This document shows positions 1 to 64,000 of a stretch of 64,000 bases of DNA, piece by piece; position 1 is the first letter of the stretch, and every line of letters begins with the position of its first letter. The notes under the pieces were generated by a model. That model was not told the DNA's origin. It searched no databases and was given only the letters and a program-made list of their open reading frames with translations. This DNA comes from an uncultured Thiomicrospira sp. (GTDB lineage Bacteria; Pseudomonadota; Gammaproteobacteria; CAKMZV01). The stretch lies in contig OZ239628.1 in NCBI GenBank assembly GCA_965195345.1, positions 1,711,553-1,775,552 of the forward strand, given 5' to 3'. Position numbers and translations under genes: made by a program.

Positions 1-81
1 TTTATGTTTTAAGCGCATAAGTAGATGCTGAATTTTTTCAGCATGACTCATTGGTTGAGCAACCCTATTAGACAACGTCAT
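1..81 (-). CDS. partial ORF running off the window start (first 27 codons visible: MTLSNRVAQPMSHAEKIQHLLMRLKHK...); product unknown
   Basis: ATG at 79-81 on the minus strand, open reading frame continues to the window edge; too short to classify. Confidence 0.2.
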   Translation of the reverse strand, partial: MTLSNRVAQPMSHAEKIQHLLMRLKHK

Positions 82-526
82 AGGCTAACCGCAAAAACCA
101 TCATAATGCATCCACCGCACCATAAACATAATACTGTAAACCCGCTTGTCAAATATGTATTGATTTTAAGTCACTAAGCATAATAATATGTTTAAAAAAA
201 CCACATCAGTTTCTGAGAAAAGTTTTTTCTACTCTAATATATCAATGCACTTGGGAGTCTACTTCCAACATTCATCTTAACTCAGCCAAGGCTAAGTAAG
301 AAGAGCTCAGCAAGTATACTTTTTGTATTTTACACTTGAGTTTGAAGCGACTTATATATCAGCATATTAACAATTTCTCCATCAAGAAACCAATTTCCCT
401 GTTAGAAGCATATTAAAGGAGATTGTAAATATTCCCTCAACACCTAATTTATCACCGTTATTAGTTGTTATCGCTCGTCTTTTAAATCAAATAAGTACGC
501 ATATCCAGCATTTATATCGGTATGCT

Positions 527-1009
527 CTATTGAATTTCTTCATTAAGTAATTTTTGGTTTATAAGCCCAGCCTTCTTAAAAGTCAATTGCCCCTGCGGAT
601 TCAAGATATAAGTTTGAGGTAAACCAAACACTTTACCGAAAGGAGTCTCTCCACTCAAATTATTAGAATGAACGATAGGGAAATTAATCCCTAATTTTGT
701 TGCGAATTTTTGAACACCATCTGCGTCTATATCTTCAAAGTTCACTCCAATAACAGTGGCTTTTCCCGTCGGCAAATGCTGTTGATAAAAAGCTTCCAAA
801 TCAGGCATTTCCTTGCGGCATGGAGGACACCATGTTGCCCAATAATTGACAATCACCCACTTTCCCCTTAAATCAGCCAATGCTAATTTCTGACCATCAA
901 CCGTATTCCATTCTGCATCAACTTGAACGTTCTTCTCACCGTCATTTGAGCATCCGGTTACTAAAAAAAGGATTATAGTCAGTCCCCAATATATATTTTT
1001 CACTTTCAT
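527..1009 (-). CDS. thiol:disulfide oxidoreductase, TlpA/ResA/DsbE-like thioredoxin-fold lipoprotein
   Basis: WCPPC active-site motif (WATWCPPCRKEMP); N-terminal lipoprotein-type signal (LFLVTGCSN). Confidence 0.8.
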   Translation of the reverse strand: MKVKNIYWGLTIILFLVTGCSNDGEKNVQVDAEWNTVDGQKLALADLRGKWVIVNYWATWCPPCRKEMPDLEAFYQQHLPTGKATVIGVNFEDIDADGVQKFATKLGINFPIVHSNNLSGETPFGKVFGLPQTYILNPQGQLTFKKAGLINQKLLNEEIQ

Positions 1010-1097
1010 TTTTTCCTAAAGTTAAATGGTATTTGTAACGCCTGTTAAATATACGCCTTTTCGAATTCAATCTTTCGCATACAATACCATATAACCT

Positions 1098-1457
1098 ATG
1101 AATTCTCCTTGGCTTAAATATTGGCGTCTTAGTACTGTTTTGGCTATTAGTTGGTCATTACTATGGTTCATTTTCTTGAACCCATCTCAATATGTTCAAC
1201 CAATGGTTCAGGTTTTTTGGCTAGTCACGCCTTGGGCTTGGCTTCATTGGTGGGCGCGTAACGGTCATTATAAACCCATATTTTTAGCGCAGTTATTAAC
1301 CATTCTTTTCGCAGTTTTCAGCATGAGTTATTTAGTTGGCAACCAATATATATATGCTCTGATTGCTGTATTGCTTTGGTTCATTCTTTTTTACGTTGGC
1401 TTTAAACACCTTAAAATCATCAAACAAACTCTCACTCAACAATTCGATGCAAAATAG
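1098..1457 (+). CDS. small integral membrane protein (about 3 TM), function unknown
   Basis: hydrophobic, Trp-rich 119-aa ORF; ends 11 nt into purB. Confidence 0.4.
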   Translation: MNSPWLKYWRLSTVLAISWSLLWFIFLNPSQYVQPMVQVFWLVTPWAWLHWWARNGHYKPIFLAQLLTILFAVFSMSYLVGNQYIYALIAVLLWFILFYVGFKHLKIIKQTLTQQFDAK

Positions 1458-2808
1458 TTTACTCGCTTTATCTCCTTTAGATGGCAGATATCATACAAAA
1501 ATTTCTGAATTAACAACGTACTTCAGCGAATATGCACTAATTCGCAATCGTGTACGCGTAGAGATCGCATGGCTGATAACCCTTTCCGAATGCCCAGAAA
1601 TAACTGACATTCCCTCTCTCAGTAATACTGCCAAAAAAAAACTAGATGATATTATCGACGCCTTTGACGTAGAACAGGCCGTTATAGTAAAAAATCACGA
1701 ATCCTCCACTAATCACGATGTCAAAGCGGTCGAATACTATTTAAAAGAAGCAGTTTCAGATAATGAAGAACTGAAAAAAATCAGCGAATTTATCCATTTC
1801 TCTTGTACCTCTGAAGATATCAATAACCTTTCATACGCCCTTAGCATTCTGGAATCACGCGCTGTTATCAACCAACAGCTTTCAACTATAACAGGTACCC
1901 TTCGACTGATGTCGCATGCATTAGCAGGCACATCCATGCTTGCAAAAACGCACGGACAACCCGCATCGCCGACCACTATGGGCAAAGAACTAGCCAATCT
2001 CCTTTTCCGTATTGAAAAACAGATAAATCAACTCAATGAAATAGATATTTATGGCAAGTTCAACGGCGCAACAGGTAATTTCAACAGCCACTTTTGCGCC
2101 TATCCTGAGGTTGATTGGGAGAAAGTCTCTGCCCAATTTGTCCAAAGCATGCACTTGACATGGAACGCATACACGACTCAGATCGAACCACACGATTATT
2201 ATGCAGAGTACTTTCATAATCTGATGCGCATAAACACTATCTTGATTGATCTTAGTCGTGACATGTGGGGCTATATTTCATTTGGTCTTTTCAAACAAAA
2301 AGTTATTGCCAATGAAATTGGATCATCAGCAATGCCTCACAAAGTCAATCCTATTGATTTTGAAAATGCTGAAGGCAACCTTGGACTTTCGAATGCTTTA
2401 CTTGCCCACATGGCAGACAAATTACCTGTTTCCAGATTTCAAAGAGACCTAAGCGACTCCACCGTTCAGCGGAATATCGGTTCTGCAATCGCTTACGCAC
2501 TCATTGCTTGGAAAGCATTAGCAAAAGGATTGACGAAATTAGAAATCAACTCCAAACAGATACAAAATGAACTTGATGCCAATCCTGAAGTTTTAGCTGA
2601 AGCGGTACAAACAGTTATGCGCCGTTATGGCATAGAAAAACCATACGAAAAGTTGAAGCATTTAACCAGAGGCAAACAATTTGATAAGCAGGCATTTAAA
2701 GTGTTTATTCAAAATCTTGAAATCCCCAAAGAAGCCAAACAACGTTTACTATCGCTAAAACCAGAGGGATACATTGGAAATGCAACGGACAAAGCACGTT
2801 CAATCTGA
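1447..2808 (+). CDS. purB: adenylosuccinate lyase
   Basis: N-terminus LSPLDGRYH matches the PurB start. Lyase-family signature GSSAMPHKVNP and HGQPASPTTMGKE are present. The track ORF begins 84 nt upstream, but the internal Met at 1447 fits the homolog start. Confidence 0.9.
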   Translation: MQNSLLALSPLDGRYHTKISELTTYFSEYALIRNRVRVEIAWLITLSECPEITDIPSLSNTAKKKLDDIIDAFDVEQAVIVKNHESSTNHDVKAVEYYLKEAVSDNEELKKISEFIHFSCTSEDINNLSYALSILESRAVINQQLSTITGTLRLMSHALAGTSMLAKTHGQPASPTTMGKELANLLFRIEKQINQLNEIDIYGKFNGATGNFNSHFCAYPEVDWEKVSAQFVQSMHLTWNAYTTQIEPHDYYAEYFHNLMRINTILIDLSRDMWGYISFGLFKQKVIANEIGSSAMPHKVNPIDFENAEGNLGLSNALLAHMADKLPVSRFQRDLSDSTVQRNIGSAIAYALIAWKALAKGLTKLEINSKQIQNELDANPEVLAEAVQTVMRRYGIEKPYEKLKHLTRGKQFDKQAFKVFIQNLEIPKEAKQRLLSLKPEGYIGNATDKARSI

Positions 2809-2951
2809 CTTCAACATTTAATACCCACCGAACAAACTCTTCTTATTGATATTATTAGCCATAAGGCTATTAGAAAAGATAACCCTTAGTAGCTGGTAGC
2901 TCGCATTTTCCTATAATCCATTAAGCGAAAAACAGTACAAGGTTGTTTTGT

Positions 2952-3182
2952 TTATGATTCGTCCTGTTCTTTAGACTTACGGACCAACGTTTCAATCATC
3001 CCGATAACAATGCGTACGTAAATGAATGTTCCTAGCAACAACACAGGATGATCTGCCATTGCAGGAAAATCAATCCACAATTTCAAAGGAAATGCAAAGG
3101 AGACAATGAATGCAACGATTCCCCAAGGACGATTAAAATCCATCCATAGAAAAAATTTTAATGCCCAGTAGTACATATCCAC
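2952..3182 (-). CDS. small inner-membrane protein (2 TM), unknown function
   Basis: 76-aa ORF with two hydrophobic helices and a charged C-tail. Confidence 0.35.
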   Translation of the reverse strand: MDMYYWALKFFLWMDFNRPWGIVAFIVSFAFPLKLWIDFPAMADHPVLLLGTFIYVRIVIGMIETLVRKSKEQDES

Positions 3183-3394
3183 ATAACGAGATTAACCAAG
3201 ATAAGCGGGGAATGATTAGCAATCATCAATTTAACCATTTTCTCTACATATCGGCATCAATAAAAACCCTAACAATGAAGGAGCGTTTAATAACTTATAG
3301 CGCTGGTGCATTGATTTCATATAAAAAGTCACGATTATTTAAATCTATGAGAAAATGCCAGTAAATTTGCAAACCCACTACTAAAGGTAACATT

Positions 3395-3712
3395 ATGGCA
3401 CAATATGTCTTGGTTTATTTAGGTGGAAATCCACCATCCACACCCGAAGAAGGGCAAAAACATTTTGCAAGATACATGGAATGGATAAAATCATTGGGTG
3501 ATGCTGCCGTCAGTCCCGCAAACCCACTAAAAGATACCCATACAGTACTTCCAGATGGCTCAATAAAAGATGGAGGAATGATTGGTATGTCAGGCTACAC
3601 CATTGTTGAAGCCGATTCAATGGATGAGGCACTAAAAATGGCAAAATCGTGCCCGTTTTTAGAAATAAATGGAACACTAGAAGTATCGGAACGAATCGAT
3701 ATGGCGATGTAA
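3395..3712 (+). CDS. YciI-like (YCII-related) small stress/dimeric alpha-beta barrel protein
   Basis: 105-aa; MAQYVLVYLGG N-terminus and overall pattern typical of the YciI/DGPF family. Confidence 0.6.
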   Translation: MAQYVLVYLGGNPPSTPEEGQKHFARYMEWIKSLGDAAVSPANPLKDTHTVLPDGSIKDGGMIGMSGYTIVEADSMDEALKMAKSCPFLEINGTLEVSERIDMAM

Positions 3713-4194
3713 AAAATTAGTTTCAACTATGTACTTCACATAAAAAAAGAAAAACTGGCAACGTGATTTTTGTTTGTTCTTTATGGATAAGAAAATTTAG
3801 AATTATTCCTCAACTGCTTGAAACACACTTTTTTTTAATTTCTTTCTGATAACTGAATACTTGATTCAAAAATGGAGTCATTGTCAGTGACTTTTGTCCG
3901 ATTCCTAAAAATGAACGATAGTATAAAAAAAGAATAAGCAAAACAAAAAAAGTTTAAAGCTCAATTTGCTAGCAAAGGCATATAATGATTATCGTCCCTT
4001 ATCTTTCTATAAATAATCTATGAAATCATTCTTTAATAAACATCAAACTCAAAACTCTCACGACTCGATATTCGTAGGTGAATTCTTTTTATATTTAATA
4101 AAACCATTGGTATGATTTCACAGAACAGCGTCCAAAAAAAATTCATCAAACACTCTCGCTGGAATTTTAACAGGAATCCCTATTGAGTTAATTT

Positions 4195-5502
4195 ATGAAT
4201 TTATTTAATATTAAATTACCGAGCGACCGCGCAATATACTACAGAGATAATATTGAAGGTAATTCATTTTTTTTAATTCTAGCCACATTGACCGTTTATT
4301 GTTATTTTTGCCTTGGTCTTGTCCTACCTTTTGCTCATGGAATCCCAGCAATTTTGCTAATAATTTTAGGTGTTTGGAGTCTAATTAGACATACGCCCAC
4401 ATCAAATCCCTATCCATCAAAATGGTTACTGGCGATGTACCTATTACCGGTTATAACCGCTATTCCTCACTTGATGATGGACAATGACTTTGAAGTGCTT
4501 GACACGCCTTCGCGCTATCTTCTTGCAATACCGTTGCTTTGGCTTATACCATTCATTCGTATTAATGCACAATTCCTCTTATTCAGTGCTGCCTGCGGAT
4601 TATGGGTTGGTGGTATTGGAGCACTCCTAGGATATTTCAATTTCATAGACTATTACTCCCCTCCTCCACGGTTGGCTCTAATAAACGGAGTCCATGTTAT
4701 CTTCTATGCATACTTACAGGCAGCTCTTTTTATCATAACTTTTGCGTATCTTCTTTTGCTTAGACCCACCAAGCGTTGGTTTATTATTTTCATATTAGGT
4801 GGGTTAGGGCTAGGCTTTTTTGCACTATTTTCATCAGGCACACGAGGAGCATGGCTTTCATTAATAATTATTTTGCCCACTTTAGTATTCATGCAGTACA
4901 AACCGAAAAAACAAAGTCTTTGGAGACTCCTCTTTCCCCCCTTGACTATTCTTTTATTAATAATAGGTTCATCCCAAATTCCTCATGTAAAAAAGACCTA
5001 TAGCGAGGATATCAATGAAATAAAGAGTTACATTGCTTCCAATCAACTTGGAAACTTTGCGAAAAGTAGTTTTGGAGAGCGGGTTATAAGATGGCATGAA
5101 GCATTGCTACTATTTTCAGAACGACCGTTGCTTGGTTGGGGCTATCAAGATCGCTTTGAACGTCATCAACAATATATAAAAGAAGGAAAAAGCCATCACT
5201 ACAAAGTCGATGGACTAAAATCTTCAACGCATAATGAAATATTACACATGGCCGCCCAGCGAGGTATTCTCGGACTGATTGCTCTCTTTCCTCTTTACAT
5301 AATCCCAGTTTGGATAGCGTGGAAAAAAGAAAAAGTTGTTCGTATTCCGATTATTTGCTTAGCAGCAACATACTTTATTTCAGGCCTTACAGAGTCTCCT
5401 CTACTCTATCATCAAGCGACTGCATTATTTTATGCTTTTACCATTCCTCTGCTTTTATCAGCAAAAACCGTACCTATTAAACAGTCGGCTACTCCTGTTT
5501 GA
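4195..5502 (+). CDS. O-antigen ligase/polymerase family (Wzy_C-type) polytopic membrane protein
   Basis: about 10-12 TM helices. Large periplasmic loop (residues about 300-350) with conserved His/Arg (ERHQQY..HNEILHMAAQRG), as in WaaL/O-antigen ligases. Confidence 0.6.
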   Translation: MNLFNIKLPSDRAIYYRDNIEGNSFFLILATLTVYCYFCLGLVLPFAHGIPAILLIILGVWSLIRHTPTSNPYPSKWLLAMYLLPVITAIPHLMMDNDFEVLDTPSRYLLAIPLLWLIPFIRINAQFLLFSAACGLWVGGIGALLGYFNFIDYYSPPPRLALINGVHVIFYAYLQAALFIITFAYLLLLRPTKRWFIIFILGGLGLGFFALFSSGTRGAWLSLIIILPTLVFMQYKPKKQSLWRLLFPPLTILLLIIGSSQIPHVKKTYSEDINEIKSYIASNQLGNFAKSSFGERVIRWHEALLLFSERPLLGWGYQDRFERHQQYIKEGKSHHYKVDGLKSSTHNEILHMAAQRGILGLIALFPLYIIPVWIAWKKEKVVRIPIICLAATYFISGLTESPLLYHQATALFYAFTIPLLLSAKTVPIKQSATPV

Positions 5503-5524
5503 AACACTTTGATCGTTCACAGCA

Positions 5525-6721
5525 ATGTTTGATTTACTGAGACAAAACAAAACCACACTTTATGGTGCTAGCGCCTTAACCATCATCATATTAATCTTGG
5601 TCTGCTCAATTCCCTTTCAACAAGGACCGCTGATTTTTGAAACACTTCATCACGTCACTGTTCAATTCTTAAAAGGAAACGATCCCTATTCTTCCTTTCC
5701 ACAATACTATTTATACAAATACAGTCCCACTTTTTTGCTTTTAGTCTTAACCCCATTAGCGCAGTTTGAAGTACTACCTGCTGCAATACTGTGGCAGTTC
5801 ATTTCAGTGGGATTGTGGTTCTTTGGATTGATGCTATTGCTTGCTAAATTGCCCTTTAAAACATGTCCAAGTTGGGGTTGGATGCTGTTGATTGTTTTTT
5901 CAACCTTACATGATATTTTCGCAAACAGCGTTTATCTTCAATCAAATGCTATCGTACTAGCAGGCATGATGTTTGCAACGCATTTTTATCAAAAAAAACA
6001 CTGGGCTTTGGCTGCTTTGATGCTTGCCTTTGTAACTAACATGAAAATATTTCCTATTGTTTTTATGCTTCTCCTTTTCTGTGACAGACAATACCGATTT
6101 ATTATGTGGAGCGTCTTATTTTCAATGCTTTTTGCCATAGTTCCTTACGTCACTATAGGAATCGGAAAAGCAAACCTTCTATACCAAAGTTGGATGAACA
6201 ACTTAATTATTGATCGCTCTCTGATATGGGGGGAAGATATTCATCATTACCTCAGTATTAAGCCTTTCAGTCAACTGCACTTTAACTATGTGTGGGGAGA
6301 TAATTACATTGTTTTGTTAGCAGCAGTCGCACTGGTTGTCGCATGGATTGTTGTTCGTCATCGAGACAAACAAGCTTTTTCTACTGTACAAACACACCAA
6401 ATATTGGCACTCTCTTTATCATTCATTTTATTATTCAATACCCGCACTGAAGGACCTTCTCTAGTTTTTCTGACTGCCATATACCCTTTCCTCTGGTCAT
6501 GGATATACACTCAGTCTACCAAGAAACGTTTTTATAGTTGGTTATTAACAGCTCTATTCATTCTAACCTCTTTATCAACAACCGATATATTCAGAAATAC
6601 TTGGATTCAACAAATCTCATGGGACAACAATCTGCGTGCATTGGGCATCCTATTTCTTTTTATATGGATTATTCTCACCGTCATCAAGCGACAAAAAATG
6701 ACGGAGAAAGAAGGCGTTTAA
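5525..6721 (+). CDS. polytopic membrane protein, possibly DUF2029/GT87-like glycosyltransferase
   Basis: 398-aa, more than 10 TM segments. Adjacent to the O-antigen-ligase-like gene with a 22-nt gap, likely co-transcribed. Confidence 0.4.
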   Translation: MFDLLRQNKTTLYGASALTIIILILVCSIPFQQGPLIFETLHHVTVQFLKGNDPYSSFPQYYLYKYSPTFLLLVLTPLAQFEVLPAAILWQFISVGLWFFGLMLLLAKLPFKTCPSWGWMLLIVFSTLHDIFANSVYLQSNAIVLAGMMFATHFYQKKHWALAALMLAFVTNMKIFPIVFMLLLFCDRQYRFIMWSVLFSMLFAIVPYVTIGIGKANLLYQSWMNNLIIDRSLIWGEDIHHYLSIKPFSQLHFNYVWGDNYIVLLAAVALVVAWIVVRHRDKQAFSTVQTHQILALSLSFILLFNTRTEGPSLVFLTAIYPFLWSWIYTQSTKKRFYSWLLTALFILTSLSTTDIFRNTWIQQISWDNNLRALGILFLFIWIILTVIKRQKMTEKEGV

Positions 6722-6757
6722 TTAGAATACTTAAATTGTCCCAAAAAAACTCCGTCT

Positions 6758-9283
6758 TCACAATCTTGAAATAATCTTTTCAATCTGTTCTTTGCTATTG
6801 ATTGAGCAATTACTGTTCAGCACACGTTCAAGCTGTGCTCTTGCTTTAAGCTTATTGCCTTCAGGCAAGTGTTGTACACCATCAAAACCAGTGAATATAC
6901 GAGCTGCCAATTGTGCGTTTTCGCTATCCACTCTAATCAAAGACTCCGATACCAATGCGTACCCTTTCCCATCTTCACGATGAAAAGCAACCATGTTTTG
7001 CATAAACGGTACCAATAATCCGCGCACTCTATTGGGTAGATTCCAATTGAAATCAGGATGATCAAACAATGCTTCAGCGACTTCTACTGTTGTTTCAACT
7101 GGCGGAAGCATTGATAAAGCAAACCAACGATCAATCAGCAAAGATTCTCCTTTTGCTTGCTCATAGAAATCTGCTAAAAGCCCTGTCCGACGACGGCATT
7201 CTTTTTTTGGTCTAAGCAGTGCCGCTGCAAGAGCACCCAGCCTTTCTGTCATATTCGTTGCCGTTTCAAACTGTTTGGATGCGTAATCTGGCTGATCAAT
7301 AGCAATAAAACGTAGTAGCTGATTTCTCAATGAACGAATACCTATTTGATCTGCCGCTGGACTATAGGGTTGAGTTAATTCTGTTGATAACTGAGTATAT
7401 CGCTCTATAAGTACGTCACCCAGCTCTTTCCCAATTTCTTTGATTATTTCTTGGGTGCGTTTGCATAAATTTAAAAAATCCATTCCCCCTTCCGATAACA
7501 ATGAACGAATTCCAGGCATTTGTAAAAGAAAGCTCAATAGTTTTGGATCAATGCCTTGCTCAGCAACAAGAATGGAGATTGCTTTAACAAGCGTATTTAT
7601 ATCGAGTTTTCCAAGCATTGCAGCTTGAAAATTGCGTCTCGTGGCAAACCAGCGATTATATGCATCATTGTCGTATTGCATGAGATGCAACCAATCACTA
7701 TCACTTGCATCCCACTCCAAACGGACTGGGGAAGACAATCTTCGCAATGGGGAGAGTACGCTGCCTTCAGGTACATCTTTAACAGTTATTTCTAAGTGGG
7801 GTTCGTTAAAGACAATCATTTCATCATCTTTCAAGCAGCAACCTTTACTATCTATAACACCATAGACAAAAGGAATGGGTAGTATGGCATTATTCTGGCA
7901 ATGTTGCTGCAATTCAATAGTTAAACAATCATTCGACCATTTTGAACGCACTTTCAATGTTGGCGTGCCTGCTTGATCATACCAACCTTTCAACATCGAC
8001 AAATCTACTCCATTCGCCTCTCCCATCGCATCCCTAAATTCTTCAACAGTTGCGCCAGTGCCATCGTGTTTTTTTAAATAATGTCGCAACCCCTTATTAA
8101 AACCCTCACGTCCAAGTATTGTTTGGTATAGGCGGACTACTTCTGCGCCTTTTTCGTATATAGTATGTGTGTAAAAATTATTGATTTCAGCATACTCTTT
8201 GGGTTGGATTGGATGCGACAATGCGCCCGCATCCTCAACAAATTGTAAATCCATCAAAAGCTGAACGTCTTCAATGCGTTTGCAAACACCATCGCGCATA
8301 TCAGCCGTAAACTCCTGATCACGAAATACCGTCAACCCCTCTTTTAAAGTTAATTGAAACCAATCACGGCAAGTTACGCGATTGCCCGTCCAATTATGGA
8401 AATATTCATGAGCAACCACTGACTCAATACGTTCATAATCAATGTCAGACGCCATGTCAGATTGGGCAAAAACCAATTTGGCATTGAAAATATTCAGCCC
8501 TTTGTTTTCCATCGCACCAGAGTTGAAATGATCAACTGCAACGATGTGAAAAACATCCAAATCATAGCTCAGCCCGAATCGCTCCTCATCCCAGCGCATC
8601 GACTTTTTTAAAGATTCCAAAGCAAAATAACATTTATCAATATGTTGCCGCTCGGCATGAATTTTCAAAGTAACTTCTCGACCCTCATTAGTGGTAAAAC
8701 TGTCGGCTTTTGTAAGTAATGGACCTGCAACCAAGGCAAATAAATAACAAGGTTTAGGATGTGGATCTACAAAAGTTGCAAAATGCCGCTGTAAGTCCAG
8801 CGATCCTTGGTCGATACAATTACCATTACTTAACAAGATGGGACATCGCTCAATATCGGCTTCTATTCGCACTGTAAATTGTGAAAGAACATCTGGGCGA
8901 TCGGGAAACCACGTAATACGTCGAAAACCTTCTGCTTCGCATTGTGTACAGTAGATACTATTTGAATAATATAACCCTTCAAAACATTTATTGCGCTTAG
9001 GATCAATGCGTACAATAGTTCTAAGATGCACATCATTTGGCAAAGCATGAATACTCAATGTATCTTTGTCTATCGTATATTGTTCACAGTCTAATAATGC
9101 GCCATTTACTTCTGCTGAAATCATCTCAAGGTCCTCACCGTTGAGCACCAACGTATTCTCTTCACCTTTACTCTGAAACCTCAAATAACTATGCACTTCA
9201 CAGTAGTCATCATAGAGTTTAAATGTCAAAGAAACCATTTTAAGGTTCCACGGATAAGCCTTATAATCTTTCAAATAAAACAT
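6758..9283 (-). CDS. pepN: aminopeptidase N (M1 family)
   Basis: GAMEN plus HEYFHNWTGNRVT (HEXXH) and LKEGLTVFRDQEF zinc-binding motifs; 841 aa. Confidence 0.95.
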   Translation of the reverse strand: MFYLKDYKAYPWNLKMVSLTFKLYDDYCEVHSYLRFQSKGEENTLVLNGEDLEMISAEVNGALLDCEQYTIDKDTLSIHALPNDVHLRTIVRIDPKRNKCFEGLYYSNSIYCTQCEAEGFRRITWFPDRPDVLSQFTVRIEADIERCPILLSNGNCIDQGSLDLQRHFATFVDPHPKPCYLFALVAGPLLTKADSFTTNEGREVTLKIHAERQHIDKCYFALESLKKSMRWDEERFGLSYDLDVFHIVAVDHFNSGAMENKGLNIFNAKLVFAQSDMASDIDYERIESVVAHEYFHNWTGNRVTCRDWFQLTLKEGLTVFRDQEFTADMRDGVCKRIEDVQLLMDLQFVEDAGALSHPIQPKEYAEINNFYTHTIYEKGAEVVRLYQTILGREGFNKGLRHYLKKHDGTGATVEEFRDAMGEANGVDLSMLKGWYDQAGTPTLKVRSKWSNDCLTIELQQHCQNNAILPIPFVYGVIDSKGCCLKDDEMIVFNEPHLEITVKDVPEGSVLSPLRRLSSPVRLEWDASDSDWLHLMQYDNDAYNRWFATRRNFQAAMLGKLDINTLVKAISILVAEQGIDPKLLSFLLQMPGIRSLLSEGGMDFLNLCKRTQEIIKEIGKELGDVLIERYTQLSTELTQPYSPAADQIGIRSLRNQLLRFIAIDQPDYASKQFETATNMTERLGALAAALLRPKKECRRRTGLLADFYEQAKGESLLIDRWFALSMLPPVETTVEVAEALFDHPDFNWNLPNRVRGLLVPFMQNMVAFHREDGKGYALVSESLIRVDSENAQLAARIFTGFDGVQHLPEGNKLKARAQLERVLNSNCSINSKEQIEKIISRL

Positions 9284-9326
9284 TTTTTCCTTATTATTTT
9301 AATAATCCAAAGACACCAGTCCGTTC

Positions 9327-9968
9327 TTATTGGGCTGATATAGGATTGAAATTTAATCGTTTTTTTAACTTAAACAAATGCTCGTATCCTTCCCCTCCTG
9401 GTACATTTTTTTCTTTATTTGAAAGGACATGTTCAACTTCAAAATATCTTTTGCATTCACTGTAAACATCTTCTGCAGTTAGGGAGAACGGAGGCGATTT
9501 TTCGCTGTTATGCTCCAATGCGATCAAAAAAACTTCTCCATTATCACGCAATAATTCAGCAATTTTTGCCAAATAATCATCCCGCATATGCTTTGGAAGT
9601 GCGATCAATGCTGCTCGATCGTACACTGCATCAAAATCATTGGCATAGGTAAAAAAGTCCGTACAGTGAACGAAAAGGTTTTGGCATCTATATACTTGTT
9701 CAGCGTTATTCTTTTGTATTTGCGCCTGTAAACCCGTTTCTGCAAAAAACGATTCTATAGCGTGTTGATTAATTTCCACTGCGTGCGTCTCAACACCAAG
9801 ATTCTTAAAAAAAACCATGCATTGCGCCTTGCCACACATTGGAACCAAAATCTTTTTAGGCTGACCCATCACTTCCTTCCAATATCTAATCAACAACGGA
9901 TGCATGCCTCCCAAATCAAAACCAATACGGTTTTCATGCCAACGACTATTCCAATATTCAATATCCAT
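9327..9968 (-). CDS. tpm: thiopurine S-methyltransferase family (SAM-dependent)
   Basis: EYWNSRWHENRIGFDLG...LVPMCGKA pattern typical of bacterial TPMT. Likely start at the internal Met (MDIEYW); the track ORF extends to 10013. Confidence 0.7.
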   Translation of the reverse strand: MDIEYWNSRWHENRIGFDLGGMHPLLIRYWKEVMGQPKKILVPMCGKAQCMVFFKNLGVETHAVEINQHAIESFFAETGLQAQIQKNNAEQVYRCQNLFVHCTDFFTYANDFDAVYDRAALIALPKHMRDDYLAKIAELLRDNGEVFLIALEHNSEKSPPFSLTAEDVYSECKRYFEVEHVLSNKEKNVPGGEGYEHLFKLKKRLNFNPISAQ

Positions 9969-11415
9969 AATCAAAAAACCGTTGCATTGTTTCCTCGCTT
10001 CCCAAAATAGCAAAATCTATACGAGCACGAGTTAATGCTGTGTATAGTAGCGAACGCATGAACAATCGTTTATCCATAGTGTCATCGACCCAAAGCCAGA
10101 CGCCATCAAACTCAGATCCTTGCGACTGATGAACAGTAAGAGCCCACGCTTGAGAAAAGTAAACAGAAGCCTCATCTATCAATATCGCTTTGTTCTCATG
10201 ATTAAAAACCACCAAAAAATCCCCTTTCTCGCTTGTGACCTTAAAGCCTTGATCGCCTTTTGAGTATTGCGAACCACTTCCTTCCAATATAATCGGCAAA
10301 ATGCCTGCTAAGGCAAAAAAACTGGACAAATGGCTGTTAATTGCCATCAATCCTTTGCTCCCTTTACGTTGAGGAGTCAGCAGGGCAAATCGTGACTGAC
10401 TATTCAATAACTCTTGCCATTTTTCTTCTTTAACTAATTCTTGCCAATTTGCAACTTTGTCTGAATAAAGTTGTTCTAAATGCTGAACTTTATTTGCTTC
10501 TCCCAAAAATAATTGAGCATGCATGTCTTCTGCTTTGAAGACTGAAAACTCATTATTGAGAACCGCTAGAGCAAGACGGTCTATTCGACTATCACCGCCA
10601 AAACGGTAACGTTGCTGTAAATACACTATATTTGCAGGCTGATACTCTTCAACCAATTGAATGACACCCCCTAATTCGACACTATCAAGCTGATTTGCAT
10701 CCCCCATCCAAACAATGTGCCGTACCCATTTGCTTGCTTTGAGTAATACAGATGCTAACTCAAGAGTGAGCATTGAAACCTCGTCCACTACTACCAAATC
10801 GTAGGGTATTGATTCAACCTTAGCATTCACGTCTGATCCAAGACCGAGAATATTATGCAATGTGCCAACAGTAATATTACTGGCGTTATTATTTTTACTA
10901 AGCGATTCTCGTAATCTTGAAGCTGCTTTGTTTGTTGGGGCGCAAAGAGCAATATCTATGTCAGATTTTTGACTGATGCAGTACTCAACTAAATGCGTTG
11001 CAATAGTTGTTTTCCCAGAACCTGGTCCTCCGCAAATAAAGTTAAATCCACTTTGTAAACTTTTCTCTATTGCTTGATTCTGCTCTTCCCCTAACGCTGG
11101 AATAGAAGTATAAGCGGTTTCTATTCTTTCATTGCAACGATCCCGCAAAAGGTTTATTATGTTTTGTTTTGCTTGCCAGAATCGACCTGGAACCAATAAA
11201 TCTTCCTCAATCACCCAAGGTGCTAAGGTTGTTTTCACTATCGGCAATCCATACAATACTTTGCGATCAATTGACGGCGGAATCTGAACACCATACGTCG
11301 AATTTTCAAGACACTCAATAAACGCATCATCAAGAAAATCAATAACCGCATCAGGAGCGTCGACTTTAAAAGACTTTAATAAATTCCGTGTTAAATGCAC
11401 TTCAATCCGAATCAA
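9958..11415 (-). CDS. SF1 RecD/Pif1-like ATP-dependent DNA helicase
   Basis: Walker A GGPGSGKTT, Walker B LVVVDEVSM, C-terminal TVHQSQGSEFD...YTALTRAR motifs of the RecD/TraA helicase family. Confidence 0.75.
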   Translation of the reverse strand: MIRIEVHLTRNLLKSFKVDAPDAVIDFLDDAFIECLENSTYGVQIPPSIDRKVLYGLPIVKTTLAPWVIEEDLLVPGRFWQAKQNIINLLRDRCNERIETAYTSIPALGEEQNQAIEKSLQSGFNFICGGPGSGKTTIATHLVEYCISQKSDIDIALCAPTNKAASRLRESLSKNNNASNITVGTLHNILGLGSDVNAKVESIPYDLVVVDEVSMLTLELASVLLKASKWVRHIVWMGDANQLDSVELGGVIQLVEEYQPANIVYLQQRYRFGGDSRIDRLALAVLNNEFSVFKAEDMHAQLFLGEANKVQHLEQLYSDKVANWQELVKEEKWQELLNSQSRFALLTPQRKGSKGLMAINSHLSSFFALAGILPIILEGSGSQYSKGDQGFKVTSEKGDFLVVFNHENKAILIDEASVYFSQAWALTVHQSQGSEFDGVWLWVDDTMDKRLFMRSLLYTALTRARIDFAILGSEETMQRFFDYGY

Positions 11416-12583
11416 ACATTAACCGAATATTGTGAATAGCTTGACGGATACGCTGGGGATTTTCAATAAGACTAAATCGTACATGCGTGTCACCTAAAGC
11501 ACCAAAGCCTATCCCAGGGGATACTGCGACCGACGCATCCTTGATGAGTTTTTTAGAAAACTCTAATGAGCCCATATGTTGATATTTTTCAGGAATACGA
11601 ACCCAAGTCATCATTGAAGCTCTGGGAGGAGTCACTTGCCAACCAATACTATTCAGCCCTTTACATAAAGTATCTCTGCGCTCACGATACATGTTGACTA
11701 TTTCATCAACACAATCTTGAGGCCCTTCAAGCGCTTGAATTGCCGCAACTTGAATGGGTGTAAACGTCCCATAGTCCATGTAAGACTTTATTCGTGCCAA
11801 AGCAGCGACTAATTTACTATTTCCAACCATAAAACCCACACGCCAGCCAGGCATGTTGTAGGTCTTAGATAATGAATAAAACTCAACCGCTAATTCTTTT
11901 GCACCTTTCACTTGAAGCACTGACGGCACTGGATCGCCTTCATAAATAATGTCCGCATAAGCCAGATCATGAATCAACCAAATTTCATATTTTCTACAAA
12001 TTGCCACAACCTCTTCAAAAAACGAAAGATCCACACACTGTGATGTCGGATTACTAGGGAAGTTCAACACTAATGCTTTCGGTCTTGGAGTAACTGAAAT
12101 AAGGGAATACTTCAAATTTTCAAAAAAAGCCTCAAGATCATCGTCTAAAGCAACATGTCGCACATCGGCTCCAGCAATTACAAAGCCATACGTATGAATT
12201 GGATAACATGGATCAGGAACCAGTATAGTATCACCAGGACCTGAAATAGCCATTGCCAAATGCGCTAACCCCTCCTTTGAACCAATGGTAACAATTGCCT
12301 CACTTTCAGGATCAATGCTTACATTAAATTTCGTAGCATAACGACGACACATTGCTCTACGTAATGCTGGAATTCCTCGGGATTGGGAGTAGCGATGTGT
12401 ATCATCACGTCTTGCCGTTTCAACGAGCTTATCAACAATGTGTGTTGGGGTTGGCTGATCAGGATTTCCCATACCAAAGTCAATGATATCCTTACCTTTT
12501 TTTCTTTCCAAAGTACACAAGCTTCCGATGACGTTGAATACGTAAGGAGGCAATCGTTTTATTCGAAAAAAATCATCATTCAT
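11402..12583 (-). CDS. PLP-dependent aminotransferase class I/II (AlaC/AspC-like)
   Basis: NFPSNPT and SLSKTYNMPGWRVGF (PLP-lysine region) motifs; 393 aa. Confidence 0.8.
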   Translation of the reverse strand: MNDDFFRIKRLPPYVFNVIGSLCTLERKKGKDIIDFGMGNPDQPTPTHIVDKLVETARRDDTHRYSQSRGIPALRRAMCRRYATKFNVSIDPESEAIVTIGSKEGLAHLAMAISGPGDTILVPDPCYPIHTYGFVIAGADVRHVALDDDLEAFFENLKYSLISVTPRPKALVLNFPSNPTSQCVDLSFFEEVVAICRKYEIWLIHDLAYADIIYEGDPVPSVLQVKGAKELAVEFYSLSKTYNMPGWRVGFMVGNSKLVAALARIKSYMDYGTFTPIQVAAIQALEGPQDCVDEIVNMYRERRDTLCKGLNSIGWQVTPPRASMMTWVRIPEKYQHMGSLEFSKKLIKDASVAVSPGIGFGALGDTHVRFSLIENPQRIRQAIHNIRLMFDSD

Positions 12584-12675
12584 TTTAAAATCTCGGTTAC
12601 ATACTCCTTGAGTGCAACTTTTGCCAATTAATTATACAAACGACGCGCAGGTTCGACAACAGGGAGCATGGTTAT

Positions 12676-14604
12676 ATGGACGTACTAAATAGACATGACA
12701 ATTATACAGAAACCAAGTTAATCAACTCAAACGAATCGAGGAAAATGATTATGATCCAGAAACACCCCTTACTATCTATACTGCCTATACTGCTCATAAC
12801 TATGAGCTCCTACGCATCCGCCACTAAGGTCAACTGGTACGACTGGAATAAATCAGCTTTTGAACAAGCAAAAAAAGAAAAAAAAATGATCCTCATCAAT
12901 GTTGGTATGGAAGGCTGTGCCGCATGCGCTCGAATGGATAAATTTACTTACGACGATCAGAGCGTAGCAGACATAATCAATAAGTACTTTATTCCTATCG
13001 CTGTTGACAGCGAGGCACGCCCTGATATTGGCGAGCGCTACTCCGATTGGGCATGGCCTGCCACTGCCTTTTTAAGCCCCGATGCAGTACAAGTCTTCGC
13101 TATGGCAGGTAATCGTTTTCCCAGAAACTTTATCCCTATTCTCAATGATTTGATCGACAAGCAAACCAAAGGCATACTAAAACCCGATCCTAATTCACCG
13201 TATGCCGCGCCACCTAAACCAGTAAAAACTGCACTTGACGACATTCGCAATCAAATTCGTAACCAATTAGATCGCAATCTAAACGAGAGTAATGGTGGCT
13301 GGAGCAATAGTGCCGTTAATATGGAATACAGTGGTTCTCGCTTGCGCCATCTCCTCTTTCGTAGCCATTTATACGGCATGCAAAATCTTGAAAAAATTGC
13401 TTTGAAAACCGTTGATAATTATGTACGTTCGATTGATCCAGTCTGGGGAGGAGCTTATGAAGTTGTATTCCACCAAAACGCCAAAGTACCTCAGCGCTTT
13501 GAAAAAATAAGAGCAATTCCTGAAAAGAGAATTTCTTCACAAGCCAATGCCATAAGCGGTTTTGCATTAGCATATCAATTAACAAAAGATGAAAAATACC
13601 GCAAAGCAATGAAGTCAATGTCGTCATTTTTGCATAACTGGTTCACATCGCCCAAAGGATTGTTCTACACGAATCAAAAATCAGAACCAATCGAATTCCC
13701 TGATAATTTGCAAATGCAAGATTATTGGGTTATTGAAGATGATGCAAAGCGTCGCGCTTTAGGCATTCCACCAATTGATCATGCCACCTATACCGACCAA
13801 AATGGCGAGATGATATCGGCGTTAGTACTTGCATTTGAGGCTTTTTCCGATCCTCGTTACAAGGCAATGGCAGAACGCACTGCTAAAGAATTGTTACGCA
13901 CGCGTACCCATAAAGATGGCTGGATGATAAACGCTCAATTAAACAATCGCGTGGTTAATGATGCTCGCATGCGTCCCTATGACATAACTCAACGCCCCTA
14001 CTTGAGCACTCAGGCTAAATTCGGACAAGCACTGCTTGATCTCTATCGCATAAATGGGAATAGCGAATTACTCATTGCTGCTCAACGCATTGCCGATGCC
14101 ATGATAGATCAATTAGGAGATAGTGAGAATGGAGGCTTTTGGGGAGCACCATTAGATGATGTATCTGCGCTTATAGCTCCAAGAAAACCCATTGAAGATA
14201 ATGGCAGTGCTATTTCCTTTTTATATGACTTATCCGTTTATGTTAAAGAACCAAAGTATGAAGAAATCGCACGCCTTGCCGCTCAAGGTATATCTGATCC
14301 ATCCATACTAAGACGAGAAGGAAAAATCACTGCTCACTTAGGGTTAGGGTTAGAGAAACTAAGTGCTGAGTACGTCGAGTTTTCTATCGTAGGCGATGAA
14401 AACGATCCAGCTGCCAAAGCACTTTATCAAGCAGCAAACCATGTCTATCACCCACGAAAAATCGTTCACTTTGAAAAGCCAGGACGATACCCGAAAAAAG
14501 ATTTTGCTGCAGCATACATCTGTAATCCAAATCGCTGTTCAGTGCCATTAAAAACGCCTGAAGAAGTTGTTAAAGTCGCGGAAAGTTATCGTTCGCCTCA
14601 ATAG
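12676..14604 (+). CDS. thioredoxin-domain protein of the DUF255/YyaL family (N-acyl-glucosamine-2-epimerase-like C-terminal barrel)
   Basis: N-terminal signal peptide then thioredoxin-like block (MILINVGMEGCAACARMD...IPIAVDSEARPDIGERY). Probable true start at the internal MIMIQKHP, about 12745. Confidence 0.7.
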   Translation: MDVLNRHDNYTETKLINSNESRKMIMIQKHPLLSILPILLITMSSYASATKVNWYDWNKSAFEQAKKEKKMILINVGMEGCAACARMDKFTYDDQSVADIINKYFIPIAVDSEARPDIGERYSDWAWPATAFLSPDAVQVFAMAGNRFPRNFIPILNDLIDKQTKGILKPDPNSPYAAPPKPVKTALDDIRNQIRNQLDRNLNESNGGWSNSAVNMEYSGSRLRHLLFRSHLYGMQNLEKIALKTVDNYVRSIDPVWGGAYEVVFHQNAKVPQRFEKIRAIPEKRISSQANAISGFALAYQLTKDEKYRKAMKSMSSFLHNWFTSPKGLFYTNQKSEPIEFPDNLQMQDYWVIEDDAKRRALGIPPIDHATYTDQNGEMISALVLAFEAFSDPRYKAMAERTAKELLRTRTHKDGWMINAQLNNRVVNDARMRPYDITQRPYLSTQAKFGQALLDLYRINGNSELLIAAQRIADAMIDQLGDSENGGFWGAPLDDVSALIAPRKPIEDNGSAISFLYDLSVYVKEPKYEEIARLAAQGISDPSILRREGKITAHLGLGLEKLSAEYVEFSIVGDENDPAAKALYQAANHVYHPRKIVHFEKPGRYPKKDFAAAYICNPNRCSVPLKTPEEVVKVAESYRSPQ

Positions 14605-14642
14605 AGTGGTGTAGAGCTCTTCTGCATCTTCTTTTCCCTGAT

Positions 14643-15062
14643 ATGGTTTCAACTCAAACCTTCCACATTGATCATCTGCATCCCCGTAGCGCGTTTGAAA
14701 AAAAGATGTTCAAATCATATAATTTCCTGCAAAGTAACGAGACATTACATGGATTTTTCTCTGATTCAAAGCATTGGAACTCCATAGCAAATCTTCATTT
14801 ACTCAATGGCTCGCCGAATCAATCAAAAAGTGACAGGCCTTTAGCTGAATGGCTCAATGATAACAATGTCAATTTGCGAGCACAAGATCTGCTTGTTGAA
14901 GAGGTTAGTTTAGACTTCGAAACGTTCAAAGAGTTCTATGAAAAACGAAGGGCAAACCTAAAAGAAAGATTGAAAAGCCGTGTGTTCATGTCAGCGCAAT
15001 TATCATTGCAACCAAAAGCTGAAGACTCAGATGATGAAGTGGCAAGGGATGCAAATATTTAA
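14643..15062 (+). pseudogene. C-terminal fragment of a DUF1524/HNH(His-Me finger)-type nuclease (GmrSD/DUF262-partner-like)
   Basis: HIDHLHPRS...N...LLNGSPNQSKSD resembles the DUF1524 catalytic block. Only 139 aa; no N-terminal DUF262-type domain; begins right after the upstream gene. Confidence 0.4.
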
Positions 15063-15282
15063 TATAGTTGCTTTATTTTAAATTTTATGTACGAGCAGCC
15101 ATGATTGATTTATCCCAATTCAACACAATTGTGAACAAGCACCAAGCAATAGATCAATGATTTGGTGATGTTGGATCAACCATAGGCATTCCTCAGGAAA
15201 TTAACGACTGCTGCAAAGGCTAAGTACTTTTTGCAAGTCCAGCAAAAGTTGTGTGCAATTGAACTAGTACTTGTTAGTTTTA

Positions 15283-15471
15283 TTAATTATCAAACCCTGA
15301 CACTCTTTTTAATTCTAAAATACCGTCTTGTCGCACTAAAAAAGTTGTACCGTTCTTTCTTTCAAGTCGATATGATTTAGGGGTTTTCTTTATATACTTA
15401 ACACCACTTTCATAATTTATATCGTATTTTCCAGTGCTAAATACAATATCGTAATAACTACCTATATTCAT
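15283..15471 (-). CDS. hypothetical small protein (possibly a gene fragment)
   Basis: 62-aa ORF in a low-coding-density stretch (15.06-15.8 kb). Confidence 0.2.
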   Translation of the reverse strand: MNIGSYYDIVFSTGKYDINYESGVKYIKKTPKSYRLERKNGTTFLVRQDGILELKRVSGFDN

Positions 15472-15818
15472 TCTTTCGCCTTAACTTGATAATTTTTTTA
15501 ATCTACGATTCTTGTTAATTTTCAAACAAAATTATTAAGATACTTTTGTTCTAAATTTCAATAAATTCAATCTCAATAAATTCATGCTTCATTATCAGAT
15601 AATCTATATCTGAATATTTTAGATTGCTCAGCATTATAATTACTCACCATTTTACTAACCGATGAAACCACTAAAAAAACTTTCCCACCGAGAAGTAGGA
15701 AGTGATAATTTCAACAGTAATAACAATCTGCAAAAACTTTGAACCAATGATTAGCATTCGCAAGTTCGCCTGATCGAAGAAGCTTTTCACCAAGAAATGT
15801 AGAATTAGGAAACATAAA

Positions 15819-16325
15819 ATGGGATCACAAGACAAGAAAAATATAAATCAATTTACTCCACAAGAAACTTTTAAAATAGCAAAGGAGACGCGTGATTTTG
15901 AAATTAAGTTATTTTGGCAGCGTACGAATTATTTTTTGCTACTTAATTCTGCTGTTGCTGGTGCTTTTTTATATTTTATGAAGCCGACGGAAGACGTCGT
16001 AGTATTACAAATTGCATTCTGTGTTATTGGTGGTTTTGTTTGCTTGGCATGGATAAAGGTAGGTTTAGGTAGTAAGTATTGGCAATCACATTGGGAGCAA
16101 GTGCTCGTTGACTTACAGAAAAGATTTGACTTGTTTGAGGACGATCTTTTTAGTGACAAGAAAACCGACGAACGAGTTAGGAGAAATTTAAAAATGGAAA
16201 GTTGCTACGATCACTGCGTTCTTAAAAAACCTTCTGTAAGTCTGTGGATGCACCGCACCGCACGTTTCTTTTTACTGATTTGGATATTTGCTTTCTTCTA
16301 CACAAGTTGTCAATTGGTCGTGTAG
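15819..16325 (+). CDS. hypothetical membrane protein (about 3 TM) in the defense island
   Basis: 168 aa: hydrophilic N-tail, 2 TM helices, charged linker, third C-terminal hydrophobic helix. AGGA-type RBS is absent but ATG is preceded by an A-rich leader. Confidence 0.45.
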   Translation: MGSQDKKNINQFTPQETFKIAKETRDFEIKLFWQRTNYFLLLNSAVAGAFLYFMKPTEDVVVLQIAFCVIGGFVCLAWIKVGLGSKYWQSHWEQVLVDLQKRFDLFEDDLFSDKKTDERVRRNLKMESCYDHCVLKKPSVSLWMHRTARFFLLIWIFAFFYTSCQLVV

Positions 16326-16360
16326 CTTACTATGTTTTATGACTTAAAAAGCACCCAAAA

Positions 16361-16519
16361 ATGGAAAGGCTGATAGTTGTGACGCTCTTTCTTGCTTTGA
16401 TGGGTGGGTGTGCTAAAAATTCCAAATTAACATCTAAAAAGGAAATTATAGGTTTAAAACCAGCGCTTAGCAAAAGCCAAATAAAGGATATAGCTTATGA
16501 AACCACACATATTTATTAG
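16361..16519 (+). CDS. putative small lipoprotein (52 aa)
   Basis: MERLIVVTLFLALMGGCAKN: signal peptide plus lipobox LMGGC. Below the track length cut-off; found by reading. Confidence 0.3.
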   Translation: MERLIVVTLFLALMGGCAKNSKLTSKKEIIGLKPALSKSQIKDIAYETTHIY

Positions 16520-16664
16520 TCATTGTCATAAAGACAATAAAAAGTATCTGAATGGACTTGCAGAAACATCAAAACAGTTTAATTCTGCTAGATCTCTGCC
16601 AGATATATCGATTTGGTGGGATGGAAAAATTTCCGCTGGACAAAAATTTAACTTCAGAAAATAA
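16497..16664 (+). pseudogene. TIR-domain N-terminal fragment (55 codons)
   Basis: MKPHIFISHCHKDN...LPDISIWWDGKISAGQKF matches the TIR betaA-alphaA-betaB core (hFISHxxxD ... hxhWhDxxxhxxG) and then stops; the remainder of the domain is absent. Confidence 0.4.
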
Positions 16665-16713
16665 ACCATCGATGTTTTATTTGATTTAAAAAGTCAAGTC
16701 AATAAGGATTCCT

Positions 16714-19149
16714 ATGAGTATTAAATTATCGGATATGATTGAAGGGATTGACCCATCAAATACTGTGTTGTTCTTCGGCGCGGGCTCATCAATTCCTTCT
16801 GGTGCGCCTAGCGTTACTAAGATTAGTGAGAGCATTTCACAGAAATTCAATATAGATTCTACAGGATACGACTTAGCTGAATTAACAAGCCTCGTAGAAC
16901 AAAAGAAATCAAGAGGCGAATTAATCAATTGCCTGCGAGACATGTTTAATAGAATAAGAGTTACTGGCGCTCTGCTTAATTTGCCCCTGTACAATTGGAA
17001 GAACATATACACGACAAACTATGACAAGCTCATTGAGCAGTCATATCAGAAAAAAGAAAAACCAATATCTGTAATAACTTCAAACTATGACTTTAGAGAG
17101 CAAAAATATCCAGAAGCAACGAAGCTATATAAGTTACATGGCTGTATCGATAAAGACAAATCCGATGGAAATCACAGCAGAATAATAATTTCTGAATCAG
17201 ATCACGACAATACATCTGAATATCGTGAAGCATTGTGGGACGCATTTAAATTTGATCTAAATGGTGGGAGCGTTGTTATTATTGGTTATTCGCTTGCAGA
17301 TATCCACATTAAAAATCTGATTGATCGTGCTATTTCAATCAAGAACAAGTCATCAGACACTCCAGCATCCATAAACTTAGTCTTATTCGAAAAAGACGAG
17401 ACGCGCGCATCTTTACTTGAAAGAAGAGGCATTAAGGTAGCATTTGGCAGTGTCGATAATTTTTTTGTTGAATTGCAAAGAAAGAATACTCCTAACCCAA
17501 TAGTTCATAAGTCGACAGGTGACCCTCTTGATAATCAATATGAATTGCAACCCATTACCTTGAAGGTTGCAGATGAGCTTCGTAATATTGAAAAAAACGT
17601 AAGCGCAATGTTTCAAGGCTGGCCTGCGACCTATTCCGATATCAAAGCGAACCTGACCTTCGAAAGAAGTATAGCGAGAAAAATAGACTCGTATTTTAAT
17701 TCAGACAACTCTTTATGCGCTTGTTTGCTCGGGGCTAGCGGCATGGGCAAGAGCACTACTGCACGTAAAGTAATGCTAAGACTTAAAGCCTCAGGGCTTC
17801 ATTGCTGGGAGCATAAAGGCAACCACAAGTTGCTTTATCGTGAATGGCGATCCGTAGCCGTTGAGTTAAAGACAAGAGAGGAACGAGGGATTATTTTTAT
17901 TGATGATGCACACAGTCATTTGCATGAAATAAATAATTTGGTTGATCTTTTGTCAGCAGATGATAATTACTACTTAAAGATTATTCTCACATCAACCAGA
18001 AACCATTGGGGTCCTCGAGTTAAAACTGCTAATTTATTCACGAAAGGGAAGGAATTTTTATTAAAGAAATTAGATCAAGTTGAAATTGAAGAGCTACTAT
18101 CTTTAGTGGAATCTCATTCAGACCTACAACCCCTGATTGAAAAAAGTTTCTCTGGTTTTTCCAGATCAGAACGAAAAAAACGGCTTGTTGCAAAGTGTGA
18201 ATCGGATACGTTTGTATGTTTAAAAAATATTTTTGCCTCTGAACAATTTGATGATATTGTGTTACGTGAATTCGCTGAGCTAGATAATGATCTTCAGGAA
18301 ATATATAGAATCGTTTCAGCTCTGGAAACCGCAGGGGTAAATGTTCACAGACAGCTAGTCGTCCGACTTCTTGGGCTCTCCCCAGATACTCTGTCTGCTT
18401 CTCTAATTAATTTAATTGATATCATTCACGAGTATTCGATAAGCGAGCGTGAAGGAATTTATGGATGGAAAGGACGCCACTCCGTCATTGCCGAGATTGT
18501 CACTAAATATAAAATGGTTGATGAAGAAGAATACTACAAATTATTTGAGACTGTTATTGATAACATAGTCCCAACGTATGATATTGAAATCAGAACAATA
18601 AAGCAGCTCTGTGCATTTGATGCTGGAATTAGTCGATTTCCAGACAAGTATGCACGTAATAAATTACTTAGAAAAATGATCTCAAAAGTACCTGGAGAAC
18701 GAGTTCCCAGACATAGATTAATTCGTTACTTGATCGATCTTAACCAGTTAGAGAAAGCCGAAACTGAAATAAGGATATTCGAAAATGATTTTAAATCTGA
18801 AGGACCTTTAGAGCGCTACAAAATACTTCTTTTGTTGGCTCGGGCTGAAAAAAAGACTGGGATTCTATCTGATGATCGAATGGCTATTTTGCAGATGGCT
18901 AAAGAAAAAGCTGTCATAGCTGTAGGTCGATATAAAAATAATAAAAATATACTGAGGATCTATGGTGATGTTGGTCTAGAAATATACAAGCAATCACAAA
19001 ACTCCACAGTTTTCGAAGACTCCATGGAACATTTGAAAGAAGCTGAAACCCGGTTGGTTGACCCAGATGTTACGATTTCGATTATGTCGTTAGAAAGACA
19101 GTTTTCGAAGCTTCAGTCTGAATTTACGGAAGTCACAGATGCGCTTTAA
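16714..19149 (+). CDS. SIR2 (SIR2_2/ThsA-type) - NACHT/STAND NTPase - helical repeat sensor protein (bacterial NLR-like antiphage protein)
   Basis: N-terminal domain has FFGAGSSIPSGAP, TTNYDKLIEQ and KLHGC motifs of the defense-type SIR2 family. Middle domain has Walker A GASGMGKST, Walker B GIIFIDDAH and a NACHT-like ILTSTR motif. C-terminal roughly 300 aa are predicted helical repeats. RBS AAGGAT precedes the start. Confidence 0.8.
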   Translation: MSIKLSDMIEGIDPSNTVLFFGAGSSIPSGAPSVTKISESISQKFNIDSTGYDLAELTSLVEQKKSRGELINCLRDMFNRIRVTGALLNLPLYNWKNIYTTNYDKLIEQSYQKKEKPISVITSNYDFREQKYPEATKLYKLHGCIDKDKSDGNHSRIIISESDHDNTSEYREALWDAFKFDLNGGSVVIIGYSLADIHIKNLIDRAISIKNKSSDTPASINLVLFEKDETRASLLERRGIKVAFGSVDNFFVELQRKNTPNPIVHKSTGDPLDNQYELQPITLKVADELRNIEKNVSAMFQGWPATYSDIKANLTFERSIARKIDSYFNSDNSLCACLLGASGMGKSTTARKVMLRLKASGLHCWEHKGNHKLLYREWRSVAVELKTREERGIIFIDDAHSHLHEINNLVDLLSADDNYYLKIILTSTRNHWGPRVKTANLFTKGKEFLLKKLDQVEIEELLSLVESHSDLQPLIEKSFSGFSRSERKKRLVAKCESDTFVCLKNIFASEQFDDIVLREFAELDNDLQEIYRIVSALETAGVNVHRQLVVRLLGLSPDTLSASLINLIDIIHEYSISEREGIYGWKGRHSVIAEIVTKYKMVDEEEYYKLFETVIDNIVPTYDIEIRTIKQLCAFDAGISRFPDKYARNKLLRKMISKVPGERVPRHRLIRYLIDLNQLEKAETEIRIFENDFKSEGPLERYKILLLLARAEKKTGILSDDRMAILQMAKEKAVIAVGRYKNNKNILRIYGDVGLEIYKQSQNSTVFEDSMEHLKEAETRLVDPDVTISIMSLERQFSKLQSEFTEVTDAL

Positions 19150-19524
19150 CAAAAGCATGTTGTCGGAGGAGTAGTTTTCTACTACGCCTCATTTAAAAAA
19201 ATGAAATACCTTTATCTCGAAATGCAATTATATTTAACAGAATTTGGAAGATGATTTGAGAGCGGACAATCATATACATTTTTAAGTAATACTAAGATTA
19301 ATATACTGACCTTCCCAGTTTTCTAAGCGCTCTTTTTGAAATAGTTTCTTCTTTGTTCTTAGTCCTCCCCACTTTACACCTGCGGGGGTATTGTGCGCCC
19401 AATGAGGATTGGGATATGATGGCACATGTCACTTTTGGAAAAAGTATAATTCACGCCGTGCCGTGCATCGTCCCTTCGCGAAGCACTTCAATTTTAAGTG
19501 GCCAATGATTGTGGTGCCAAACAA

Positions 19525-19839
19525 TTAGGGCGTTCTCAAATACCGATACATTGTAGGCTTAGTAATGCCAAACTGCTCACAAATACTAATGATTGAAACT
19601 TGCTTGCTGTCATAAAGAATTCGCATCTGCTCTATTTGCTTTTTAGTTAGTTTAATTTTTCTACCACCCTGCCTTCCTCTTGCTCGAGCAGCTTCGAGCC
19701 CTGCTTTAGTACGTTCTTTAATAAGTGTTCGCTCAAACTCAGCAAGTGCTGCAAATATATGGAATACTAACTGACCACTAAGCGTAGAAGTTTCAATATT
19801 CTCTGTTAAAGAATGAAAGGCAACTCCATTTACTTTGAA
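19525..19839 (-). pseudogene. serine recombinase (resolvase/invertase) C-terminal fragment
   Basis: minus-strand translation ...GQLVFHIFAALAEFERTLIKERTKAGLEAARARGRQGGRKIKLT...FGITKPTMYRYL is the E-helix plus HTH of the Tn3/Hin resolvase family. No start codon, an in-frame stop lies immediately upstream, and the catalytic N-domain is missing. Confidence 0.6.
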
Positions 19840-20063
19840 TTAGTAACAGTATGAAATAACTCCTATGATGAGCAAAGTGGCAGAATTGATTAATGTCAGT
19901 TTCTGCGGTAAGAAAAACAACCGTTGATTAATACAACAATACAAGCACACAAAAATCATGCTTTTAAAAATCATAATCTACTTTCATGGCAATAACCAAT
20001 GATATGTAAAGAGAACTTTTACATTAACTGGTAAATATCATTGCGCAAAGCTACAATACAAGC

Positions 20064-20855
20064 ATGCTCAATGCTTTGTATATAGCCTGTATTTTCAGCT
20101 TCGCCTCACTTATTGTTTTATTTCTTACTACAGCAAAAAAAACAAGACAGTTGCGAGCAAGCAGTGTGCATTGGTTCTTGATTGCTTTTGCGACATTTTT
20201 TCAGGCAACATTATTAACATTACTGATTGTTCAAGAGACGCAAATCCTTCTCGGATTTTCAAACGCAACGATGTTAGTGTCATTTTGCATCTGGTGCATG
20301 ACACTGCTTTTAATGCGCTTAAGCAATACTGCTTACTCGTTGCTTCTATTGTCTTTTTTAAATATTTTCGTCTATTTATTCGCTTGGCTTTCACCCGATT
20401 TGAACGCTGTAGTCATCCGTGGGGAAACCGCCTTTCATGTTGTTCTTTCAATTCTTTCATACAGTATAGTAGGACTAACTGGGTTGCAAAGTATTATTCT
20501 ATTAGCAACAGAAAATATGCTCCATGAGAAAAGAGGACTAAAGCTCCTTTCACTACTCCCTTCGCTTAATGAATTAGAAAATGCGTTGTATTTTTTACTT
20601 TGGATGAGTTTCATCAGCTTAAGTATTGCCCTATTTAGCGGGTTCTTAGTGCTTGATGATATGTTCGAACAACGCGTAGTACACAAAACTTTTCTTTCGC
20701 TACTGTGCTGGGGAATGATCGCTGTACTACTGGTTTTGAAATTGACTTGTGGCTGGCGTGGCAAACAACTAAGTATTGGCATTATGCTATCGACTTTAAT
20801 ACTTTTTTTAGGATTTTCGGGTTCTAAATTCATTATTGAAAGGCTATTATCCTAA
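20064..20855 (+). CDS. inner membrane protein of the cytochrome-c-assembly (CcsA-like) family, YpjD-like
   Basis: 263 aa, 8 TM; family resemblance to YpjD/CcsA-like proteins. Confidence 0.5.
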   Translation: MLNALYIACIFSFASLIVLFLTTAKKTRQLRASSVHWFLIAFATFFQATLLTLLIVQETQILLGFSNATMLVSFCIWCMTLLLMRLSNTAYSLLLLSFLNIFVYLFAWLSPDLNAVVIRGETAFHVVLSILSYSIVGLTGLQSIILLATENMLHEKRGLKLLSLLPSLNELENALYFLLWMSFISLSIALFSGFLVLDDMFEQRVVHKTFLSLLCWGMIAVLLVLKLTCGWRGKQLSIGIMLSTLILFLGFSGSKFIIERLLS

Positions 20856-21160
20856 TGAAATCAGCTCAGTTTAAAGGCGTATTTGACTCTTCTTCAACGC
20901 TTTCACGTCTCTACAGCCGAGCGGCCTACCAAAATCGCATCCTGAAAATTTTGCACAAACATCTTCCTTTTCCCAAACAAGCTATTAGCGCCTGTTTTCT
21001 TTCAAAAGAGGTTTTAACCATCTATTGCCCCGACGGCACTTGGATGACACGTCTACGATTGCGCACCGACCAAATCCTGCGTACACTGCATGAAGAGGCG
21101 AACGATGAAATTCCTCACAATGTGAATGAAGTTATTGTTGAAATAAAATACCCTTCTTGA
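20855..21160 (+). CDS. small protein, possibly DUF721/DciA-like
   Basis: 101 aa, start overlaps the upstream stop (ATGA); weak family resemblance only. Confidence 0.3.
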   Translation: MKSAQFKGVFDSSSTLSRLYSRAAYQNRILKILHKHLPFPKQAISACFLSKEVLTIYCPDGTWMTRLRLRTDQILRTLHEEANDEIPHNVNEVIVEIKYPS

Positions 21161-22605
21161 ATTTTCGATTGATCAATCTAAGTCATTTCAGTATTCGTGA
21201 GCGTCGTATGCTCATTGGGACGTTATTTGCTGCGTTCTTCCTCCATGTGTCTTTGTCATTCATTCAACCTTTAAGTGCCGATGAAGCACACTATGCACTT
21301 TACGCTTTACACCTTGACTGGAGCTACCTCGATCATCCACCTTTAGTAGGTTGGCTGCAAGCACTCATCCTACCATTTGACAGCAATGACTGGGCGCTAC
21401 GATTTATTCCTAACATCCTCCATTTAATGACAAGTATCGGGCTAATTGCATTGTGCAATGCGCTTTATGGGGAAAAAGCAATGATCGCCTTAGGCAGTGT
21501 TATTTTGTATCAATTGAGTGTTATTTTTCAAATACTGGGATTGGGTATGACGCCAGAAACCCCACTACTGGCATTAGGTGTTTGGAGTTGTGTATTTGCT
21601 CTATATACTTGTCGCCACGCAACACTGAAGAACTGGATAATACTTGGTGTTCTCTTAGGCTTCATGGGATTATCGAAATACACTGCACTCATGTTTGCTA
21701 TTGGTTTAGGAATATACTTCATTTCTCAAAAAATGATTTGGTGGCGTGATTATCGTTTTTTCATAGCAATGACAATAGCAGTGCTTATGATCATGCCCGT
21801 TTTATATTGGAATTTCAATAACGAATTTATTTCATTTAATTATCAATGGGGACACGGAAATATTAATGCCAAAGGTTTTCATCTTAATAGTTTTTTAAAT
21901 GCCCAAGCGTTCCAAGCTCTGCTATACACACCTGTACTATTCATCGCATGCTGGGTTTTTTCTATACAGGGATTATGGAAAAAAGATAAACTTTTTTTAG
22001 CTTGCATTAATTTACCAACACTATTGCTATTCGCGTGGTCATCAACCAAAGGAGGGCATTATTTGCCACACTGGACTGCTTTACCTTTATTAATTAGCAT
22101 TCCTTTTGTATCTAAATGGATAAGTGAAAGTTGGCAAAATAATAAGCGATTCATTGCATGGTCCCACTTGATTGTCAGTGGTAGTCTATTAATAATTTTT
22201 GTTCTCTTAATTACGGGCTGGCTACCAAAATCAATCAATCAAGTAGCCTTAAAAGATTTGCGTGGTTGGAAAGAAATAGCCTTAGTGGCTAAAAAATTGG
22301 TAATTAAATTACCAACAAATCAGCAAAATATTTATATAGATAATCGATGGAATGCCAGTCGCATTGCTTGGTATGCTAGACCAATTCCGTTGGTACTCTT
22401 GGATAAGCGCCCTTCTCAATATCAACTATGGGCAGAACCTTTCGCCAATACAGAAGGTGGGATTGTTGTTACGAATGACGACTCGTCAACAAGTGATATT
22501 GCTCGTATTTACAGCCATTTTGACAAGTGCGTTCTGGTAGAAACGCGCTCTTTCGACTCACAAGAAGGTATCAGTCGTTTTCAATTACACTATTGCCAAA
22601 AATAG
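21157..22605 (+). CDS. glycosyltransferase family 39/83 (ArnT/PMT-like, polyprenyl-phosphate-sugar dependent)
   Basis: N-terminal DEAHYALYA...DHPPL loop motif characteristic of GT39/ArnT; about 11 TM. Confidence 0.75.
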   Translation: MNFRLINLSHFSIRERRMLIGTLFAAFFLHVSLSFIQPLSADEAHYALYALHLDWSYLDHPPLVGWLQALILPFDSNDWALRFIPNILHLMTSIGLIALCNALYGEKAMIALGSVILYQLSVIFQILGLGMTPETPLLALGVWSCVFALYTCRHATLKNWIILGVLLGFMGLSKYTALMFAIGLGIYFISQKMIWWRDYRFFIAMTIAVLMIMPVLYWNFNNEFISFNYQWGHGNINAKGFHLNSFLNAQAFQALLYTPVLFIACWVFSIQGLWKKDKLFLACINLPTLLLFAWSSTKGGHYLPHWTALPLLISIPFVSKWISESWQNNKRFIAWSHLIVSGSLLIIFVLLITGWLPKSINQVALKDLRGWKEIALVAKKLVIKLPTNQQNIYIDNRWNASRIAWYARPIPLVLLDKRPSQYQLWAEPFANTEGGIVVTNDDSSTSDIARIYSHFDKCVLVETRSFDSQEGISRFQLHYCQK

Positions 22606-22651
22606 TAATTTAGTTGACACAATCCACTAATTCAAATGCAGACGCTTCAAG

Positions 22652-25429
22652 TCAGATTTTACCGTGACAATGTTTGTATTTTTTACCTGATCCACAAGGG
22701 CAAGGCTCGTTGCGACCAATCTTTTTCTCATCACGTTTAATAGGTTCTGGTGATGGATTAGATTGTTGATTATTTTGATAATCTTGCTTTGATGCTGGCT
22801 GAGGACGACGCATGGTTTCAGGAAGGTCCTTTTGAAGACTGCCCAACGCTGATGCATCATTTTGGCGCCGTTGTTCATCCATTGCTTCCACATCGCCTTC
22901 ATCGCGTAATTGAACAAAACACAGAACTTTTGTTACGTCATGTCGAAAATTATCAAGTAATTCCTCAAACATTTCAAAAGCTTCTTTTTTGTATTCTTGT
23001 ACGGGATTGCGTTGTGCGTATCCACGTAGATGAATCCCTTGACGCAAATAATCAAGTCCTCCAAGATGCTCTTTCCATAAGTTGTCAAGCACTTGCAATA
23101 ACACCGCCTTTTCGAAGTGTCTAATAACTTCAGCACCAACTAATTGCTCTTTCTCTTGATGCGCAGTATCGATATTTTCTAATATGCGCTCTCTTAAGCC
23201 TTCTTCAGCAAGCAGGTCATCTTCATCCAACCATTGTTGCAAAGGTAATTTAACGTTGTATTCTTCTCGCAAAATCTCTTCCAGAGCTGGAATATCCCAT
23301 AAATCAGCTATACTTTTTGGAGGAATATAATCAGCAATGGTCGCCTCAACATCCTCATTGCGCAGATTAACAACGTAATCCTTCCAATCATCCTGAGACA
23401 TTATGTCATTGCGTTGTTGATAAATCACTTTTCGTTGTTCATTAACCACATTATCGTATTCCAATAATTGTTTCCGAACTTCAAAATTGCGCCCTTCCAC
23501 TTTCTTCTGAGCATTAGCAATCGCCTTATTAACCCAGTTATGCTCAATAGATTCTCCATCTTTGAGCCCAAGCTTCTCCATCATGCCTCGCATTCTTTCG
23601 GAGGCAAATATGCGCATCAAGTCATCTTCAAGAGATAAATAGAAAATACTACTTCCTGGGTCTCCCTGTCTGCCAGAGCGCCCTCGCAGCTGATTATCAA
23701 CCCGTCTTGATTCATGCCTCTCTGTTCCAATAACATGCAACCCACCCAAAGAGATGACTTCTTGCTGGTTAGTTTTTGCTTGCTCGCGCAACCCGCTAAT
23801 TTTTTCTATCTCATCAATGTCAATTTGCTCAATTTCAAAATCAACATTACCGCCCAATACAATATCTGTGCCCCTACCCGCCATATTTGTCGCAATAGTT
23901 ACTGACCCCTTCCGTCCAGCTTGCGCTATGATTGATGCTTCTCTTTCGTGATTTTTAGCATTTAATACTTCGTGTTGAATTTTTGCCCTATCGAGCGCAG
24001 CAGAAAGTTTTTCTGAACTGTCTATTGACGCTGTCCCTATAAGTACAGGCTGTCCTGAAGTATTAATCTCACCCACATGCTTAGCAAGTGCAAGAAATTT
24101 TTCCTCTTCATTTAGATAAATTAAATCACTGTGATCTGCTCGTTTGATTGGCTGATTTGATGGTATTACTACAACAGGTAAGTTGTAAATTTGCTGAAAT
24201 TCCACGGACTCTGTATCAGCCGTTCCAGTCATTCCTGCGAGCTTGCCATATAGTCGAAAATAATTCTGAAAAGTAATGGAGGCGAGCGTTTGATTTTCAT
24301 TTTGTACTGGGACATTCTCTTTCGCTTCGATTGCTTGATGTAGACCATCTGACCAACGTCGCCCTTGCATTTTACGCCCAGTAAATTCATCAATAATAAC
24401 GACTTCCTTAACCCCTTCCTCATTGGTTTCAATGATGTAATCTTTGTCTCTTTCGTACAAAGCATGCGCTCTTATAGCCGCATTGATGTTTTGCATAATG
24501 TTGATATTACGCGCATCGTATAGATTTTCGCCGTCTTTCAATAATCCTTTGTTATTCAAATATTTTTCAATTTTTTCATGCCCATCTTCCGTCAAAGTAA
24601 CTGAACGATTTTTCTCATCAAGTATATAGTCGCCAACTTGGTAATCATTACTGGGAACGCCATCCTTATCGACTTCACCAAGCTGTTTTTTCAATAACGA
24701 GGGTATGCCGTTTAGTTTTGAATATATTTCAACATTACCTTCTGAAGGCCCAGAAATAATTAATGGTGTTCGTGCCTCATCAATTAAAATCGAATCCACT
24801 TCGTCAACTATAGCAAATGCAAATTTACGTTGCATTCGATCATCAGCTGAAAAAGCCATGTTGTCTCTTAAATAATCAAACCCAAATTCGTTATTTGTTC
24901 CATAAGTAATGTCAGCATTGTATTGTCGGTATTTATTCTTCCACATTTGTCCACTCAAAATAACCCCAACACTCATACCAAGAAACTTGTACAACGTACC
25001 CATCCATTCAGAGTCTCTTTTCGCCAAATAATCATTCACAGTGACTACGTGCACCCCCTCTTCTGTCAAAGCATTAAGGTAAACGGCGAGCGTAGCAACG
25101 AGCGTCTTGCCCTCACCAGTACCCATTTCGGCAATTTTTCCTTCGTGCAACACCATACCACCTATCAATTGCACGTCAAAATGACGCATCCCAAGCACGC
25201 GTAAGCTTGCTTCTCTACACACTGCAAAAGATTCAGGCAACAAAGCAGTTAACATTTCACCCTTTTTAAGGCGCTCTTTAAATTCATTGGTTTTAGCAGC
25301 CAACTCATTATCACTAAGCGCTTGCATTCCGGATTCAAGCGCATTAATTTTCTCAACGGCTTTCTGATACCTCTTAACTTCGCGCGAGTTACTTGTTCCA
25401 AACACAGAACTCAAAATTTTATTTAGCAT
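22652..25429 (-). CDS. secA: preprotein translocase ATPase SecA
   Basis: 925 aa; DEAD-like motor motifs ([22 protein letters not shown]) and C-terminal zinc finger [14 protein letters not shown]. Confidence 0.97.
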
Positions 25430-25954
25430 GTTTAAATTAGATTATTTATCAGTGCTCGCATTCTCATCCCATTCTCGAAAATGCACGCAGTAACTTAATT
25501 TTTGTTGAAACGTTAAAAAATATACAACCCCAGTTGTAATTTTAAACAAACAATAGCTTGGTGCGTTATTTTAATTCACAGCGGTTATTTTAATTCGTCA
25601 ATTGTCTTATTACTTCTTAGTAATTTTGATATAAAAACATGAAATTTATACTTCCATTTCCAAAAATTGGGCATATTCACGTTAAAAACACGACTGATTG
25701 TTAAGAAAACTTCTTTAGAATTGCGCTTCATCACTAATGCGATAAATAGGAAGCAATATGCTTAGTATATCAATATAATAGATGACTTTTATTAAACTTT
25801 CACTTTACTTTATTTTTCCTAATCTTCCACAAACTGAGCACCTTGGAAAGTCAATCTTTCTTGATAATCCAATTTTTATCCTTTAAAATGATTGGTTAAT
25901 TCTACGAAGAAAACACGGTTTTTTAAACAAAATTATAAAATGGAGTTCTACAAA

Positions 25955-26971
25955 ATGAAATTATCAACACTTGTACTTGCTGTAACAGCAAGTTTCATGG
26001 CTGCTGGAATAGCATCAGCCAAGTCAACACTGGAGTCTGTTAAGGCCAAAGGTTTTGTTCAATGCGGCGTTAGCACAGGATTACCTGGGTTTTCAACTGC
26101 TGGTGGTGACGGAAAATGGAGTGGCATTGATGCCGAATATTGTCAAGCGGTTGCAGCTGCGGTGTTTGGAGATCACAATAAAGTACGCTACACCCCTTTA
26201 ACAGCTAAAGAACGTTTTACAGCGCTTTCGTCTGGAGAGGTGGACATCCTAAATCGTAATACTACTTGGACAATGCTTCGTGACACTCAGCTTGGTATTA
26301 CCTTTGCTGGCGTTAACTATTATGACGGTCAAGGCTTCCTCGTTTCTAAAAAACTTGGCGTTAGTAGCGCAAGTGAAATGAATGGTGCGAGTTTTTGTAT
26401 CCAAGCTGGTACAACTACAGAGTTGAACCTTGCGGACTTTTTCCGTTCAAAAGGCATGAAGTTTACAGCGATTACATACGATACTTCAGCACAATCTAAA
26501 GATGGTTTTGAGCAAGGACGTTGTAATGCATTGACTTCTGATCAATCGCAATTGGCAGCTATTCGTTCACAACTTAAAAACCCTGATTCAGCTGTTATCC
26601 TACCTGATGTTATCTCTAAAGAGCCTCTAGGACCAGTAGTTCGCCAAGGTGATGACCAATGGTTCAAAATTGTTCGTTGGACACACTTTGCACTTTTGAA
26701 TGCTGAAGAATTGGGTGTTACTCAAGACAATGTTACCAGCATGAAATCTTCAAGCAATCCTGGCGTGCGTCGCTTACTTGGAGTTGAAGGTGATTTTGGA
26801 GTCAAGCTAGGTCTATCCAATGACTGGGCACTTAATGTCATTAAATCAGTAGGTAACTACGGTGAAGTCTTCAGACGTAATGTTGGAGCTGGTTCTATCC
26901 TAGGTCTACCTCGCGGCATTAATAACTTATGGAATAACGGTGGTGTTCAGTACGCGCCACCAGTTCGTTAG
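25955..26971 (+). CDS. general L-amino-acid ABC transporter substrate-binding protein (AapJ/BztA-like)
   Basis: signal peptide MKLSTLVLAVTASFMAAGIASA then SBP type-3 fold; start chosen at the internal Met with signal peptide. Confidence 0.8.
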   Translation: MKLSTLVLAVTASFMAAGIASAKSTLESVKAKGFVQCGVSTGLPGFSTAGGDGKWSGIDAEYCQAVAAAVFGDHNKVRYTPLTAKERFTALSSGEVDILNRNTTWTMLRDTQLGITFAGVNYYDGQGFLVSKKLGVSSASEMNGASFCIQAGTTTELNLADFFRSKGMKFTAITYDTSAQSKDGFEQGRCNALTSDQSQLAAIRSQLKNPDSAVILPDVISKEPLGPVVRQGDDQWFKIVRWTHFALLNAEELGVTQDNVTSMKSSSNPGVRRLLGVEGDFGVKLGLSNDWALNVIKSVGNYGEVFRRNVGAGSILGLPRGINNLWNNGGVQYAPPVR

Positions 26972-26985
26972 TTTTTAGAACGAAG

Positions 26986-27021
26986 AAAGGATCCATCATG
27001 TTTTTGATGGATCCTTTTGTA
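26986..27021 (+). terminator. rho-independent terminator after the binding-protein gene
   Basis: perfect 13-bp stem AAAGGATCCATCA/TGATGGATCCTTT with 6-nt loop followed by TTTGTATTT. Confidence 0.55.
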
Positions 27022-27136
27022 TTTAAGTATATATTTCCATTAACCACATGATGATCATTAATTTTTTAGACATAAAATAGTTAGAAAATAAAATTTAAAA
27101 AATGAACACTAAATCATCTATCCTAATAAGTACAGC

Positions 27137-28300
27137 ATGCTAAAAGGCCTCAATAGTGAACGTAATCGTTCAATTATTTTTCAAATTATTGCTGTAATTG
27201 TCGTGATTTCTTTAGGTTTTTACCTATTTGAAAACATGCAAGAAAACATGGCTAAGAGAAATCTTTCTTCTGGATTTGATTTCCTATCCAACAATGCAGG
27301 ATTTCAGATTCTGTACAGCCCATTTATGGAGTTTTCTCCTTCGTTGGGAACATATTTTGACACTTTTCTAATTGGCATTGGCAACACTTTGCTCGTTAGC
27401 GTCTTAGGGATTATATCTTCTACTATTGTCGGCTTTGCGGTAGGGGTATCTCGACTGTCTTCTAATTGGATAGTCAATCGTCTCGCTTTGATATATATTG
27501 AGCTGTTTCGTAACATCCCATTGCTTTTACAGATCATGTTTTGGTATTTCGCTATACTGATTCCTTCAATGCCGGGATCTACCGACCCCTTGTATCTTCT
27601 AAGCAATAATTTTATACTGAGTAATGAGGGTCTTATTTTTCCAGTAATAATCGCCCAAGCAACCAGCACTGCATTCTGGATCGGTCTGCTTGTGGCACTC
27701 ATTGGGTTCATTTTCTTCCGTCGTTGGGCCAATAATCGCCAAGCAAAAACAGGGCAAATATTACCTGTCTGGACAATAATGATTTTGGGCTTTATTCTAT
27801 TTGCTCTTATTTGGTACTTTTTATTAGATCCTTATGAATTTACTAAGCCCGCTAAGGAACGCTTTACTTTTGTTGGTGGTCCAGTATTGATTCCTGAGTT
27901 AGCTGCTTTGTGGTTCGCATTGACCACGTACACCAGTGCATTCATTGCTGAAACCGTTCGTGCTGGAATAGAATCAGTTCCTAAAGGACAAACTGAAGCG
28001 GCAAAATCATTAGGACTTTCTAACGCTAAGGCTTTGAGATTGGTTGTCATCCCTCAAGCTTTGCGCCTAATCATTCCACCTCAAACCAGTCAATACTTAA
28101 ACCTTGCCAAGAACTCTTCGTTGGCAACTGCTATAGGCTATCCTGACTTAGTTGCCTTATTTGCTGGAACAGCATTGAACCAAATAGGTAAGGCTGTTGA
28201 GATTATTTCAATGACTATGCTTGTTTATCTGACTATCAGTCTATGCATTTCGATGCTAATGAATTGGTATAACCACAAAATTTCACTAACGGAGCGCTAA
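27137..28300 (+). CDS. amino-acid ABC transporter permease (AapQ/BztB-like)
   Basis: 387 aa polytopic permease with EAA-type loop (KSLGLSNAKALRLVVIPQA). Confidence 0.85.
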   Translation: MLKGLNSERNRSIIFQIIAVIVVISLGFYLFENMQENMAKRNLSSGFDFLSNNAGFQILYSPFMEFSPSLGTYFDTFLIGIGNTLLVSVLGIISSTIVGFAVGVSRLSSNWIVNRLALIYIELFRNIPLLLQIMFWYFAILIPSMPGSTDPLYLLSNNFILSNEGLIFPVIIAQATSTAFWIGLLVALIGFIFFRRWANNRQAKTGQILPVWTIMILGFILFALIWYFLLDPYEFTKPAKERFTFVGGPVLIPELAALWFALTTYTSAFIAETVRAGIESVPKGQTEAAKSLGLSNAKALRLVVIPQALRLIIPPQTSQYLNLAKNSSLATAIGYPDLVALFAGTALNQIGKAVEIISMTMLVYLTISLCISMLMNWYNHKISLTER

Positions 28301-29400
28301 TGGTATCTGAATGGCGTAGCTACATTGTTCGGCAAACCGGGATTTACGGATGGATATTAAATAATTTATTATCCACTCCTGCCAATATTATCTTAACTGC
28401 CTTAGGTATTTGGTTTATCTCCTCTACCATCCCCTCATTTTTAAATTGGGCATTGTTTAATGCATATTGGGTAGGAACTAGTCCAGATGATTGTGGAACT
28501 GACGGCGCATGTTGGGTGTTTATAAAACAACAATTCAATATCATTATTTACGGATTCTATCCTCAAGATCAACTGTGGAGGCCTAATTTTGTTTTCTTTG
28601 CCACCATAGCATTGGTTTTAGGCTATAAACTTCCCATAGGTCGAAAAGGAAAAACATTTCTTTCTTTCTTTCTATTACTCATTTACCCCTTCATCATCAC
28701 AGCCATTCTGCATGGCACGCTATTCGGCATTGAGTTTTTCAGTGAAGTAGAAACCGATCGTTGGGGCGGATTGATGTTGACATTAGTTCTCTCGGCAGTT
28801 GGAATTCTGGCCTCTTTTCCTATAGGAATATTACTTGCTCTAGGTAGGCGTTCTGATAACATGCCCATTATTCGTGCTTTTTGCATCATATTCATTGAAT
28901 TTTGGCGAGGAGTTCCTTTAATCACGGTATTGTTCATGGCATCTGTCATGTTGCCTTTGTTTTTGCCTGAAGGATCGGATTTTGAAAAACTAACCCGAGC
29001 ACTTATTGGTATTACTTTATTTGAAGCAGCTTATATGGCTGAAGTGATCAGAGGAGGCTTACAATCAATTCCTCGCGGACAATATGAAGCTTGTGATGCT
29101 TTAGGTTTAGGGTATTGGAGGAAAATGATTTTGGTTATTTTGCCTCAAGCAATTAAATTAGTAATTCCCGGTATTGTTAATACCTGTATTGCTTTGTTCA
29201 AAGATACTTCTTTGGTCTCTATTATTGGGTTATGGGACCTTCTTAACGCAGCTTACAACGCTACTCGCGACCCTCTATGGTTGGCGTATACGATCGAAGG
29301 ATTTGCCTTTACTGCGCTAATTTATTTTATATTTTGTTTTGGAATGTCTCAATACAGCCAAATACTTGAACGCAGGCTCTCTTACACTGCAAAAACATAA
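28300..29400 (+). CDS. amino-acid ABC transporter permease (AapM/BztC-like)
   Basis: 366 aa, EAA loop CDALGLGYWRKMILVILPQA; start overlaps the upstream stop. Confidence 0.85.
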   Translation: MVSEWRSYIVRQTGIYGWILNNLLSTPANIILTALGIWFISSTIPSFLNWALFNAYWVGTSPDDCGTDGACWVFIKQQFNIIIYGFYPQDQLWRPNFVFFATIALVLGYKLPIGRKGKTFLSFFLLLIYPFIITAILHGTLFGIEFFSEVETDRWGGLMLTLVLSAVGILASFPIGILLALGRRSDNMPIIRAFCIIFIEFWRGVPLITVLFMASVMLPLFLPEGSDFEKLTRALIGITLFEAAYMAEVIRGGLQSIPRGQYEACDALGLGYWRKMILVILPQAIKLVIPGIVNTCIALFKDTSLVSIIGLWDLLNAAYNATRDPLWLAYTIEGFAFTALIYFIFCFGMSQYSQILERRLSYTAKT

Positions 29401-29418
29401 TAAAACCATTTAAAAATT

Positions 29419-30168
29419 ATGAAAGAAAATACTGAAACGGTTATATCTATAAAAAAGATGAATAAGTGGTATGGGGATTTTCACGTACTTAACGATATAG
29501 ACCTTGACGTTCATAAAGGTGAAAAAATCGTTATATGTGGCCCTTCTGGTTCTGGAAAATCAACACTGATTCGTTGTATCAATCGTCTTGAAGCACACCA
29601 GAAAGGCGAAATAATTGTTTATGATCGCGAGCTAACCGACGACATTAAATCCATTGAGCACGTGCGCCATCATGTTGGAATGGTCTTTCAATCTTTCAAT
29701 CTTTTCCCTCATTTAACTGTTTTGGAAAACTTGATGCTTTCTCCAAAATGGGTGAGCAAAACACCAGATGCTGAAGCAAGAGAAACGGCTCTTAAATATT
29801 TGAGCCGTGTTAAGATTTCCGAACAATCTGATAAGTACCCTGGTCAACTGTCTGGTGGGCAACAACAACGTGTTGCTATTGCTCGCGCTTTGTGTATGAA
29901 TCCTGACATTATGCTCTTTGATGAACCAACTTCGGCACTTGACCCTGAAATCATTAACGAAGTGCTTGAAGTCATGATTGAACTAGCAGAAGGTGGTATG
30001 ACTATGTTGGTGGTCACTCATGAGATGGGCTTTGCAAGAAAAGTAGCCGATTGTGTGATGTTTATGGATCAAGGTGAAGTAATTGAAAGATCCTCTCCAG
30101 AACAGTTTTTCACCAACCCTGAAAGTCCGAGAACGCAAAAGTTTCTCGAACAAATAATCACACACTAA
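29419..30168 (+). CDS. amino-acid ABC transporter ATP-binding protein (GlnQ/AapP-like)
   Basis: Walker [10 protein letters not shown], signature [15 protein letters not shown], Walker [12 protein letters not shown]. Confidence 0.9.
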
Positions 30169-31453
30169 AACGATCTTTTATTGCAACTAAGGCCTTTTCT
30201 GCTGCAATAATAGTTGCATCTATATCTTCGTCGCTATGTGCACTGCAAATAAAGCCGGCCTCATAAGCAGATGGTGCAAAATAGAAACCTTCTCGAAGCA
30301 TTTCATGAAAGAAAAAGTTATACAGTTGAACACCTGATGCAACTTGAGAAAAACGGCTAACCTGTTCGCTTGAACCAAAGAATAAACCAAACATCGCTCC
30401 AGCACGATTACAACTCATGGGAACATTGTTCTTTTTAGCTGCCATTAAAATACCATCGCATAATCGATTGCATTGATTGAACAAATGTTCATAAACATTT
30501 TCTTCTTCAATCAACTCAAGCATTTTTAATCCAGCGCTCATGCACAACGGGTTGCCTGACAATGTACCTGCTTGATATACAGCTCCCATGGGAGAAAGCA
30601 TCTCCATAATCTCTTCTTTCCCTCCAAACGCACCTACAGGCAATCCTCCACCTATTATTTTCCCAAGACACGTTAAATCTGGATTGATACCATATAGTCT
30701 CTGAGCGCCTCCAATGGAAACACGAAAACCACTCATTACTTCATCAAAAATCAATAACGTTCCATTTCTTTTGCATAAAATAGCCAGCTCTTCAATAAAT
30801 TCTTTTTCAGCGGGTATACAATTCATATTACCCGCTACAGGTTCAATAATGACGGCGGCCAATCGTTCACCATACTCATTAAAATTTGCACGTAAATTTT
30901 CTATATTGTTAAATTCAAAAACCAGTGTTAAATCGGTAAATTCCTTAGGAACACCTGGTGAATTGGGCTCACCATGTGTGAGCATCCCCGACCCTCCTTT
31001 TACCAACAAAGCATCTGCATGTCCATGATAACAACCTTCAAATTTAGCAATCAAATCTCGTCCCGTGTATGCTCGAGCTAATCGCAAAGCACTCATAGTA
31101 GCTTCTGTACCTGAATTTACAAAGCGTACTTTGTCCATTGAAGGAACGTGCTGCTTTATTTTTTCTGCCAGCTGTGTTTCCAGTTCTGTCGGTGCTCCAA
31201 AGCTCACTCCATTGTGAGCTGCCTCTATAATAGCATCGCGTATGACTGGATGATTATGTCCCATTATCATCGGCCCCCACGATCCCACATAATCAATATA
31301 AGACTTTCCTTCTATATCGTATAGCCAACAGCCATCTGCCTTTTTAATGAATATTGGATCACCACCGACTCCTTTAAAAGCGCGTACCGGAGAATTAACA
31401 CCACCGGGGATAACTTTTTTTGCCTGCTTAAAAGCTGTTTTGTTAGTATTCAT
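30158..31453 (-). CDS. hemL: glutamate-1-semialdehyde 2,1-aminomutase
   Basis: 431 aa class-III aminotransferase with [12 protein letters not shown] and the HemL-typical N-terminus. Confidence 0.95.
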
Positions 31454-31489
31454 TAGGTTTCCTAGAATTTAAATGCCACAATAAGGCTA

Positions 31490-33262
31490 TTGTATAATGC
31501 TAGCACTCGATACACAAAGAAACAAACCTTGAATCAACCAACCAAAACGCAGCAATATCTCCGACTATTGCAATATCTAAAGCAGGTAAAAGGCCTCGTA
31601 GCTATTGCAGTTGCTACCATGCTTATGGCAGCGGCAACAGAACCCTTGTTACCTGCGTTGATGGAGCCTTTAATTGATAGAAGCCTCATTGATAAAGATC
31701 GAACTTCAATTACTTGGATTCCACTTGCGATGCTTGCGCTATTTTTAGTGCGTGGCATCATTGATTACCTTAATCGAATAAGTACTGTTGCGATTGCTCA
31801 ACAATCGATAGAACAATTACGTAACCAAATGTTTGCAAAATTACAATACCTGCCTATGCACTCATTTGAAGAAAATACCAGTGGCTCTTTAATATCTCGA
31901 TTTACGTTTGATGTCAATCAGATGGCCAACGCTTTATCTGAAGCTTGGGTGGTATTAATTCGTGACTCACTGGTTGTTTTAGCACTTGTTTCCTATCTGC
32001 TATACTTGTCTTGGCAGTTATCATTGGTGCTGCTTTTAGTCGGTCCAATTGCAGGGTACATAATCCATCGAGCTTCTAATGCCATGCGCAAATATTCAGC
32101 AAATGCGCAGACTAAAATGGGCGATATGACTCATTTACTTGAAGAAAGTATTGAGGGACACCGTGATATAAAAATTTTTGCCGCTGAGCATACAGAGAAG
32201 AAAAGATTTAATAGTGTTTCTGCTGAAGTACGTGATCAATTATTGAAAATAAATCGAATTGCGGCACTTAATGTCCCATTGGTTCAGGTGATTGCGGCAA
32301 GTTCAGTAAGCGTTGTACTATATATTGCTTTTGAAATGAATGCCCACTCTTTACTTTCTCCGGGGGTATTCGTCTCATACATAACAGCAATGGCGTTATT
32401 GTTTGAGCCCATTCGCCGCCTTACTCACGTTAACCCCGAAATTCAAAAAGGCTTAGCCGCCGCCGATACATTGTTCGCCATTCTTGATGCACCAGTAGAA
32501 ATCGACAACGGAAACCAGGTCGCAACCAATATAAAAGGCGAAGTGCAGTTTAATGATGTGTTTTTTAATTACCCCAACGGTACAAAAGCACTTAAAGCCA
32601 TTACTTTCAACATTAAAGCTGGAGAAAAAGTTGCCATCGTAGGCACTTCAGGCAGCGGAAAATCAACGATCATGAATCTATTGATGCGTTTTTATCATCC
32701 TCAAAATGGTGAAATTTGTATTGATGGCATTCCAATTAATGCACTCACCCTTGAAAGTCTGCGCCAAAATATTGCATTAGTTAGCCAGAAAGTAGTACTC
32801 TTTGATGCTTCAGCAGGCAATAATATTGCTTTTGGAAGCAACTCCTGTGCAAGCAAAGCCGCGATTAAAGAAGCTGCCATTAATGCAGATGCAGATGCGT
32901 TCATTCAGACACTTGAGCATGGATACGACTCCAGAATAGGAGAAAATGGGTCATTGCTTTCTGGCGGACAACGACAACGCATAGCTATCGCTCGAGCATT
33001 TTTAAAAAACGCCCCCATTTTATTGCTTGACGAAGCATCATCAGCACTTGATAATGAATCTGAATCTGCCGTTCAAAAATCCATCGAAAAGTTAAGGCAA
33101 GGACGTACTACGCTGATTATTGCTCATCGACTATCGACCATAAAAAATGCAGATCGAATAATCGTAATGCAGAATGGAAAAATCATTGATCAAGGAAACC
33201 ATGAAACGCTTTTACATTCTTCAAAAGTCTATTCAAATCTTTACAAAGGAATGGAACGTTGA
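31490..33262 (+). CDS. ABC exporter, fused TMD-NBD, MsbA-like lipid/multidrug flippase
   Basis: 6-TM domain then Walker A GTSGSGKST, signature LSGGQRQRIAIARA, Walker B LLLDEASSALD. Confidence 0.8.
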   Translation: MYNASTRYTKKQTLNQPTKTQQYLRLLQYLKQVKGLVAIAVATMLMAAATEPLLPALMEPLIDRSLIDKDRTSITWIPLAMLALFLVRGIIDYLNRISTVAIAQQSIEQLRNQMFAKLQYLPMHSFEENTSGSLISRFTFDVNQMANALSEAWVVLIRDSLVVLALVSYLLYLSWQLSLVLLLVGPIAGYIIHRASNAMRKYSANAQTKMGDMTHLLEESIEGHRDIKIFAAEHTEKKRFNSVSAEVRDQLLKINRIAALNVPLVQVIAASSVSVVLYIAFEMNAHSLLSPGVFVSYITAMALLFEPIRRLTHVNPEIQKGLAAADTLFAILDAPVEIDNGNQVATNIKGEVQFNDVFFNYPNGTKALKAITFNIKAGEKVAIVGTSGSGKSTIMNLLMRFYHPQNGEICIDGIPINALTLESLRQNIALVSQKVVLFDASAGNNIAFGSNSCASKAAIKEAAINADADAFIQTLEHGYDSRIGENGSLLSGGQRQRIAIARAFLKNAPILLLDEASSALDNESESAVQKSIEKLRQGRTTLIIAHRLSTIKNADRIIVMQNGKIIDQGNHETLLHSSKVYSNLYKGMER

Positions 33263-33345
33263 TGAAGACATTCTCCAATATCCATTTATACACTTGTTTG
33301 GAGTTTCTTTAAGAAAAACCAAGATAAAAAGAGTCTTTCAGCCAA

Positions 33346-34080
33346 TCATTTAGGCAGATCTTTATCTGAAGAATAATTAGGCAGATCTTTTAAGTCAATT
33401 TCTTCAATATTTGCTTTTTTCAAAGAACCATTGATTTTCTCGAGTTTTTCATCAAGCAACTTTAAGTGATCTACCACGGCAGTAAATGCTTCTACCTCAG
33501 GATCGGGGGCATCAGGATTTAACCCATACGCCTCAAAACCCACTTTGGAAAACAAAGACGTTTGCGTAGTAACAATTTTTGCAGGGATGCCAACTGCAGT
33601 TGCTCCTGCTGGGACTTCCTTTACAACCACTGCATTTGAGCCAACACGAGCGTTATCGCCAATCAGTATTGGTCCCAATATTTTAGCGCCAGCACCAACA
33701 ATTACTCCATCACCTAACGTTGGATGGCGTTTGACTTTTTGCCATGTAGTTCCTCCAAGCGTTACTCCTTGATAAACTGAACAATCATTGCCTATTTCAG
33801 TAGTTGCTCCAATAACAATACCCATGCCGTGATCTACAAAAAAACGTTCACCAATCTTTGCACCTGGATGAATTTCAACGCCAGTAAGTAAGCGCCCTAC
33901 GTTAGAGAGCATTCGCGCAATTGTACACAGACCAATATTCCAAAGAACATGGGTAACTCTATACATATATACTGAATGGATACCTGTGTGTGTCAATACG
34001 ACTTCCAAAACGCCTCGAGCTGCAGGGTCTCTTTCCAGAACGCATAAAGTATCCTGTCTAAAATGTCTAAAAAAACTCAT
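33346..34080 (-). CDS. cysE: serine O-acetyltransferase
   Basis: left-handed beta-helix hexapeptide repeats; GVEIHPGAKIGERFFVDHGMGIVIG matches the CysE core. Confidence 0.8.
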   Translation of the reverse strand: MSFFRHFRQDTLCVLERDPAARGVLEVVLTHTGIHSVYMYRVTHVLWNIGLCTIARMLSNVGRLLTGVEIHPGAKIGERFFVDHGMGIVIGATTEIGNDCSVYQGVTLGGTTWQKVKRHPTLGDGVIVGAGAKILGPILIGDNARVGSNAVVVKEVPAGATAVGIPAKIVTTQTSLFSKVGFEAYGLNPDAPDPEVEAFTAVVDHLKLLDEKLEKINGSLKKANIEEIDLKDLPNYSSDKDLPK

Positions 34081-34099
34081 ATTTGTTTAACTTCTTTTT

Positions 34100-34624
34100 T
34101 CACTCTTTATAGCGCGCCATACCAGCAGTAATCTCATTTTTTGCAACATCCACATCTCCCCAACCATCAATATTTACCCACTTCCCTGGTTCTAAAGATT
34201 TGTAGTGCGTGAAAAAATGTTCAATCTGTTCTTTAATGAGCGGAATGTCTTCAATTTTTTTCACATGTTTATAAATAGGCGTCAACTTGTCAACAGGAAC
34301 TGCAATAACTTTTGCATCCTTACCACCGTCATCTGTCATTTCAAGCACACCAATAGGACGCGCTCGAATTACTGAACCTATCACCAGTGGATACGGCGTG
34401 ATAACTAACACATCAACAGGATCACCATCTTCCGCCAATGTATTGTTAAGATAACCATAGTTAGCAGGATAGAACATCGGAGAGGACATAAAACGATCAA
34501 CCCATACACTAGCCGTTTCTTTATCCACCTCGTATTTAACCGGAGCTGCGTTGGCGGGTATTTCAATAATGACATTTATGTCTTTAGGCGCGTCTTTACC
34601 AGTAGGAATATTTGCTATACTCAT
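34100..34624 (-). CDS. ppa: inorganic pyrophosphatase
   Basis: 174 aa; DGDPVDVLV and the family I PPase pattern. Confidence 0.95.
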
Positions 34625-35014
34625 GATTCTTTTATTTCCAAAATATTAATCGATAATCGTGATTGTACCAATTTACAGCGTTTCCTTTTCTTTGGAGATG
34701 AAATTATTTAACACATTAGAGGTGTATACTTTTAAGAAGAGTAGTTTTTATTAAAAATAACTACTTCGTGATGTTGCTATGCATTGATCCTTGAAGCATT
34801 AAAAAATCGATGGAAATAAATCATTAGTAATGATATGAAAATAAACTTGATAGGCATCAAATCCTTGCAAAACGATTAAAATGATAAATATTAATAGTAA
34901 CTTTGTATAATGCCATAACTTTGATATTTAATGATATTGAAATAAAACCGTTTTTTTACAAAATCACCTTGCACAGGAGACCTATTTCATGTTGCTAATT
35001 TCCTCAAAACAACG

Positions 35015-37429
35015 ATGAAGACGCATGCTCGAGTAGTAGTGATCGGAGGGGGTATTGCTGGCTGTTCAACGCTCTATCATCTAACACGCGAAGGATGGAA
35101 TGATGTTGTACTGATTGAGCGCGACGAATTAACATCGGGGTCAACTTGGCATGCTGCTGCTCAAGTCACTCAGTTTGGCGCAAACCAGACAATGGTTGCC
35201 TTAAAGAGACACAGCATCAACCTTTACCGTGAGCTTGCTGCTGATTCAACTCATCCGTTTGCCTATCACATAACAGGTGGCATGCGACTTGCCCACACGC
35301 AAGAGCAGGTCGATACCTACAAACACTTTGTCAGTATGGCGAGTGGTGTGAATGTTGAGATGGAATTTATCGGCGTGGAGGAAGTCGGAAAACGCCACCC
35401 ACTTATTAATACCAAAGGTCTGATCGGAGCTTGGTGGGACCCTCTGGATGGCGACATAGACCCTGCTGGAATAACGCTCGCACTTGCTCGGAAAGCTCGC
35501 GAAGCTGGTGCCGAAGTCTATCGATTCAATCCCGTCGAAAATATCACACGCAAAGCAAATGGTGAGTTCATAGTGCATACTAAAAATGGCGACATCACTT
35601 GTGAAAAAGTGGTCAATGCTACCGGCTACCGCGTGAATGAAGTAGGTAACATGCTTGGCGTTACCCATCCAGTGACATCGATGGAACACATGTATTTTGT
35701 AACCGACACATTGCCAGAGCTTGAAGCTTTGGACTTTATGGTGCCAATTATTCGAGATCCGGGTGATGACTTTTATTCTCGCCAAGAAAAGAATGGATTG
35801 CTGGTAGGAATCTATGAACAAGGCTGTAAAACTTTTGGTATGGATGGCATTGATCCGAACTTCACCCAAGCCCTGTGCCCATCAGACCTTGATCGCTGTC
35901 TCGATAACATGGAACAAATTTTTGAACGACTCCCTGCTTTAGAAAAGGCTGGAATCCATTCTGTTATCAACGGACCTATCACCTACACGATTGATGGCGC
36001 ACCACTAATCGGGCAAATACCAGGCATTGAAAACGCCTACTGTGCGCTTGGTCTTCGAGCAGGTATTGGTGAAGCAGGTGGGCATGGCAAAATACTCGCT
36101 GAAATTATCGTTCATGGTGAGTCTGAATGGGATGCTTGGTGTTTAGACCCTCGGCGTTTTACTCAGTACGCGACAACAGAATTCACTTCCATCAAAACTA
36201 TTGAAGACTATCAAAACGAATTTCACTATCACCTTCCTCACGAACATCGACCAGCTGGACGTCCAATTCGTACAACACCGTTGTATCCACTACTCGATCA
36301 AATGGATTGCGCTTGGGGCGTCGTCAACGGTTGGGAAAGAGCACTGTTTTTCAAACCCAGTCGAGATTTTATCGATGAGCACAGCTATCGATTTACGCCA
36401 ACCAAAGACATTGTTGCCGCAGAGATTGCGCACCTTCAAAACCATGTAAGCGTGATGGAAGTTTCAGGCTTCAATCGCTATGAAATAAGCGGAGAAGGCG
36501 TAGAAGCGTTTCTAAATCATATGGTTTGTGGACATGTTCCGACAGAGATTGGCAAGCTTAGTCTTTGTTATCTATTGACTAAGAAAGGTAATGTCCTAAG
36601 TGAAGCCACGTTGGTCAAACTCGATGAGAATCTCTACTGGTGGGGTTCAGCAGCGGCATCCGAATGGCATGATCGTGATTGGTTAAATCATTTCAAACCC
36701 AAATCTGTCACTCTCACTGAACTTACAAACAGCCATACTACACTGGTTGTTGCTGGTCCCAAATCACGATCACTGCTGCAGGAAGTTTCTCCACGCTTTG
36801 ACTTTACTGGAAAATCTCTTGGATGGTTGCGTTGTCAGGCGATATGCATTGGCCACGTTGAGGTGGTTGTCATGAACGTGAGTTATTCAGGTGAGCTTTC
36901 CTATGAGTTGCATGTGCCGAACACTCAGCTAATCACTGTATGGAATACTCTCAAACAAGCTGGTAAGCAGTACAACATGGGTGCCTTTGGCCTTTACGCT
37001 ACTGAGTCGATGCGATTAGAGAAAGGTTTTCTGCATTGGAAGGCGGATCTGATTTATGAATACAATCCGTTCGAGGCAGGTCTGGATCGTTTCGTAAAAA
37101 TGGATAAATCCGATTTCATAGGCAAAGCTGCACTTATTAAGCAGGTTGAACGTGGCCCACGCAAACAGCTAGTATCACTAACTGTTGATTGCGATTTTGC
37201 CAGTGCCCATAACGGTGCTCCAGTATTTGCAGATGGTAATCTGACAGGCTCAGTTACTTCTGCTGGCTTCGGCCATCGAGTGAACAAAAATATTGCCTAC
37301 GCCTATGTTCAACCAGAACATGCTGTCACTGGAATGAAATTGCAAGTAAATATTCTTGGAGAGCGTTATGATTGCGCAGTCGTACCGCCCGCTTTGTACG
37401 ACCCGAAGTATGAGCGGATTCGAACGTGA
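35015..37429 (+). CDS. dimethylglycine/sarcosine dehydrogenase-like protein (FAD DAO domain fused to GcvT-type folate-binding domain)
   Basis: N-terminal VVVIGGGIAGCS dinucleotide fold; C-terminal roughly 400 aa aminomethyltransferase-like; 804 aa. Confidence 0.8.
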   Translation: MKTHARVVVIGGGIAGCSTLYHLTREGWNDVVLIERDELTSGSTWHAAAQVTQFGANQTMVALKRHSINLYRELAADSTHPFAYHITGGMRLAHTQEQVDTYKHFVSMASGVNVEMEFIGVEEVGKRHPLINTKGLIGAWWDPLDGDIDPAGITLALARKAREAGAEVYRFNPVENITRKANGEFIVHTKNGDITCEKVVNATGYRVNEVGNMLGVTHPVTSMEHMYFVTDTLPELEALDFMVPIIRDPGDDFYSRQEKNGLLVGIYEQGCKTFGMDGIDPNFTQALCPSDLDRCLDNMEQIFERLPALEKAGIHSVINGPITYTIDGAPLIGQIPGIENAYCALGLRAGIGEAGGHGKILAEIIVHGESEWDAWCLDPRRFTQYATTEFTSIKTIEDYQNEFHYHLPHEHRPAGRPIRTTPLYPLLDQMDCAWGVVNGWERALFFKPSRDFIDEHSYRFTPTKDIVAAEIAHLQNHVSVMEVSGFNRYEISGEGVEAFLNHMVCGHVPTEIGKLSLCYLLTKKGNVLSEATLVKLDENLYWWGSAAASEWHDRDWLNHFKPKSVTLTELTNSHTTLVVAGPKSRSLLQEVSPRFDFTGKSLGWLRCQAICIGHVEVVVMNVSYSGELSYELHVPNTQLITVWNTLKQAGKQYNMGAFGLYATESMRLEKGFLHWKADLIYEYNPFEAGLDRFVKMDKSDFIGKAALIKQVERGPRKQLVSLTVDCDFASAHNGAPVFADGNLTGSVTSAGFGHRVNKNIAYAYVQPEHAVTGMKLQVNILGERYDCAVVPPALYDPKYERIRT

Positions 37430-37481
37430 ATAACTAAAATCATTGCGCCTGCATACAGCACAATGAGCATTTAAACACACG

Positions 37482-38672
37482 ATGTTGATGATTAAAAAGA
37501 TCAGAAAATTTCTGTTTTTTGGTTTGATTGCATGTACTCTGCCTTCTCTAGCCCAGCCCCTTAACATATGCCTTGAACCACAAGGTAAAAAAGTGTTTGA
37601 AAATCCAACCGGGATTATATGGTTAGAACGCCGTAACGGTTGGTTCGTATTAGAAAAGCGTGGACGCCTATACTTCTATGATGCTCAAAATAACGTTAAA
37701 GAACTTGTAGCAAACTGGCAAAAGCGTGTTAATGACTCTTTTGAAGGGGGGCTACTAAGCGTTGCTCTTGACCCTAACTTCTTTGAAAATAGATATATTT
37801 ATACCCATATGACTTTAGCAGGCGAAGAAACGATATCTGCTATCGAACGCTGGACAATTTCTTCCGATGGATTGGTGCAGTTGGATTCATTGAAAACTAT
37901 CCTCACACAAATACAGCCTTATGACAATCACAACGGTGGACGTATTGCTTTTGGTCCTGATGGGTATCTTTATGTAGGGTTTGGCGACGGTGGACTGGCT
38001 GGAGATCCAAATGCCAATGCGCAAAATGTTAGCAATTTGCTCGGCGCAATTTTGCGTATTAACGTACATACTCAAGAGCGCTATTTAATACCTGAAGATA
38101 ATCCTTTTTTGCTAAGTTCTTTCGACAAATACCACGCACCAATGAAAAAAGAAAGTCGTCCAGAAATCTATGCATGGGGTTTGCGCAATCCTTGGCAATT
38201 TAGCTTTGACTCTCTTACAGGCGATTTATGGTTAGCCGATGTTGGAGAAAACCAGCAGGAAGAAATAAATTTAATACTCAAAGGTCACAATTATGGATGG
38301 GATTGCTATGAGGGGACACTGGAATTTGAGCCAAATAACTGGTGCACTGCCAATAAAAAACTTTTAGATTTTCCATACACCACATATTCTCGCTCGCTCG
38401 GAAAATCCGTTGTTGGAGGGTATGTGTATCGTGGAGAAAAATATACAGACTGGTTTGGAAAATATTTTTTTGCAGACTTCATCAGCGGTAGGATTTGGAC
38501 GTTCCCAACATCTAAGCTATTATTGAAAAAAAAACGCCAACCATTTCATGAAACCTATAAAGGCAACATGTTCATCAGCAGTTTCGCTGAAGACGGCGAA
38601 GGTGAGCTCTACGTTGTTGGATATTACTCTGGACGTATATACGCATTAAAAGAGCAATGTAAAAAACATTGA
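37482..38672 (+). CDS. PQQ-dependent soluble sugar (aldose/sorbosone) dehydrogenase-like beta-propeller, secreted
   Basis: signal peptide; HNGGRIAFGPDGYLYVGFGDGG and LLGAILRINV motifs of the GSDH/YliI family. Confidence 0.7.
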   Translation: MLMIKKIRKFLFFGLIACTLPSLAQPLNICLEPQGKKVFENPTGIIWLERRNGWFVLEKRGRLYFYDAQNNVKELVANWQKRVNDSFEGGLLSVALDPNFFENRYIYTHMTLAGEETISAIERWTISSDGLVQLDSLKTILTQIQPYDNHNGGRIAFGPDGYLYVGFGDGGLAGDPNANAQNVSNLLGAILRINVHTQERYLIPEDNPFLLSSFDKYHAPMKKESRPEIYAWGLRNPWQFSFDSLTGDLWLADVGENQQEEINLILKGHNYGWDCYEGTLEFEPNNWCTANKKLLDFPYTTYSRSLGKSVVGGYVYRGEKYTDWFGKYFFADFISGRIWTFPTSKLLLKKKRQPFHETYKGNMFISSFAEDGEGELYVVGYYSGRIYALKEQCKKH

Positions 38673-38769
38673 AACCAGCGCATATTTACTACTTATTAAG
38701 CCGATTTATTGAGTAAATTTGAAAAAAAGATAGCTGAAAAATGATGCTCTTGAAACAGCACTAATTCAT

Positions 38770-39423
38770 TTATTTAATCGTGCTGAGACAGCTTTCTATC
38801 TGTTCACTAATCGATTTTATATCTGCTTCTCCGTCAATGGCAAAATAGACAGAAGAACCGTCGCATGTCTTACTATTGTAGTGCCTCGTGAGCGGTTTAG
38901 TTTGCTCATGATACACCTCAAGCCTCGCTCGAACCGTTTCTTCTTTGTCATCATCACGTTGAACTAAAGCTTCACCTGTTAGATCATCTATCCCCTCTTT
39001 TTTTGGAGGATTGTATATAGTATGATAGGTACGCCCACTCGGTTTATGCACTCTGCGTCCACTCAAACGTTTCACCAATTTATCATCAGAAACAACAATT
39101 TCAACGACTACATCAATGACTACACCCGCTTTTTCCAAAGCGTCTGCTTGGGCTAACGTTCTAGGGAAACCATCAAAAATATACCCTTTTTTAGAAGTCT
39201 TTTGACCAACACGCTCGATCACTAAGCCGATGATAATTTCATCTGGAACCAACTCGCCAGAATCCATATAGCCCTTTGCTTTCATCCCTAAATCGGTTTG
39301 GTTGATAACCGCTTCGCGAAGCATGTCGCCTGTGGATATTTGTGCAAGGTCAAACAAATCCATGATTTTTTGAGCTTGTGTTCCTTTGCCAGCTCCGGGG
39401 GGGCCTAGAAAAATAACGCGCAT
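38770..39423 (-). CDS. adk: adenylate kinase
   Basis: [17 protein letters not shown]-loop and LID region; 217 aa. Confidence 0.95.
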
Positions 39424-39493
39424 ATTACCTTATTTGATATTGAAAAACATATGCTCTATTATAGCGTAGAATACCGATTTCCCTGTAGTCACT

Positions 39494-40549
39494 ATGCTTA
39501 AAGTACTTAAAAAATGGTATCAATCCACTGATATTGATCTAACGAAAGATTTTGAGGATTTGTTTGCTCAAAAAGGCATCGTAATGGATGAGCAACAACA
39601 ACGAGCTATTGTTCATCTTGACGTTCTCTTAAAAACCATTCATTCATCGAATTCTTTTCAGAAAAATCAAAGCATCGGTGTGTATTTATGGGGTGGCGTT
39701 GGCCGTGGAAAAACGATGATTATGAACGCTTTTTTTCAAAAATTAAAACGAAAAAAAATACGATTACACTATCACGAGCTGCTTCAGCAACTGCTTAATC
39801 AACTAAAAATATTTGACAAGACAGACAATCCTATGGATTCGGTCATACATCAGCTCGCTGATAATGCAAAGGTATTGTGCATAGATGATTTGCATATTCA
39901 CGACATCGTCGATGGCACACTATGGCAAGGTGTTTATCAAAATGCCGTTAAACGCAAACTATTCCTAGTAATCACTTCCAACTATCACCCTGATAAATTA
40001 CTCGATATTCCTGGCTATCAATTTAAAATTCGTCCTGTTCTTGATGCAATGAAACAGAATATGGAAATAATCCAATTGGACGCTGGCGTTGACTATCGTT
40101 ATCAAAAGCTTGAAAACCCACCTTCAACAAGGAATATGCAAGACGAAGCGCTTGATGCGATTTTCGCTCAGTTAATCGATAATGAGATAACTGTTCAAAA
40201 TGGTGTGATAACGATTCAACACCGTCCAATTCAATATCTTAGAAAGAATGAAAAAATTATTTGGTTTGAGTTTGATGAAATTTGCGGAAGCATAAGATCT
40301 TACCGTGATTATCTCGATTTAAGCGATGCCTTTTCAACGTTTTTTGTCTCAGGAATCAATGAAGAAAACATTCAAGACCCTATTTGGCTCAAACGTTTTA
40401 TCTGGCTGGTTGATATCCTCTATGATAGAAATATCCCTTTTTATCTGGGCTCTTCAGAACCTGTACTTAATTTGATAAAAAAAGCACCTTCAATCGTTGA
40501 CTTTGATAGAACAAAAAGTCGATTAAAGCAGATGCTTTTTCTTACGTAG
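39494..40549 (+). CDS. zapE: cell-division ATPase ZapE (AFG1-like)
   Basis: YLWGGVGRGKTMIMNAFF Walker A and AFG1/ZapE family layout. Confidence 0.75.
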   Translation: MLKVLKKWYQSTDIDLTKDFEDLFAQKGIVMDEQQQRAIVHLDVLLKTIHSSNSFQKNQSIGVYLWGGVGRGKTMIMNAFFQKLKRKKIRLHYHELLQQLLNQLKIFDKTDNPMDSVIHQLADNAKVLCIDDLHIHDIVDGTLWQGVYQNAVKRKLFLVITSNYHPDKLLDIPGYQFKIRPVLDAMKQNMEIIQLDAGVDYRYQKLENPPSTRNMQDEALDAIFAQLIDNEITVQNGVITIQHRPIQYLRKNEKIIWFEFDEICGSIRSYRDYLDLSDAFSTFFVSGINEENIQDPIWLKRFIWLVDILYDRNIPFYLGSSEPVLNLIKKAPSIVDFDRTKSRLKQMLFLT

Positions 40550-40648
40550 CTTGACATTAACGACCGTATTAAGGATTAGATGATATTAAGCATCCTGTAT
40601 ATTTTTCATGAAATGGCTGGTAAGCGATTGCGACCAAGCACTGTGTTT

Positions 40649-41098
40649 TTATTGTACATTCAAGGAATCTACGCACACTAACTCCTTTCGCATGACAATG
40701 GCACTATCAGGACACAGTACACGAAATTCTTCACATTGTTTTATGCAAACAGGGGCGTTTTCTTTTTGTATTGTTTCATAACCGAGGGCAGAAAAATACA
40801 ATTCTGCGGTATTCGTTAGCAAATACATTATTCGAACATTATTCTCTTGCGCGTGTTTTTCAATTTCTCGCACTAACTTTAATCCAATACCACGACTTCT
40901 GAAATCACTCGACACCGCCAATGAACGTAATAAAGCTTCTCTTCCAAAATTTTCCAAACCTACCAATGCACATAATGTGTCATTTTCGTAATAACCGATA
41001 AATTGACTTAAATCTAATTTTTGCAAATCTTCCGTAGGCAAATCACTGCTTGCCAATATTTGATGAACATCCTCAATAGATGGATTGAATTGAATCAT
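40649..41098 (-). CDS. GNAT family N-acetyltransferase
   Basis: acetyl-CoA binding motif RSRGIGLKLV..., 149 aa. Confidence 0.7.
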   Translation of the reverse strand: MIQFNPSIEDVHQILASSDLPTEDLQKLDLSQFIGYYENDTLCALVGLENFGREALLRSLAVSSDFRSRGIGLKLVREIEKHAQENNVRIMYLLTNTAELYFSALGYETIQKENAPVCIKQCEEFRVLCPDSAIVMRKELVCVDSLNVQ

Positions 41099-41937
41099 AT
41101 AGTGAAACGCTCTCCTGTTTCTAAAGATTGATAGATATTATAAAGCACCTTAGCACCCGCATTATCTACATTAGGGGCACCTAACCCTTCAATAACGTGT
41201 CTTTTATCGAGGGTTCTAAATTCAAAACTAAATCGCACCTTATTGGAAGTATTAGGAATTGAATCGTGTAAATGCGCAGAAGAGAACGCTAAACATTGAT
41301 CGGGTTCAATTACTACAGCAACGCCGTTTTTTGGCTCTTCAAGGCTCGATGGCGCTCCCTTGTAGTCAAGTTTTTCTCCCGCCTTAGCGGCTTTTTTCTT
41401 TTGCATGTACGTAGAAAAAGACCACGAATCAGTATCATTGGGCATGGGATTATTCCAATAATGTGGGTAAAAACGAATAGTACGGTTTGTATCAATTGGG
41501 TATATTGGCGCCCACCAATTTACCTGCGCTTGAACGTTAACTCCCCACGTGTCACGATGAGCATGTACATGATCATGCAACCAACGCTTCTCATAAAAAT
41601 TCACGGGCGGTGCAGCGCGTAAAATAATTTTATCCCAATATAAAAATGTAGAGTCAATACCCCATGACTTGAAAACTTGACGAACCGTATCTCGCTGTTC
41701 ATTCTGAATAGCTTCACGAGCCTTAACAAGTAGTGCTATGAAATGCGTATGATCAATATGATTATGAGCATCTGTTGGATGATAAGGCATAAAAACCTCT
41801 TCCAAAATGCCTGCCATTTTCTTGCGCCATTGCGCAAAAAAAGCATCTGTAGGTTGAACACAGAACAACTGTCCTGAAAAAATCTGTGGATAAAACTTTT
41901 CTTCTAACGGCGAACCAATAATTTTCAAAAAATCCAT
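41095..41937 (-). CDS. hypothetical protein, His-rich (possible metal-dependent oxygenase/hydrolase); unknown
   Basis: 280 aa; HNHIDHTH and LHDHVHAHRD His clusters; overlaps the GNAT start by 4 nt (operon). Confidence 0.4.
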   Translation of the reverse strand: MDFLKIIGSPLEEKFYPQIFSGQLFCVQPTDAFFAQWRKKMAGILEEVFMPYHPTDAHNHIDHTHFIALLVKAREAIQNEQRDTVRQVFKSWGIDSTFLYWDKIILRAAPPVNFYEKRWLHDHVHAHRDTWGVNVQAQVNWWAPIYPIDTNRTIRFYPHYWNNPMPNDTDSWSFSTYMQKKKAAKAGEKLDYKGAPSSLEEPKNGVAVVIEPDQCLAFSSAHLHDSIPNTSNKVRFSFEFRTLDKRHVIEGLGAPNVDNAGAKVLYNIYQSLETGERFTI

Positions 41938-42026
41938 ATCCCACCTCTTAACAAAATTTATATCCCAGTAACCAACTATAAATTAAGTTAAGTCTGGGCA
42001 GCATAACTGCCCAGACTTTGAAAGTT

Positions 42027-51352: not shown

Positions 51353-52558
51353 TTATTTGATTATGTTATGCTCTGGTCCGTATGGAAATCCAGTAATATC
51401 ATAAGCACTATCAGCGGTTACAACCATAATATCGTGCTCGCGATAGCCACCTGCGCCGGGCTGACCTTCGGGAATCATAATCATTGGCTCCATAGAGACA
51501 ACCATATTCTCTTCAAGGACAGTATCTATATCTTCGCGTAGCTCAAGCAATGCCTCACGGCCATAGTAATGGGAAAGCACTCCGAAAGAATGTCCATACC
51601 CAAATGAACGATTTTTTAGCAAATCGTATTCTTCATAAATCTTATTCAACTCAAGTGCTATATCGCAACAACGCACCCCTGGTTTAATAAGTCGCATGCC
51701 TTCTTCATGCACTTTGGTATTGATTTCCCATAGTTTCAAAGACGCTTCATCGCAGTGGTCGTAAAACAACGTCCGCTCCAAAGCTACATAATAGCCAGAT
51801 GCCATTGAAAAGCAGTTAAGACTTAAGATGTCACCTTTTTGAATTTTACGCGTTGTTACTGGGTTATGCGCACCATCAGTATTTATTCCCGATTGAAACC
51901 AAGTCCAAGTATCCATTAATTCACTGTGTGGAAAACGACGCGCAATTTCGCGAACCATAGCTTGTGTTGAATGCAAAGCTACTTCATGTTCTGGCACATT
52001 TTCACCAATAGCTTCAACTAATGCTTCTGCACCAATATCACAGATATTAGCACCATTAGTAATGTAGTCAATTTCTTCAGTTGATTTGAGCATACGCATT
52101 TTCATACAACCGACCGATACATCAACAAATTCAGCTGCGGGCAATGCATCTTGCATTTTTTTGTGCCGCTCTAATGAAAGGTGATCAAATTCCAAACCAA
52201 CACGTCCTTTGACAGAAACAAGCGTTGATACCGCATAGAAAAAGCTATCTCTTTGCCAATCGGTATAAACTACATTTTCACCAAACGTCCTTCTCCAGGG
52301 TTGTCCACCGTCAATATTAGCACTGATTGAAGTTACTTTTTCTTGAGTAACAACCAATCCGTATGGGCGACCAAAAGAACAATATATGAAGTCACTATAA
52401 TAGTGAATATTATGAATTGAAGTGAAAACAATGGCATCAATACCTTCTCCTGCCATATAAGCACGCAGGTCTCTTTGGCGGCGATGGTATTCGGCGTCAC
52501 TGAATGTATGCTTAATCGTTTGTCCGTTAGGGATGTGCTTTAATCTTTCAAGTTGCAT
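51353..52558 (-). CDS. creatinase/ectoine-hydrolase(DoeA)-like M24-family amidinohydrolase
   Basis: 401 aa; creatinase N-domain plus pita-bread fold (GYGHSFG, SMEPMIM...GAGGYREHD). Confidence 0.65.
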   Translation of the reverse strand: MQLERLKHIPNGQTIKHTFSDAEYHRRQRDLRAYMAGEGIDAIVFTSIHNIHYYSDFIYCSFGRPYGLVVTQEKVTSISANIDGGQPWRRTFGENVVYTDWQRDSFFYAVSTLVSVKGRVGLEFDHLSLERHKKMQDALPAAEFVDVSVGCMKMRMLKSTEEIDYITNGANICDIGAEALVEAIGENVPEHEVALHSTQAMVREIARRFPHSELMDTWTWFQSGINTDGAHNPVTTRKIQKGDILSLNCFSMASGYYVALERTLFYDHCDEASLKLWEINTKVHEEGMRLIKPGVRCCDIALELNKIYEEYDLLKNRSFGYGHSFGVLSHYYGREALLELREDIDTVLEENMVVSMEPMIMIPEGQPGAGGYREHDIMVVTADSAYDITGFPYGPEHNIIK

Positions 52559-52566
52559 ATTCTTCC

Positions 52567-54183
52567 TTATTTCAATTGATCTCTTAGTATGAATTTCTGA
52601 ATTTTACCGGTCGCTGTTTTAGGGAGTTCCTGAAAGAGTACGTGCTTAGGCGTTTTAAATCCAGCAAGCCTTTCTCGACAAAATGCAATAATCTCATCCG
52701 CCTCAATGCTCACTCCTTCTTTCAGTTCAACAAAGGCACAAGGCACTTCTCCCCATTTTAAGTCTTTTTTTGCCACTATCGCTGCATTAGCAATCGCTGG
52801 ATGTGCATAAAGAACGGCTTCAATCTCAACGGAGGAAATATTTTCACCACCTGAAATAATTACATCTTTTAGACGATCTTGTATTTGCAAATATCCATCT
52901 TCTCGCCACATTGCCGCATCACCTGTATGAAACCACCCATCAACAAAGGCTTTAGCCGTTTCCTCAGGATTCTTGTAGTACCCTTTCATCACCGTGTTCC
53001 CTCTAATCAGCATCTCACCTTGTTGATTACTGTCTTTGGGCAGAAAAGCACCGGTTTCGTTTTCAATCAATTCCACTGCGTCAGTCATTGGAAAAGAAAT
53101 GCCTTGCCAACTTTTAATTTCAGAACGTTCATCTTCATTCAAGCCATTCCACTTATCTTTCCAAAGACAATGCGTTATGTGTCCATAGGTTTCCGTTAGC
53201 CCATAAACTTGCATTACATCAAATCCTATTTTTTCCATCTCACCCAGGATTGCAGGCGGTGGTGGCGCACCTGCGGTCATAACTTTTACCGCATGGGAAA
53301 TCGTTTTTTTCTCATTTTCAGCAGCATTAACTAATAGACCAAGAACAATAGGAGCGCCTCCAAAATGAGTAACTTGATATCGAACAACAGCATCAAAAAC
53401 AAATGCCGCACTCACTACGCGACAACAGACGATAGTACCTGCCATCATGCAAACAGTCCAAGCGTGTCCCCAACCATTACAATGGAAAAGTGGAACAGTA
53501 TATAAGTACACGGGATGCATTGGCAACTGCCAAGCAGATGCCGTTCCCATACTCATCAAATACGATCCTCTGTGATGATAGACTACTCCTTTAGGTTTGC
53601 CAGAAGTTCCTGAAGTGTAATTTAACGTCAATGCTTGCCATTCATCCTTTGGCAACGACCACTCAAAATTAATATCTCCTTTGGCGAGAGCTGTTTCGTA
53701 ATCTTCCTCTCCCTTAACAACATCAATTCCAGAGAGCGCATCATTGATAACAATAATCGGCATTGCCAAACTTTTATCCTCTATTACTTGTTTAGCCGTT
53801 GAATAAAATTGGCTATCAACAATCAATAGTTTGCAATCAGAATGTTCAAGAATATAGCCAACGGTACTGGCTTCAAGGCGAATATTGATGGTATTAAGAA
53901 CCGCCCCCAACATGGGAACACCGAAATGCACATCAATGAGCGCAGGTATATTTGGTGCAATAATTGACACAGTATCGCCCTCACCAACCCCACGCTCAGC
54001 AAGCACAGAAGCTAATGCGCAAGAGCGCTCATAAACATCTTTCCAACTGTAATTCTGTTCACCATAAACAACGGCACAATGATCGCCAAAATAATTGCTT
54101 GTGCGTTGCAAAAACGATAGCGGAGTTAGAGGCACATAGTTGGCTGTATTTTTGGGAAGAGATTCAAAATGCTTTTTCGACAT
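52567..54183 (-). CDS. AMP-forming acyl-CoA synthetase (medium/short-chain, DmdB/ACSM-like)
   Basis: AMP-binding motifs YTSGTSGKPKGV and GEMLIRG...GYY, 538 aa. Confidence 0.8.
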   Translation of the reverse strand: MSKKHFESLPKNTANYVPLTPLSFLQRTSNYFGDHCAVVYGEQNYSWKDVYERSCALASVLAERGVGEGDTVSIIAPNIPALIDVHFGVPMLGAVLNTINIRLEASTVGYILEHSDCKLLIVDSQFYSTAKQVIEDKSLAMPIIVINDALSGIDVVKGEEDYETALAKGDINFEWSLPKDEWQALTLNYTSGTSGKPKGVVYHHRGSYLMSMGTASAWQLPMHPVYLYTVPLFHCNGWGHAWTVCMMAGTIVCCRVVSAAFVFDAVVRYQVTHFGGAPIVLGLLVNAAENEKKTISHAVKVMTAGAPPPPAILGEMEKIGFDVMQVYGLTETYGHITHCLWKDKWNGLNEDERSEIKSWQGISFPMTDAVELIENETGAFLPKDSNQQGEMLIRGNTVMKGYYKNPEETAKAFVDGWFHTGDAAMWREDGYLQIQDRLKDVIISGGENISSVEIEAVLYAHPAIANAAIVAKKDLKWGEVPCAFVELKEGVSIEADEIIAFCRERLAGFKTPKHVLFQELPKTATGKIQKFILRDQLK

Positions 54184-54186
54184 GAC

Positions 54187-55299
54187 TTAGAAATTCAGTT
54201 TATGTATTGTTGCGCTAGACAGCCCGTTGGGCATTTCAACTTGCATTGTATTGCCAAGCTGCAAGTGGTTCAATCTTATCATTCCTATAGCCACATTAGA
54301 ATTGAACTGAGGAGACCACGTTGCTGATGTAATCTGTCCCACTCTTTTCCCATCTATCACTAAAGGCCACTCGCCACGACAAGCGCCGATTTCCCCGTCA
54401 ATAGCAAATCCACTAATCATTAAAGGATTTTCTTCTTTAGAACGACTACGCAATGCTTTTCCACCAACACACTGATCCAGTCCATATTCCTCGCAAAAAA
54501 CTCCCATACCGCACTCATAAGGCGTATTCGCCAAAGTCATATCATTGCCGTACGAAAGCAACCCACTTTCTATTCGCTCAATAAGGTTAGGACCACCAGC
54601 ACGAACATTGAGGTCTTGACCTGCTTCAAATAACGCATCCCACAAAGAGGCTCCATGCAAAGGGTCGTTTAAATAAATTTCAAAACCGCCCTGCTTAGAA
54701 AATCCAGAGCGAGAAATTATAAATTCGCATCCATTAAAATTGAATGATTTAAAACGAAAAAATTTTAAATCGCAAACGTTATTGCCAAAAACGCGTGCCA
54801 TTAAATCATTGGATTTAGGACCTTGCACAGCCAGTGGAAAAACATTTGGTTCATAAATTTTGACATCCATATTCCATCCAACCGCCAACCCTTTAAGCCA
54901 CAGTAGAAGATCTGAGTCAGCCGTAGAAACCCAAAATTCATTTTCCTCTATTTTTAATGCAACAGGATCATTTAACATTCCCCCATTTTCATCCACAACA
55001 GGAATATAAAAGCATCGACCCTCCGCCATCTTCTCCAGAGAGCGAGGCGTTATTTTTTGTAACAAATCATAGGCATCTTTCCCTCGAATAGCTACTTGTC
55101 TTTCGCATGACACGTCCCATATTTGAACATTTTCTTTGAGGTGGTGATAGTCAGCAACTAAACTTTCAAACACTGTAGGGAGCAGTGTATGATTGTAAAC
55201 TGTATAACCTTTAACGCCCGCCGCCGTAACTTTTGGAGTAAATGGTGTTGAACGAGTTCTGCGGGAAATACTTAATATGGCTTCAGCATTATTGCCCAT
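54187..55299 (-). CDS. GcvT-family aminomethyltransferase-like demethylase (370 aa; DmdA-like size and architecture)
   Basis: GcvT fold (ISRSGFSKQGGFEIYL core), no FAD domain; 3-nt spacing to flanking genes. Confidence 0.7.
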   Translation of the reverse strand: MGNNAEAILSISRRTRSTPFTPKVTAAGVKGYTVYNHTLLPTVFESLVADYHHLKENVQIWDVSCERQVAIRGKDAYDLLQKITPRSLEKMAEGRCFYIPVVDENGGMLNDPVALKIEENEFWVSTADSDLLLWLKGLAVGWNMDVKIYEPNVFPLAVQGPKSNDLMARVFGNNVCDLKFFRFKSFNFNGCEFIISRSGFSKQGGFEIYLNDPLHGASLWDALFEAGQDLNVRAGGPNLIERIESGLLSYGNDMTLANTPYECGMGVFCEEYGLDQCVGGKALRSRSKEENPLMISGFAIDGEIGACRGEWPLVIDGKRVGQITSATWSPQFNSNVAIGMIRLNHLQLGNTMQVEMPNGLSSATIHKLNF

Positions 55300-55302
55300 G
55301 AC

Positions 55303-56472
55303 CTATTCCCCATAACCCTTGGGGATAGTAATTGCAGGCAACTCTTGCGCCTGTTTTTGAAGAGCACGCCCGATGACTAAACGTTGTATTTCCGTACTTC
55401 CATCAACGATTTTTAACATTTGTGCCAATCGACTTAATCGATCCAATCCATAAGGTTTTAACAAACCCATCCCCCCCAAAACCTGAGTACACACATTCGC
55501 TGCATTCAACGCGGCATCAGGTACAAAAAGTTTTGCTTGTGCCGCAAGCAATGCACCCTCTTCCGTTCCAAGAGCATTCGCTGCTTTTTTATAAAGCAAA
55601 CGAGACACCTCTAAATTGGTTGCAACCTCTCCCAACATCCACTGAATACCATCTAATTTTAGGTTGGTTGATTTGAACATTTTCCGATCCCGTGCATAAC
55701 GAAGAGCGGTATTCAATGCGCTTTGCATCAATCCACAACAACCAGAAGCTATTGAAACACGTGCAATATCTATAGCCATCAATGAACCACTAAATCCTTT
55801 ACCAACTGGCAAAATAATATTTTCCTCAGGCACGCTAACATTGTTCAAATACATTTCCGATAGCGGAAGAAATTGATAAGAAGGTGTCTCATAAAGAGGA
55901 CCAAAAGAAAGCCCAGGCGTATCAAGTGGAACAGCAAACATAGCCATATCTTTATATCCAGGATCTTCACTGGTTTTCGCAACTACCAAATAAACATCGG
56001 CCTCTGTAGCAAGCGACACCCAAGCTTTGGAGCCGTTGATTGTATAACTGTCATCGGCATTTTTCGTGGCACGAGTATACATGGTTCCTGGATCGGAACC
56101 TGCTTGCGGTTCAGTCAATGCGAAATTAGCAAGTTTCTTACCCGAAGTTAGATCTTTTGCCCACTTGGATTTGAATGAGTCCGTACCAAAGCCACACACA
56201 GCGAAACTACATATATTATGCATAGACAACGCAAATGCATACGCGCCATCACCCATGCCCAATTGTTCATACACTTGAATACCATCTCCAAGAGACAGTC
56301 CTTGCCCGCCTAATTCTGGGGGACAGTACAAACCTGTTAATCCAAGAGAAGCTGCTTTATCCGAAGCTTCTCTTGGCCATTTGCCTTTTTCGTTCCAATC
56401 ATCCACATTCGGGATAACAACTTCATTGCAGTGTTTAACCGCATTCAACAAAATTTGCTCAATATTACTCAC
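55303..56472 (-). CDS. acyl-CoA dehydrogenase
   Basis: ACAD N, middle and C domains (ALTEPQAGSDPG; catalytic base region near the C-terminus). Confidence 0.85.
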   Translation of the reverse strand: MSNIEQILLNAVKHCNEVVIPNVDDWNEKGKWPREASDKAASLGLTGLYCPPELGGQGLSLGDGIQVYEQLGMGDGAYAFALSMHNICSFAVCGFGTDSFKSKWAKDLTSGKKLANFALTEPQAGSDPGTMYTRATKNADDSYTINGSKAWVSLATEADVYLVVAKTSEDPGYKDMAMFAVPLDTPGLSFGPLYETPSYQFLPLSEMYLNNVSVPEENIILPVGKGFSGSLMAIDIARVSIASGCCGLMQSALNTALRYARDRKMFKSTNLKLDGIQWMLGEVATNLEVSRLLYKKAANALGTEEGALLAAQAKLFVPDAALNAANVCTQVLGGMGLLKPYGLDRLSRLAQMLKIVDGSTEIQRLVIGRALQKQAQELPAITIPKGYGE

Positions 56473-56701
56473 TTGATTCCTTTTAATGAATTGACTAATG
56501 CATAAGAAATAGAGACTTTCCTAGTTAAGAGGATTATTTCTAAATTCTTTAAGTAAAAGATTGTAAAGGCTCTCATCTCTATTATATTAACCTAAACTCT
56601 TTTTCTTTTAAGTATCATTCAAACTTGTTTTTTCTATATGTTTATATTCAAATTGCTCAACCAGGGAAGACTTTTTTTTGAAGATCAATGTGTTTAAAGC
56701 T

Positions 56702-57763
56702 CTATTTCAAAGCATCGAATGTAGCACTTACTTTAGGAACCAATGCTCTCACTAATACCTTCATATCAAGAATACCCACCACATTATCATTTTCCTTAAC
56801 AAGATAGCAACAGGTTGTATCTCCATCTGATGCGAATATAACGCTCTCGAGTGTGTCGTTGAAATCCACATAACCTTCTATTTCATCCGCAGACGGAAGA
56901 TCACCATCAATTTTTTTCATGACAGAGCGCACACGTAACACCCGTGCCCGATTAATATCACTGACAAAATCTTCAATATACGGGTCACAGGGGTTTAAAA
57001 GAATATGTTGGGGCTCGCCTTGTTGTACCGCATGCCCATCTTTAAGAATCACTAAATGATCAGCAAGTTTTAGTGCCTCGTCCAAATCATGCGTAATGAA
57101 TATAATCGTTTTATGCAGATCTTTCTGCAACTCCAGCAACAAGTCTTGCATGTTAGTACGAATCAAGGGATCTAACGCTGAAAAAGCTTCATCCATCAGC
57201 ATAACCTCTGAATTCGAAGTTAATGCTCTCGCCAAGCCAACGCGTTGTTGCATTCCTCCAGACAGTTGATGAGGATGGTGTTGCTCAAAGCCACCTAGTC
57301 CAACTCTTTCAACCCACTTCTGTGCTTCAGCATCAGCAGATTCATCGCTTTCACCGCGCACACGAGGTGCCATACCAGCATTTTCTAATACTGTTTTATG
57401 AGGAAGAAGTGCAAATTTTTGAAACACCATAGACATATGAGATTGCCGCAAATTACGCAGTCGCTCATCATCGTAGCTCAAGACATCTTCATCATCAACA
57501 AGTATTTCTCCAGAAGTTGGCTCAATCAAACGATTAAAGTGTCGAATTAATGTGGACTTTCCTGATCCAGAAAGCCCCATAATAACGGTTATTTGTCCCG
57601 CAACGATGTCGACATTAATGTCTTGAAGACCCAACACATGCCCATGCTTTTCTAGCAAATCCGATTTACTCATTCCATCTTTGACTAAAGGCAGAACCGA
57701 TTTTGGATCTTTTCCAAAAATTTTGTACAGGTTACGAACCGAAACTTTTATTTTCTTATCCAT
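56702..57763 (-). CDS. proV: glycine betaine/proline-type ABC transporter ATP-binding protein with C-terminal CBS pair
   Basis: Walker A GLSGSGKST, signature LSGGMQQRVGLARAL, CBS-like C-terminal domain. Confidence 0.85.
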   Translation of the reverse strand: MDKKIKVSVRNLYKIFGKDPKSVLPLVKDGMSKSDLLEKHGHVLGLQDINVDIVAGQITVIMGLSGSGKSTLIRHFNRLIEPTSGEILVDDEDVLSYDDERLRNLRQSHMSMVFQKFALLPHKTVLENAGMAPRVRGESDESADAEAQKWVERVGLGGFEQHHPHQLSGGMQQRVGLARALTSNSEVMLMDEAFSALDPLIRTNMQDLLLELQKDLHKTIIFITHDLDEALKLADHLVILKDGHAVQQGEPQHILLNPCDPYIEDFVSDINRARVLRVRSVMKKIDGDLPSADEIEGYVDFNDTLESVIFASDGDTTCCYLVKENDNVVGILDMKVLVRALVPKVSATFDALK

Positions 57764-57788
57764 TTTTATCCTTTATTATTTGGTGGCA

Positions 57789-58826
57789 CTAATGTTGGTG
57801 AGTCTTATTCAGACGCGCCAATGATGCTTTACTGACACGATCTAAAATAACGGCCAAAAGAACGATCGCCAAACCTGAAACCAGCCCAACACCCAATTCA
57901 AGATTACGAATACCGCGTAATACAAGCACGCCCAATCCTGGAGCAGACACCAATGAAGCAATAACAACCATTGCCAGAGACATCATAATCGTTTGGTTAA
58001 CACCCGCCATAATATTAGGCAGAGCAAGGGGTATTTCTACTCCAAATAATTTTTGCCTGTCCGTCATACCAAATGCACTTGCGGCTTCAATAACATCCTT
58101 ATCCACCAAACGAATACCTAAATCAGTCAAACGCACAACAGGCACAATAGCATACAAAATTATCGCAATACCATATAACTTAGATTCTGTCACACTGAAT
58201 AGAAAAATAAGGGGAATAAGATATACAAATGGAGGCAAAGTTTGCAACATATCAAGCACAGGTATCATGCCACGTTGAAAGCGATCGCGTTTGGACATGG
58301 CTATCCCCAAAGGCACTCCTAATAAAACACTTATAATCGTACAAACAAATATCACTGATAGCGTTTGAATGGCATAAGTATAGTGATCAATAAAAGCCAT
58401 TAAACCGAAAGAAATGGCAACAAGTAATACTACCCCACTTGATTTTGACACTGCGCGCACTAACCATAAAATTAAAGGAATCATCACCCACCAAGGAATC
58501 GTGGTAAATAGGTATAACGTTCCATCAAGCATCCAACTCAATGGTTGAGTGATTGGATCCAGCACAATTTTGAGGACTTCTTTCACATCCAAAAATACAT
58601 TCTCAATGCCTGCTGTTAAATCACGTGTTTGTGGAATGGACTTACAAGATTTATATAGATTATCCAATGATGGAAAAGGAATGTCGTGCCACGGAGTATC
58701 CAGAGCTTCTTTTCCTTTAGAACGTGCGAGTAATTGCGACAAGGAGAGCAAGCTTTCACCATTATCACTGCCATCACACCAAGTGCGCAAACCCAACATA
58801 TCAAACATTTTTGTATAAAAGCTCAT
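57789..58826 (-). CDS. proW: glycine betaine/proline-type ABC transporter permease
   Basis: 345 aa permease with N-terminal extension typical of ProW; EAA loop ASAFGMTDRQKLFGVEIPLA. Confidence 0.8.
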   Translation of the reverse strand: MSFYTKMFDMLGLRTWCDGSDNGESLLSLSQLLARSKGKEALDTPWHDIPFPSLDNLYKSCKSIPQTRDLTAGIENVFLDVKEVLKIVLDPITQPLSWMLDGTLYLFTTIPWWVMIPLILWLVRAVSKSSGVVLLVAISFGLMAFIDHYTYAIQTLSVIFVCTIISVLLGVPLGIAMSKRDRFQRGMIPVLDMLQTLPPFVYLIPLIFLFSVTESKLYGIAIILYAIVPVVRLTDLGIRLVDKDVIEAASAFGMTDRQKLFGVEIPLALPNIMAGVNQTIMMSLAMVVIASLVSAPGLGVLVLRGIRNLELGVGLVSGLAIVLLAVILDRVSKASLARLNKTHQH

Positions 58827-59114
58827 AACGTTTCCTTTTGTCTAAAATCATCCATACCAATTGTAAAATTGTCTATTTTATATAACTCTAAATTGATGGT
58901 CTGGACGCGAGGTCCAGAAGTATACTCTAAAAATGAGGTGGGGGCAATTACGAGCAGCAGGGAAAATGTAATATCATTATCATTTTTAGCATTCTCCTCA
59001 TGGTTTCCTTCTCCCAGCATTAAACAACCAGCAAACAAGATTTAATATATATTCACAATGCATTTTTGGGTACTTTCTCCTCAATTAGTAATAACCTGTA
59101 ACCTAAAAAACTGA

Positions 59115-59741
59115 TCAAATAGATTGACTCATCGCGAGGAAGATGCCAGCTGCCATTAAAACCGTACCACTAGCACGATTAAAAATCATCTGCCCTTTTT
59201 CCGACTGAGTTAGAAACTGAAACTGCACTCCAGATAAAGCATAAAATGATATAGTACAAAATTCGGCGACTAAAAAAGTACTTCCTAAAACAGTAAATTG
59301 CGCCGAAACGGGCTCTCCTTGAACCAAGAATTGAGGAAGTATGGCGGTGAAAATTAAAATAGCCTTAGGATTGCCAATTGCTATGAAGAATTCTTGCTGC
59401 ACCAATACCATTATTTTAGGTTTTCTTTTCATACTATTTTCAACAGTCAACTCAAGCACTTTTGCATACCACATTCGTATCCCAAGATATACCAAATAGA
59501 GTACCCCAAGCCATTTAATTATCAAAAATGCTAATTCTGAGGATGCTAATAAAGCACCTATTCCTACGGCCGTTAATACGATAAGTATAGTGAATGCAAA
59601 TAATCTACCTAAACCAGCTAACACTGCAATACCCAATCCATAGCAAACACCATTTCTTAGCGAAAGGAAATTATTCGGACCAGGAGATAAACTCATAGCA
59701 ATACAAGCAGGCAGGAACACCAGCCACTGTTCAAAGCCCAT
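59115..59741 (-). CDS. LysE/RhtB family amino-acid exporter
   Basis: 208 aa, 6 TM, MGFEQWLVFLPACIAMSLSPGPNN N-terminal signature. Confidence 0.8.
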   Translation of the reverse strand: MGFEQWLVFLPACIAMSLSPGPNNFLSLRNGVCYGLGIAVLAGLGRLFAFTILIVLTAVGIGALLASSELAFLIIKWLGVLYLVYLGIRMWYAKVLELTVENSMKRKPKIMVLVQQEFFIAIGNPKAILIFTAILPQFLVQGEPVSAQFTVLGSTFLVAEFCTISFYALSGVQFQFLTQSEKGQMIFNRASGTVLMAAGIFLAMSQSI

Positions 59742-59767
59742 ATGATTAAATACTCTCGTTATTTCAG

Positions 59768-60475
59768 TTAAATCAACAAGTCTTCTATATCGACTAGATC
59801 AGAAGACTCCCCAGCATCTTTCATCGAATTCTCGCTTTCAGGTACAAGCATGCGTTTTGAGAAACGACATAAACTGAGCCACTTACCCCTTTCAATCTCA
59901 ATGCCATTTGCCAAAGCAGCGTGGTATCGCTCACTAAAATCTGCATTCGACAGTAATAGACTCTTATTATCATCCCGTTCGAATTCAAAAAGAACAGAAT
60001 GCCCTTTAACACTGCTTTCAAACAAATCGAAATAAGATTGTCCAGCACAAAATCGAGCGGTTCTTTGCATTCCTTGACATATCCATTTCAAACACATATT
60101 GTCAGGAGCATTTTTTTGCAGATATGGAAGAAGGAATGGAACATCGCGCACATTAACAAGTTCAGTTTCAAATCCATTGCTCCAATTTTCCAATAAACTA
60201 AGCGCCCACACTTCTCCACCAAGAGAACAAGAAATATGATTGCAATCAATCGTTATTTTTTTCGCACTTTCATCTACAACAGTTGTGTGCAACTTCGAGG
60301 GTGACTTATCCATCAAAGAAAGAATGGTATCCATCGCATTAAAACCCAAAGCACTCAATATAGGAGCTGCACGAGCAGCACTGCGCGCATAAGCTATTTT
60401 ATAACCACTGCCATACAATGCCTTTTCGACTGCCATTTCAATTTCATTAAAAGAGATTCTCATTGAATGCACCAT
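59768..60475 (-). CDS. hypothetical protein (235 aa), acidic C-tail
   Basis: co-oriented 24 nt downstream of the 610-aa unknown. Confidence 0.4.
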   Translation of the reverse strand: MVHSMRISFNEIEMAVEKALYGSGYKIAYARSAARAAPILSALGFNAMDTILSLMDKSPSKLHTTVVDESAKKITIDCNHISCSLGGEVWALSLLENWSNGFETELVNVRDVPFLLPYLQKNAPDNMCLKWICQGMQRTARFCAGQSYFDLFESSVKGHSVLFEFERDDNKSLLLSNADFSERYHAALANGIEIERGKWLSLCRFSKRMLVPESENSMKDAGESSDLVDIEDLLI

Positions 60476-60499
60476 CGTATTAATCTGTTAGTCATTGCA

Positions 60500-62212
60500 T
60501 TATGATTGCGTCAATGAATCGTCAAATGCATACAAAAACCAATCATCTACTCCATTTATCTTCCCTTGTGAATCAACAAGCGGTGCGCCCTGAAATAAAG
60601 TAATGCGCAACCATAAATCAGATTTTGGGTCATATTTAACCGCACCAAAAAAAGACAGTTTTAATCGCAACAAGTCAATTGGATAAAATGATTTGTCAAT
60701 GATGTTGTACCTTACTTCACCATAAGGATTTTGATCGTAATTCAAAACACGTTTTACAATATCACTTTGTTCAGGGCAATCCAATAAAAAACGTGATAGC
60801 GTAGCTTTCTGATTCGTTGGCATCAATAACCATTGGTTTAAGCAATCGTATAGTTTATGTACTTTGAACCCTATATCAATAGGAAGCTCTTTTTCAGAAC
60901 CTGCTTCTACTTTCCTCTTTCCCCGACGAGGCTCTTCTTTTGTTTGCGATTGATACCAAAAAAAGTAATCGGCGTTGGGTGAAGAAAAATCAACGGCTAA
61001 CACCCATGAATAGTTCTTATGTATTTTTTCGAGCAATTCCAATGCAGTAACATCGACCATATTGTTAATCGACGATTCATGCGCAGAAAGTCGCAAATAT
61101 CGATCATATTTTCCTACGACCATAGGATACAGTTCCAATAATATATTTAAAAACAATTCTTCGGTTTCTGCTCCATATTTTTGTTGTTTGATTCCTTCCC
61201 AAATGTCTGCCCAGTTGCATTGAATGGGTTCTTTCAATGCATCAATTAAAAAAGATTCGCATAATGCCAGCTCTTTTATTAGACGTTCATTTTTGCTCAT
61301 CTGCAATGCATCCGGCACCTTTATTCCTCTAAAGAAAAACTGAGCACGTTGCACTAAAGCCATACAAGCATTTTTTTCGCTCAAACCCAATTCAGCACTA
61401 TGCACAATTTCATATAAAGCTTGTTCACGCTGCTTAACCCAACAATTCACCACACTAGGATGTTTGATTAAATAAGGCATCATCCCCAAACCCGTTGAAT
61501 TGCCAATACCAACGTAGCGAGCAATTCGTTCATCTAACGCAATAGCTTCTCTATTTTGTTGCTTAGCAAGGTACTCCACCCAGTCCAATGTAAACTTACG
61601 CACCATGAAAACAAGCATCATTTGAGCAGAGAAATGCTCTGAAAAAACCCCTGACTGCAGCTGCTCATAATCTGCCATGCCAAATTTCCCATTTCCATAA
61701 ACAGCCGTTGTACGAACTAAATAGCCAATCTTTTTCAACTCCTCAATACTAGGTGACTGGCCACTTGCTAGACTATCAATGACGTGTTGGAAAATACGTA
61801 CACTTTTATTGGCACGGGATATACTCAGCACTTTAGGAGAATATCGACCTCTTTCTTGTAGAGGCAGCTGCTTTGCTAATTGTGCAATATCACTTTCTTG
61901 CAATTGTCCTTGCCACAAACAACAAGTCATATCCCATGCTTCAGCAATAACACGATCATTGCGTAACGATGAATCAAGCGCTTGTGTGAAAAACAGCGCT
62001 TGGTATATTCCCTCATGCGTATGTATTTTGTAAGTAACATAACCCAATCCTTCAGAATCAAGCCGCCATTGATCCGGTTGTATTTCCCATGCTTTAGCAA
62101 TCATAACCCGTATCAATTTACGAGAAAAACTCATACAAGATGGATGAAATGAACCCAAGCGATCTGGATGCATCAATGATTCTGGAAATCTTAAGCACGG
62201 AAAATCAATCAT
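60500..62212 (-). CDS. hypothetical large protein (about 570-610 aa), unknown function
   Basis: The track ORF extends to 62332 and would overlap the dipeptidase by 82 nt. An internal Met (MIDFP..., 62212, or MHPDRL, 62173) is a more likely start. Confidence 0.45.
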   Translation of the reverse strand: MIDFPCLRFPESLMHPDRLGSFHPSCMSFSRKLIRVMIAKAWEIQPDQWRLDSEGLGYVTYKIHTHEGIYQALFFTQALDSSLRNDRVIAEAWDMTCCLWQGQLQESDIAQLAKQLPLQERGRYSPKVLSISRANKSVRIFQHVIDSLASGQSPSIEELKKIGYLVRTTAVYGNGKFGMADYEQLQSGVFSEHFSAQMMLVFMVRKFTLDWVEYLAKQQNREAIALDERIARYVGIGNSTGLGMMPYLIKHPSVVNCWVKQREQALYEIVHSAELGLSEKNACMALVQRAQFFFRGIKVPDALQMSKNERLIKELALCESFLIDALKEPIQCNWADIWEGIKQQKYGAETEELFLNILLELYPMVVGKYDRYLRLSAHESSINNMVDVTALELLEKIHKNYSWVLAVDFSSPNADYFFWYQSQTKEEPRRGKRKVEAGSEKELPIDIGFKVHKLYDCLNQWLLMPTNQKATLSRFLLDCPEQSDIVKRVLNYDQNPYGEVRYNIIDKSFYPIDLLRLKLSFFGAVKYDPKSDLWLRITLFQGAPLVDSQGKINGVDDWFLYAFDDSLTQS

Positions 62213-62250
62213 ATCAAACTTCACAAGATACTTTAAATTATGCAACGCAC

Positions 62251-63237
62251 TTATTCGCCACTTGGTCGCAATGCCTTTGAGAAATAGCGCAACCAATTCT
62301 CTCCCAATACTTTTGCAATATCTGCATCGCAAAAACCACTAAGTCGCATCGCAGGAGCAAGCTGTGCGAAATCACTCACTCTTCGAAACCAAGAAGGCTG
62401 TTTGGGCCAAACGTTTTGCTTATTAACATCTTCTCCATAATCCGCTTCTCTCGTCCAATGTCCATTACGCATGTATTCCAATGCTTCAATCGGTCTACCT
62501 TGACAAATATCACTGCCTATTCCAATATTCTCGAGTCCAACCATATCTCCCAATCGTTTCAGCTCATCCATGAGTTCATCCATCGTGCAATCGGATGTGT
62601 TTTTTAAATGAAATGGATAAAAACTTAATCCAAACATACCGCCCGATTCTACTAATTTCTTAATCAAATCATCCGACTTATTTCGCACTGCTTTTTTGAA
62701 TGTCAAACTGTGCGCATGAGTAATTGATATAGGTCGAGATGAATGCTCTATTGCCTCATAGGTCGATCGCTCAGAGCTATGCGACATATCAATCACCATA
62801 CCAACACGATTCATTTCAGCAATAGCAGCACGCCCAAAACGACTAAGCCCCGTATCTTCCATCTCATAACAACCACAACACAAATGCGACAAATTGTTAT
62901 AAGACAATTGCATAACGCCAACATTTAAGCGGCGATAAATTTGCAACATGTCAATATTATTCTCAATGGAAGAGCAATTTTGAAAACCAAATAAAATCCC
63001 AACACGTCCATCTTGCTTCATTTCCAAACCTTCTAATGAACAGGCAGAATAGAGCAAATCGGAATTTTGTTCAATAAACCGAAACCAATCACCTATGAAT
63101 GTTATGGTTTCGTGGATATTCTCCCAAAAAACTACTGTGACATGCACCATGTCCAATCCCGCTTGCTGTGCTTCCTCAAAATAAATTCGAGTTGGCTTTG
63201 GATACTGCAATGCATCAATATATATTGTTTTGTTCAT
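62251..63237 (-). CDS. membrane-dipeptidase (renal dipeptidase, M19) family zinc peptidase
   Basis: TIM-barrel M19 motifs (HVTVVFWEN..., MVIDMSH, GIGSDICQG), 328 aa. Confidence 0.75.
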   Translation of the reverse strand: MNKTIYIDALQYPKPTRIYFEEAQQAGLDMVHVTVVFWENIHETITFIGDWFRFIEQNSDLLYSACSLEGLEMKQDGRVGILFGFQNCSSIENNIDMLQIYRRLNVGVMQLSYNNLSHLCCGCYEMEDTGLSRFGRAAIAEMNRVGMVIDMSHSSERSTYEAIEHSSRPISITHAHSLTFKKAVRNKSDDLIKKLVESGGMFGLSFYPFHLKNTSDCTMDELMDELKRLGDMVGLENIGIGSDICQGRPIEALEYMRNGHWTREADYGEDVNKQNVWPKQPSWFRRVSDFAQLAPAMRLSGFCDADIAKVLGENWLRYFSKALRPSGE

Positions 63238-63902
63238 ATTAATAAGTACTCGTATAAAAACGCAGTATATTGTAATACTGCATCATTGGCCCTTGTGAAA
63301 TTATTGATATAAGTTATACCATCGATATTAAATTAGTGTATTAGTTGGATTCACGGGACAACAATTCCTTCCCCATAAACCTGCATTTCCATAAAAAAAT
63401 CAACATGATCATCCACACATTTCTAAGCCTGACGGCGATCATCATTGGTTTTAGATTAATAAAAATATGCTAAAATTAACCTACGGTCTTAGGGGCGTAT
63501 GGGCGTAGAAACCTGACTTAGAAGCCCTTAATCAATGCGGCTAATAATACAATGCTAATTTAGTGAAACTACGTGATGTCTTTAGTCTTTTAAATTTGCC
63601 CCATTCGCTTAATCTTTGCAATTGGTTGACCTATGAACATTATAGTATGACAAATGCTGGCATAATGCCAAAAAAAATAACACCAGAAAAATTGTTCGTT
63701 ATTATCCTAATCAACGTTAATGTGCACGATTATTGAATGAATATTCAACCAAGCGGTTTTAATTGGAATAAATTTAACCCTCTGCTTACAACACTTCGAT
63801 TGGTCAAGCTAACCGACTGAATCTTCCTATATGCCTTTTATTGACACCACTCATCACTATTAGAATGAATCAAAACTACTTTAACGAGACAATTACAAGC
63901 TA

Positions 63903-64000
63903 ATGTGTGGCATTTTTGGTTGGATTGACAACAGAATTACGTTGCAACACGCGGAACGGATGGTTCACGCCTTGCGGCATCGCGGACCTAATGACAACGG
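63903..64000 (+). CDS. asnB: asparagine synthase (glutamine-hydrolysing)-like, N-terminal fragment running off the window
   Basis: MCGIFGWIDN... class-II glutamine amidotransferase N-terminus with catalytic Cys2. Confidence 0.65.
   Translation, partial: MCGIFGWIDNRITLQHAERMVHALRHRGPNDN

Follow-up and report, generated by a model that had tools for sequence, protein, structure and literature searches.

A strain-variable defence island between a DUF255 gene and a ypjD-like gene, with truncated genes at its edges and intact genes in its interior

Between a DUF255 gene that ends at position 14604 and a ypjD-like gene that starts at 20064, an uncultured gammaproteobacterium with a small genome (a contig of ~1.9 Mb) carries an interval (14605–20063) that a preliminary description took for a defence island which had arrived on a mobile element and had since been eroded. 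Which of its pieces are remnants, which are intact genes, and in what order did they come to lie there? Our answer, to which we assign a probability of roughly 75%, is that the interval is a strain-variable hotspot, occupied here by a mosaic of horizontally acquired defence DNA whose truncated edges are older than its interior. The window is the whole 64,000-nucleotide stretch of DNA that was analysed.

The interval and its counterpart in a sister strain

All features of the preliminary description are present between the DUF255 and ypjD-like genes, with small corrections to their coordinates (Table 1). The collapse in coding density is equally real: ORFs of at least 150 aa cover 54% of the interval versus 87% of the rest of the window, and the non-coding gaps at 14605–15818 and 19150–20063 are the second and third largest of the 64 kb. 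The AT-rich stretch within the first gap contains a tandem duplication of 15 nt (15554–15583) and a minus-strand ORF of 62 aa (15283–15471), for which a homolog search found none.

Table 1. Features of the interval and its junctions (positions in the window; a dot marks features given without a strand)
Feature	Position	Strand	Basis or remark
Nuclease gene of BrxU/GmrSD-like type IV restriction type (DUF262-DUF1524, PADLOC HEC-05), 3' fragment, 147 codons + stop	14610..15062	+	profile, structure and homolog alignments
Left junction between L091-shared (98.8% identical) and strain-specific DNA	14617..14618	.	13 nt after the DUF255 stop
AT-rich stretch, no recognisable genes	15063..15818	.	30.7% GC
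8xMP-family membrane protein, intact, 168 aa, function unknown	15819..16325	+	PF24838 match
52-aa ORF with lipoprotein-type signal (LMGGC), unverified gene	16361..16519	+	
TIR-like ORF of 55 aa, similar to the domain's N-terminal third (IFISH...IWWDGKISAGQ)	16497..16664	+	weak matches
SIR2 - STAND NTPase (nSTAND5) - putative helical C-terminal region, intact, 811 aa, Avs5-like (putative)	16714..19149	+	profiles, homologs
Cargo tail, non-coding, strain-specific	19150..19397	.	
Perfect 6-4-6 palindrome CCCAAT-GAGG-ATTGGG (CCCAATGAGGATTGGG), right-hand junction	19398..19413	.	
Shared module up to the ypjD start: GC patch, recombinase stub, ypjD upstream region	19415..20063	.	
Serine recombinase (resolvase/invertase), C-terminal 103 codons: end of catalytic domain + HTH_7	19528..19836	-	Pfam, PHROG

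Comparison with a sister strain, L091, delimits the variable part. Positions 9975–14617 and 19415–30855 of the window match L091 at 98.8% identity as collinear flanks, and the segment from 14618 to 19414 has no counterpart there, being replaced by 4.7 kb of unrelated genes among which no PADLOC match to a defence gene was obtained. The GC content of this strain-specific segment is 36.0%, essentially the lowest among all 4.8-kb segments (mean 39.2%, sd 1.4). Low GC and unrelated content in L091 uphold the description of the interval as foreign, variable DNA with defence content. An empty site and a third strain were both looked for among related genomes and neither was found; the comparison of relatives that had been proposed thus yielded a second allele with unrelated content but no empty site, which brings the known alleles to two. 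The cargo is not bounded by an intact mobility gene, by terminal repeats or by a clear att duplication, and no significant flanking repeats were detected.

Truncated genes at the two edges

The nuclease ORF, described earlier as an HNH/DUF1524-like C-terminal fragment, indeed aligns with the extreme C-termini of full-length families: positions 484–595 of 600 in PADLOC HEC-05 (E 7e-27), 471–583 of 584 in PHROG 17051 and residues 469–578 of 587 in the BrxU structure 7p9k. As listed, the ORF (139 aa) begins at an internal ATG (14643) with no Shine-Dalgarno sequence. The homology begins 33 nt upstream of that ATG, at nucleotide 14610, which corresponds to residue 475 of a 621-aa homolog from an E. 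coli plasmid; CRALLHLLFPDM matches residues 475–486, and the alignment then continues ungapped to the C-terminus. The fragment represents the last 147 codons (last 24%) of a BrxU/GmrSD-type protein of ~600–620 aa. A complete C-terminal DUF1524 His-Me finger nuclease domain was not found in it, as the Pfam GmrSD_C profile (PF07510) matches at positions 49–104 of 138 only, with 14 bits against a threshold of 23. No sequence homologous to a DUF262 (ParB-like NTPase) domain precedes the fragment, which is separated from the end of the DUF255 gene by 5 nt.

The right-hand ORF is, as described, the C-terminal half of a serine recombinase. It matches Pfam Resolvase at positions 92–144 of 145 only, retains by profile the C-terminal HTH DNA-binding domain (HTH_7, E 5e-11, positions 1–43 of 45) and matches the DNA invertase family PHROG 125 (E 7e-33). 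It has no start codon and no catalytic N-terminus or serine region, a stop codon stands immediately upstream, and no res- or hix-like site was recognised. Since the profile matches of both ORFs cover C-terminal parts only, these are remnants rather than short genes of another nature, and the two outer features are recognisable as 5'-truncated pseudogenes.

Both truncations are placed by sequence comparison before the split of the two strains, because the truncation junctions are common to L091, whose interior differs. On the left, the two strains still have in common the 8 nt (TGTAGAGC) with which the nuclease-homologous region begins. On the right, the module is 94% identical between strains, versus 98.8% for the flanks, and occurs in two copies in L091, both of which have the same truncation point (the same starting residue) as the stub in the window and a frameshift in common. 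The stub region itself is 93% identical versus ~99% in the flanks, a divergence ~5 times that of the coding flanks. As it lies in sequence common to a strain with a different cargo, the stub is an old relic that cannot be linked to how the present cargo got there. The proposal that the stub marks one edge needs correcting: the strain-specific edge lies at 19398–19415, at least 113 bp beyond the 3' end of the stub. Homology to the two L091 copies of the module begins at 19398 and 19415.

Two further marks had been suggested as leftover element ends. The GC-rich patch (CACGCCGTGCCGTGCATCGTCCC) exists, at 19452–19474 instead of 19440–19475, but inside the shared relic module and not at an element end. 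The palindrome likewise exists and does lie at the right-hand junction, at 19398–19413 and not 19393–19408; it is degenerate in both L091 copies and unremarkable in a predicted single-strand fold.

Genes of the interior

The protein described as having two transmembrane segments is a membrane protein with three long helices or hydrophobic segments, and an intact member of the 8xMP family: it matches PF24838 over profile positions 2–134 of 136 (E 8e-26; 90.9 bits, gathering cutoff 30), and its start aligns with those of its homologs. These homologs lie on toxin-antitoxin-rich cassette contigs of Vibrio cholerae, in an integrase island, and beside T4SS or defence genes in related MAGs. Searches for a solved structure or fold match returned none, and no paper on the family, nor any described function, was found in the literature searched.

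Two short ORFs follow. The lipoprotein-like ORF counts as an unverified gene because no homologs were found. The TIR-like ORF of 55 aa is present as described, although the label is weak: two PADLOC ThsB models match it at E 0.004–0.005 over N-terminal positions only, the best plasmid tblastn match pairs it with residues 4–43 of a TIR protein at E = 2, and there is no Pfam match even at E <= 10 and no PDB match. As the catalytic part of a TIR domain would be lacking, this ORF is probably a TIR remnant.

The SIR2-STAND gene is confirmed and intact. Its SIR2 domain matches SIR2_2 (PF13289) at E 1.4e-26 and its NTPase matches nSTAND_NTPase5 at E 1.6e-13, versus only 4e-4 for nSTAND3. The translation contains the SIR2 motifs TTNYD and LHGC (His), a Walker A motif (GASGMGKST) and a Walker B motif (IIFIDD); TTNYD and LHGC align with the T140/N141/Y142 region of EfAvs5, which is also the best solved relative (9JAP; SIR2 and NOD aligned, E 1e-13). 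The ~370 residues C-terminal to the NTPase gave no Pfam match, NCBIfam returned only a weak Dsr2 match, and none of the 23 PADLOC families that matched at E <= 0.1 is named Avs, the best being ThsA. The protein matches its homologs in length, the alignments cover it fully, and it is 73–80% identical to proteins of Microbulbifer, Cocleimonas, Halomonas, Methylophaga and metagenomes; for the core DUF255 protein next to it, GTDB offers no relative above 74%, in favour of a foreign origin of the SIR2-STAND gene. DNA similarity to the homologs is confined to ~16696–19166, within ~18 nt of the ORF ends, and their neighbours differ at every locus examined. Homologs are located on a relaxase-bearing, plasmid-like contig, next to an intact resolvase and a GmrSD_C or KAP NTPase gene. 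Co-occurrence of the gene with 8xMP or the small ORFs was not seen at the four other loci compared. Both intact genes of the interior are found in other genomes as free-standing accessory genes, in mobile contexts.

We read the SIR2-STAND product as a putative Avs5-like single-gene defence protein. By analogy with characterised Avs5 proteins, its putative C-terminal helical domain may sense a phage protein, its STAND NTPase would drive oligomerisation, and its SIR2 domain would deplete NAD+, leading to abortive infection. The nuclease, TIR and recombinase pieces presumably no longer function; in the window strain they survive with open reading frames, so that residual function or expression is possible.

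Origin of the island and known systems

The same gene order could be read as one defence operon in which 8xMP, the lipoprotein ORF, the TIR-like ORF and the SIR2-STAND gene form a Thoeris-like TIR/SIR2 pairing with a membrane effector, the short ORFs being genuine small subunits. The four ORFs are co-oriented and close (a 35-nt gap, a 23-nt overlap and a 49-nt gap), Shine-Dalgarno-like AAGGA/AGGAA sequences precede the 8xMP, TIR-like and SIR2-STAND starts, and ThsA is the best PADLOC match of the SIR2 domain, with the small ORF matching ThsB weakly. Yet four other loci with SIR2-STAND homologs have no 8xMP, lipoprotein or TIR neighbour, similarity ending ~18 nt upstream of the ATG; the neighbours of 8xMP homologs are unrelated; and a search of 1.84 billion representative proteins gave no genuine homolog of the 55-aa ORF, which spans only about one third of a TIR domain. 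We consider an operon very unlikely. A chimeric join in a metagenome-assembled contig, absent from any cell, is improbable in the extreme. The assembly does come from an uncultured organism, and the exact proteins occur on one contig only, of 1.92 Mb, but both flanks are collinear with the independent L091 assembly from another sample, in which the stub module and the 13 nt directly downstream of the DUF255 stop are also present, and the junctions lie in intergenic or pseudogene DNA, where no repeat able to cause a mis-join was found.

A further rival is site-specific integration: an attachment site at the DUF255 3' end or in the palindrome region, used by different islands through a recombinase acting in cis (and since lost) or in trans, would explain the same boundaries for different cargos. 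Three unrelated sequences (the window cargo, L091 cargo A and an L091 EamA segment) abut the left end of the module within 17 nt. Moreover, the final 20 nt of DUF255 (TATCGTTCGCCTCAATAGAG) are similar to TATTGTGCGCC-CAAT-GAG (19388–19405), which straddles the right junction, and a similar GCCTCCAATAA lies at the L091 flank junction. This repeat is nevertheless weak: its score is attained in 42 of 1000 shuffles, and that of a longer 35-nt junction query in 88 of 8528 windows across the 64 kb (p ~0.03–0.04). In L091 the repeat falls short of significance, and the internal copy there lacks it. Neither cargo contains an integrase, the palindrome is not conserved between strains, and a nuclease fragment beginning 5 nt after the DUF255 stop fits deletion better than an intact element end. 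Integration of this kind is therefore unlikely. A related form, in which 19398–19415 (the palindrome region) and the DUF255 3' end are a genuine site-specific recombination or attachment site where a recombinase in trans swapped or stacked unrelated cargos, strikes us as slightly more doubtful; if true, it would explain both the three sequences at one boundary of <=17 nt and the diverged second copy of the stub module in L091.

A strain-variable hotspot with edges older than its interior remains our preferred reading. In an ancestor, an element or plasmid segment with the nuclease and the recombinase would have entered the site, and deletions would have removed its ends; further insertions or replacements would later have remodelled the interior, and one of these may have exchanged the remainder of a TIR gene for the self-contained SIR2-STAND gene; and in the sister lineage the interior would have been replaced altogether. 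The erosion described earlier holds for the nuclease and recombinase ORFs, as truncation by deletion or replacement, and not for 8xMP and SIR2-STAND, which are fully intact. Annotations should label the nuclease ORF, the TIR-like ORF and the recombinase stub as pseudogene remnants and not as defence genes, and the 811-aa SIR2-STAND gene is the only credible, plausibly working defence function that would be left at the locus. The locus offers a clean two-allele example of hotspot cargo turnover in a reduced (~1.9 Mb) genome. It also points to a SIR2-nSTAND5 clade with hundreds of ~810-aa homologs (including Pseudomonas and marine gammaproteobacteria) that moves as a bare single gene, and to an uncharacterised 8xMP family that recurs in cassette-, island- and T4SS-adjacent contexts.

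Among known systems, the nuclease fragment resembles BrxU/GmrSD (PADLOC HEC-05; PDB 7P9K; bioRxiv 10.1101/2024.01.29.577857) in its C-terminal 110–147 residues, including the DH..P His-Me finger motif, and is 44% identical to the 621-aa plasmid-borne DUF262 protein; unlike these enzymes it lacks ~76% of the protein: the DUF262 NTPase domain is missing entirely, as are the linker and the initial third of DUF1524, and by its sequence it is a remnant rather than a member. The SIR2-STAND protein shares with Avs5 (AVAST type 5, e.g. EfAvs5, PDB 9JAP, PMC11897194; PaAvs5, PMC12931631) its single-gene form of ~810 aa, with SIR2 (PF13289), a STAND NTPase and a putative helical C-terminal region; its SIR2 and Walker motifs are intact, and it is related to EfAvs5 over SIR2 and NOD. 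It differs in its low identity to EfAvs5, in matching no Avs-named PADLOC model and in its NTPase, which matches nSTAND5 (E 2e-13) far better than the nSTAND3 (E 4e-4) reported for the characterised proteins (EfAvs5, PMC11897194; PaAvs5, PMC12931631).

The recombinase stub shares the E-helix end of the catalytic domain and HTH_7 with small serine recombinases (plasmid and transposon resolvases, DNA invertases) and is 54–60% identical to plasmid resolvases, but lacks the first ~90 residues, including the catalytic serine, and is frameshifted in the sister strain. The 8xMP protein matches its octameric membrane protein family (PF24838) over its full length and retains the invariant family residues.

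Defence islands occupy strain-variable integration hotspots between conserved core genes in the pangenomes of E. coli, Vibrio and Pseudomonas. Unlike those islands, the present locus has no intact integrase, tRNA or clear att repeats, is known from two alleles, and has an L091 allele without recognisable defence genes. Like them, it has conserved flanks (~99% identical) around cargos that are unrelated in the two strains though similar in size, its GC is lower, and its defence genes stand among pseudogene fragments and the remnant of a recombinase; it is a real defence island of an ordinary kind, located in a variable hotspot.

Gene remnants and intact genes between DUF255 and ypjD

The 5.46-kb interval between the DUF255 and ypjD-like genes (see table) is sparsely coding, as the preliminary description had noted: ORFs of at least 150 aa cover 54% of it, versus 87% of the rest of the window, and among the ORF-free gaps of the 64 kb, 14605-15818 and 19150-20063 rank second and third in size. 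The strain-specific part (14618-19414) has a GC content of 36.0%, essentially the lowest among 4.8-kb windows of the 64 kb (mean 39.2%, sd 1.4). Scans of the window for tRNAs and Rfam families gave no match, and an island-wide repeat search returned short repeats only, all at chance level; predicted promoters and terminators likewise stayed at chance level. The AT-rich gap that precedes the 8xMP gene contains a 15-nt unit as a tandem pair at 15554-15583 (AATTTCAATAAATTC / AATCTCAATAAATTC; n=2 copies). A 62-aa ORF on the minus strand (15283-15471) has an AAGG that would plausibly serve as ribosome-binding site; searches against Pfam, PHROG, NCBIfam, PADLOC and plasmids gave no match, and it may be an orphan small gene or a chance reading frame. 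Elsewhere in the window, at 44825-51005, four tandem paralogous ORFs of 221-222 aa (44825-45490, 45801-46469, 46511-47179 and 47221-47886) precede a 1014-aa ORF; none of the five has a Pfam match at E <= 1e-5.

Features of the DUF255-ypjD interval in window coordinates
Feature	Position	Strand	Length	Remarks
DUF255/thioredoxin-like gene	end 14604			left border of interval
Nuclease ORF	14643-15062			matches confined to extreme C-terminus of full-length nucleases
8xMP protein	15819-16325			full-length; PF24838, 90.9 bits, profile 2-134/136
TIR-like ORF	16497-16664		55 aa	N-terminal TIR pattern IFISH...IWWDGKISAGQ
SIR2-STAND	16714-19149		811 aa	SIR2_2 E 1e-26, nSTAND5 E 2e-13, long C-terminal region
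Palindrome CCCAATGAGGATTGGG	19398-19413
Recombinase frame	19836-19528	minus	103 residues
ypjD-like gene, cytochrome-c-assembly-family	start 20064			right border of interval

The nuclease ORF, correctly described at the outset as an HNH/DUF1524-like C-terminal fragment, aligns with PADLOC HEC-05 (positions 484-595/600, E 7e-27), PHROG 17051 (471-583/584) and the BrxU structure 7P9K (residues 469-578/587). HEC-05 is a BrxU-type GmrSD-like type IV restriction enzyme (bioRxiv 10.1101/2024.01.29.577857). In translation, a 621-aa DUF262 protein from an E. coli plasmid can be aligned from nt 14610 onwards, upstream of the ATG, indicating that the gene was cut 5 nt past the DUF255 stop codon; CRALLHLLFPDM corresponds to residues 475-486 of the plasmid homolog, and the alignment runs ungapped to the C-terminus at 44% identity. 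About 76% of the protein is gone: the DUF262 domain is lost altogether, and the DUF1524 domain lacks its first third. The ATG at 14643 falls inside the homologous region and has no Shine-Dalgarno sequence.

The 8xMP protein had been taken for a 2-TM protein, a description that gives way to a full-length family member whose start codon lines up with those of its homologs and whose AlphaFold model (pLDDT 85) predicts three long helices. It has no sequence match in the PDB, no solved fold matches the model, and a literature search turned up no paper on the family. Homologs are solitary genes in several mobile contexts: they occur in Vibrio cholerae contigs rich in toxin-antitoxin cassettes and in an integrase/AlpA island, and adjoin T4SS or defence genes in related ~2-Mb MAGs. 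The closest (55-60% identity; L087:10001-20552 and L089:10001-20549, contigs of such MAGs) border a type IV secretion cluster (TrbC/VirB8/CagX), from which DUF900, AAA-CSD, GmrSD_N and DUF4268 genes separate one of them; this latter neighbourhood may be another variable defence spot.

The 55-aa TIR-like ORF is probably a TIR remnant, though this is not proven. In favour, two PADLOC ThsB models match it (E 0.004-0.005), and its top plasmid tblastn match covers residues 4-43 of an annotated TIR protein, at E = 2 only. It has no Pfam match even at E <= 10 and no PDB match, and phmmer, run exhaustively over 1.84 billion representative proteins, gave nothing but spurious repeat proteins.

The recombinase stub bears out its description as the C-terminal half of a serine recombinase with no start codon: it covers Pfam Resolvase positions 92-144/145 plus HTH_7, has a stop codon directly upstream and is missing the catalytic serine region. 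It matches a PHROG DNA invertase (E 7e-33), and a scan of viral contigs yielded relatives of at most 57% identity only.

The SIR2-STAND gene is intact, and its protein has 353 homologs at E <= 1e-5, most of the best-scoring being ~805-815 aa long. The closest (73-80% identical) come from marine gammaproteobacteria and metagenomes; for a homolog from Pseudomonas aeruginosa the identity is 59%. At the nucleotide level, the resemblance to homologous loci breaks off at most ~18 nt from the ORF ends, and each locus examined has different neighbours; the gene thus behaves as a unit of its own. On one plasmid-like contig that bears a relaxase, a homolog adjoins an intact resolvase together with a GmrSD_C or KAP NTPase gene. 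Among ~44-kb relaxase-bearing contigs with a homolog, L081/L082 and L083 are near-identical except for a resolvase-adjacent cassette (~2700-5650), which combines a 190-aa resolvase with GmrSD_C and two small genes in one case and a 285-aa resolvase with a KAP NTPase in the other; this indicates that defence cargo is swapped beside a resolvase on a plasmid-like element too.

Sister strain and right-hand junction

A search with the ypjD-like protein returned only itself, 100% identical, on a contig of 179 kb (L091) that belongs to a different ENA sample. Window positions 9975-14617 correspond to L091 1-4643 and 19415-30855 to L091 9352-20792, both at 98.8% identity, enclosing unrelated DNA of 4797 bp in the window and 4708 bp in L091. 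Unrelated interiors between such similar flanks identify the interval as a strain-variable hotspot. The L091 interior, with three ORFs lacking a family match, an EamA transporter and no PADLOC match, is probably a derived replacement. Comparison with related genomes thus yielded this one site with other content, and no empty site: in GTDB representatives, DUF255 relatives reach at most 74% identity with no synteny on either side, so that no empty site is definable, and a JGI metagenome scan gave no relative above 54% identity.

The stub lies in the part common to both strains and is present twice in L091, at 9352-10000 and, more diverged, at 7262-7954, the latter running into the opening 29 nt of ypjD and then the EamA segment. 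At L091:7262-10029 (equivalent to window 19398-20092), a ~690-bp module made up of the stub, the region upstream of ypjD and these 29 nt is thus repeated in direct orientation, its copies 95.7% identical to each other and enclosing a 1.4-kb segment with the EamA transporter gene; either homology-facilitated illegitimate recombination or a duplication-insertion event could have produced this arrangement. The stub region is ~93% identical between strains versus ~99% in the flanks, a difference that reads as roughly the one to be expected of a pseudogene free of constraint. Upstream of secA, the intergenic DNA (25663-25912) is 94.4% identical to the sister strain versus ~99% for neighbouring coding DNA, probably just relaxed constraint.

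The internal L091 copy is homologous from 19398 onwards and the flank copy from 19415, which puts the palindrome at the right-hand junction. Placed at 19393-19408 in the preliminary description, it actually occupies 19398-19413 and is degenerate in both L091 copies (CCTAATGCGGATTGTG and TCCAATAAGGGTAAAT); its predicted single-strand fold is no different from shuffles (z -0.34), and another site of similar sequence in the window carries 3 mismatches, no better than chance. The GC patch, described at 19440-19475 as possible leftover element-end sequence, falls at 19452-19474 inside the shared module and is ordinary sequence kept in all three copies. A Tn3-type terminal inverted repeat at the junction (GGGGG run, 19384) was also rejected, as L091 homology starts 14 nt further in and the L091 copies lack GGGG.

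Interpretation and known systems

The interval is best read as an old, truncated island in a variable hotspot, in which one Avs5-like and presumably working abortive-infection gene and one intact membrane-protein gene are left among truncated remnants. Site-specific integration is an unlikely alternative. The final 20 nt of DUF255 bear a weak resemblance to 19388-19405 (p ~0.03-0.04, window strain only), and at the left end of the module three unrelated sequences abut within 17 nt, with no homology further left; an att-type site is compatible with these data and far from established.

A functional four-gene operon of the 8xMP gene, a 52-aa lipoprotein-like ORF (16361-16519), the TIR-like ORF and the SIR2-STAND gene is very unlikely, and an assembly chimera even more so. 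Both L091 stub copies share the first residue of the window stub and a common frameshift near codon 41-46, and left-side identity with L091 runs 13 nt beyond the DUF255 stop, a stretch that includes the initial 8 nt of nuclease homology (TGTAGAGC = C-R-A). Hence the two truncations most likely arose before the window strain and L091 diverged, in keeping with an old, truncated island.

Defence islands of this type, located in hotspots and containing pseudogene debris, have ample precedent. The best solved relative of the SIR2-STAND protein, aligned over SIR2 and NOD (E 1e-13), is 9JAP, the EfAvs5 filament (PMC11897194). The domain architecture of the SIR2-STAND protein equals that described for Avs5 (PMC12931631). 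Its NTPase is of the nSTAND5 subfamily and not of nSTAND3, the one in characterised Avs5 proteins; no PADLOC model named Avs matched it. The SIR2-STAND gene is a further member of a kind already known.

Follow-up and report, generated by a model that had tools for sequence, protein, structure and literature searches.

A 55-codon open reading frame (ORF) lying just upstream of a SIR2-STAND gene in an uncultured Thiomicrospira sp. is probably the dead 5′ fragment of a TIR-domain defence gene. It sits in a strain-variable island whose functional defence gene, judged from sequence comparison, appears to be the neighbouring SIR2-STAND gene, which is intact and Avs5-like. All positions are those of the window, i.e., the whole 64,000-nucleotide stretch of DNA that was analysed. 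The 55-codon ORF is referred to below as the stub, and it and its immediate surroundings comprise the following features.

16361–16519, + strand: orphan ORF of 52 aa with a lipoprotein-like signal peptide (...LFLALMGGC...), the lipobox judged by eye
16483–16488, + strand: Shine-Dalgarno-like AAAGGA, 8 nt 5′ of the stub ATG, read directly
16497–16664, + strand: the stub, a 55-codon ORF (direct reading and ORF listing)
Within the stub: strand A (IFISH), helix A, strand B (ISIWWD) and BB loop (GKISAGQ), its TIR-like parts
16696–19166, + strand: the only DNA common to other SIR2-STAND loci, comprising the gene with 18 nt before and 17 nt after it; the stub falls outside this stretch
16714–19149, + strand: intact SIR2-STAND gene of 811 aa, Avs5-like (Pfam, full-length relatives and a match to EfAvs5)

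The translation of the stub is MKPHIFISHCHKDNKKYLNGLAETSKQFNSARSLPDISIWWDGKISAGQKFNFRK (55 aa), and reading of the sequence confirmed both the ORF and the motifs quoted for it (hFISHxxxD and IWWDxKIxxGQ) in an earlier note on this DNA. Its start resembles that of a gene. Due to an in-frame TAG at 16491–16493, upstream of the ATG, the frame is unable to extend further upstream, and the ATG with its Shine-Dalgarno sequence sets strand A at residue 5, exactly where genuine proteins with an N-terminal TIR domain have it. The stub occupies an otherwise non-coding gap on the same strand as the neighbouring genes. Its stop codon lies at 16662–16664, leaving 49 nt before the SIR2-STAND start at 16714, in agreement with the earlier description of the stub as directly upstream of the SIR2 gene. 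Public gene callers annotate the stub, in a cluster whose size is one. The 52-aa orphan ORF overlaps the start of the stub by 23 nt and could be a further fragment or a small lipoprotein gene. Many ORFs of 30–60 aa are present in this region.

Profile searches of the stub gave a divided answer. Two PADLOC ThsB1 models matched the stub, namely PDLC00420 at E = 0.0038 (residues 3–52 on profile positions 2–47) and PDLC00430 at E = 0.005, whereas Pfam and NCBIfam searches returned no match even at E ≤ 10. None of ten PADLOC controls, comprising the reversed peptide, six shuffles and three overlapping or neighbouring ORFs, gave a match at E ≤ 10; the chance level can be gauged from six additional small control ORFs, one of which reached E = 0.02. 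In a second approach, a TIR_2 HMM of our own was built from 27 real TIR_2 proteins. Among the 1025 six-frame, stop-to-stop ORFs of at least 30 aa in the window, the stub ranked first with this HMM, scoring 7.3 bits at a window-wide E-value of 0.24, and its score was equalled by one of 5000 shuffles. When the same 27 proteins were compared with the stub by hhalign, residues 2–51 were aligned at P = 1.1e-4 with a probability of 56%, and the match spans strand A, helix A, strand B and the BB loop.

Matches to individual proteins were also obtained. In a tblastn search of 7.3 Gb of plasmid sequence with the stub, five matches were found at E ≤ 10, and two of these five fall, in register, on the N-termini of proteins whose TIR_2 domain was confirmed by Pfam. 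For the Rhizobium protein, whose TIR_2 domain begins at residue 7, residues 4–43 were aligned with stub residues 2–49; for the Novosphingobium protein, whose domain begins at residue 14, residues 14–52 were aligned with stub residues 5–51. Pairwise BLASTP of the stub against the Rhizobium and Novosphingobium proteins gave E-values of 5e-7 and 1e-6. Control tblastn searches with the reversed peptide and one shuffled peptide yielded similar numbers of chance matches, none of them in a TIR gene. In an 11-sequence alignment (A2), the stub carries the invariant residues F6, S8 and G48 together with the nearly invariant I7 and D13; the strand A motif (hFIS[YH]..D) and the BB-loop glycine are present and in register with the start of the TIR domain. 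The layout of the stub follows that of bacterial TIR domains (TIR_2, PF13676; ThsB): after a short leader comes strand A, reading hFIS[HY] and followed by D, then helix A, next a strand B that contains W.D, and finally a BB loop bearing the invariant G. It departs from them in that eight extra residues separate helix A from strand B, H stands where Y is usual, and neither the catalytic glutamate nor strands C to E are present; it also falls below every curated Pfam and NCBIfam threshold, with no detectable relatives. The claim that the stub represents the first third of a TIR domain thus held in part: the specific, in-register matches from PADLOC, hhalign and tblastn agree with it, whereas the null results from Pfam, NCBIfam and the PDB and the HMM E-value of 0.24 do not.

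These null results bear on the foremost alternative, which is that an AT-rich intergenic stretch happened to remain open for 55 codons and to encode a coincidental hFISHxxxD...WWDG...G, with no TIR ancestry. Such a chance ORF is possible, albeit clearly the less probable explanation. It is consistent with the marginal window-wide E-value and with calibration of our HMM, for which a chance ORF among 2756 unrelated ORFs of other loci scored 7.2 bits, equal to the stub; the first thirds of the two TIR proteins found by tblastn, both from outside the HMM training set, scored 13–24 bits. No homologue was found in the protein collections searched. A phmmer search of the stub against all PDB sequences returned chance matches only (RNF4, CyaY and an enterotoxin), and in a word-indexed search of 5.8 billion proteins the stub peptide matched only itself. 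When 1.84 billion cluster representatives were searched exhaustively with phmmer, the stub and six others were recovered; the five of these six that were retrieved are internally repetitive, with scores summed over multiple stretches, and were rejected as artefacts, and none of the five is a TIR protein. The AlphaFold2 model of the stub, predicted from the single sequence, has a pLDDT of 49 and contains one helix but no confident fold. The abundance of ORFs of 30–60 aa nearby also fits a chance origin, as does the manner of selection: the stub was first chosen by eye for its TIR-like look, and hence the tests are not independent of that choice.

Conversely, several partly independent comparisons agree on the N-terminus of a TIR domain in the correct register, and controls of the same composition do not. 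From sequence alone, the similarity to TIR domains is specific and correctly placed along the domain, yet its significance is marginal (window-corrected P roughly 0.05–0.25). The odds of TIR ancestry are raised by the context, i.e., by the position of the stub in an unoccupied gap on the strand of its neighbours, by a ribosome-binding site and ATG placed as in real TIR genes, and by the location in a defence island that holds other gene remnants. Taken with this context, TIR ancestry of the stub is likely.

The stub covers about 40 of the 122 positions of the TIR_2 profile, so that "first third" is an accurate description, and its 55 aa fall short of a complete flavodoxin-like fold (about 120–140 residues). 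The nearly invariant glutamate in column 97 of alignment A2 falls past the end of the stub; we take this glutamate to be the catalytic residue of TIR NADases. The earlier observation that no downstream frame continues the domain was upheld, as read-through of the stop codon and both frameshifted tails all lowered the TIR profile score. A search for the C-terminal remainder of a TIR domain downstream of the SIR2-STAND gene, performed with our own HMM, revealed no ORF resembling TIR.

The adjacent gene, by comparison, is complete. Its product matches the Pfam families SIR2_2 at residues 97–242 (1.4e-26) and nSTAND_NTPase5 at residues 300–433 (1.6e-13), and it has many full-length relatives of about 810 aa, sharing 52–80% identity, in marine Gammaproteobacteria, Pseudomonas and Desulfobacterota. 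The structure of EfAvs5 is available as PDB 9JAP (PMC11897194), and this sequence was matched by the SIR2-STAND protein at E = 1.1e-13 over residues 66–549, across the SIR2 and NOD regions. On account of the SIR2_2 and nSTAND5 domains, the full-length relatives and the match to 9JAP, the gene is assigned as an intact, Avs5-like SIR2-STAND gene. As in Avs5 (AVAST type 5), a SIR2 NADase is followed by a STAND NTPase and a C-terminal region within one gene of about 810 aa, and relatives with 59% identity occur in Pseudomonas aeruginosa. There are also differences: the similarity to EfAvs5 is distant, and the NTPase belongs to Pfam nSTAND5, whereas PaAvs5 is named with nSTAND3. None of the 23 PADLOC matches of the gene was to a model named Avs5 or AVAST. 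The SIR2 domain is closest to those of ThsA (PADLOC ThsA1, E = 4.6e-24; PDB ThsA 6LHX and 8BTO). The SIR2-STAND protein is collinear with its relatives of about 810 aa from residue 1. An in-situ domain swap from TIR-STAND to SIR2-STAND was considered and rejected, given this collinearity of the 811-aa protein and relatives that are up to 80% identical. In a different genome, a Candidatus Endobugula sp. MAG, a truncated copy of a SIR2-STAND homologue was observed (positions 6001–6450 of locus L009) that retains only the last 150 codons (residues 661–810), with 82% DNA identity to the window.

The surroundings of the SIR2-STAND relatives are relevant to whether the stub belongs to this gene. Neither the stub nor any TIR was found in the 16 related SIR2-STAND loci or in the sister-strain locus described below. 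The neighbours of the relatives vary, often including a resolvase or relaxase, and the upstream DNA of the relatives cannot be aligned beyond the ribosome-binding site; for this reason, the junction cannot be placed. It is conceivable, yet very unlikely, that the stub is a functional small gene, either encoding a translated mini-TIR peptide or serving as an upstream ORF that tunes expression of the SIR2-STAND gene 49 nt downstream. Both its Shine-Dalgarno site and its ATG are intact, and a scan of the + strand from the gene for the 8xMP membrane protein to that for the SIR2-STAND protein revealed nothing resembling a terminator. Furthermore, the DNA common to the relatives starts just 18 nt before the SIR2-STAND gene, and transcription of that gene must therefore originate from sequence upstream of it. 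However, the stub is missing from all 16 related loci and from the sister strain and is a singleton in protein collections; neither the catalytic glutamate nor two thirds of the fold are present in it, and structure prediction gave no confident model. Promoter-like sites were about as frequent as in shuffled sequence (16 against an expected 15.9). More specific versions of this proposal, in which the stub is translated and retained for function, either as an upstream ORF or captured promoter-leader setting the level of the Avs5-like NADase or as a TIR-derived beta-alpha-beta peptide interfering with TIR assemblies, are slightly less credible still. The suggestion of a rare mini-TIR ORF in the earlier note found no support, the peptide being a singleton among billions of proteins, without the conserved glutamate and with a pLDDT of 49.

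Least probable of all is that the stub is the decayed TIR partner of a Thoeris-like pair, in which a TIR sensor signals to a neighbouring SIR2 protein: the proximity of the neighbour's SIR2 to ThsA SIR2 domains and the identity of the stub's best profile matches as ThsB would fit such a pair, but the neighbour contains a STAND NTPase and is devoid of signal-binding SLOG or Macro domains, its relatives stand alone with no TIR gene nearby in 16 loci, and the stub lies outside the DNA common to those loci. A classification of the locus as Thoeris (ThsA + ThsB) was likewise rejected, as the neighbour is of the SIR2_2 + nSTAND5 type without SLOG or Macro and the TIR-like ORF is truncated.

The reading of the stub as a dead TIR-gene fragment draws further on the nature of the site, for which these additional features are needed.

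14618–19414, no strand: strain-variable island of about 4.8 kb, of lower G+C (28–38% against about 40–45% in the flanks), where the sister strain differs
14643–15062, + strand: C-terminal remnant of HEC-05 (GmrSD-like), 139 aa (PADLOC PDLC04151, E = 6.6e-27)
15819–16325, + strand: intact 8xMP membrane protein, 168 aa (PF24838, E = 8.1e-26, profile positions 2–134 of 136)
19528–19839, − strand: 5′-truncated serine-recombinase (resolvase) gene (residues 80–180 of resolvases; Pfam Resolvase positions 91–144 of 145, and HTH_7)

The site lies between a thioredoxin-domain gene (12676–14604) and a cytochrome-c-assembly-like gene (20064–20855). A contig of a sister strain (L021; ENA ERZ25059891, ctg46046l) matches the window at 98.8% identity on both sides of the island, as far as 14617 on the left and from 19415 onward on the right. 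Between these points, window positions 14618–19414 are replaced by an unrelated 4.7 kb (L021 4644–9351) that has nothing in common with them. This cargo encodes a 389-aa protein, two membrane-like ORFs of 106 aa and 180 aa and an EamA transporter; no defence gene was recognisable in it, and the 389-aa protein has no recorded Pfam match or PADLOC match. The site is a genuine turnover hotspot, with different cargo between conserved flanks in close strains. The exchange of 14618–19414 for unrelated DNA, together with the other truncated genes present, bears out the turnover at a defence hotspot that had been proposed earlier.

In order, the island contains the HEC-05 remnant, an AT-rich gap, the 8xMP gene, the 52-aa ORF, the stub and the SIR2-STAND gene. 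The HEC-05 remnant corresponds to profile positions 484–595 of 600, the last fifth of a defence nuclease, and it starts about 25 nt inside the point at which identity to the sister strain ends (14617/14618); thus, the gene was cut at the left edge of the island. The gap at 15063–15818 is very AT-rich (G+C down to 28%) and has no substantial ORF. Searches of all its frames gave no credible family match, only a chance-level match to Cas5d (E = 0.02), and the stretch may be heavily decayed former coding sequence.

The 8xMP gene precedes the stub by 171 nt on the same strand, and its product is an orphan at 90% identity. Its homologues (seven from plasmids and nine from metagenomes) have varied neighbours, including PLD, GIY-YIG, HNH and DUF4238, with no TIR among them. 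Distant plasmid homologues are found beside PLD-like, GIY-YIG or HNH genes or within a type I restriction-modification operon, which suggests that 8xMP is a defence-associated membrane partner. No literature was found on this Pfam family.

Just outside the right boundary, in the flank common to the sister strain, lies the resolvase remnant, which comprises the C-terminal 104 aa and lacks the catalytic N-terminal part. It is carried on a module of about 0.7 kb (window 19398–20092) at the right edge of the variable region. The sister-strain contig has this module twice (7262–7954 and 9352–10029), as direct copies that bracket the EamA gene and are 91.7% and 98.8% identical to the window; the module may be the substrate on which recombination acts when cargo is exchanged.

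Scans of the window for Rfam families and tRNAs gave no match. Like known defence-island remnants and hotspots, the island exhibits different cargo between near-identical flanks, lower G+C, a recombinase remnant at its edge and truncated defence genes beside an intact one. Nothing in it is unusual for such a site; no intact mobile-element boundaries or target duplications could be identified. Since the hotspot is littered with gene fragments, a TIR fragment within it is unsurprising. Elsewhere in the window, four tandem ORFs of 221–222 aa lie on the + strand at 44825–47886 (44825–45490, 45801–46469, 46511–47179 and 47221–47886); they have no Pfam match and resemble an array of paralogues that precedes a 1014-aa gene.

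From these results, we infer that the similarity of the stub reflects descent from a real TIR gene and that the stub itself is inert; the mechanism of its neighbour is likewise inferred. The ancestor may have been a free-standing TIR_2/ThsB-like protein or a multidomain protein with an N-terminal TIR domain. Of this ancestor, the ribosome-binding site, the start codon and the TIR domain as far as the BB loop (its first third) would survive in the stub; the part that starts with helix B, conserved catalytic glutamate included, would have been lost through deletion or cassette replacement in the strain-variable island. With this glutamate lost, the stub would be unable to hydrolyse NAD. The working immune gene at the site would instead be that of the adjacent SIR2-STAND (Avs5-like) protein. 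In Avs5, assembly is triggered by a phage protein and is followed by NAD+ hydrolysis (PMC11897194; bioRxiv 10.1101/2025.07.08.663546). By analogy with EfAvs5 and PaAvs5, the C-terminal region of the SIR2-STAND protein would sense a phage protein, the NTPase module would assemble and the SIR2 domain would deplete NAD+.

It is plausible that the SIR2-STAND gene displaced the TIR gene. Replacement or disruption of such a gene by the SIR2-STAND gene was one of two proposals in the earlier note; no TIR remainder, flanking repeats or ancestral locus that would demonstrate it were found. Around the SIR2 cassette, a search for target-site duplications and for terminal or flanking repeats yielded only repeats at chance level. 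An ancestral locus that still contains an intact TIR gene was sought without success among the loci of the SIR2-STAND relatives, among those of the 8xMP homologues and in the protein searches. The comparison of orthologous loci, also proposed in that note, did not help this claim: the stub was absent from 16 of 16 related SIR2-STAND loci, and no intact TIR gene was found.

If this reading is correct, the locus would be a small, concrete case of defence-island turnover, in which an intact Avs5-like NADase gene is flanked by the wreckage of at least two defence genes, the first third of a TIR gene and the last fifth of HEC-05. For annotation, the lesson is that this 55-aa ORF, although called as a gene in public collections, is better handled as a probable pseudogene fragment than as a TIR effector. 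Together with the near-identical sister strain and its wholly different cargo, the locus agrees with the accepted view that genes are rapidly gained and lost at hotspots, and mechanistically it offers nothing new; the stub would be an ordinary kind of feature for a fast-changing defence island.

Follow-up and report, generated by a model that had tools for sequence, protein, structure and literature searches.

The route for DMSP demethylation described in Ruegeria pomeroyi, R. lacuscaerulensis and Pelagibacter ubique consists of DmdA, DmdB and DmdC plus DmdD/AcuH, and follows a simple logic of demethylation, activation as a CoA ester and desaturation. DmdC is a protein of about 593 residues (~590) with four domains, including a C-terminal alpha-domain 3, is ACDH-11-like, and uses Glu435 as catalytic base (PMC6850173). 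The corresponding genes have been found as a dmdA-acuH-dmdB-dmdC operon in SAR92 (PMC10746254), and the DMSP regulon of Roseobacter comprises dinB-dmdA-acuI (PMC12992908). Two further arrangements are found in Phaeobacter inhibens (pPGA1_262: ACAD/dmdC-dmdD-ligase-dmdA) and Marinovum algicola (pMaD9: dmdE-dmdF-ligase-dmdA-acuI-SBP56). A different methyl transfer system, the ligM-metF-ligH type cluster of Sphingobium sp. SYK-6, pairs a THF-dependent O-demethylase of the GcvT family with MTHFR. Creatinases are represented by the enzymes from Pseudomonas putida, Alcaligenes and Actinobacillus, which combine a Creatinase_N with an M24 domain.

We analyzed a 64,000-nt stretch of DNA, referred to here as the window, from an uncultured Thiomicrospira sp. 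(GCA_965195345.1, OZ239628.1:1711553-1775552). Its minus strand contains four ORFs in the order ACAD, DmdA, ligase and creatinase (Table 1), which are separated by 3, 3 and 8 nt (junctions TAG-GTC-ATG, TAA-GTC-ATG and TAA-GGAAGAAT-ATG). The coordinates and junctions agree with the four-gene operon recognized in an earlier note on this DNA, as do the domain labels given there with the Pfam domains. The sister strain L105 (98.6% nucleotide identity) contains the identical four called genes in identical order. Since these genes are kept in L105, and since the ACAD-DmdA(-ligase) core is found again in no fewer than six lineages, we can exclude a chance pattern of ORFs. The GC3 of all four genes equals the genome background, and hence none of them resembles, in composition, foreign DNA that was inserted recently. 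With a probability of roughly 60%, we read the four genes as one transcription unit that would unite two independent catabolic entry modules: a variant of DMSP demethylation and a creatinase. The 8-nt spacer suggests that the creatinase gene is co-transcribed with the preceding triad. A promoter scan of the AT-rich gap upstream of the ACAD gene gave no result above chance, and a search for Rfam elements in the same gap found none.

Table 1. Features of the window discussed in the text.
Feature	Coordinates	Strand	Length and basis
ACAD gene	56472..55303	-	389 aa; AAGGA before GTG start; three Pfam ACAD domains
DmdA (GcvT-family) gene	55299..54187	-	370 aa; PF01571 + PF08669
AMP-ligase gene	54183..52567	-	538 aa; PF00501 + PF13193
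M24/creatinase gene	52558..51353	-	401 aa; PF01321 (Creatinase_N) + PF00557 (M24)
Candidate promoter region for the four genes	56473..56701	-	AT-rich 229-nt gap 5' of ACAD gene
ProV-like ATPase	57763..56702	-	betaine/choline-type ABC importer; Pfam + NCBIfam
ProW-like permease	58826..57789	-	betaine/choline-type ABC importer; Pfam + NCBIfam
LysE/RhtB-family exporter	59115..59741	-	Pfam/NCBIfam
DUF3726 protein	60475..59768	-	Pfam; part of three-gene module 59768..63237
570-aa protein (unk570)	62212..60500	-	part of the same module
M19 'dipeptidase'	63237..62251	-	Pfam; part of the same module
Strain-specific insertion	44412..51299	+	6888 bp; four tandem 221-aa paralogs + 1014-aa ORF; blastn vs L105
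MTHFR-like gene	44186..43377	-	269 aa; part of unit 41095..44186
DmdA paralog, GcvT-family	43307..42027	-	426 aa; part of the same unit
Gene for a 280-aa protein	41937..41095	-	end of the same unit
Dimethylglycine/sarcosine dehydrogenase-family flavoenzyme	35015..37429	+	804 aa; Pfam DAO+FAO_M+GCV_T; PDB DMGDH 5l46 521 bits

The second gene codes for a stand-alone protein with the GcvT fold, made up of a folate-binding domain and a C-terminal barrel. It scores 527 bits against the NCBI equivalog model for DMSP demethylase (NF009133, cut-off 410), a model that is also passed by the homologs from L001, L008 and L015, while GcvT models reach at most 164 bits and all stay under their own cut-offs. 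In the PDB, Pelagibacter DmdA is matched with 337 bits (3tfh; 1e-99, 45% identity), compared with 114 bits for the best GcvT, and proteins named DMSP demethylase by NCBI from the Alphaproteobacteria Ruegeria, Maricaulaceae and Hyphomonadaceae are 58–62% identical. The comparison with characterized DmdA proposed in the earlier note therefore places this protein in the DmdA clade, and the best matches of the three triad proteins are not uniformly ordinary glycine-cleavage or fatty-acid enzymes. We predict that this protein is DmdA, the THF-dependent DMSP demethylase, although identity at this level (45% to Pelagibacter, ~58–60% to Ruegeria-type proteins) is high without being proof of substrate. 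An aromatic residue known to contact DMSP in DmdA has been described as W171 (PMC7487153), which we equated with W197 of 3tfh by residue spacing. The window has Phe200 at this position, whereas Pelagibacter, L008 and L015 have Trp and the proteins from Ruegeria have Tyr; the position is aromatic throughout and does not discriminate. The genes of the closest relatives of this DmdA adjoin soxBDAG sarcosine oxidase genes.

The third gene encodes an adenylating enzyme of the ANL superfamily with the catalytic Lys and the His/Trp of the acyl pocket. It belongs to the PRK08162 type (804 bits, cut-off 677) and fails the curated DmdB model (PRK07008 = NF005426, 3-(methylthio)propionyl-CoA ligase equivalog; 314 bits, cut-off 822). 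This score, together with only 31.5% identity to the crystal structure of DmdB (6ihk), rules out that the protein is an ortholog of characterized DmdB. The residues H231, W235, R432, K434, D435, K523 and K526 of 6ihk are kept, and four of the eight substrate- or AMP-contact residues that we checked differ (G302T, G303A, W326Y and P333G). Ligases of the same type occur in the P. inhibens dmdC-dmdD-ligase-dmdA operon (53% identity) and in the M. algicola dmdEF-ligase-dmdA-acuI operon (51% identity). Besides these two operons, the ligase gene adjoins dmdA in the window and in L001-3, L015, L016 and L103-5. This protein is probably an MMPA-CoA ligase.

The dehydrogenase encoded by the first gene matches no NCBIfam equivalog and belongs to a highly conserved orthogroup with relatives at 72–80% identity. 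In the PDB, it is most similar to isobutyryl- and butyryl-CoA dehydrogenases (~190 bits). At the position of their catalytic Glu, the protein contains Asp357 in the motif IVDG[ST]TE, the alternative base position on helix G is Ala, and the Asp is invariant in 120/120 members of the orthogroup. Since acyl-CoA dehydrogenases normally carry Glu at this place, the chemistry or the substrate of this enzyme could be different. The three-domain build of 389 residues and the presence of Asp357 instead of Glu435 rule out a canonical DmdC, and the protein shares only 24% identity with the ACAD (586 aa) encoded in the dmd operon of P. inhibens. Genes of this orthogroup adjoin dmdA in at least six lineages, dinB and acuI in L018/L019, and acuI in L006. 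Elsewhere they are found next to an AraC regulator with 61–68% identity to the regulator that flanks the dmd operon of P. inhibens. Judged by this synteny, the protein is probably an MMPA-CoA dehydrogenase and as such an analog, not an ortholog, of DmdC. The dmdC-dmdA-dmdB logic suggested in the earlier note thus holds with respect to the DmdA clade and to the conserved association of ligase and ACAD with dmdA in many genomes, but not with respect to orthology of these two proteins with DmdB and DmdC.

The order ACAD-DmdA-ligase is kept in the window and L105, in L001/L002, in L003/L016 and in L103/L104; in L015 the order is ACAD-ligase-DmdA, and L008 contains ACAD-DmdA only. This conservation bears on the idea that DmdA alone is related to DMSP and that its neighbors, ligase and ACAD, serve in general short- or medium-chain fatty-acid metabolism and lie there by chance. 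Generic family names, the butyryl-type PDB matches and the occurrence of ligase and ACAD orthologs apart from dmdA agree with this idea, as does the report that characterized DmdB and DmdC are themselves broad-specificity fatty-acid enzymes (PMC5395565). We nevertheless regard it as quite improbable, because adjacency persists even though the DmdA proteins of the at least six lineages have diverged to just 52–56% identity with that of the window and one gene order has been rearranged, because the ACAD is also linked to acuI/dinB and a dmd-type AraC regulator, and because the spacers measure 3 nt. Alternatively, the triad may act on another sulfonium- or betaine-type methyl donor, for example a host- or alga-derived DMSP analog, of which the demethylated acid would be CoA-activated and desaturated, with the Asp-type ACAD reflecting the substrate. 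The invariant Asp, the four exchanged ligase residues, the Phe at the DMSP-contact position and the placement of the island amid uncharacterized osmolyte-catabolism genes are compatible with such a donor. Yet DmdA passes an equivalog-level model, the proteins that pass this model themselves differ at the contact position (W, Y or F), and the ligase type is encoded in Roseobacter operons together with annotated dmdD, dmdEF and acuI genes and an SBP56 gene of the methanethiol-oxidase type, a context specific to DMSP. We therefore consider a different donor unlikely and prefer DMSP as the substrate of the triad.

The fourth gene had been described as a creatinase/ectoine-hydrolase-type M24 enzyme. 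Of these two options, the first is correct. The protein aligns over its full length with creatinase from P. putida (1chm; 7e-183, 66% identity) and with two other creatinases (7yto, 2e-172; 1kp0, 3e-159). All five residues that we take to form the active site (His232, Glu262, Glu358, Arg64 and Arg335 in P. putida numbering) are identical, as H231, E261, E357, R64 and R334. The DMSP lyase DddP and the ectoine hydrolase DoeA have the M24/creatinase fold as well, and the DMSP context would suit DddP. Assignment to either type is hardly credible: the 45 PDB sequences with a match at E<=1e-3 include no DddP chain, DoeA is matched at only 1.7e-7 as compared with 7e-183 for creatinase, and the DoeA NCBIfam models give 72 and 59 bits, or about one-tenth of their cut-offs (575 and 613). 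By sequence, this protein is a genuine creatinase (creatine amidinohydrolase, EC 3.5.3.3) and a lineage-specific addition to the triad.

No creatinase gene accompanies the triad in any other sampled lineage, where the fourth position is either empty or occupied by an MTHFR-like gene. Conversely, the triad is missing at 80/80 related metagenome creatinase loci; such metagenome creatinase genes adjoin ABC transporters and GcvT-family (sarcosine-oxidizing) genes. As each occurs without the other, triad and creatinase are independent modules. This observation, together with the ordinary nature of the creatinase, argues against the possibility raised in the earlier note that the operon processes a different methylated or amidino compound. 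For the four enzymes to form one linear pathway on such a compound, a CoA ligase and an ACAD would have to take over sarcosine or urea, for which there is no sensible chemistry, and a creatinase that has the active site of creatine-specific enzymes and 66% identity to them would have to accept this compound. With tight spacing (8 nt between ligase and creatinase) as the one point in its favor, this pathway is highly unlikely. Most likely, we are looking at two nutrient-harvesting modules that share a transcript, rather than at one novel pathway. The dmd operons of P. inhibens, M. algicola and SAR92 differ from that in the window in that they contain a long DmdC-type ACAD or none, contain dmdD/acuH or acuI, contain no creatinase and have other gene orders. 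No gene for an MTA-CoA hydratase (DmdD/AcuH) is encoded anywhere in the 64-kb window, which also sets this locus apart from the Ruegeria/Pelagibacter pathway.

The four genes are part of a larger island. The ProVW pair has no binding-protein gene alongside, and its arrangement is identical in L105. The M19-unk570-DUF3726 genes recur in L076, in P. inhibens in two copies, in Pseudomonas MPC6, on pSymB of S. meliloti and in Vibrio, and constitute a conserved, uncharacterized three-gene catabolic module. The AF2 model of the 570-aa protein has a pLDDT of 93, and a search for structural neighbors in the PDB returned none. On the other side, the 6888-bp insertion, which has a 10-bp direct repeat (TCGATGAATT) at its flanks, parts the creatinase gene from the MTHFR-like gene. 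L105 lacks this insertion and contains the MTHFR-like/GcvT426/280-aa unit directly 3' of the creatinase gene. The ancestral island therefore ran from creatinase straight into the MTHFR-like gene and the DmdA paralog. The MTHFR-like protein is short and divergent (39 bits with the Pfam model; 53 bits with TIGR00676, cut-off 294), and in L003 and L016 the ACAD-DmdA-ligase operon has the gene for a 37%-identical homolog in fourth position. Ligase-MTHFR-like in these lineages and MTHFR-like-GcvT426 in the window resemble ligM-metF-ligH clusters, in which a GcvT-family producer of 5-methyl-THF also lies beside a cofactor-recycling MTHFR, except that the methyl donors there are aryl methyl ethers instead of a sulfonium. 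In contrast to the metagenome loci mentioned above, the creatinase in the window lies inside a dmd operon, and the candidate enzyme for consumption of its sarcosine, the 804-aa flavoenzyme, is encoded 14 kb away. A 52%-identical homolog of this flavoenzyme adjoins the dmd operon of M. algicola.

These comparisons suggest the following scheme. As its equivalog-level homology implies, DmdA would demethylate DMSP, with tetrahydrofolate as the methyl acceptor, to form 3-methylmercaptopropionate (MMPA) and 5-methyl-THF. Based on conserved synteny, including that in Roseobacter dmd operons, the PRK08162-type ligase would convert MMPA to MMPA-CoA. Synteny also points to the Asp357 ACAD as the enzyme that may oxidize MMPA-CoA to methylthioacryloyl-CoA, as a non-orthologous replacement of DmdC; for the final step, that of the DmdD/AcuH hydratase, the window contains no gene. 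The creatinase, given its resemblance to crystallized homologs, would cleave creatine to sarcosine and urea. Both modules would supply the THF one-carbon pool, with the MTHFR-like enzyme able to oxidize 5-methyl-THF and the DMGDH/SARDH-family enzyme able to oxidize sarcosine. The whole island could thus serve to harvest methyl groups, sulfur and nitrogen from imported osmolyte-type compounds. The M19-unk570-DUF3726 module, which flanks dmd genes both in the window and in P. inhibens, may catalyze a further step of DMSP-related or osmolyte catabolism. Only tentatively do we propose that the PRK08162 ligase together with the Asp357 ACAD forms a distinct, widespread and so far unrecognized MMPA branch of DMSP demethylation (DmdB'/DmdC'). 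If so, this branch would be overlooked by the marker-gene surveys now in use, and it could account for reported gammaproteobacterial symbionts that contain dmdA without dmdB.

The gene unit is formed by four minus-strand ORFs whose coordinates match exactly those assigned from the sequence alone in an earlier note, and whose Pfam domains agree with its gene labels: an acyl-CoA dehydrogenase (ACAD), a GcvT-family protein, an AMP-forming ligase and a creatinase-type protein. The junctions read TAG-GTC-ATG, TAA-GTC-ATG and TAA-GGAAGAAT-ATG; the spacers are therefore 3, 3 and 8 nt, as had been noted. On this spacing, the four genes are predicted to be co-transcribed. An AT-rich gap of 229 nt separates the ACAD start from the proV-like gene upstream. 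A consensus promoter scan between 50.8 and 59.2 kb returned promoter-like matches at chance level. A terminator scan of the same interval gave about twice the expected number of matches, which were not used because most of them lie inside genes. Rfam detected no riboswitch or other RNA in the whole window at the gathering score, or between 51 and 64 kb at E ≤ 1.

Features of the window and of compared loci (window coordinates unless a locus is named)
Feature	Coordinates	Strand	Details
ACAD	56472..55303	-	389 aa, GTG start
GcvT-family protein	55299..54187	-	370 aa
AMP-forming ligase	54183..52567	-	538 aa
M24/creatinase-type protein	52558..51353	-	401 aa
M19 "dipeptidase", 570-aa protein and DUF3726 protein	59768-63237	-
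ProW/ProV-type betaine ABC importer genes	56702-58826	-
Strain-specific insertion	44412..51299		6888 bp; + strand genes 44825-51005; absent from sister strain L105
Direct repeats flanking the insertion	44402-44411 and 51300-51309		10 bp
MTHFR-like gene, DmdA paralog and 280-aa gene	41095-44186	-	operon
Dimethylglycine/sarcosine dehydrogenase-family enzyme	35015-37429	+	804 aa; 14 kb away from the four-gene unit
SIR2_2 + STAND NTPase protein	16714-19149	+	811 aa
Thiopurine S-methyltransferase-family (TPMT) gene	9327-10013	-
Asparagine-synthase-like gene	~63903-64000	+	off window end; L105 664-2568
AraC gene beside P. inhibens dmdC-dmdD-ligase-dmdA operon	L106 16425-17444
DMGDH-family homolog of M. 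algicola pMaD9	L111 2630-5065		52% identical

The GcvT-like protein of 370 aa is identified by strong homology as DmdA. It scores 527 bits on the DMSP demethylase equivalog of NCBIfam (NF009133, cut-off 410), and at most 164 bits on the GcvT models, all under their cut-offs. The closest solved structure is DmdA from Pelagibacter ubique (3tfh, 1e-99, 45% identity), and the best GcvT structure reaches 6e-32. The nearest database relatives (self excluded) are 58-62% identical, carry the name DMSP demethylase, and come from Ruegeria, Maricaulaceae and Hyphomonadaceae. These comparisons bear out the DmdA-like demethylase of the earlier note. The closest relatives are adjoined by soxBDAG sarcosine oxidase genes. 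A DMSP-specific contact in DmdA has been ascribed to an aromatic residue, "W171" (PMC7487153), which we equated with W197 of 3tfh by residue spacing. This position is occupied by Phe in the window protein, by Tyr in Ruegeria and by Trp elsewhere. Since proteins with any of the three residues pass the DmdA model, the position does not discriminate for DMSP specificity.

The window ligase belongs to another subfamily than curated DmdB, yet ligases of its kind are the ones that accompany dmdA. On the PRK08162 model it reaches 804 bits (cut-off 677), whereas its 314 bits on the 3-(methylthio)propionyl-CoA ligase equivalog stay below the required 822. Identity to the crystallized DmdB from R. lacuscaerulensis (6ihk) is 31.5%. 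With residue roles taken from PMC6850173, H231, W235, R432, K434, D435, K523 and K526 of 6ihk are kept, and the differences are G302T, G303A, W326Y and P333G. The pPGA1_262 operon of Phaeobacter inhibens DSM 17395 encodes, by RefSeq annotation, an ACAD (586 aa), DmdD (methylthioacryloyl-CoA hydratase), an AMP-binding protein and a DMSP demethylase. Over its full length, this AMP-binding protein shares 53% identity with the window ligase, and its scores follow the same pattern (PRK08162, 774 bits; PRK07008, the curated DmdB model, 314 bits). On pMaD9 of Marinovum algicola the gene order is dmdR / dmdE-dmdF-ligase-dmdA-acuI-SBP56, and the ligase is 51% identical to that of the window. Because the same type sits in both Roseobacter operons, PRK08162 is the dmdA-linked ligase type in two Roseobacters as well as in gammaproteobacterial lineages.

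The window ACAD is a protein other than DmdC that is conserved as a partner of DMSP genes. In its canonical form, DmdC contains four domains in about 593 aa and uses Glu435 as the base (PMC6850173), whereas the window protein contains three domains in 389 aa. It shares just 24% identity with the long ACAD encoded in the P. inhibens operon. Its orthogroup is conserved at 72-80% identity between gammaproteobacterial MAGs and many Rhodobacteraceae. In 120 of the 120 members examined, the Y-E-G motif has Asp in place of its catalytic Glu (D357, IVDG[ST]TE). In HMMER alignments, D357 pairs with the Glu that serves as catalytic residue in isobutyryl- and butyryl-CoA dehydrogenases, and the alternative base position on helix G is Ala. 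The classic enzyme with an ACAD fold and an Asp base is nitroalkane oxidase (Asp402); a literature search for natural Asp-base ACADs confirmed no further precedent. An Asp-for-Glu exchange of the catalytic base in such a highly conserved orthogroup is an enzymological oddity.

Three independent gene contexts tie this Asp-type ACAD to DMSP catabolism. The first is dmdA, which it directly adjoins in the window, in the sister strain L105 and in the compared loci L001/L002, L003/L016, L103/L104 and L008; in L015 the two genes occur together in a different order. The DmdA proteins of these other lineages are only 52-56% identical to that of the window, and the three tested all pass NF009133. In the second context (L018/L019), the ACAD gene is followed by genes for a DinB-family protein and an AcuI-family acryloyl-CoA reductase (TIGR02823, 454 bits vs 297); acuI also follows the ACAD gene in L006. 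The DmdR regulon of Roseobacters comprises dinB-dmdA-acuI (PMC12992908). In the third, Cognatiyoonia, Aestuariivita and Marivita carry the ACAD as a solitary gene beside an AraC-family regulator that is 61-68% identical (L004, L005, L009) to the AraC protein encoded next to the P. inhibens dmd operon. This similarity suggests a shared family of MMPA- or DMSP-responsive regulators. The dmdCAB logic proposed in the earlier note thus holds for DmdA and for the ligase and ACAD as conserved dmdA partners; it does not extend to a ligase that passes the curated DmdB model or to an ACAD with DmdC architecture and a Glu base.

The fourth gene, described before as of creatinase or ectoine hydrolase type, encodes a genuine creatinase, as judged from strong homology. 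Three crystallized creatinases match the 401-aa protein over their full length (7e-183, 2e-172 and 3e-159), and the P. putida enzyme is 66% identical. Arg64, His232, Glu262, Arg335 and Glu358, which we take to be the catalytic and binding residues of creatinase, are all conserved (5/5). Ectoine hydrolase models give about one-tenth of the required score, and the structures matched do not include DddP. As to whether the four genes could form a single pathway for a different methylated or amidino compound, creatinase and the ACAD-DmdA-ligase triad occur apart elsewhere. None of 80 metagenome loci with creatinases 66-76% identical to that of the window contains the triad; in many of them, ABC transporter or GcvT-family genes lie close by. 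Conversely, every other triad-bearing lineage sampled lacks the creatinase, and the slot after the ligase is empty or filled by an unrelated or MTHFR-like gene (L003/L016). The creatinase is an independent module, and its placement outside the DMSP pathway in the earlier note is upheld. Recent horizontal transfer of the creatinase gene was rejected on composition: GC3 is 0.32-0.34 in all four genes, as in the housekeeping genes of the window. Literature searches on creatinase with dmdA in symbionts, on Taurinisymbion and on SAR11_0248/0249 yielded nothing usable.

The sister strain L105 (98.6-98.7% nucleotide identity) was reached through the ACAD; an exact-protein contig look-up of DmdA gave nothing. 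On one strand, L105 encodes M19 dipeptidase, the 570-aa protein, DUF3726, LysE, ProW, ProV, ACAD, DmdA, ligase, creatinase, an MTHFR-like protein, a DmdA paralog (426 aa), a 280-aa protein and GNAT, which is the ancestral order of a 14-gene island. In the window, an insertion between creatinase and the MTHFR-like gene is flanked by the direct repeat TCGATGAATT. Within it lie a 1014-aa ORF and four tandem paralogs of 221-222 aa, of which the middle two are near-identical and the copies after the first share 73-77% identity with it. Pfam and PHROGs match none of the proteins, and no recognizable transposase or integrase occurs among its ORFs of at least 100 aa.

The MTHFR-like protein is divergent (269 aa; PF02219, 39 bits), and in the L003/L016 operon the fourth gene encodes a 37% identical homolog. 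This arrangement fits recycling of the 5-methyl-THF that DmdA would make. With 292 bits, the neighboring paralog stays under the cut-off of 410 of the DmdA model. Its identity to DmdA is 34%, and it probably acts as a second THF-dependent demethylase, paired with a cofactor-recycling enzyme of its own. A homolog of the DMGDH-family enzyme lies directly upstream of the dmdR-dmdEF-ligase-dmdA-acuI cluster on pMaD9. As a separate observation, a DMGDH-like gene directly precedes the Asp-type ACAD in locus L020. No substrate-binding-protein gene lies beside ProW/ProV in the window or in L105.

The M19-570-aa-DUF3726 trio is conserved across Alpha- and Gammaproteobacteria, including Pseudomonas sp. 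MPC6, S. meliloti (pSymB), Vibrio and P. inhibens, which has two copies, one of them abutting the dmd operon. A transporter (BCCT or ABC) is always present, and further companions are aldehyde dehydrogenases and LysR/IclR regulators. In metagenome locus L076 the trio is followed, 2.4 kb downstream and after two intervening genes, by a creatinase gene. About 1000 representative sequences are related to the 570-aa protein, and some of them, 790-940 aa long, resemble fusions to the DUF3726 partner. AF2 modeled the 570-aa protein confidently from a 59-sequence alignment (pLDDT 93; 35 from the single sequence), and the confident model has no structural neighbor in the PDB. PHROGs gave no match for the proteins of unassigned function, and DUF3726 is not mentioned in the papers searched. 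Divergent from the M19 gene is an asparagine-synthase-like gene (GATase + Asn_synthase), inferred from the L105 gene table. Elsewhere in the window, a SIR2_2 + STAND NTPase protein has an architecture typical of anti-phage defense, and a TPMT gene may be relevant to thiol or methanethiol methylation in an organism that degrades DMSP.

In the pathway we propose, DmdA would convert DMSP to MMPA and 5-methyl-THF, the PRK08162 ligase would form MMPA-CoA, and the Asp-type ACAD would oxidize it to methylthioacryloyl-CoA. Synteny in several lineages, annotated dmd operons of Roseobacters among them, is the basis for proposing the ligase step, and synteny alone that for the ACAD step. A hydratase encoded outside the window would complete the route; the 64 kb contain no gene for an enoyl-CoA hydratase. 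Creatinase would release sarcosine and urea from creatine, a DMGDH/SARDH-type enzyme would oxidize the sarcosine, and the MTHFR-like enzyme would oxidize 5-methyl-THF. Uptake via ProVW is conjecture.

The window cluster is a variant of the known DMSP demethylation cluster; it represents no new kind of pathway, and no single pathway for a novel amidino compound. It shares the first enzyme and the logic of the known cluster, but its ligase comes from a different subfamily than curated DmdB, its ACAD is non-orthologous to DmdC and has an Asp base, and creatinase and C1-recycling genes are attached. The novelty of ligase and ACAD is set against curated and crystallized enzymes; the main caveat is that the isozymes SPO0677, SPO0298, SPO2915 and SAR11_0248/0249, and the R. 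pomeroyi DmdB1, DmdC2 and DmdC3 homologs, fall outside this comparison.

DMSP ranks among the most abundant organosulfur compounds in the ocean, with demethylation as its main sink in bacteria. In environmental surveys, the genes counted as dmdA, dmdB and dmdC are homologs of those in Ruegeria and Pelagibacter. Complete pathways are under-counted in this way if the MMPA steps are carried out by the PRK08162 ligase and the Asp-type ACAD. One preprint describes dmdB as mainly missing from gammaproteobacterial symbionts (10.64898/2025.12.05.692484). The host of this cluster is a gammaproteobacterium with a small genome of about 1.9 Mb, and the presence of creatinase in the operon and the 14-gene island suggest that DMSP and creatine are harvested in a coordinated way for their methyl groups, sulfur and nitrogen.
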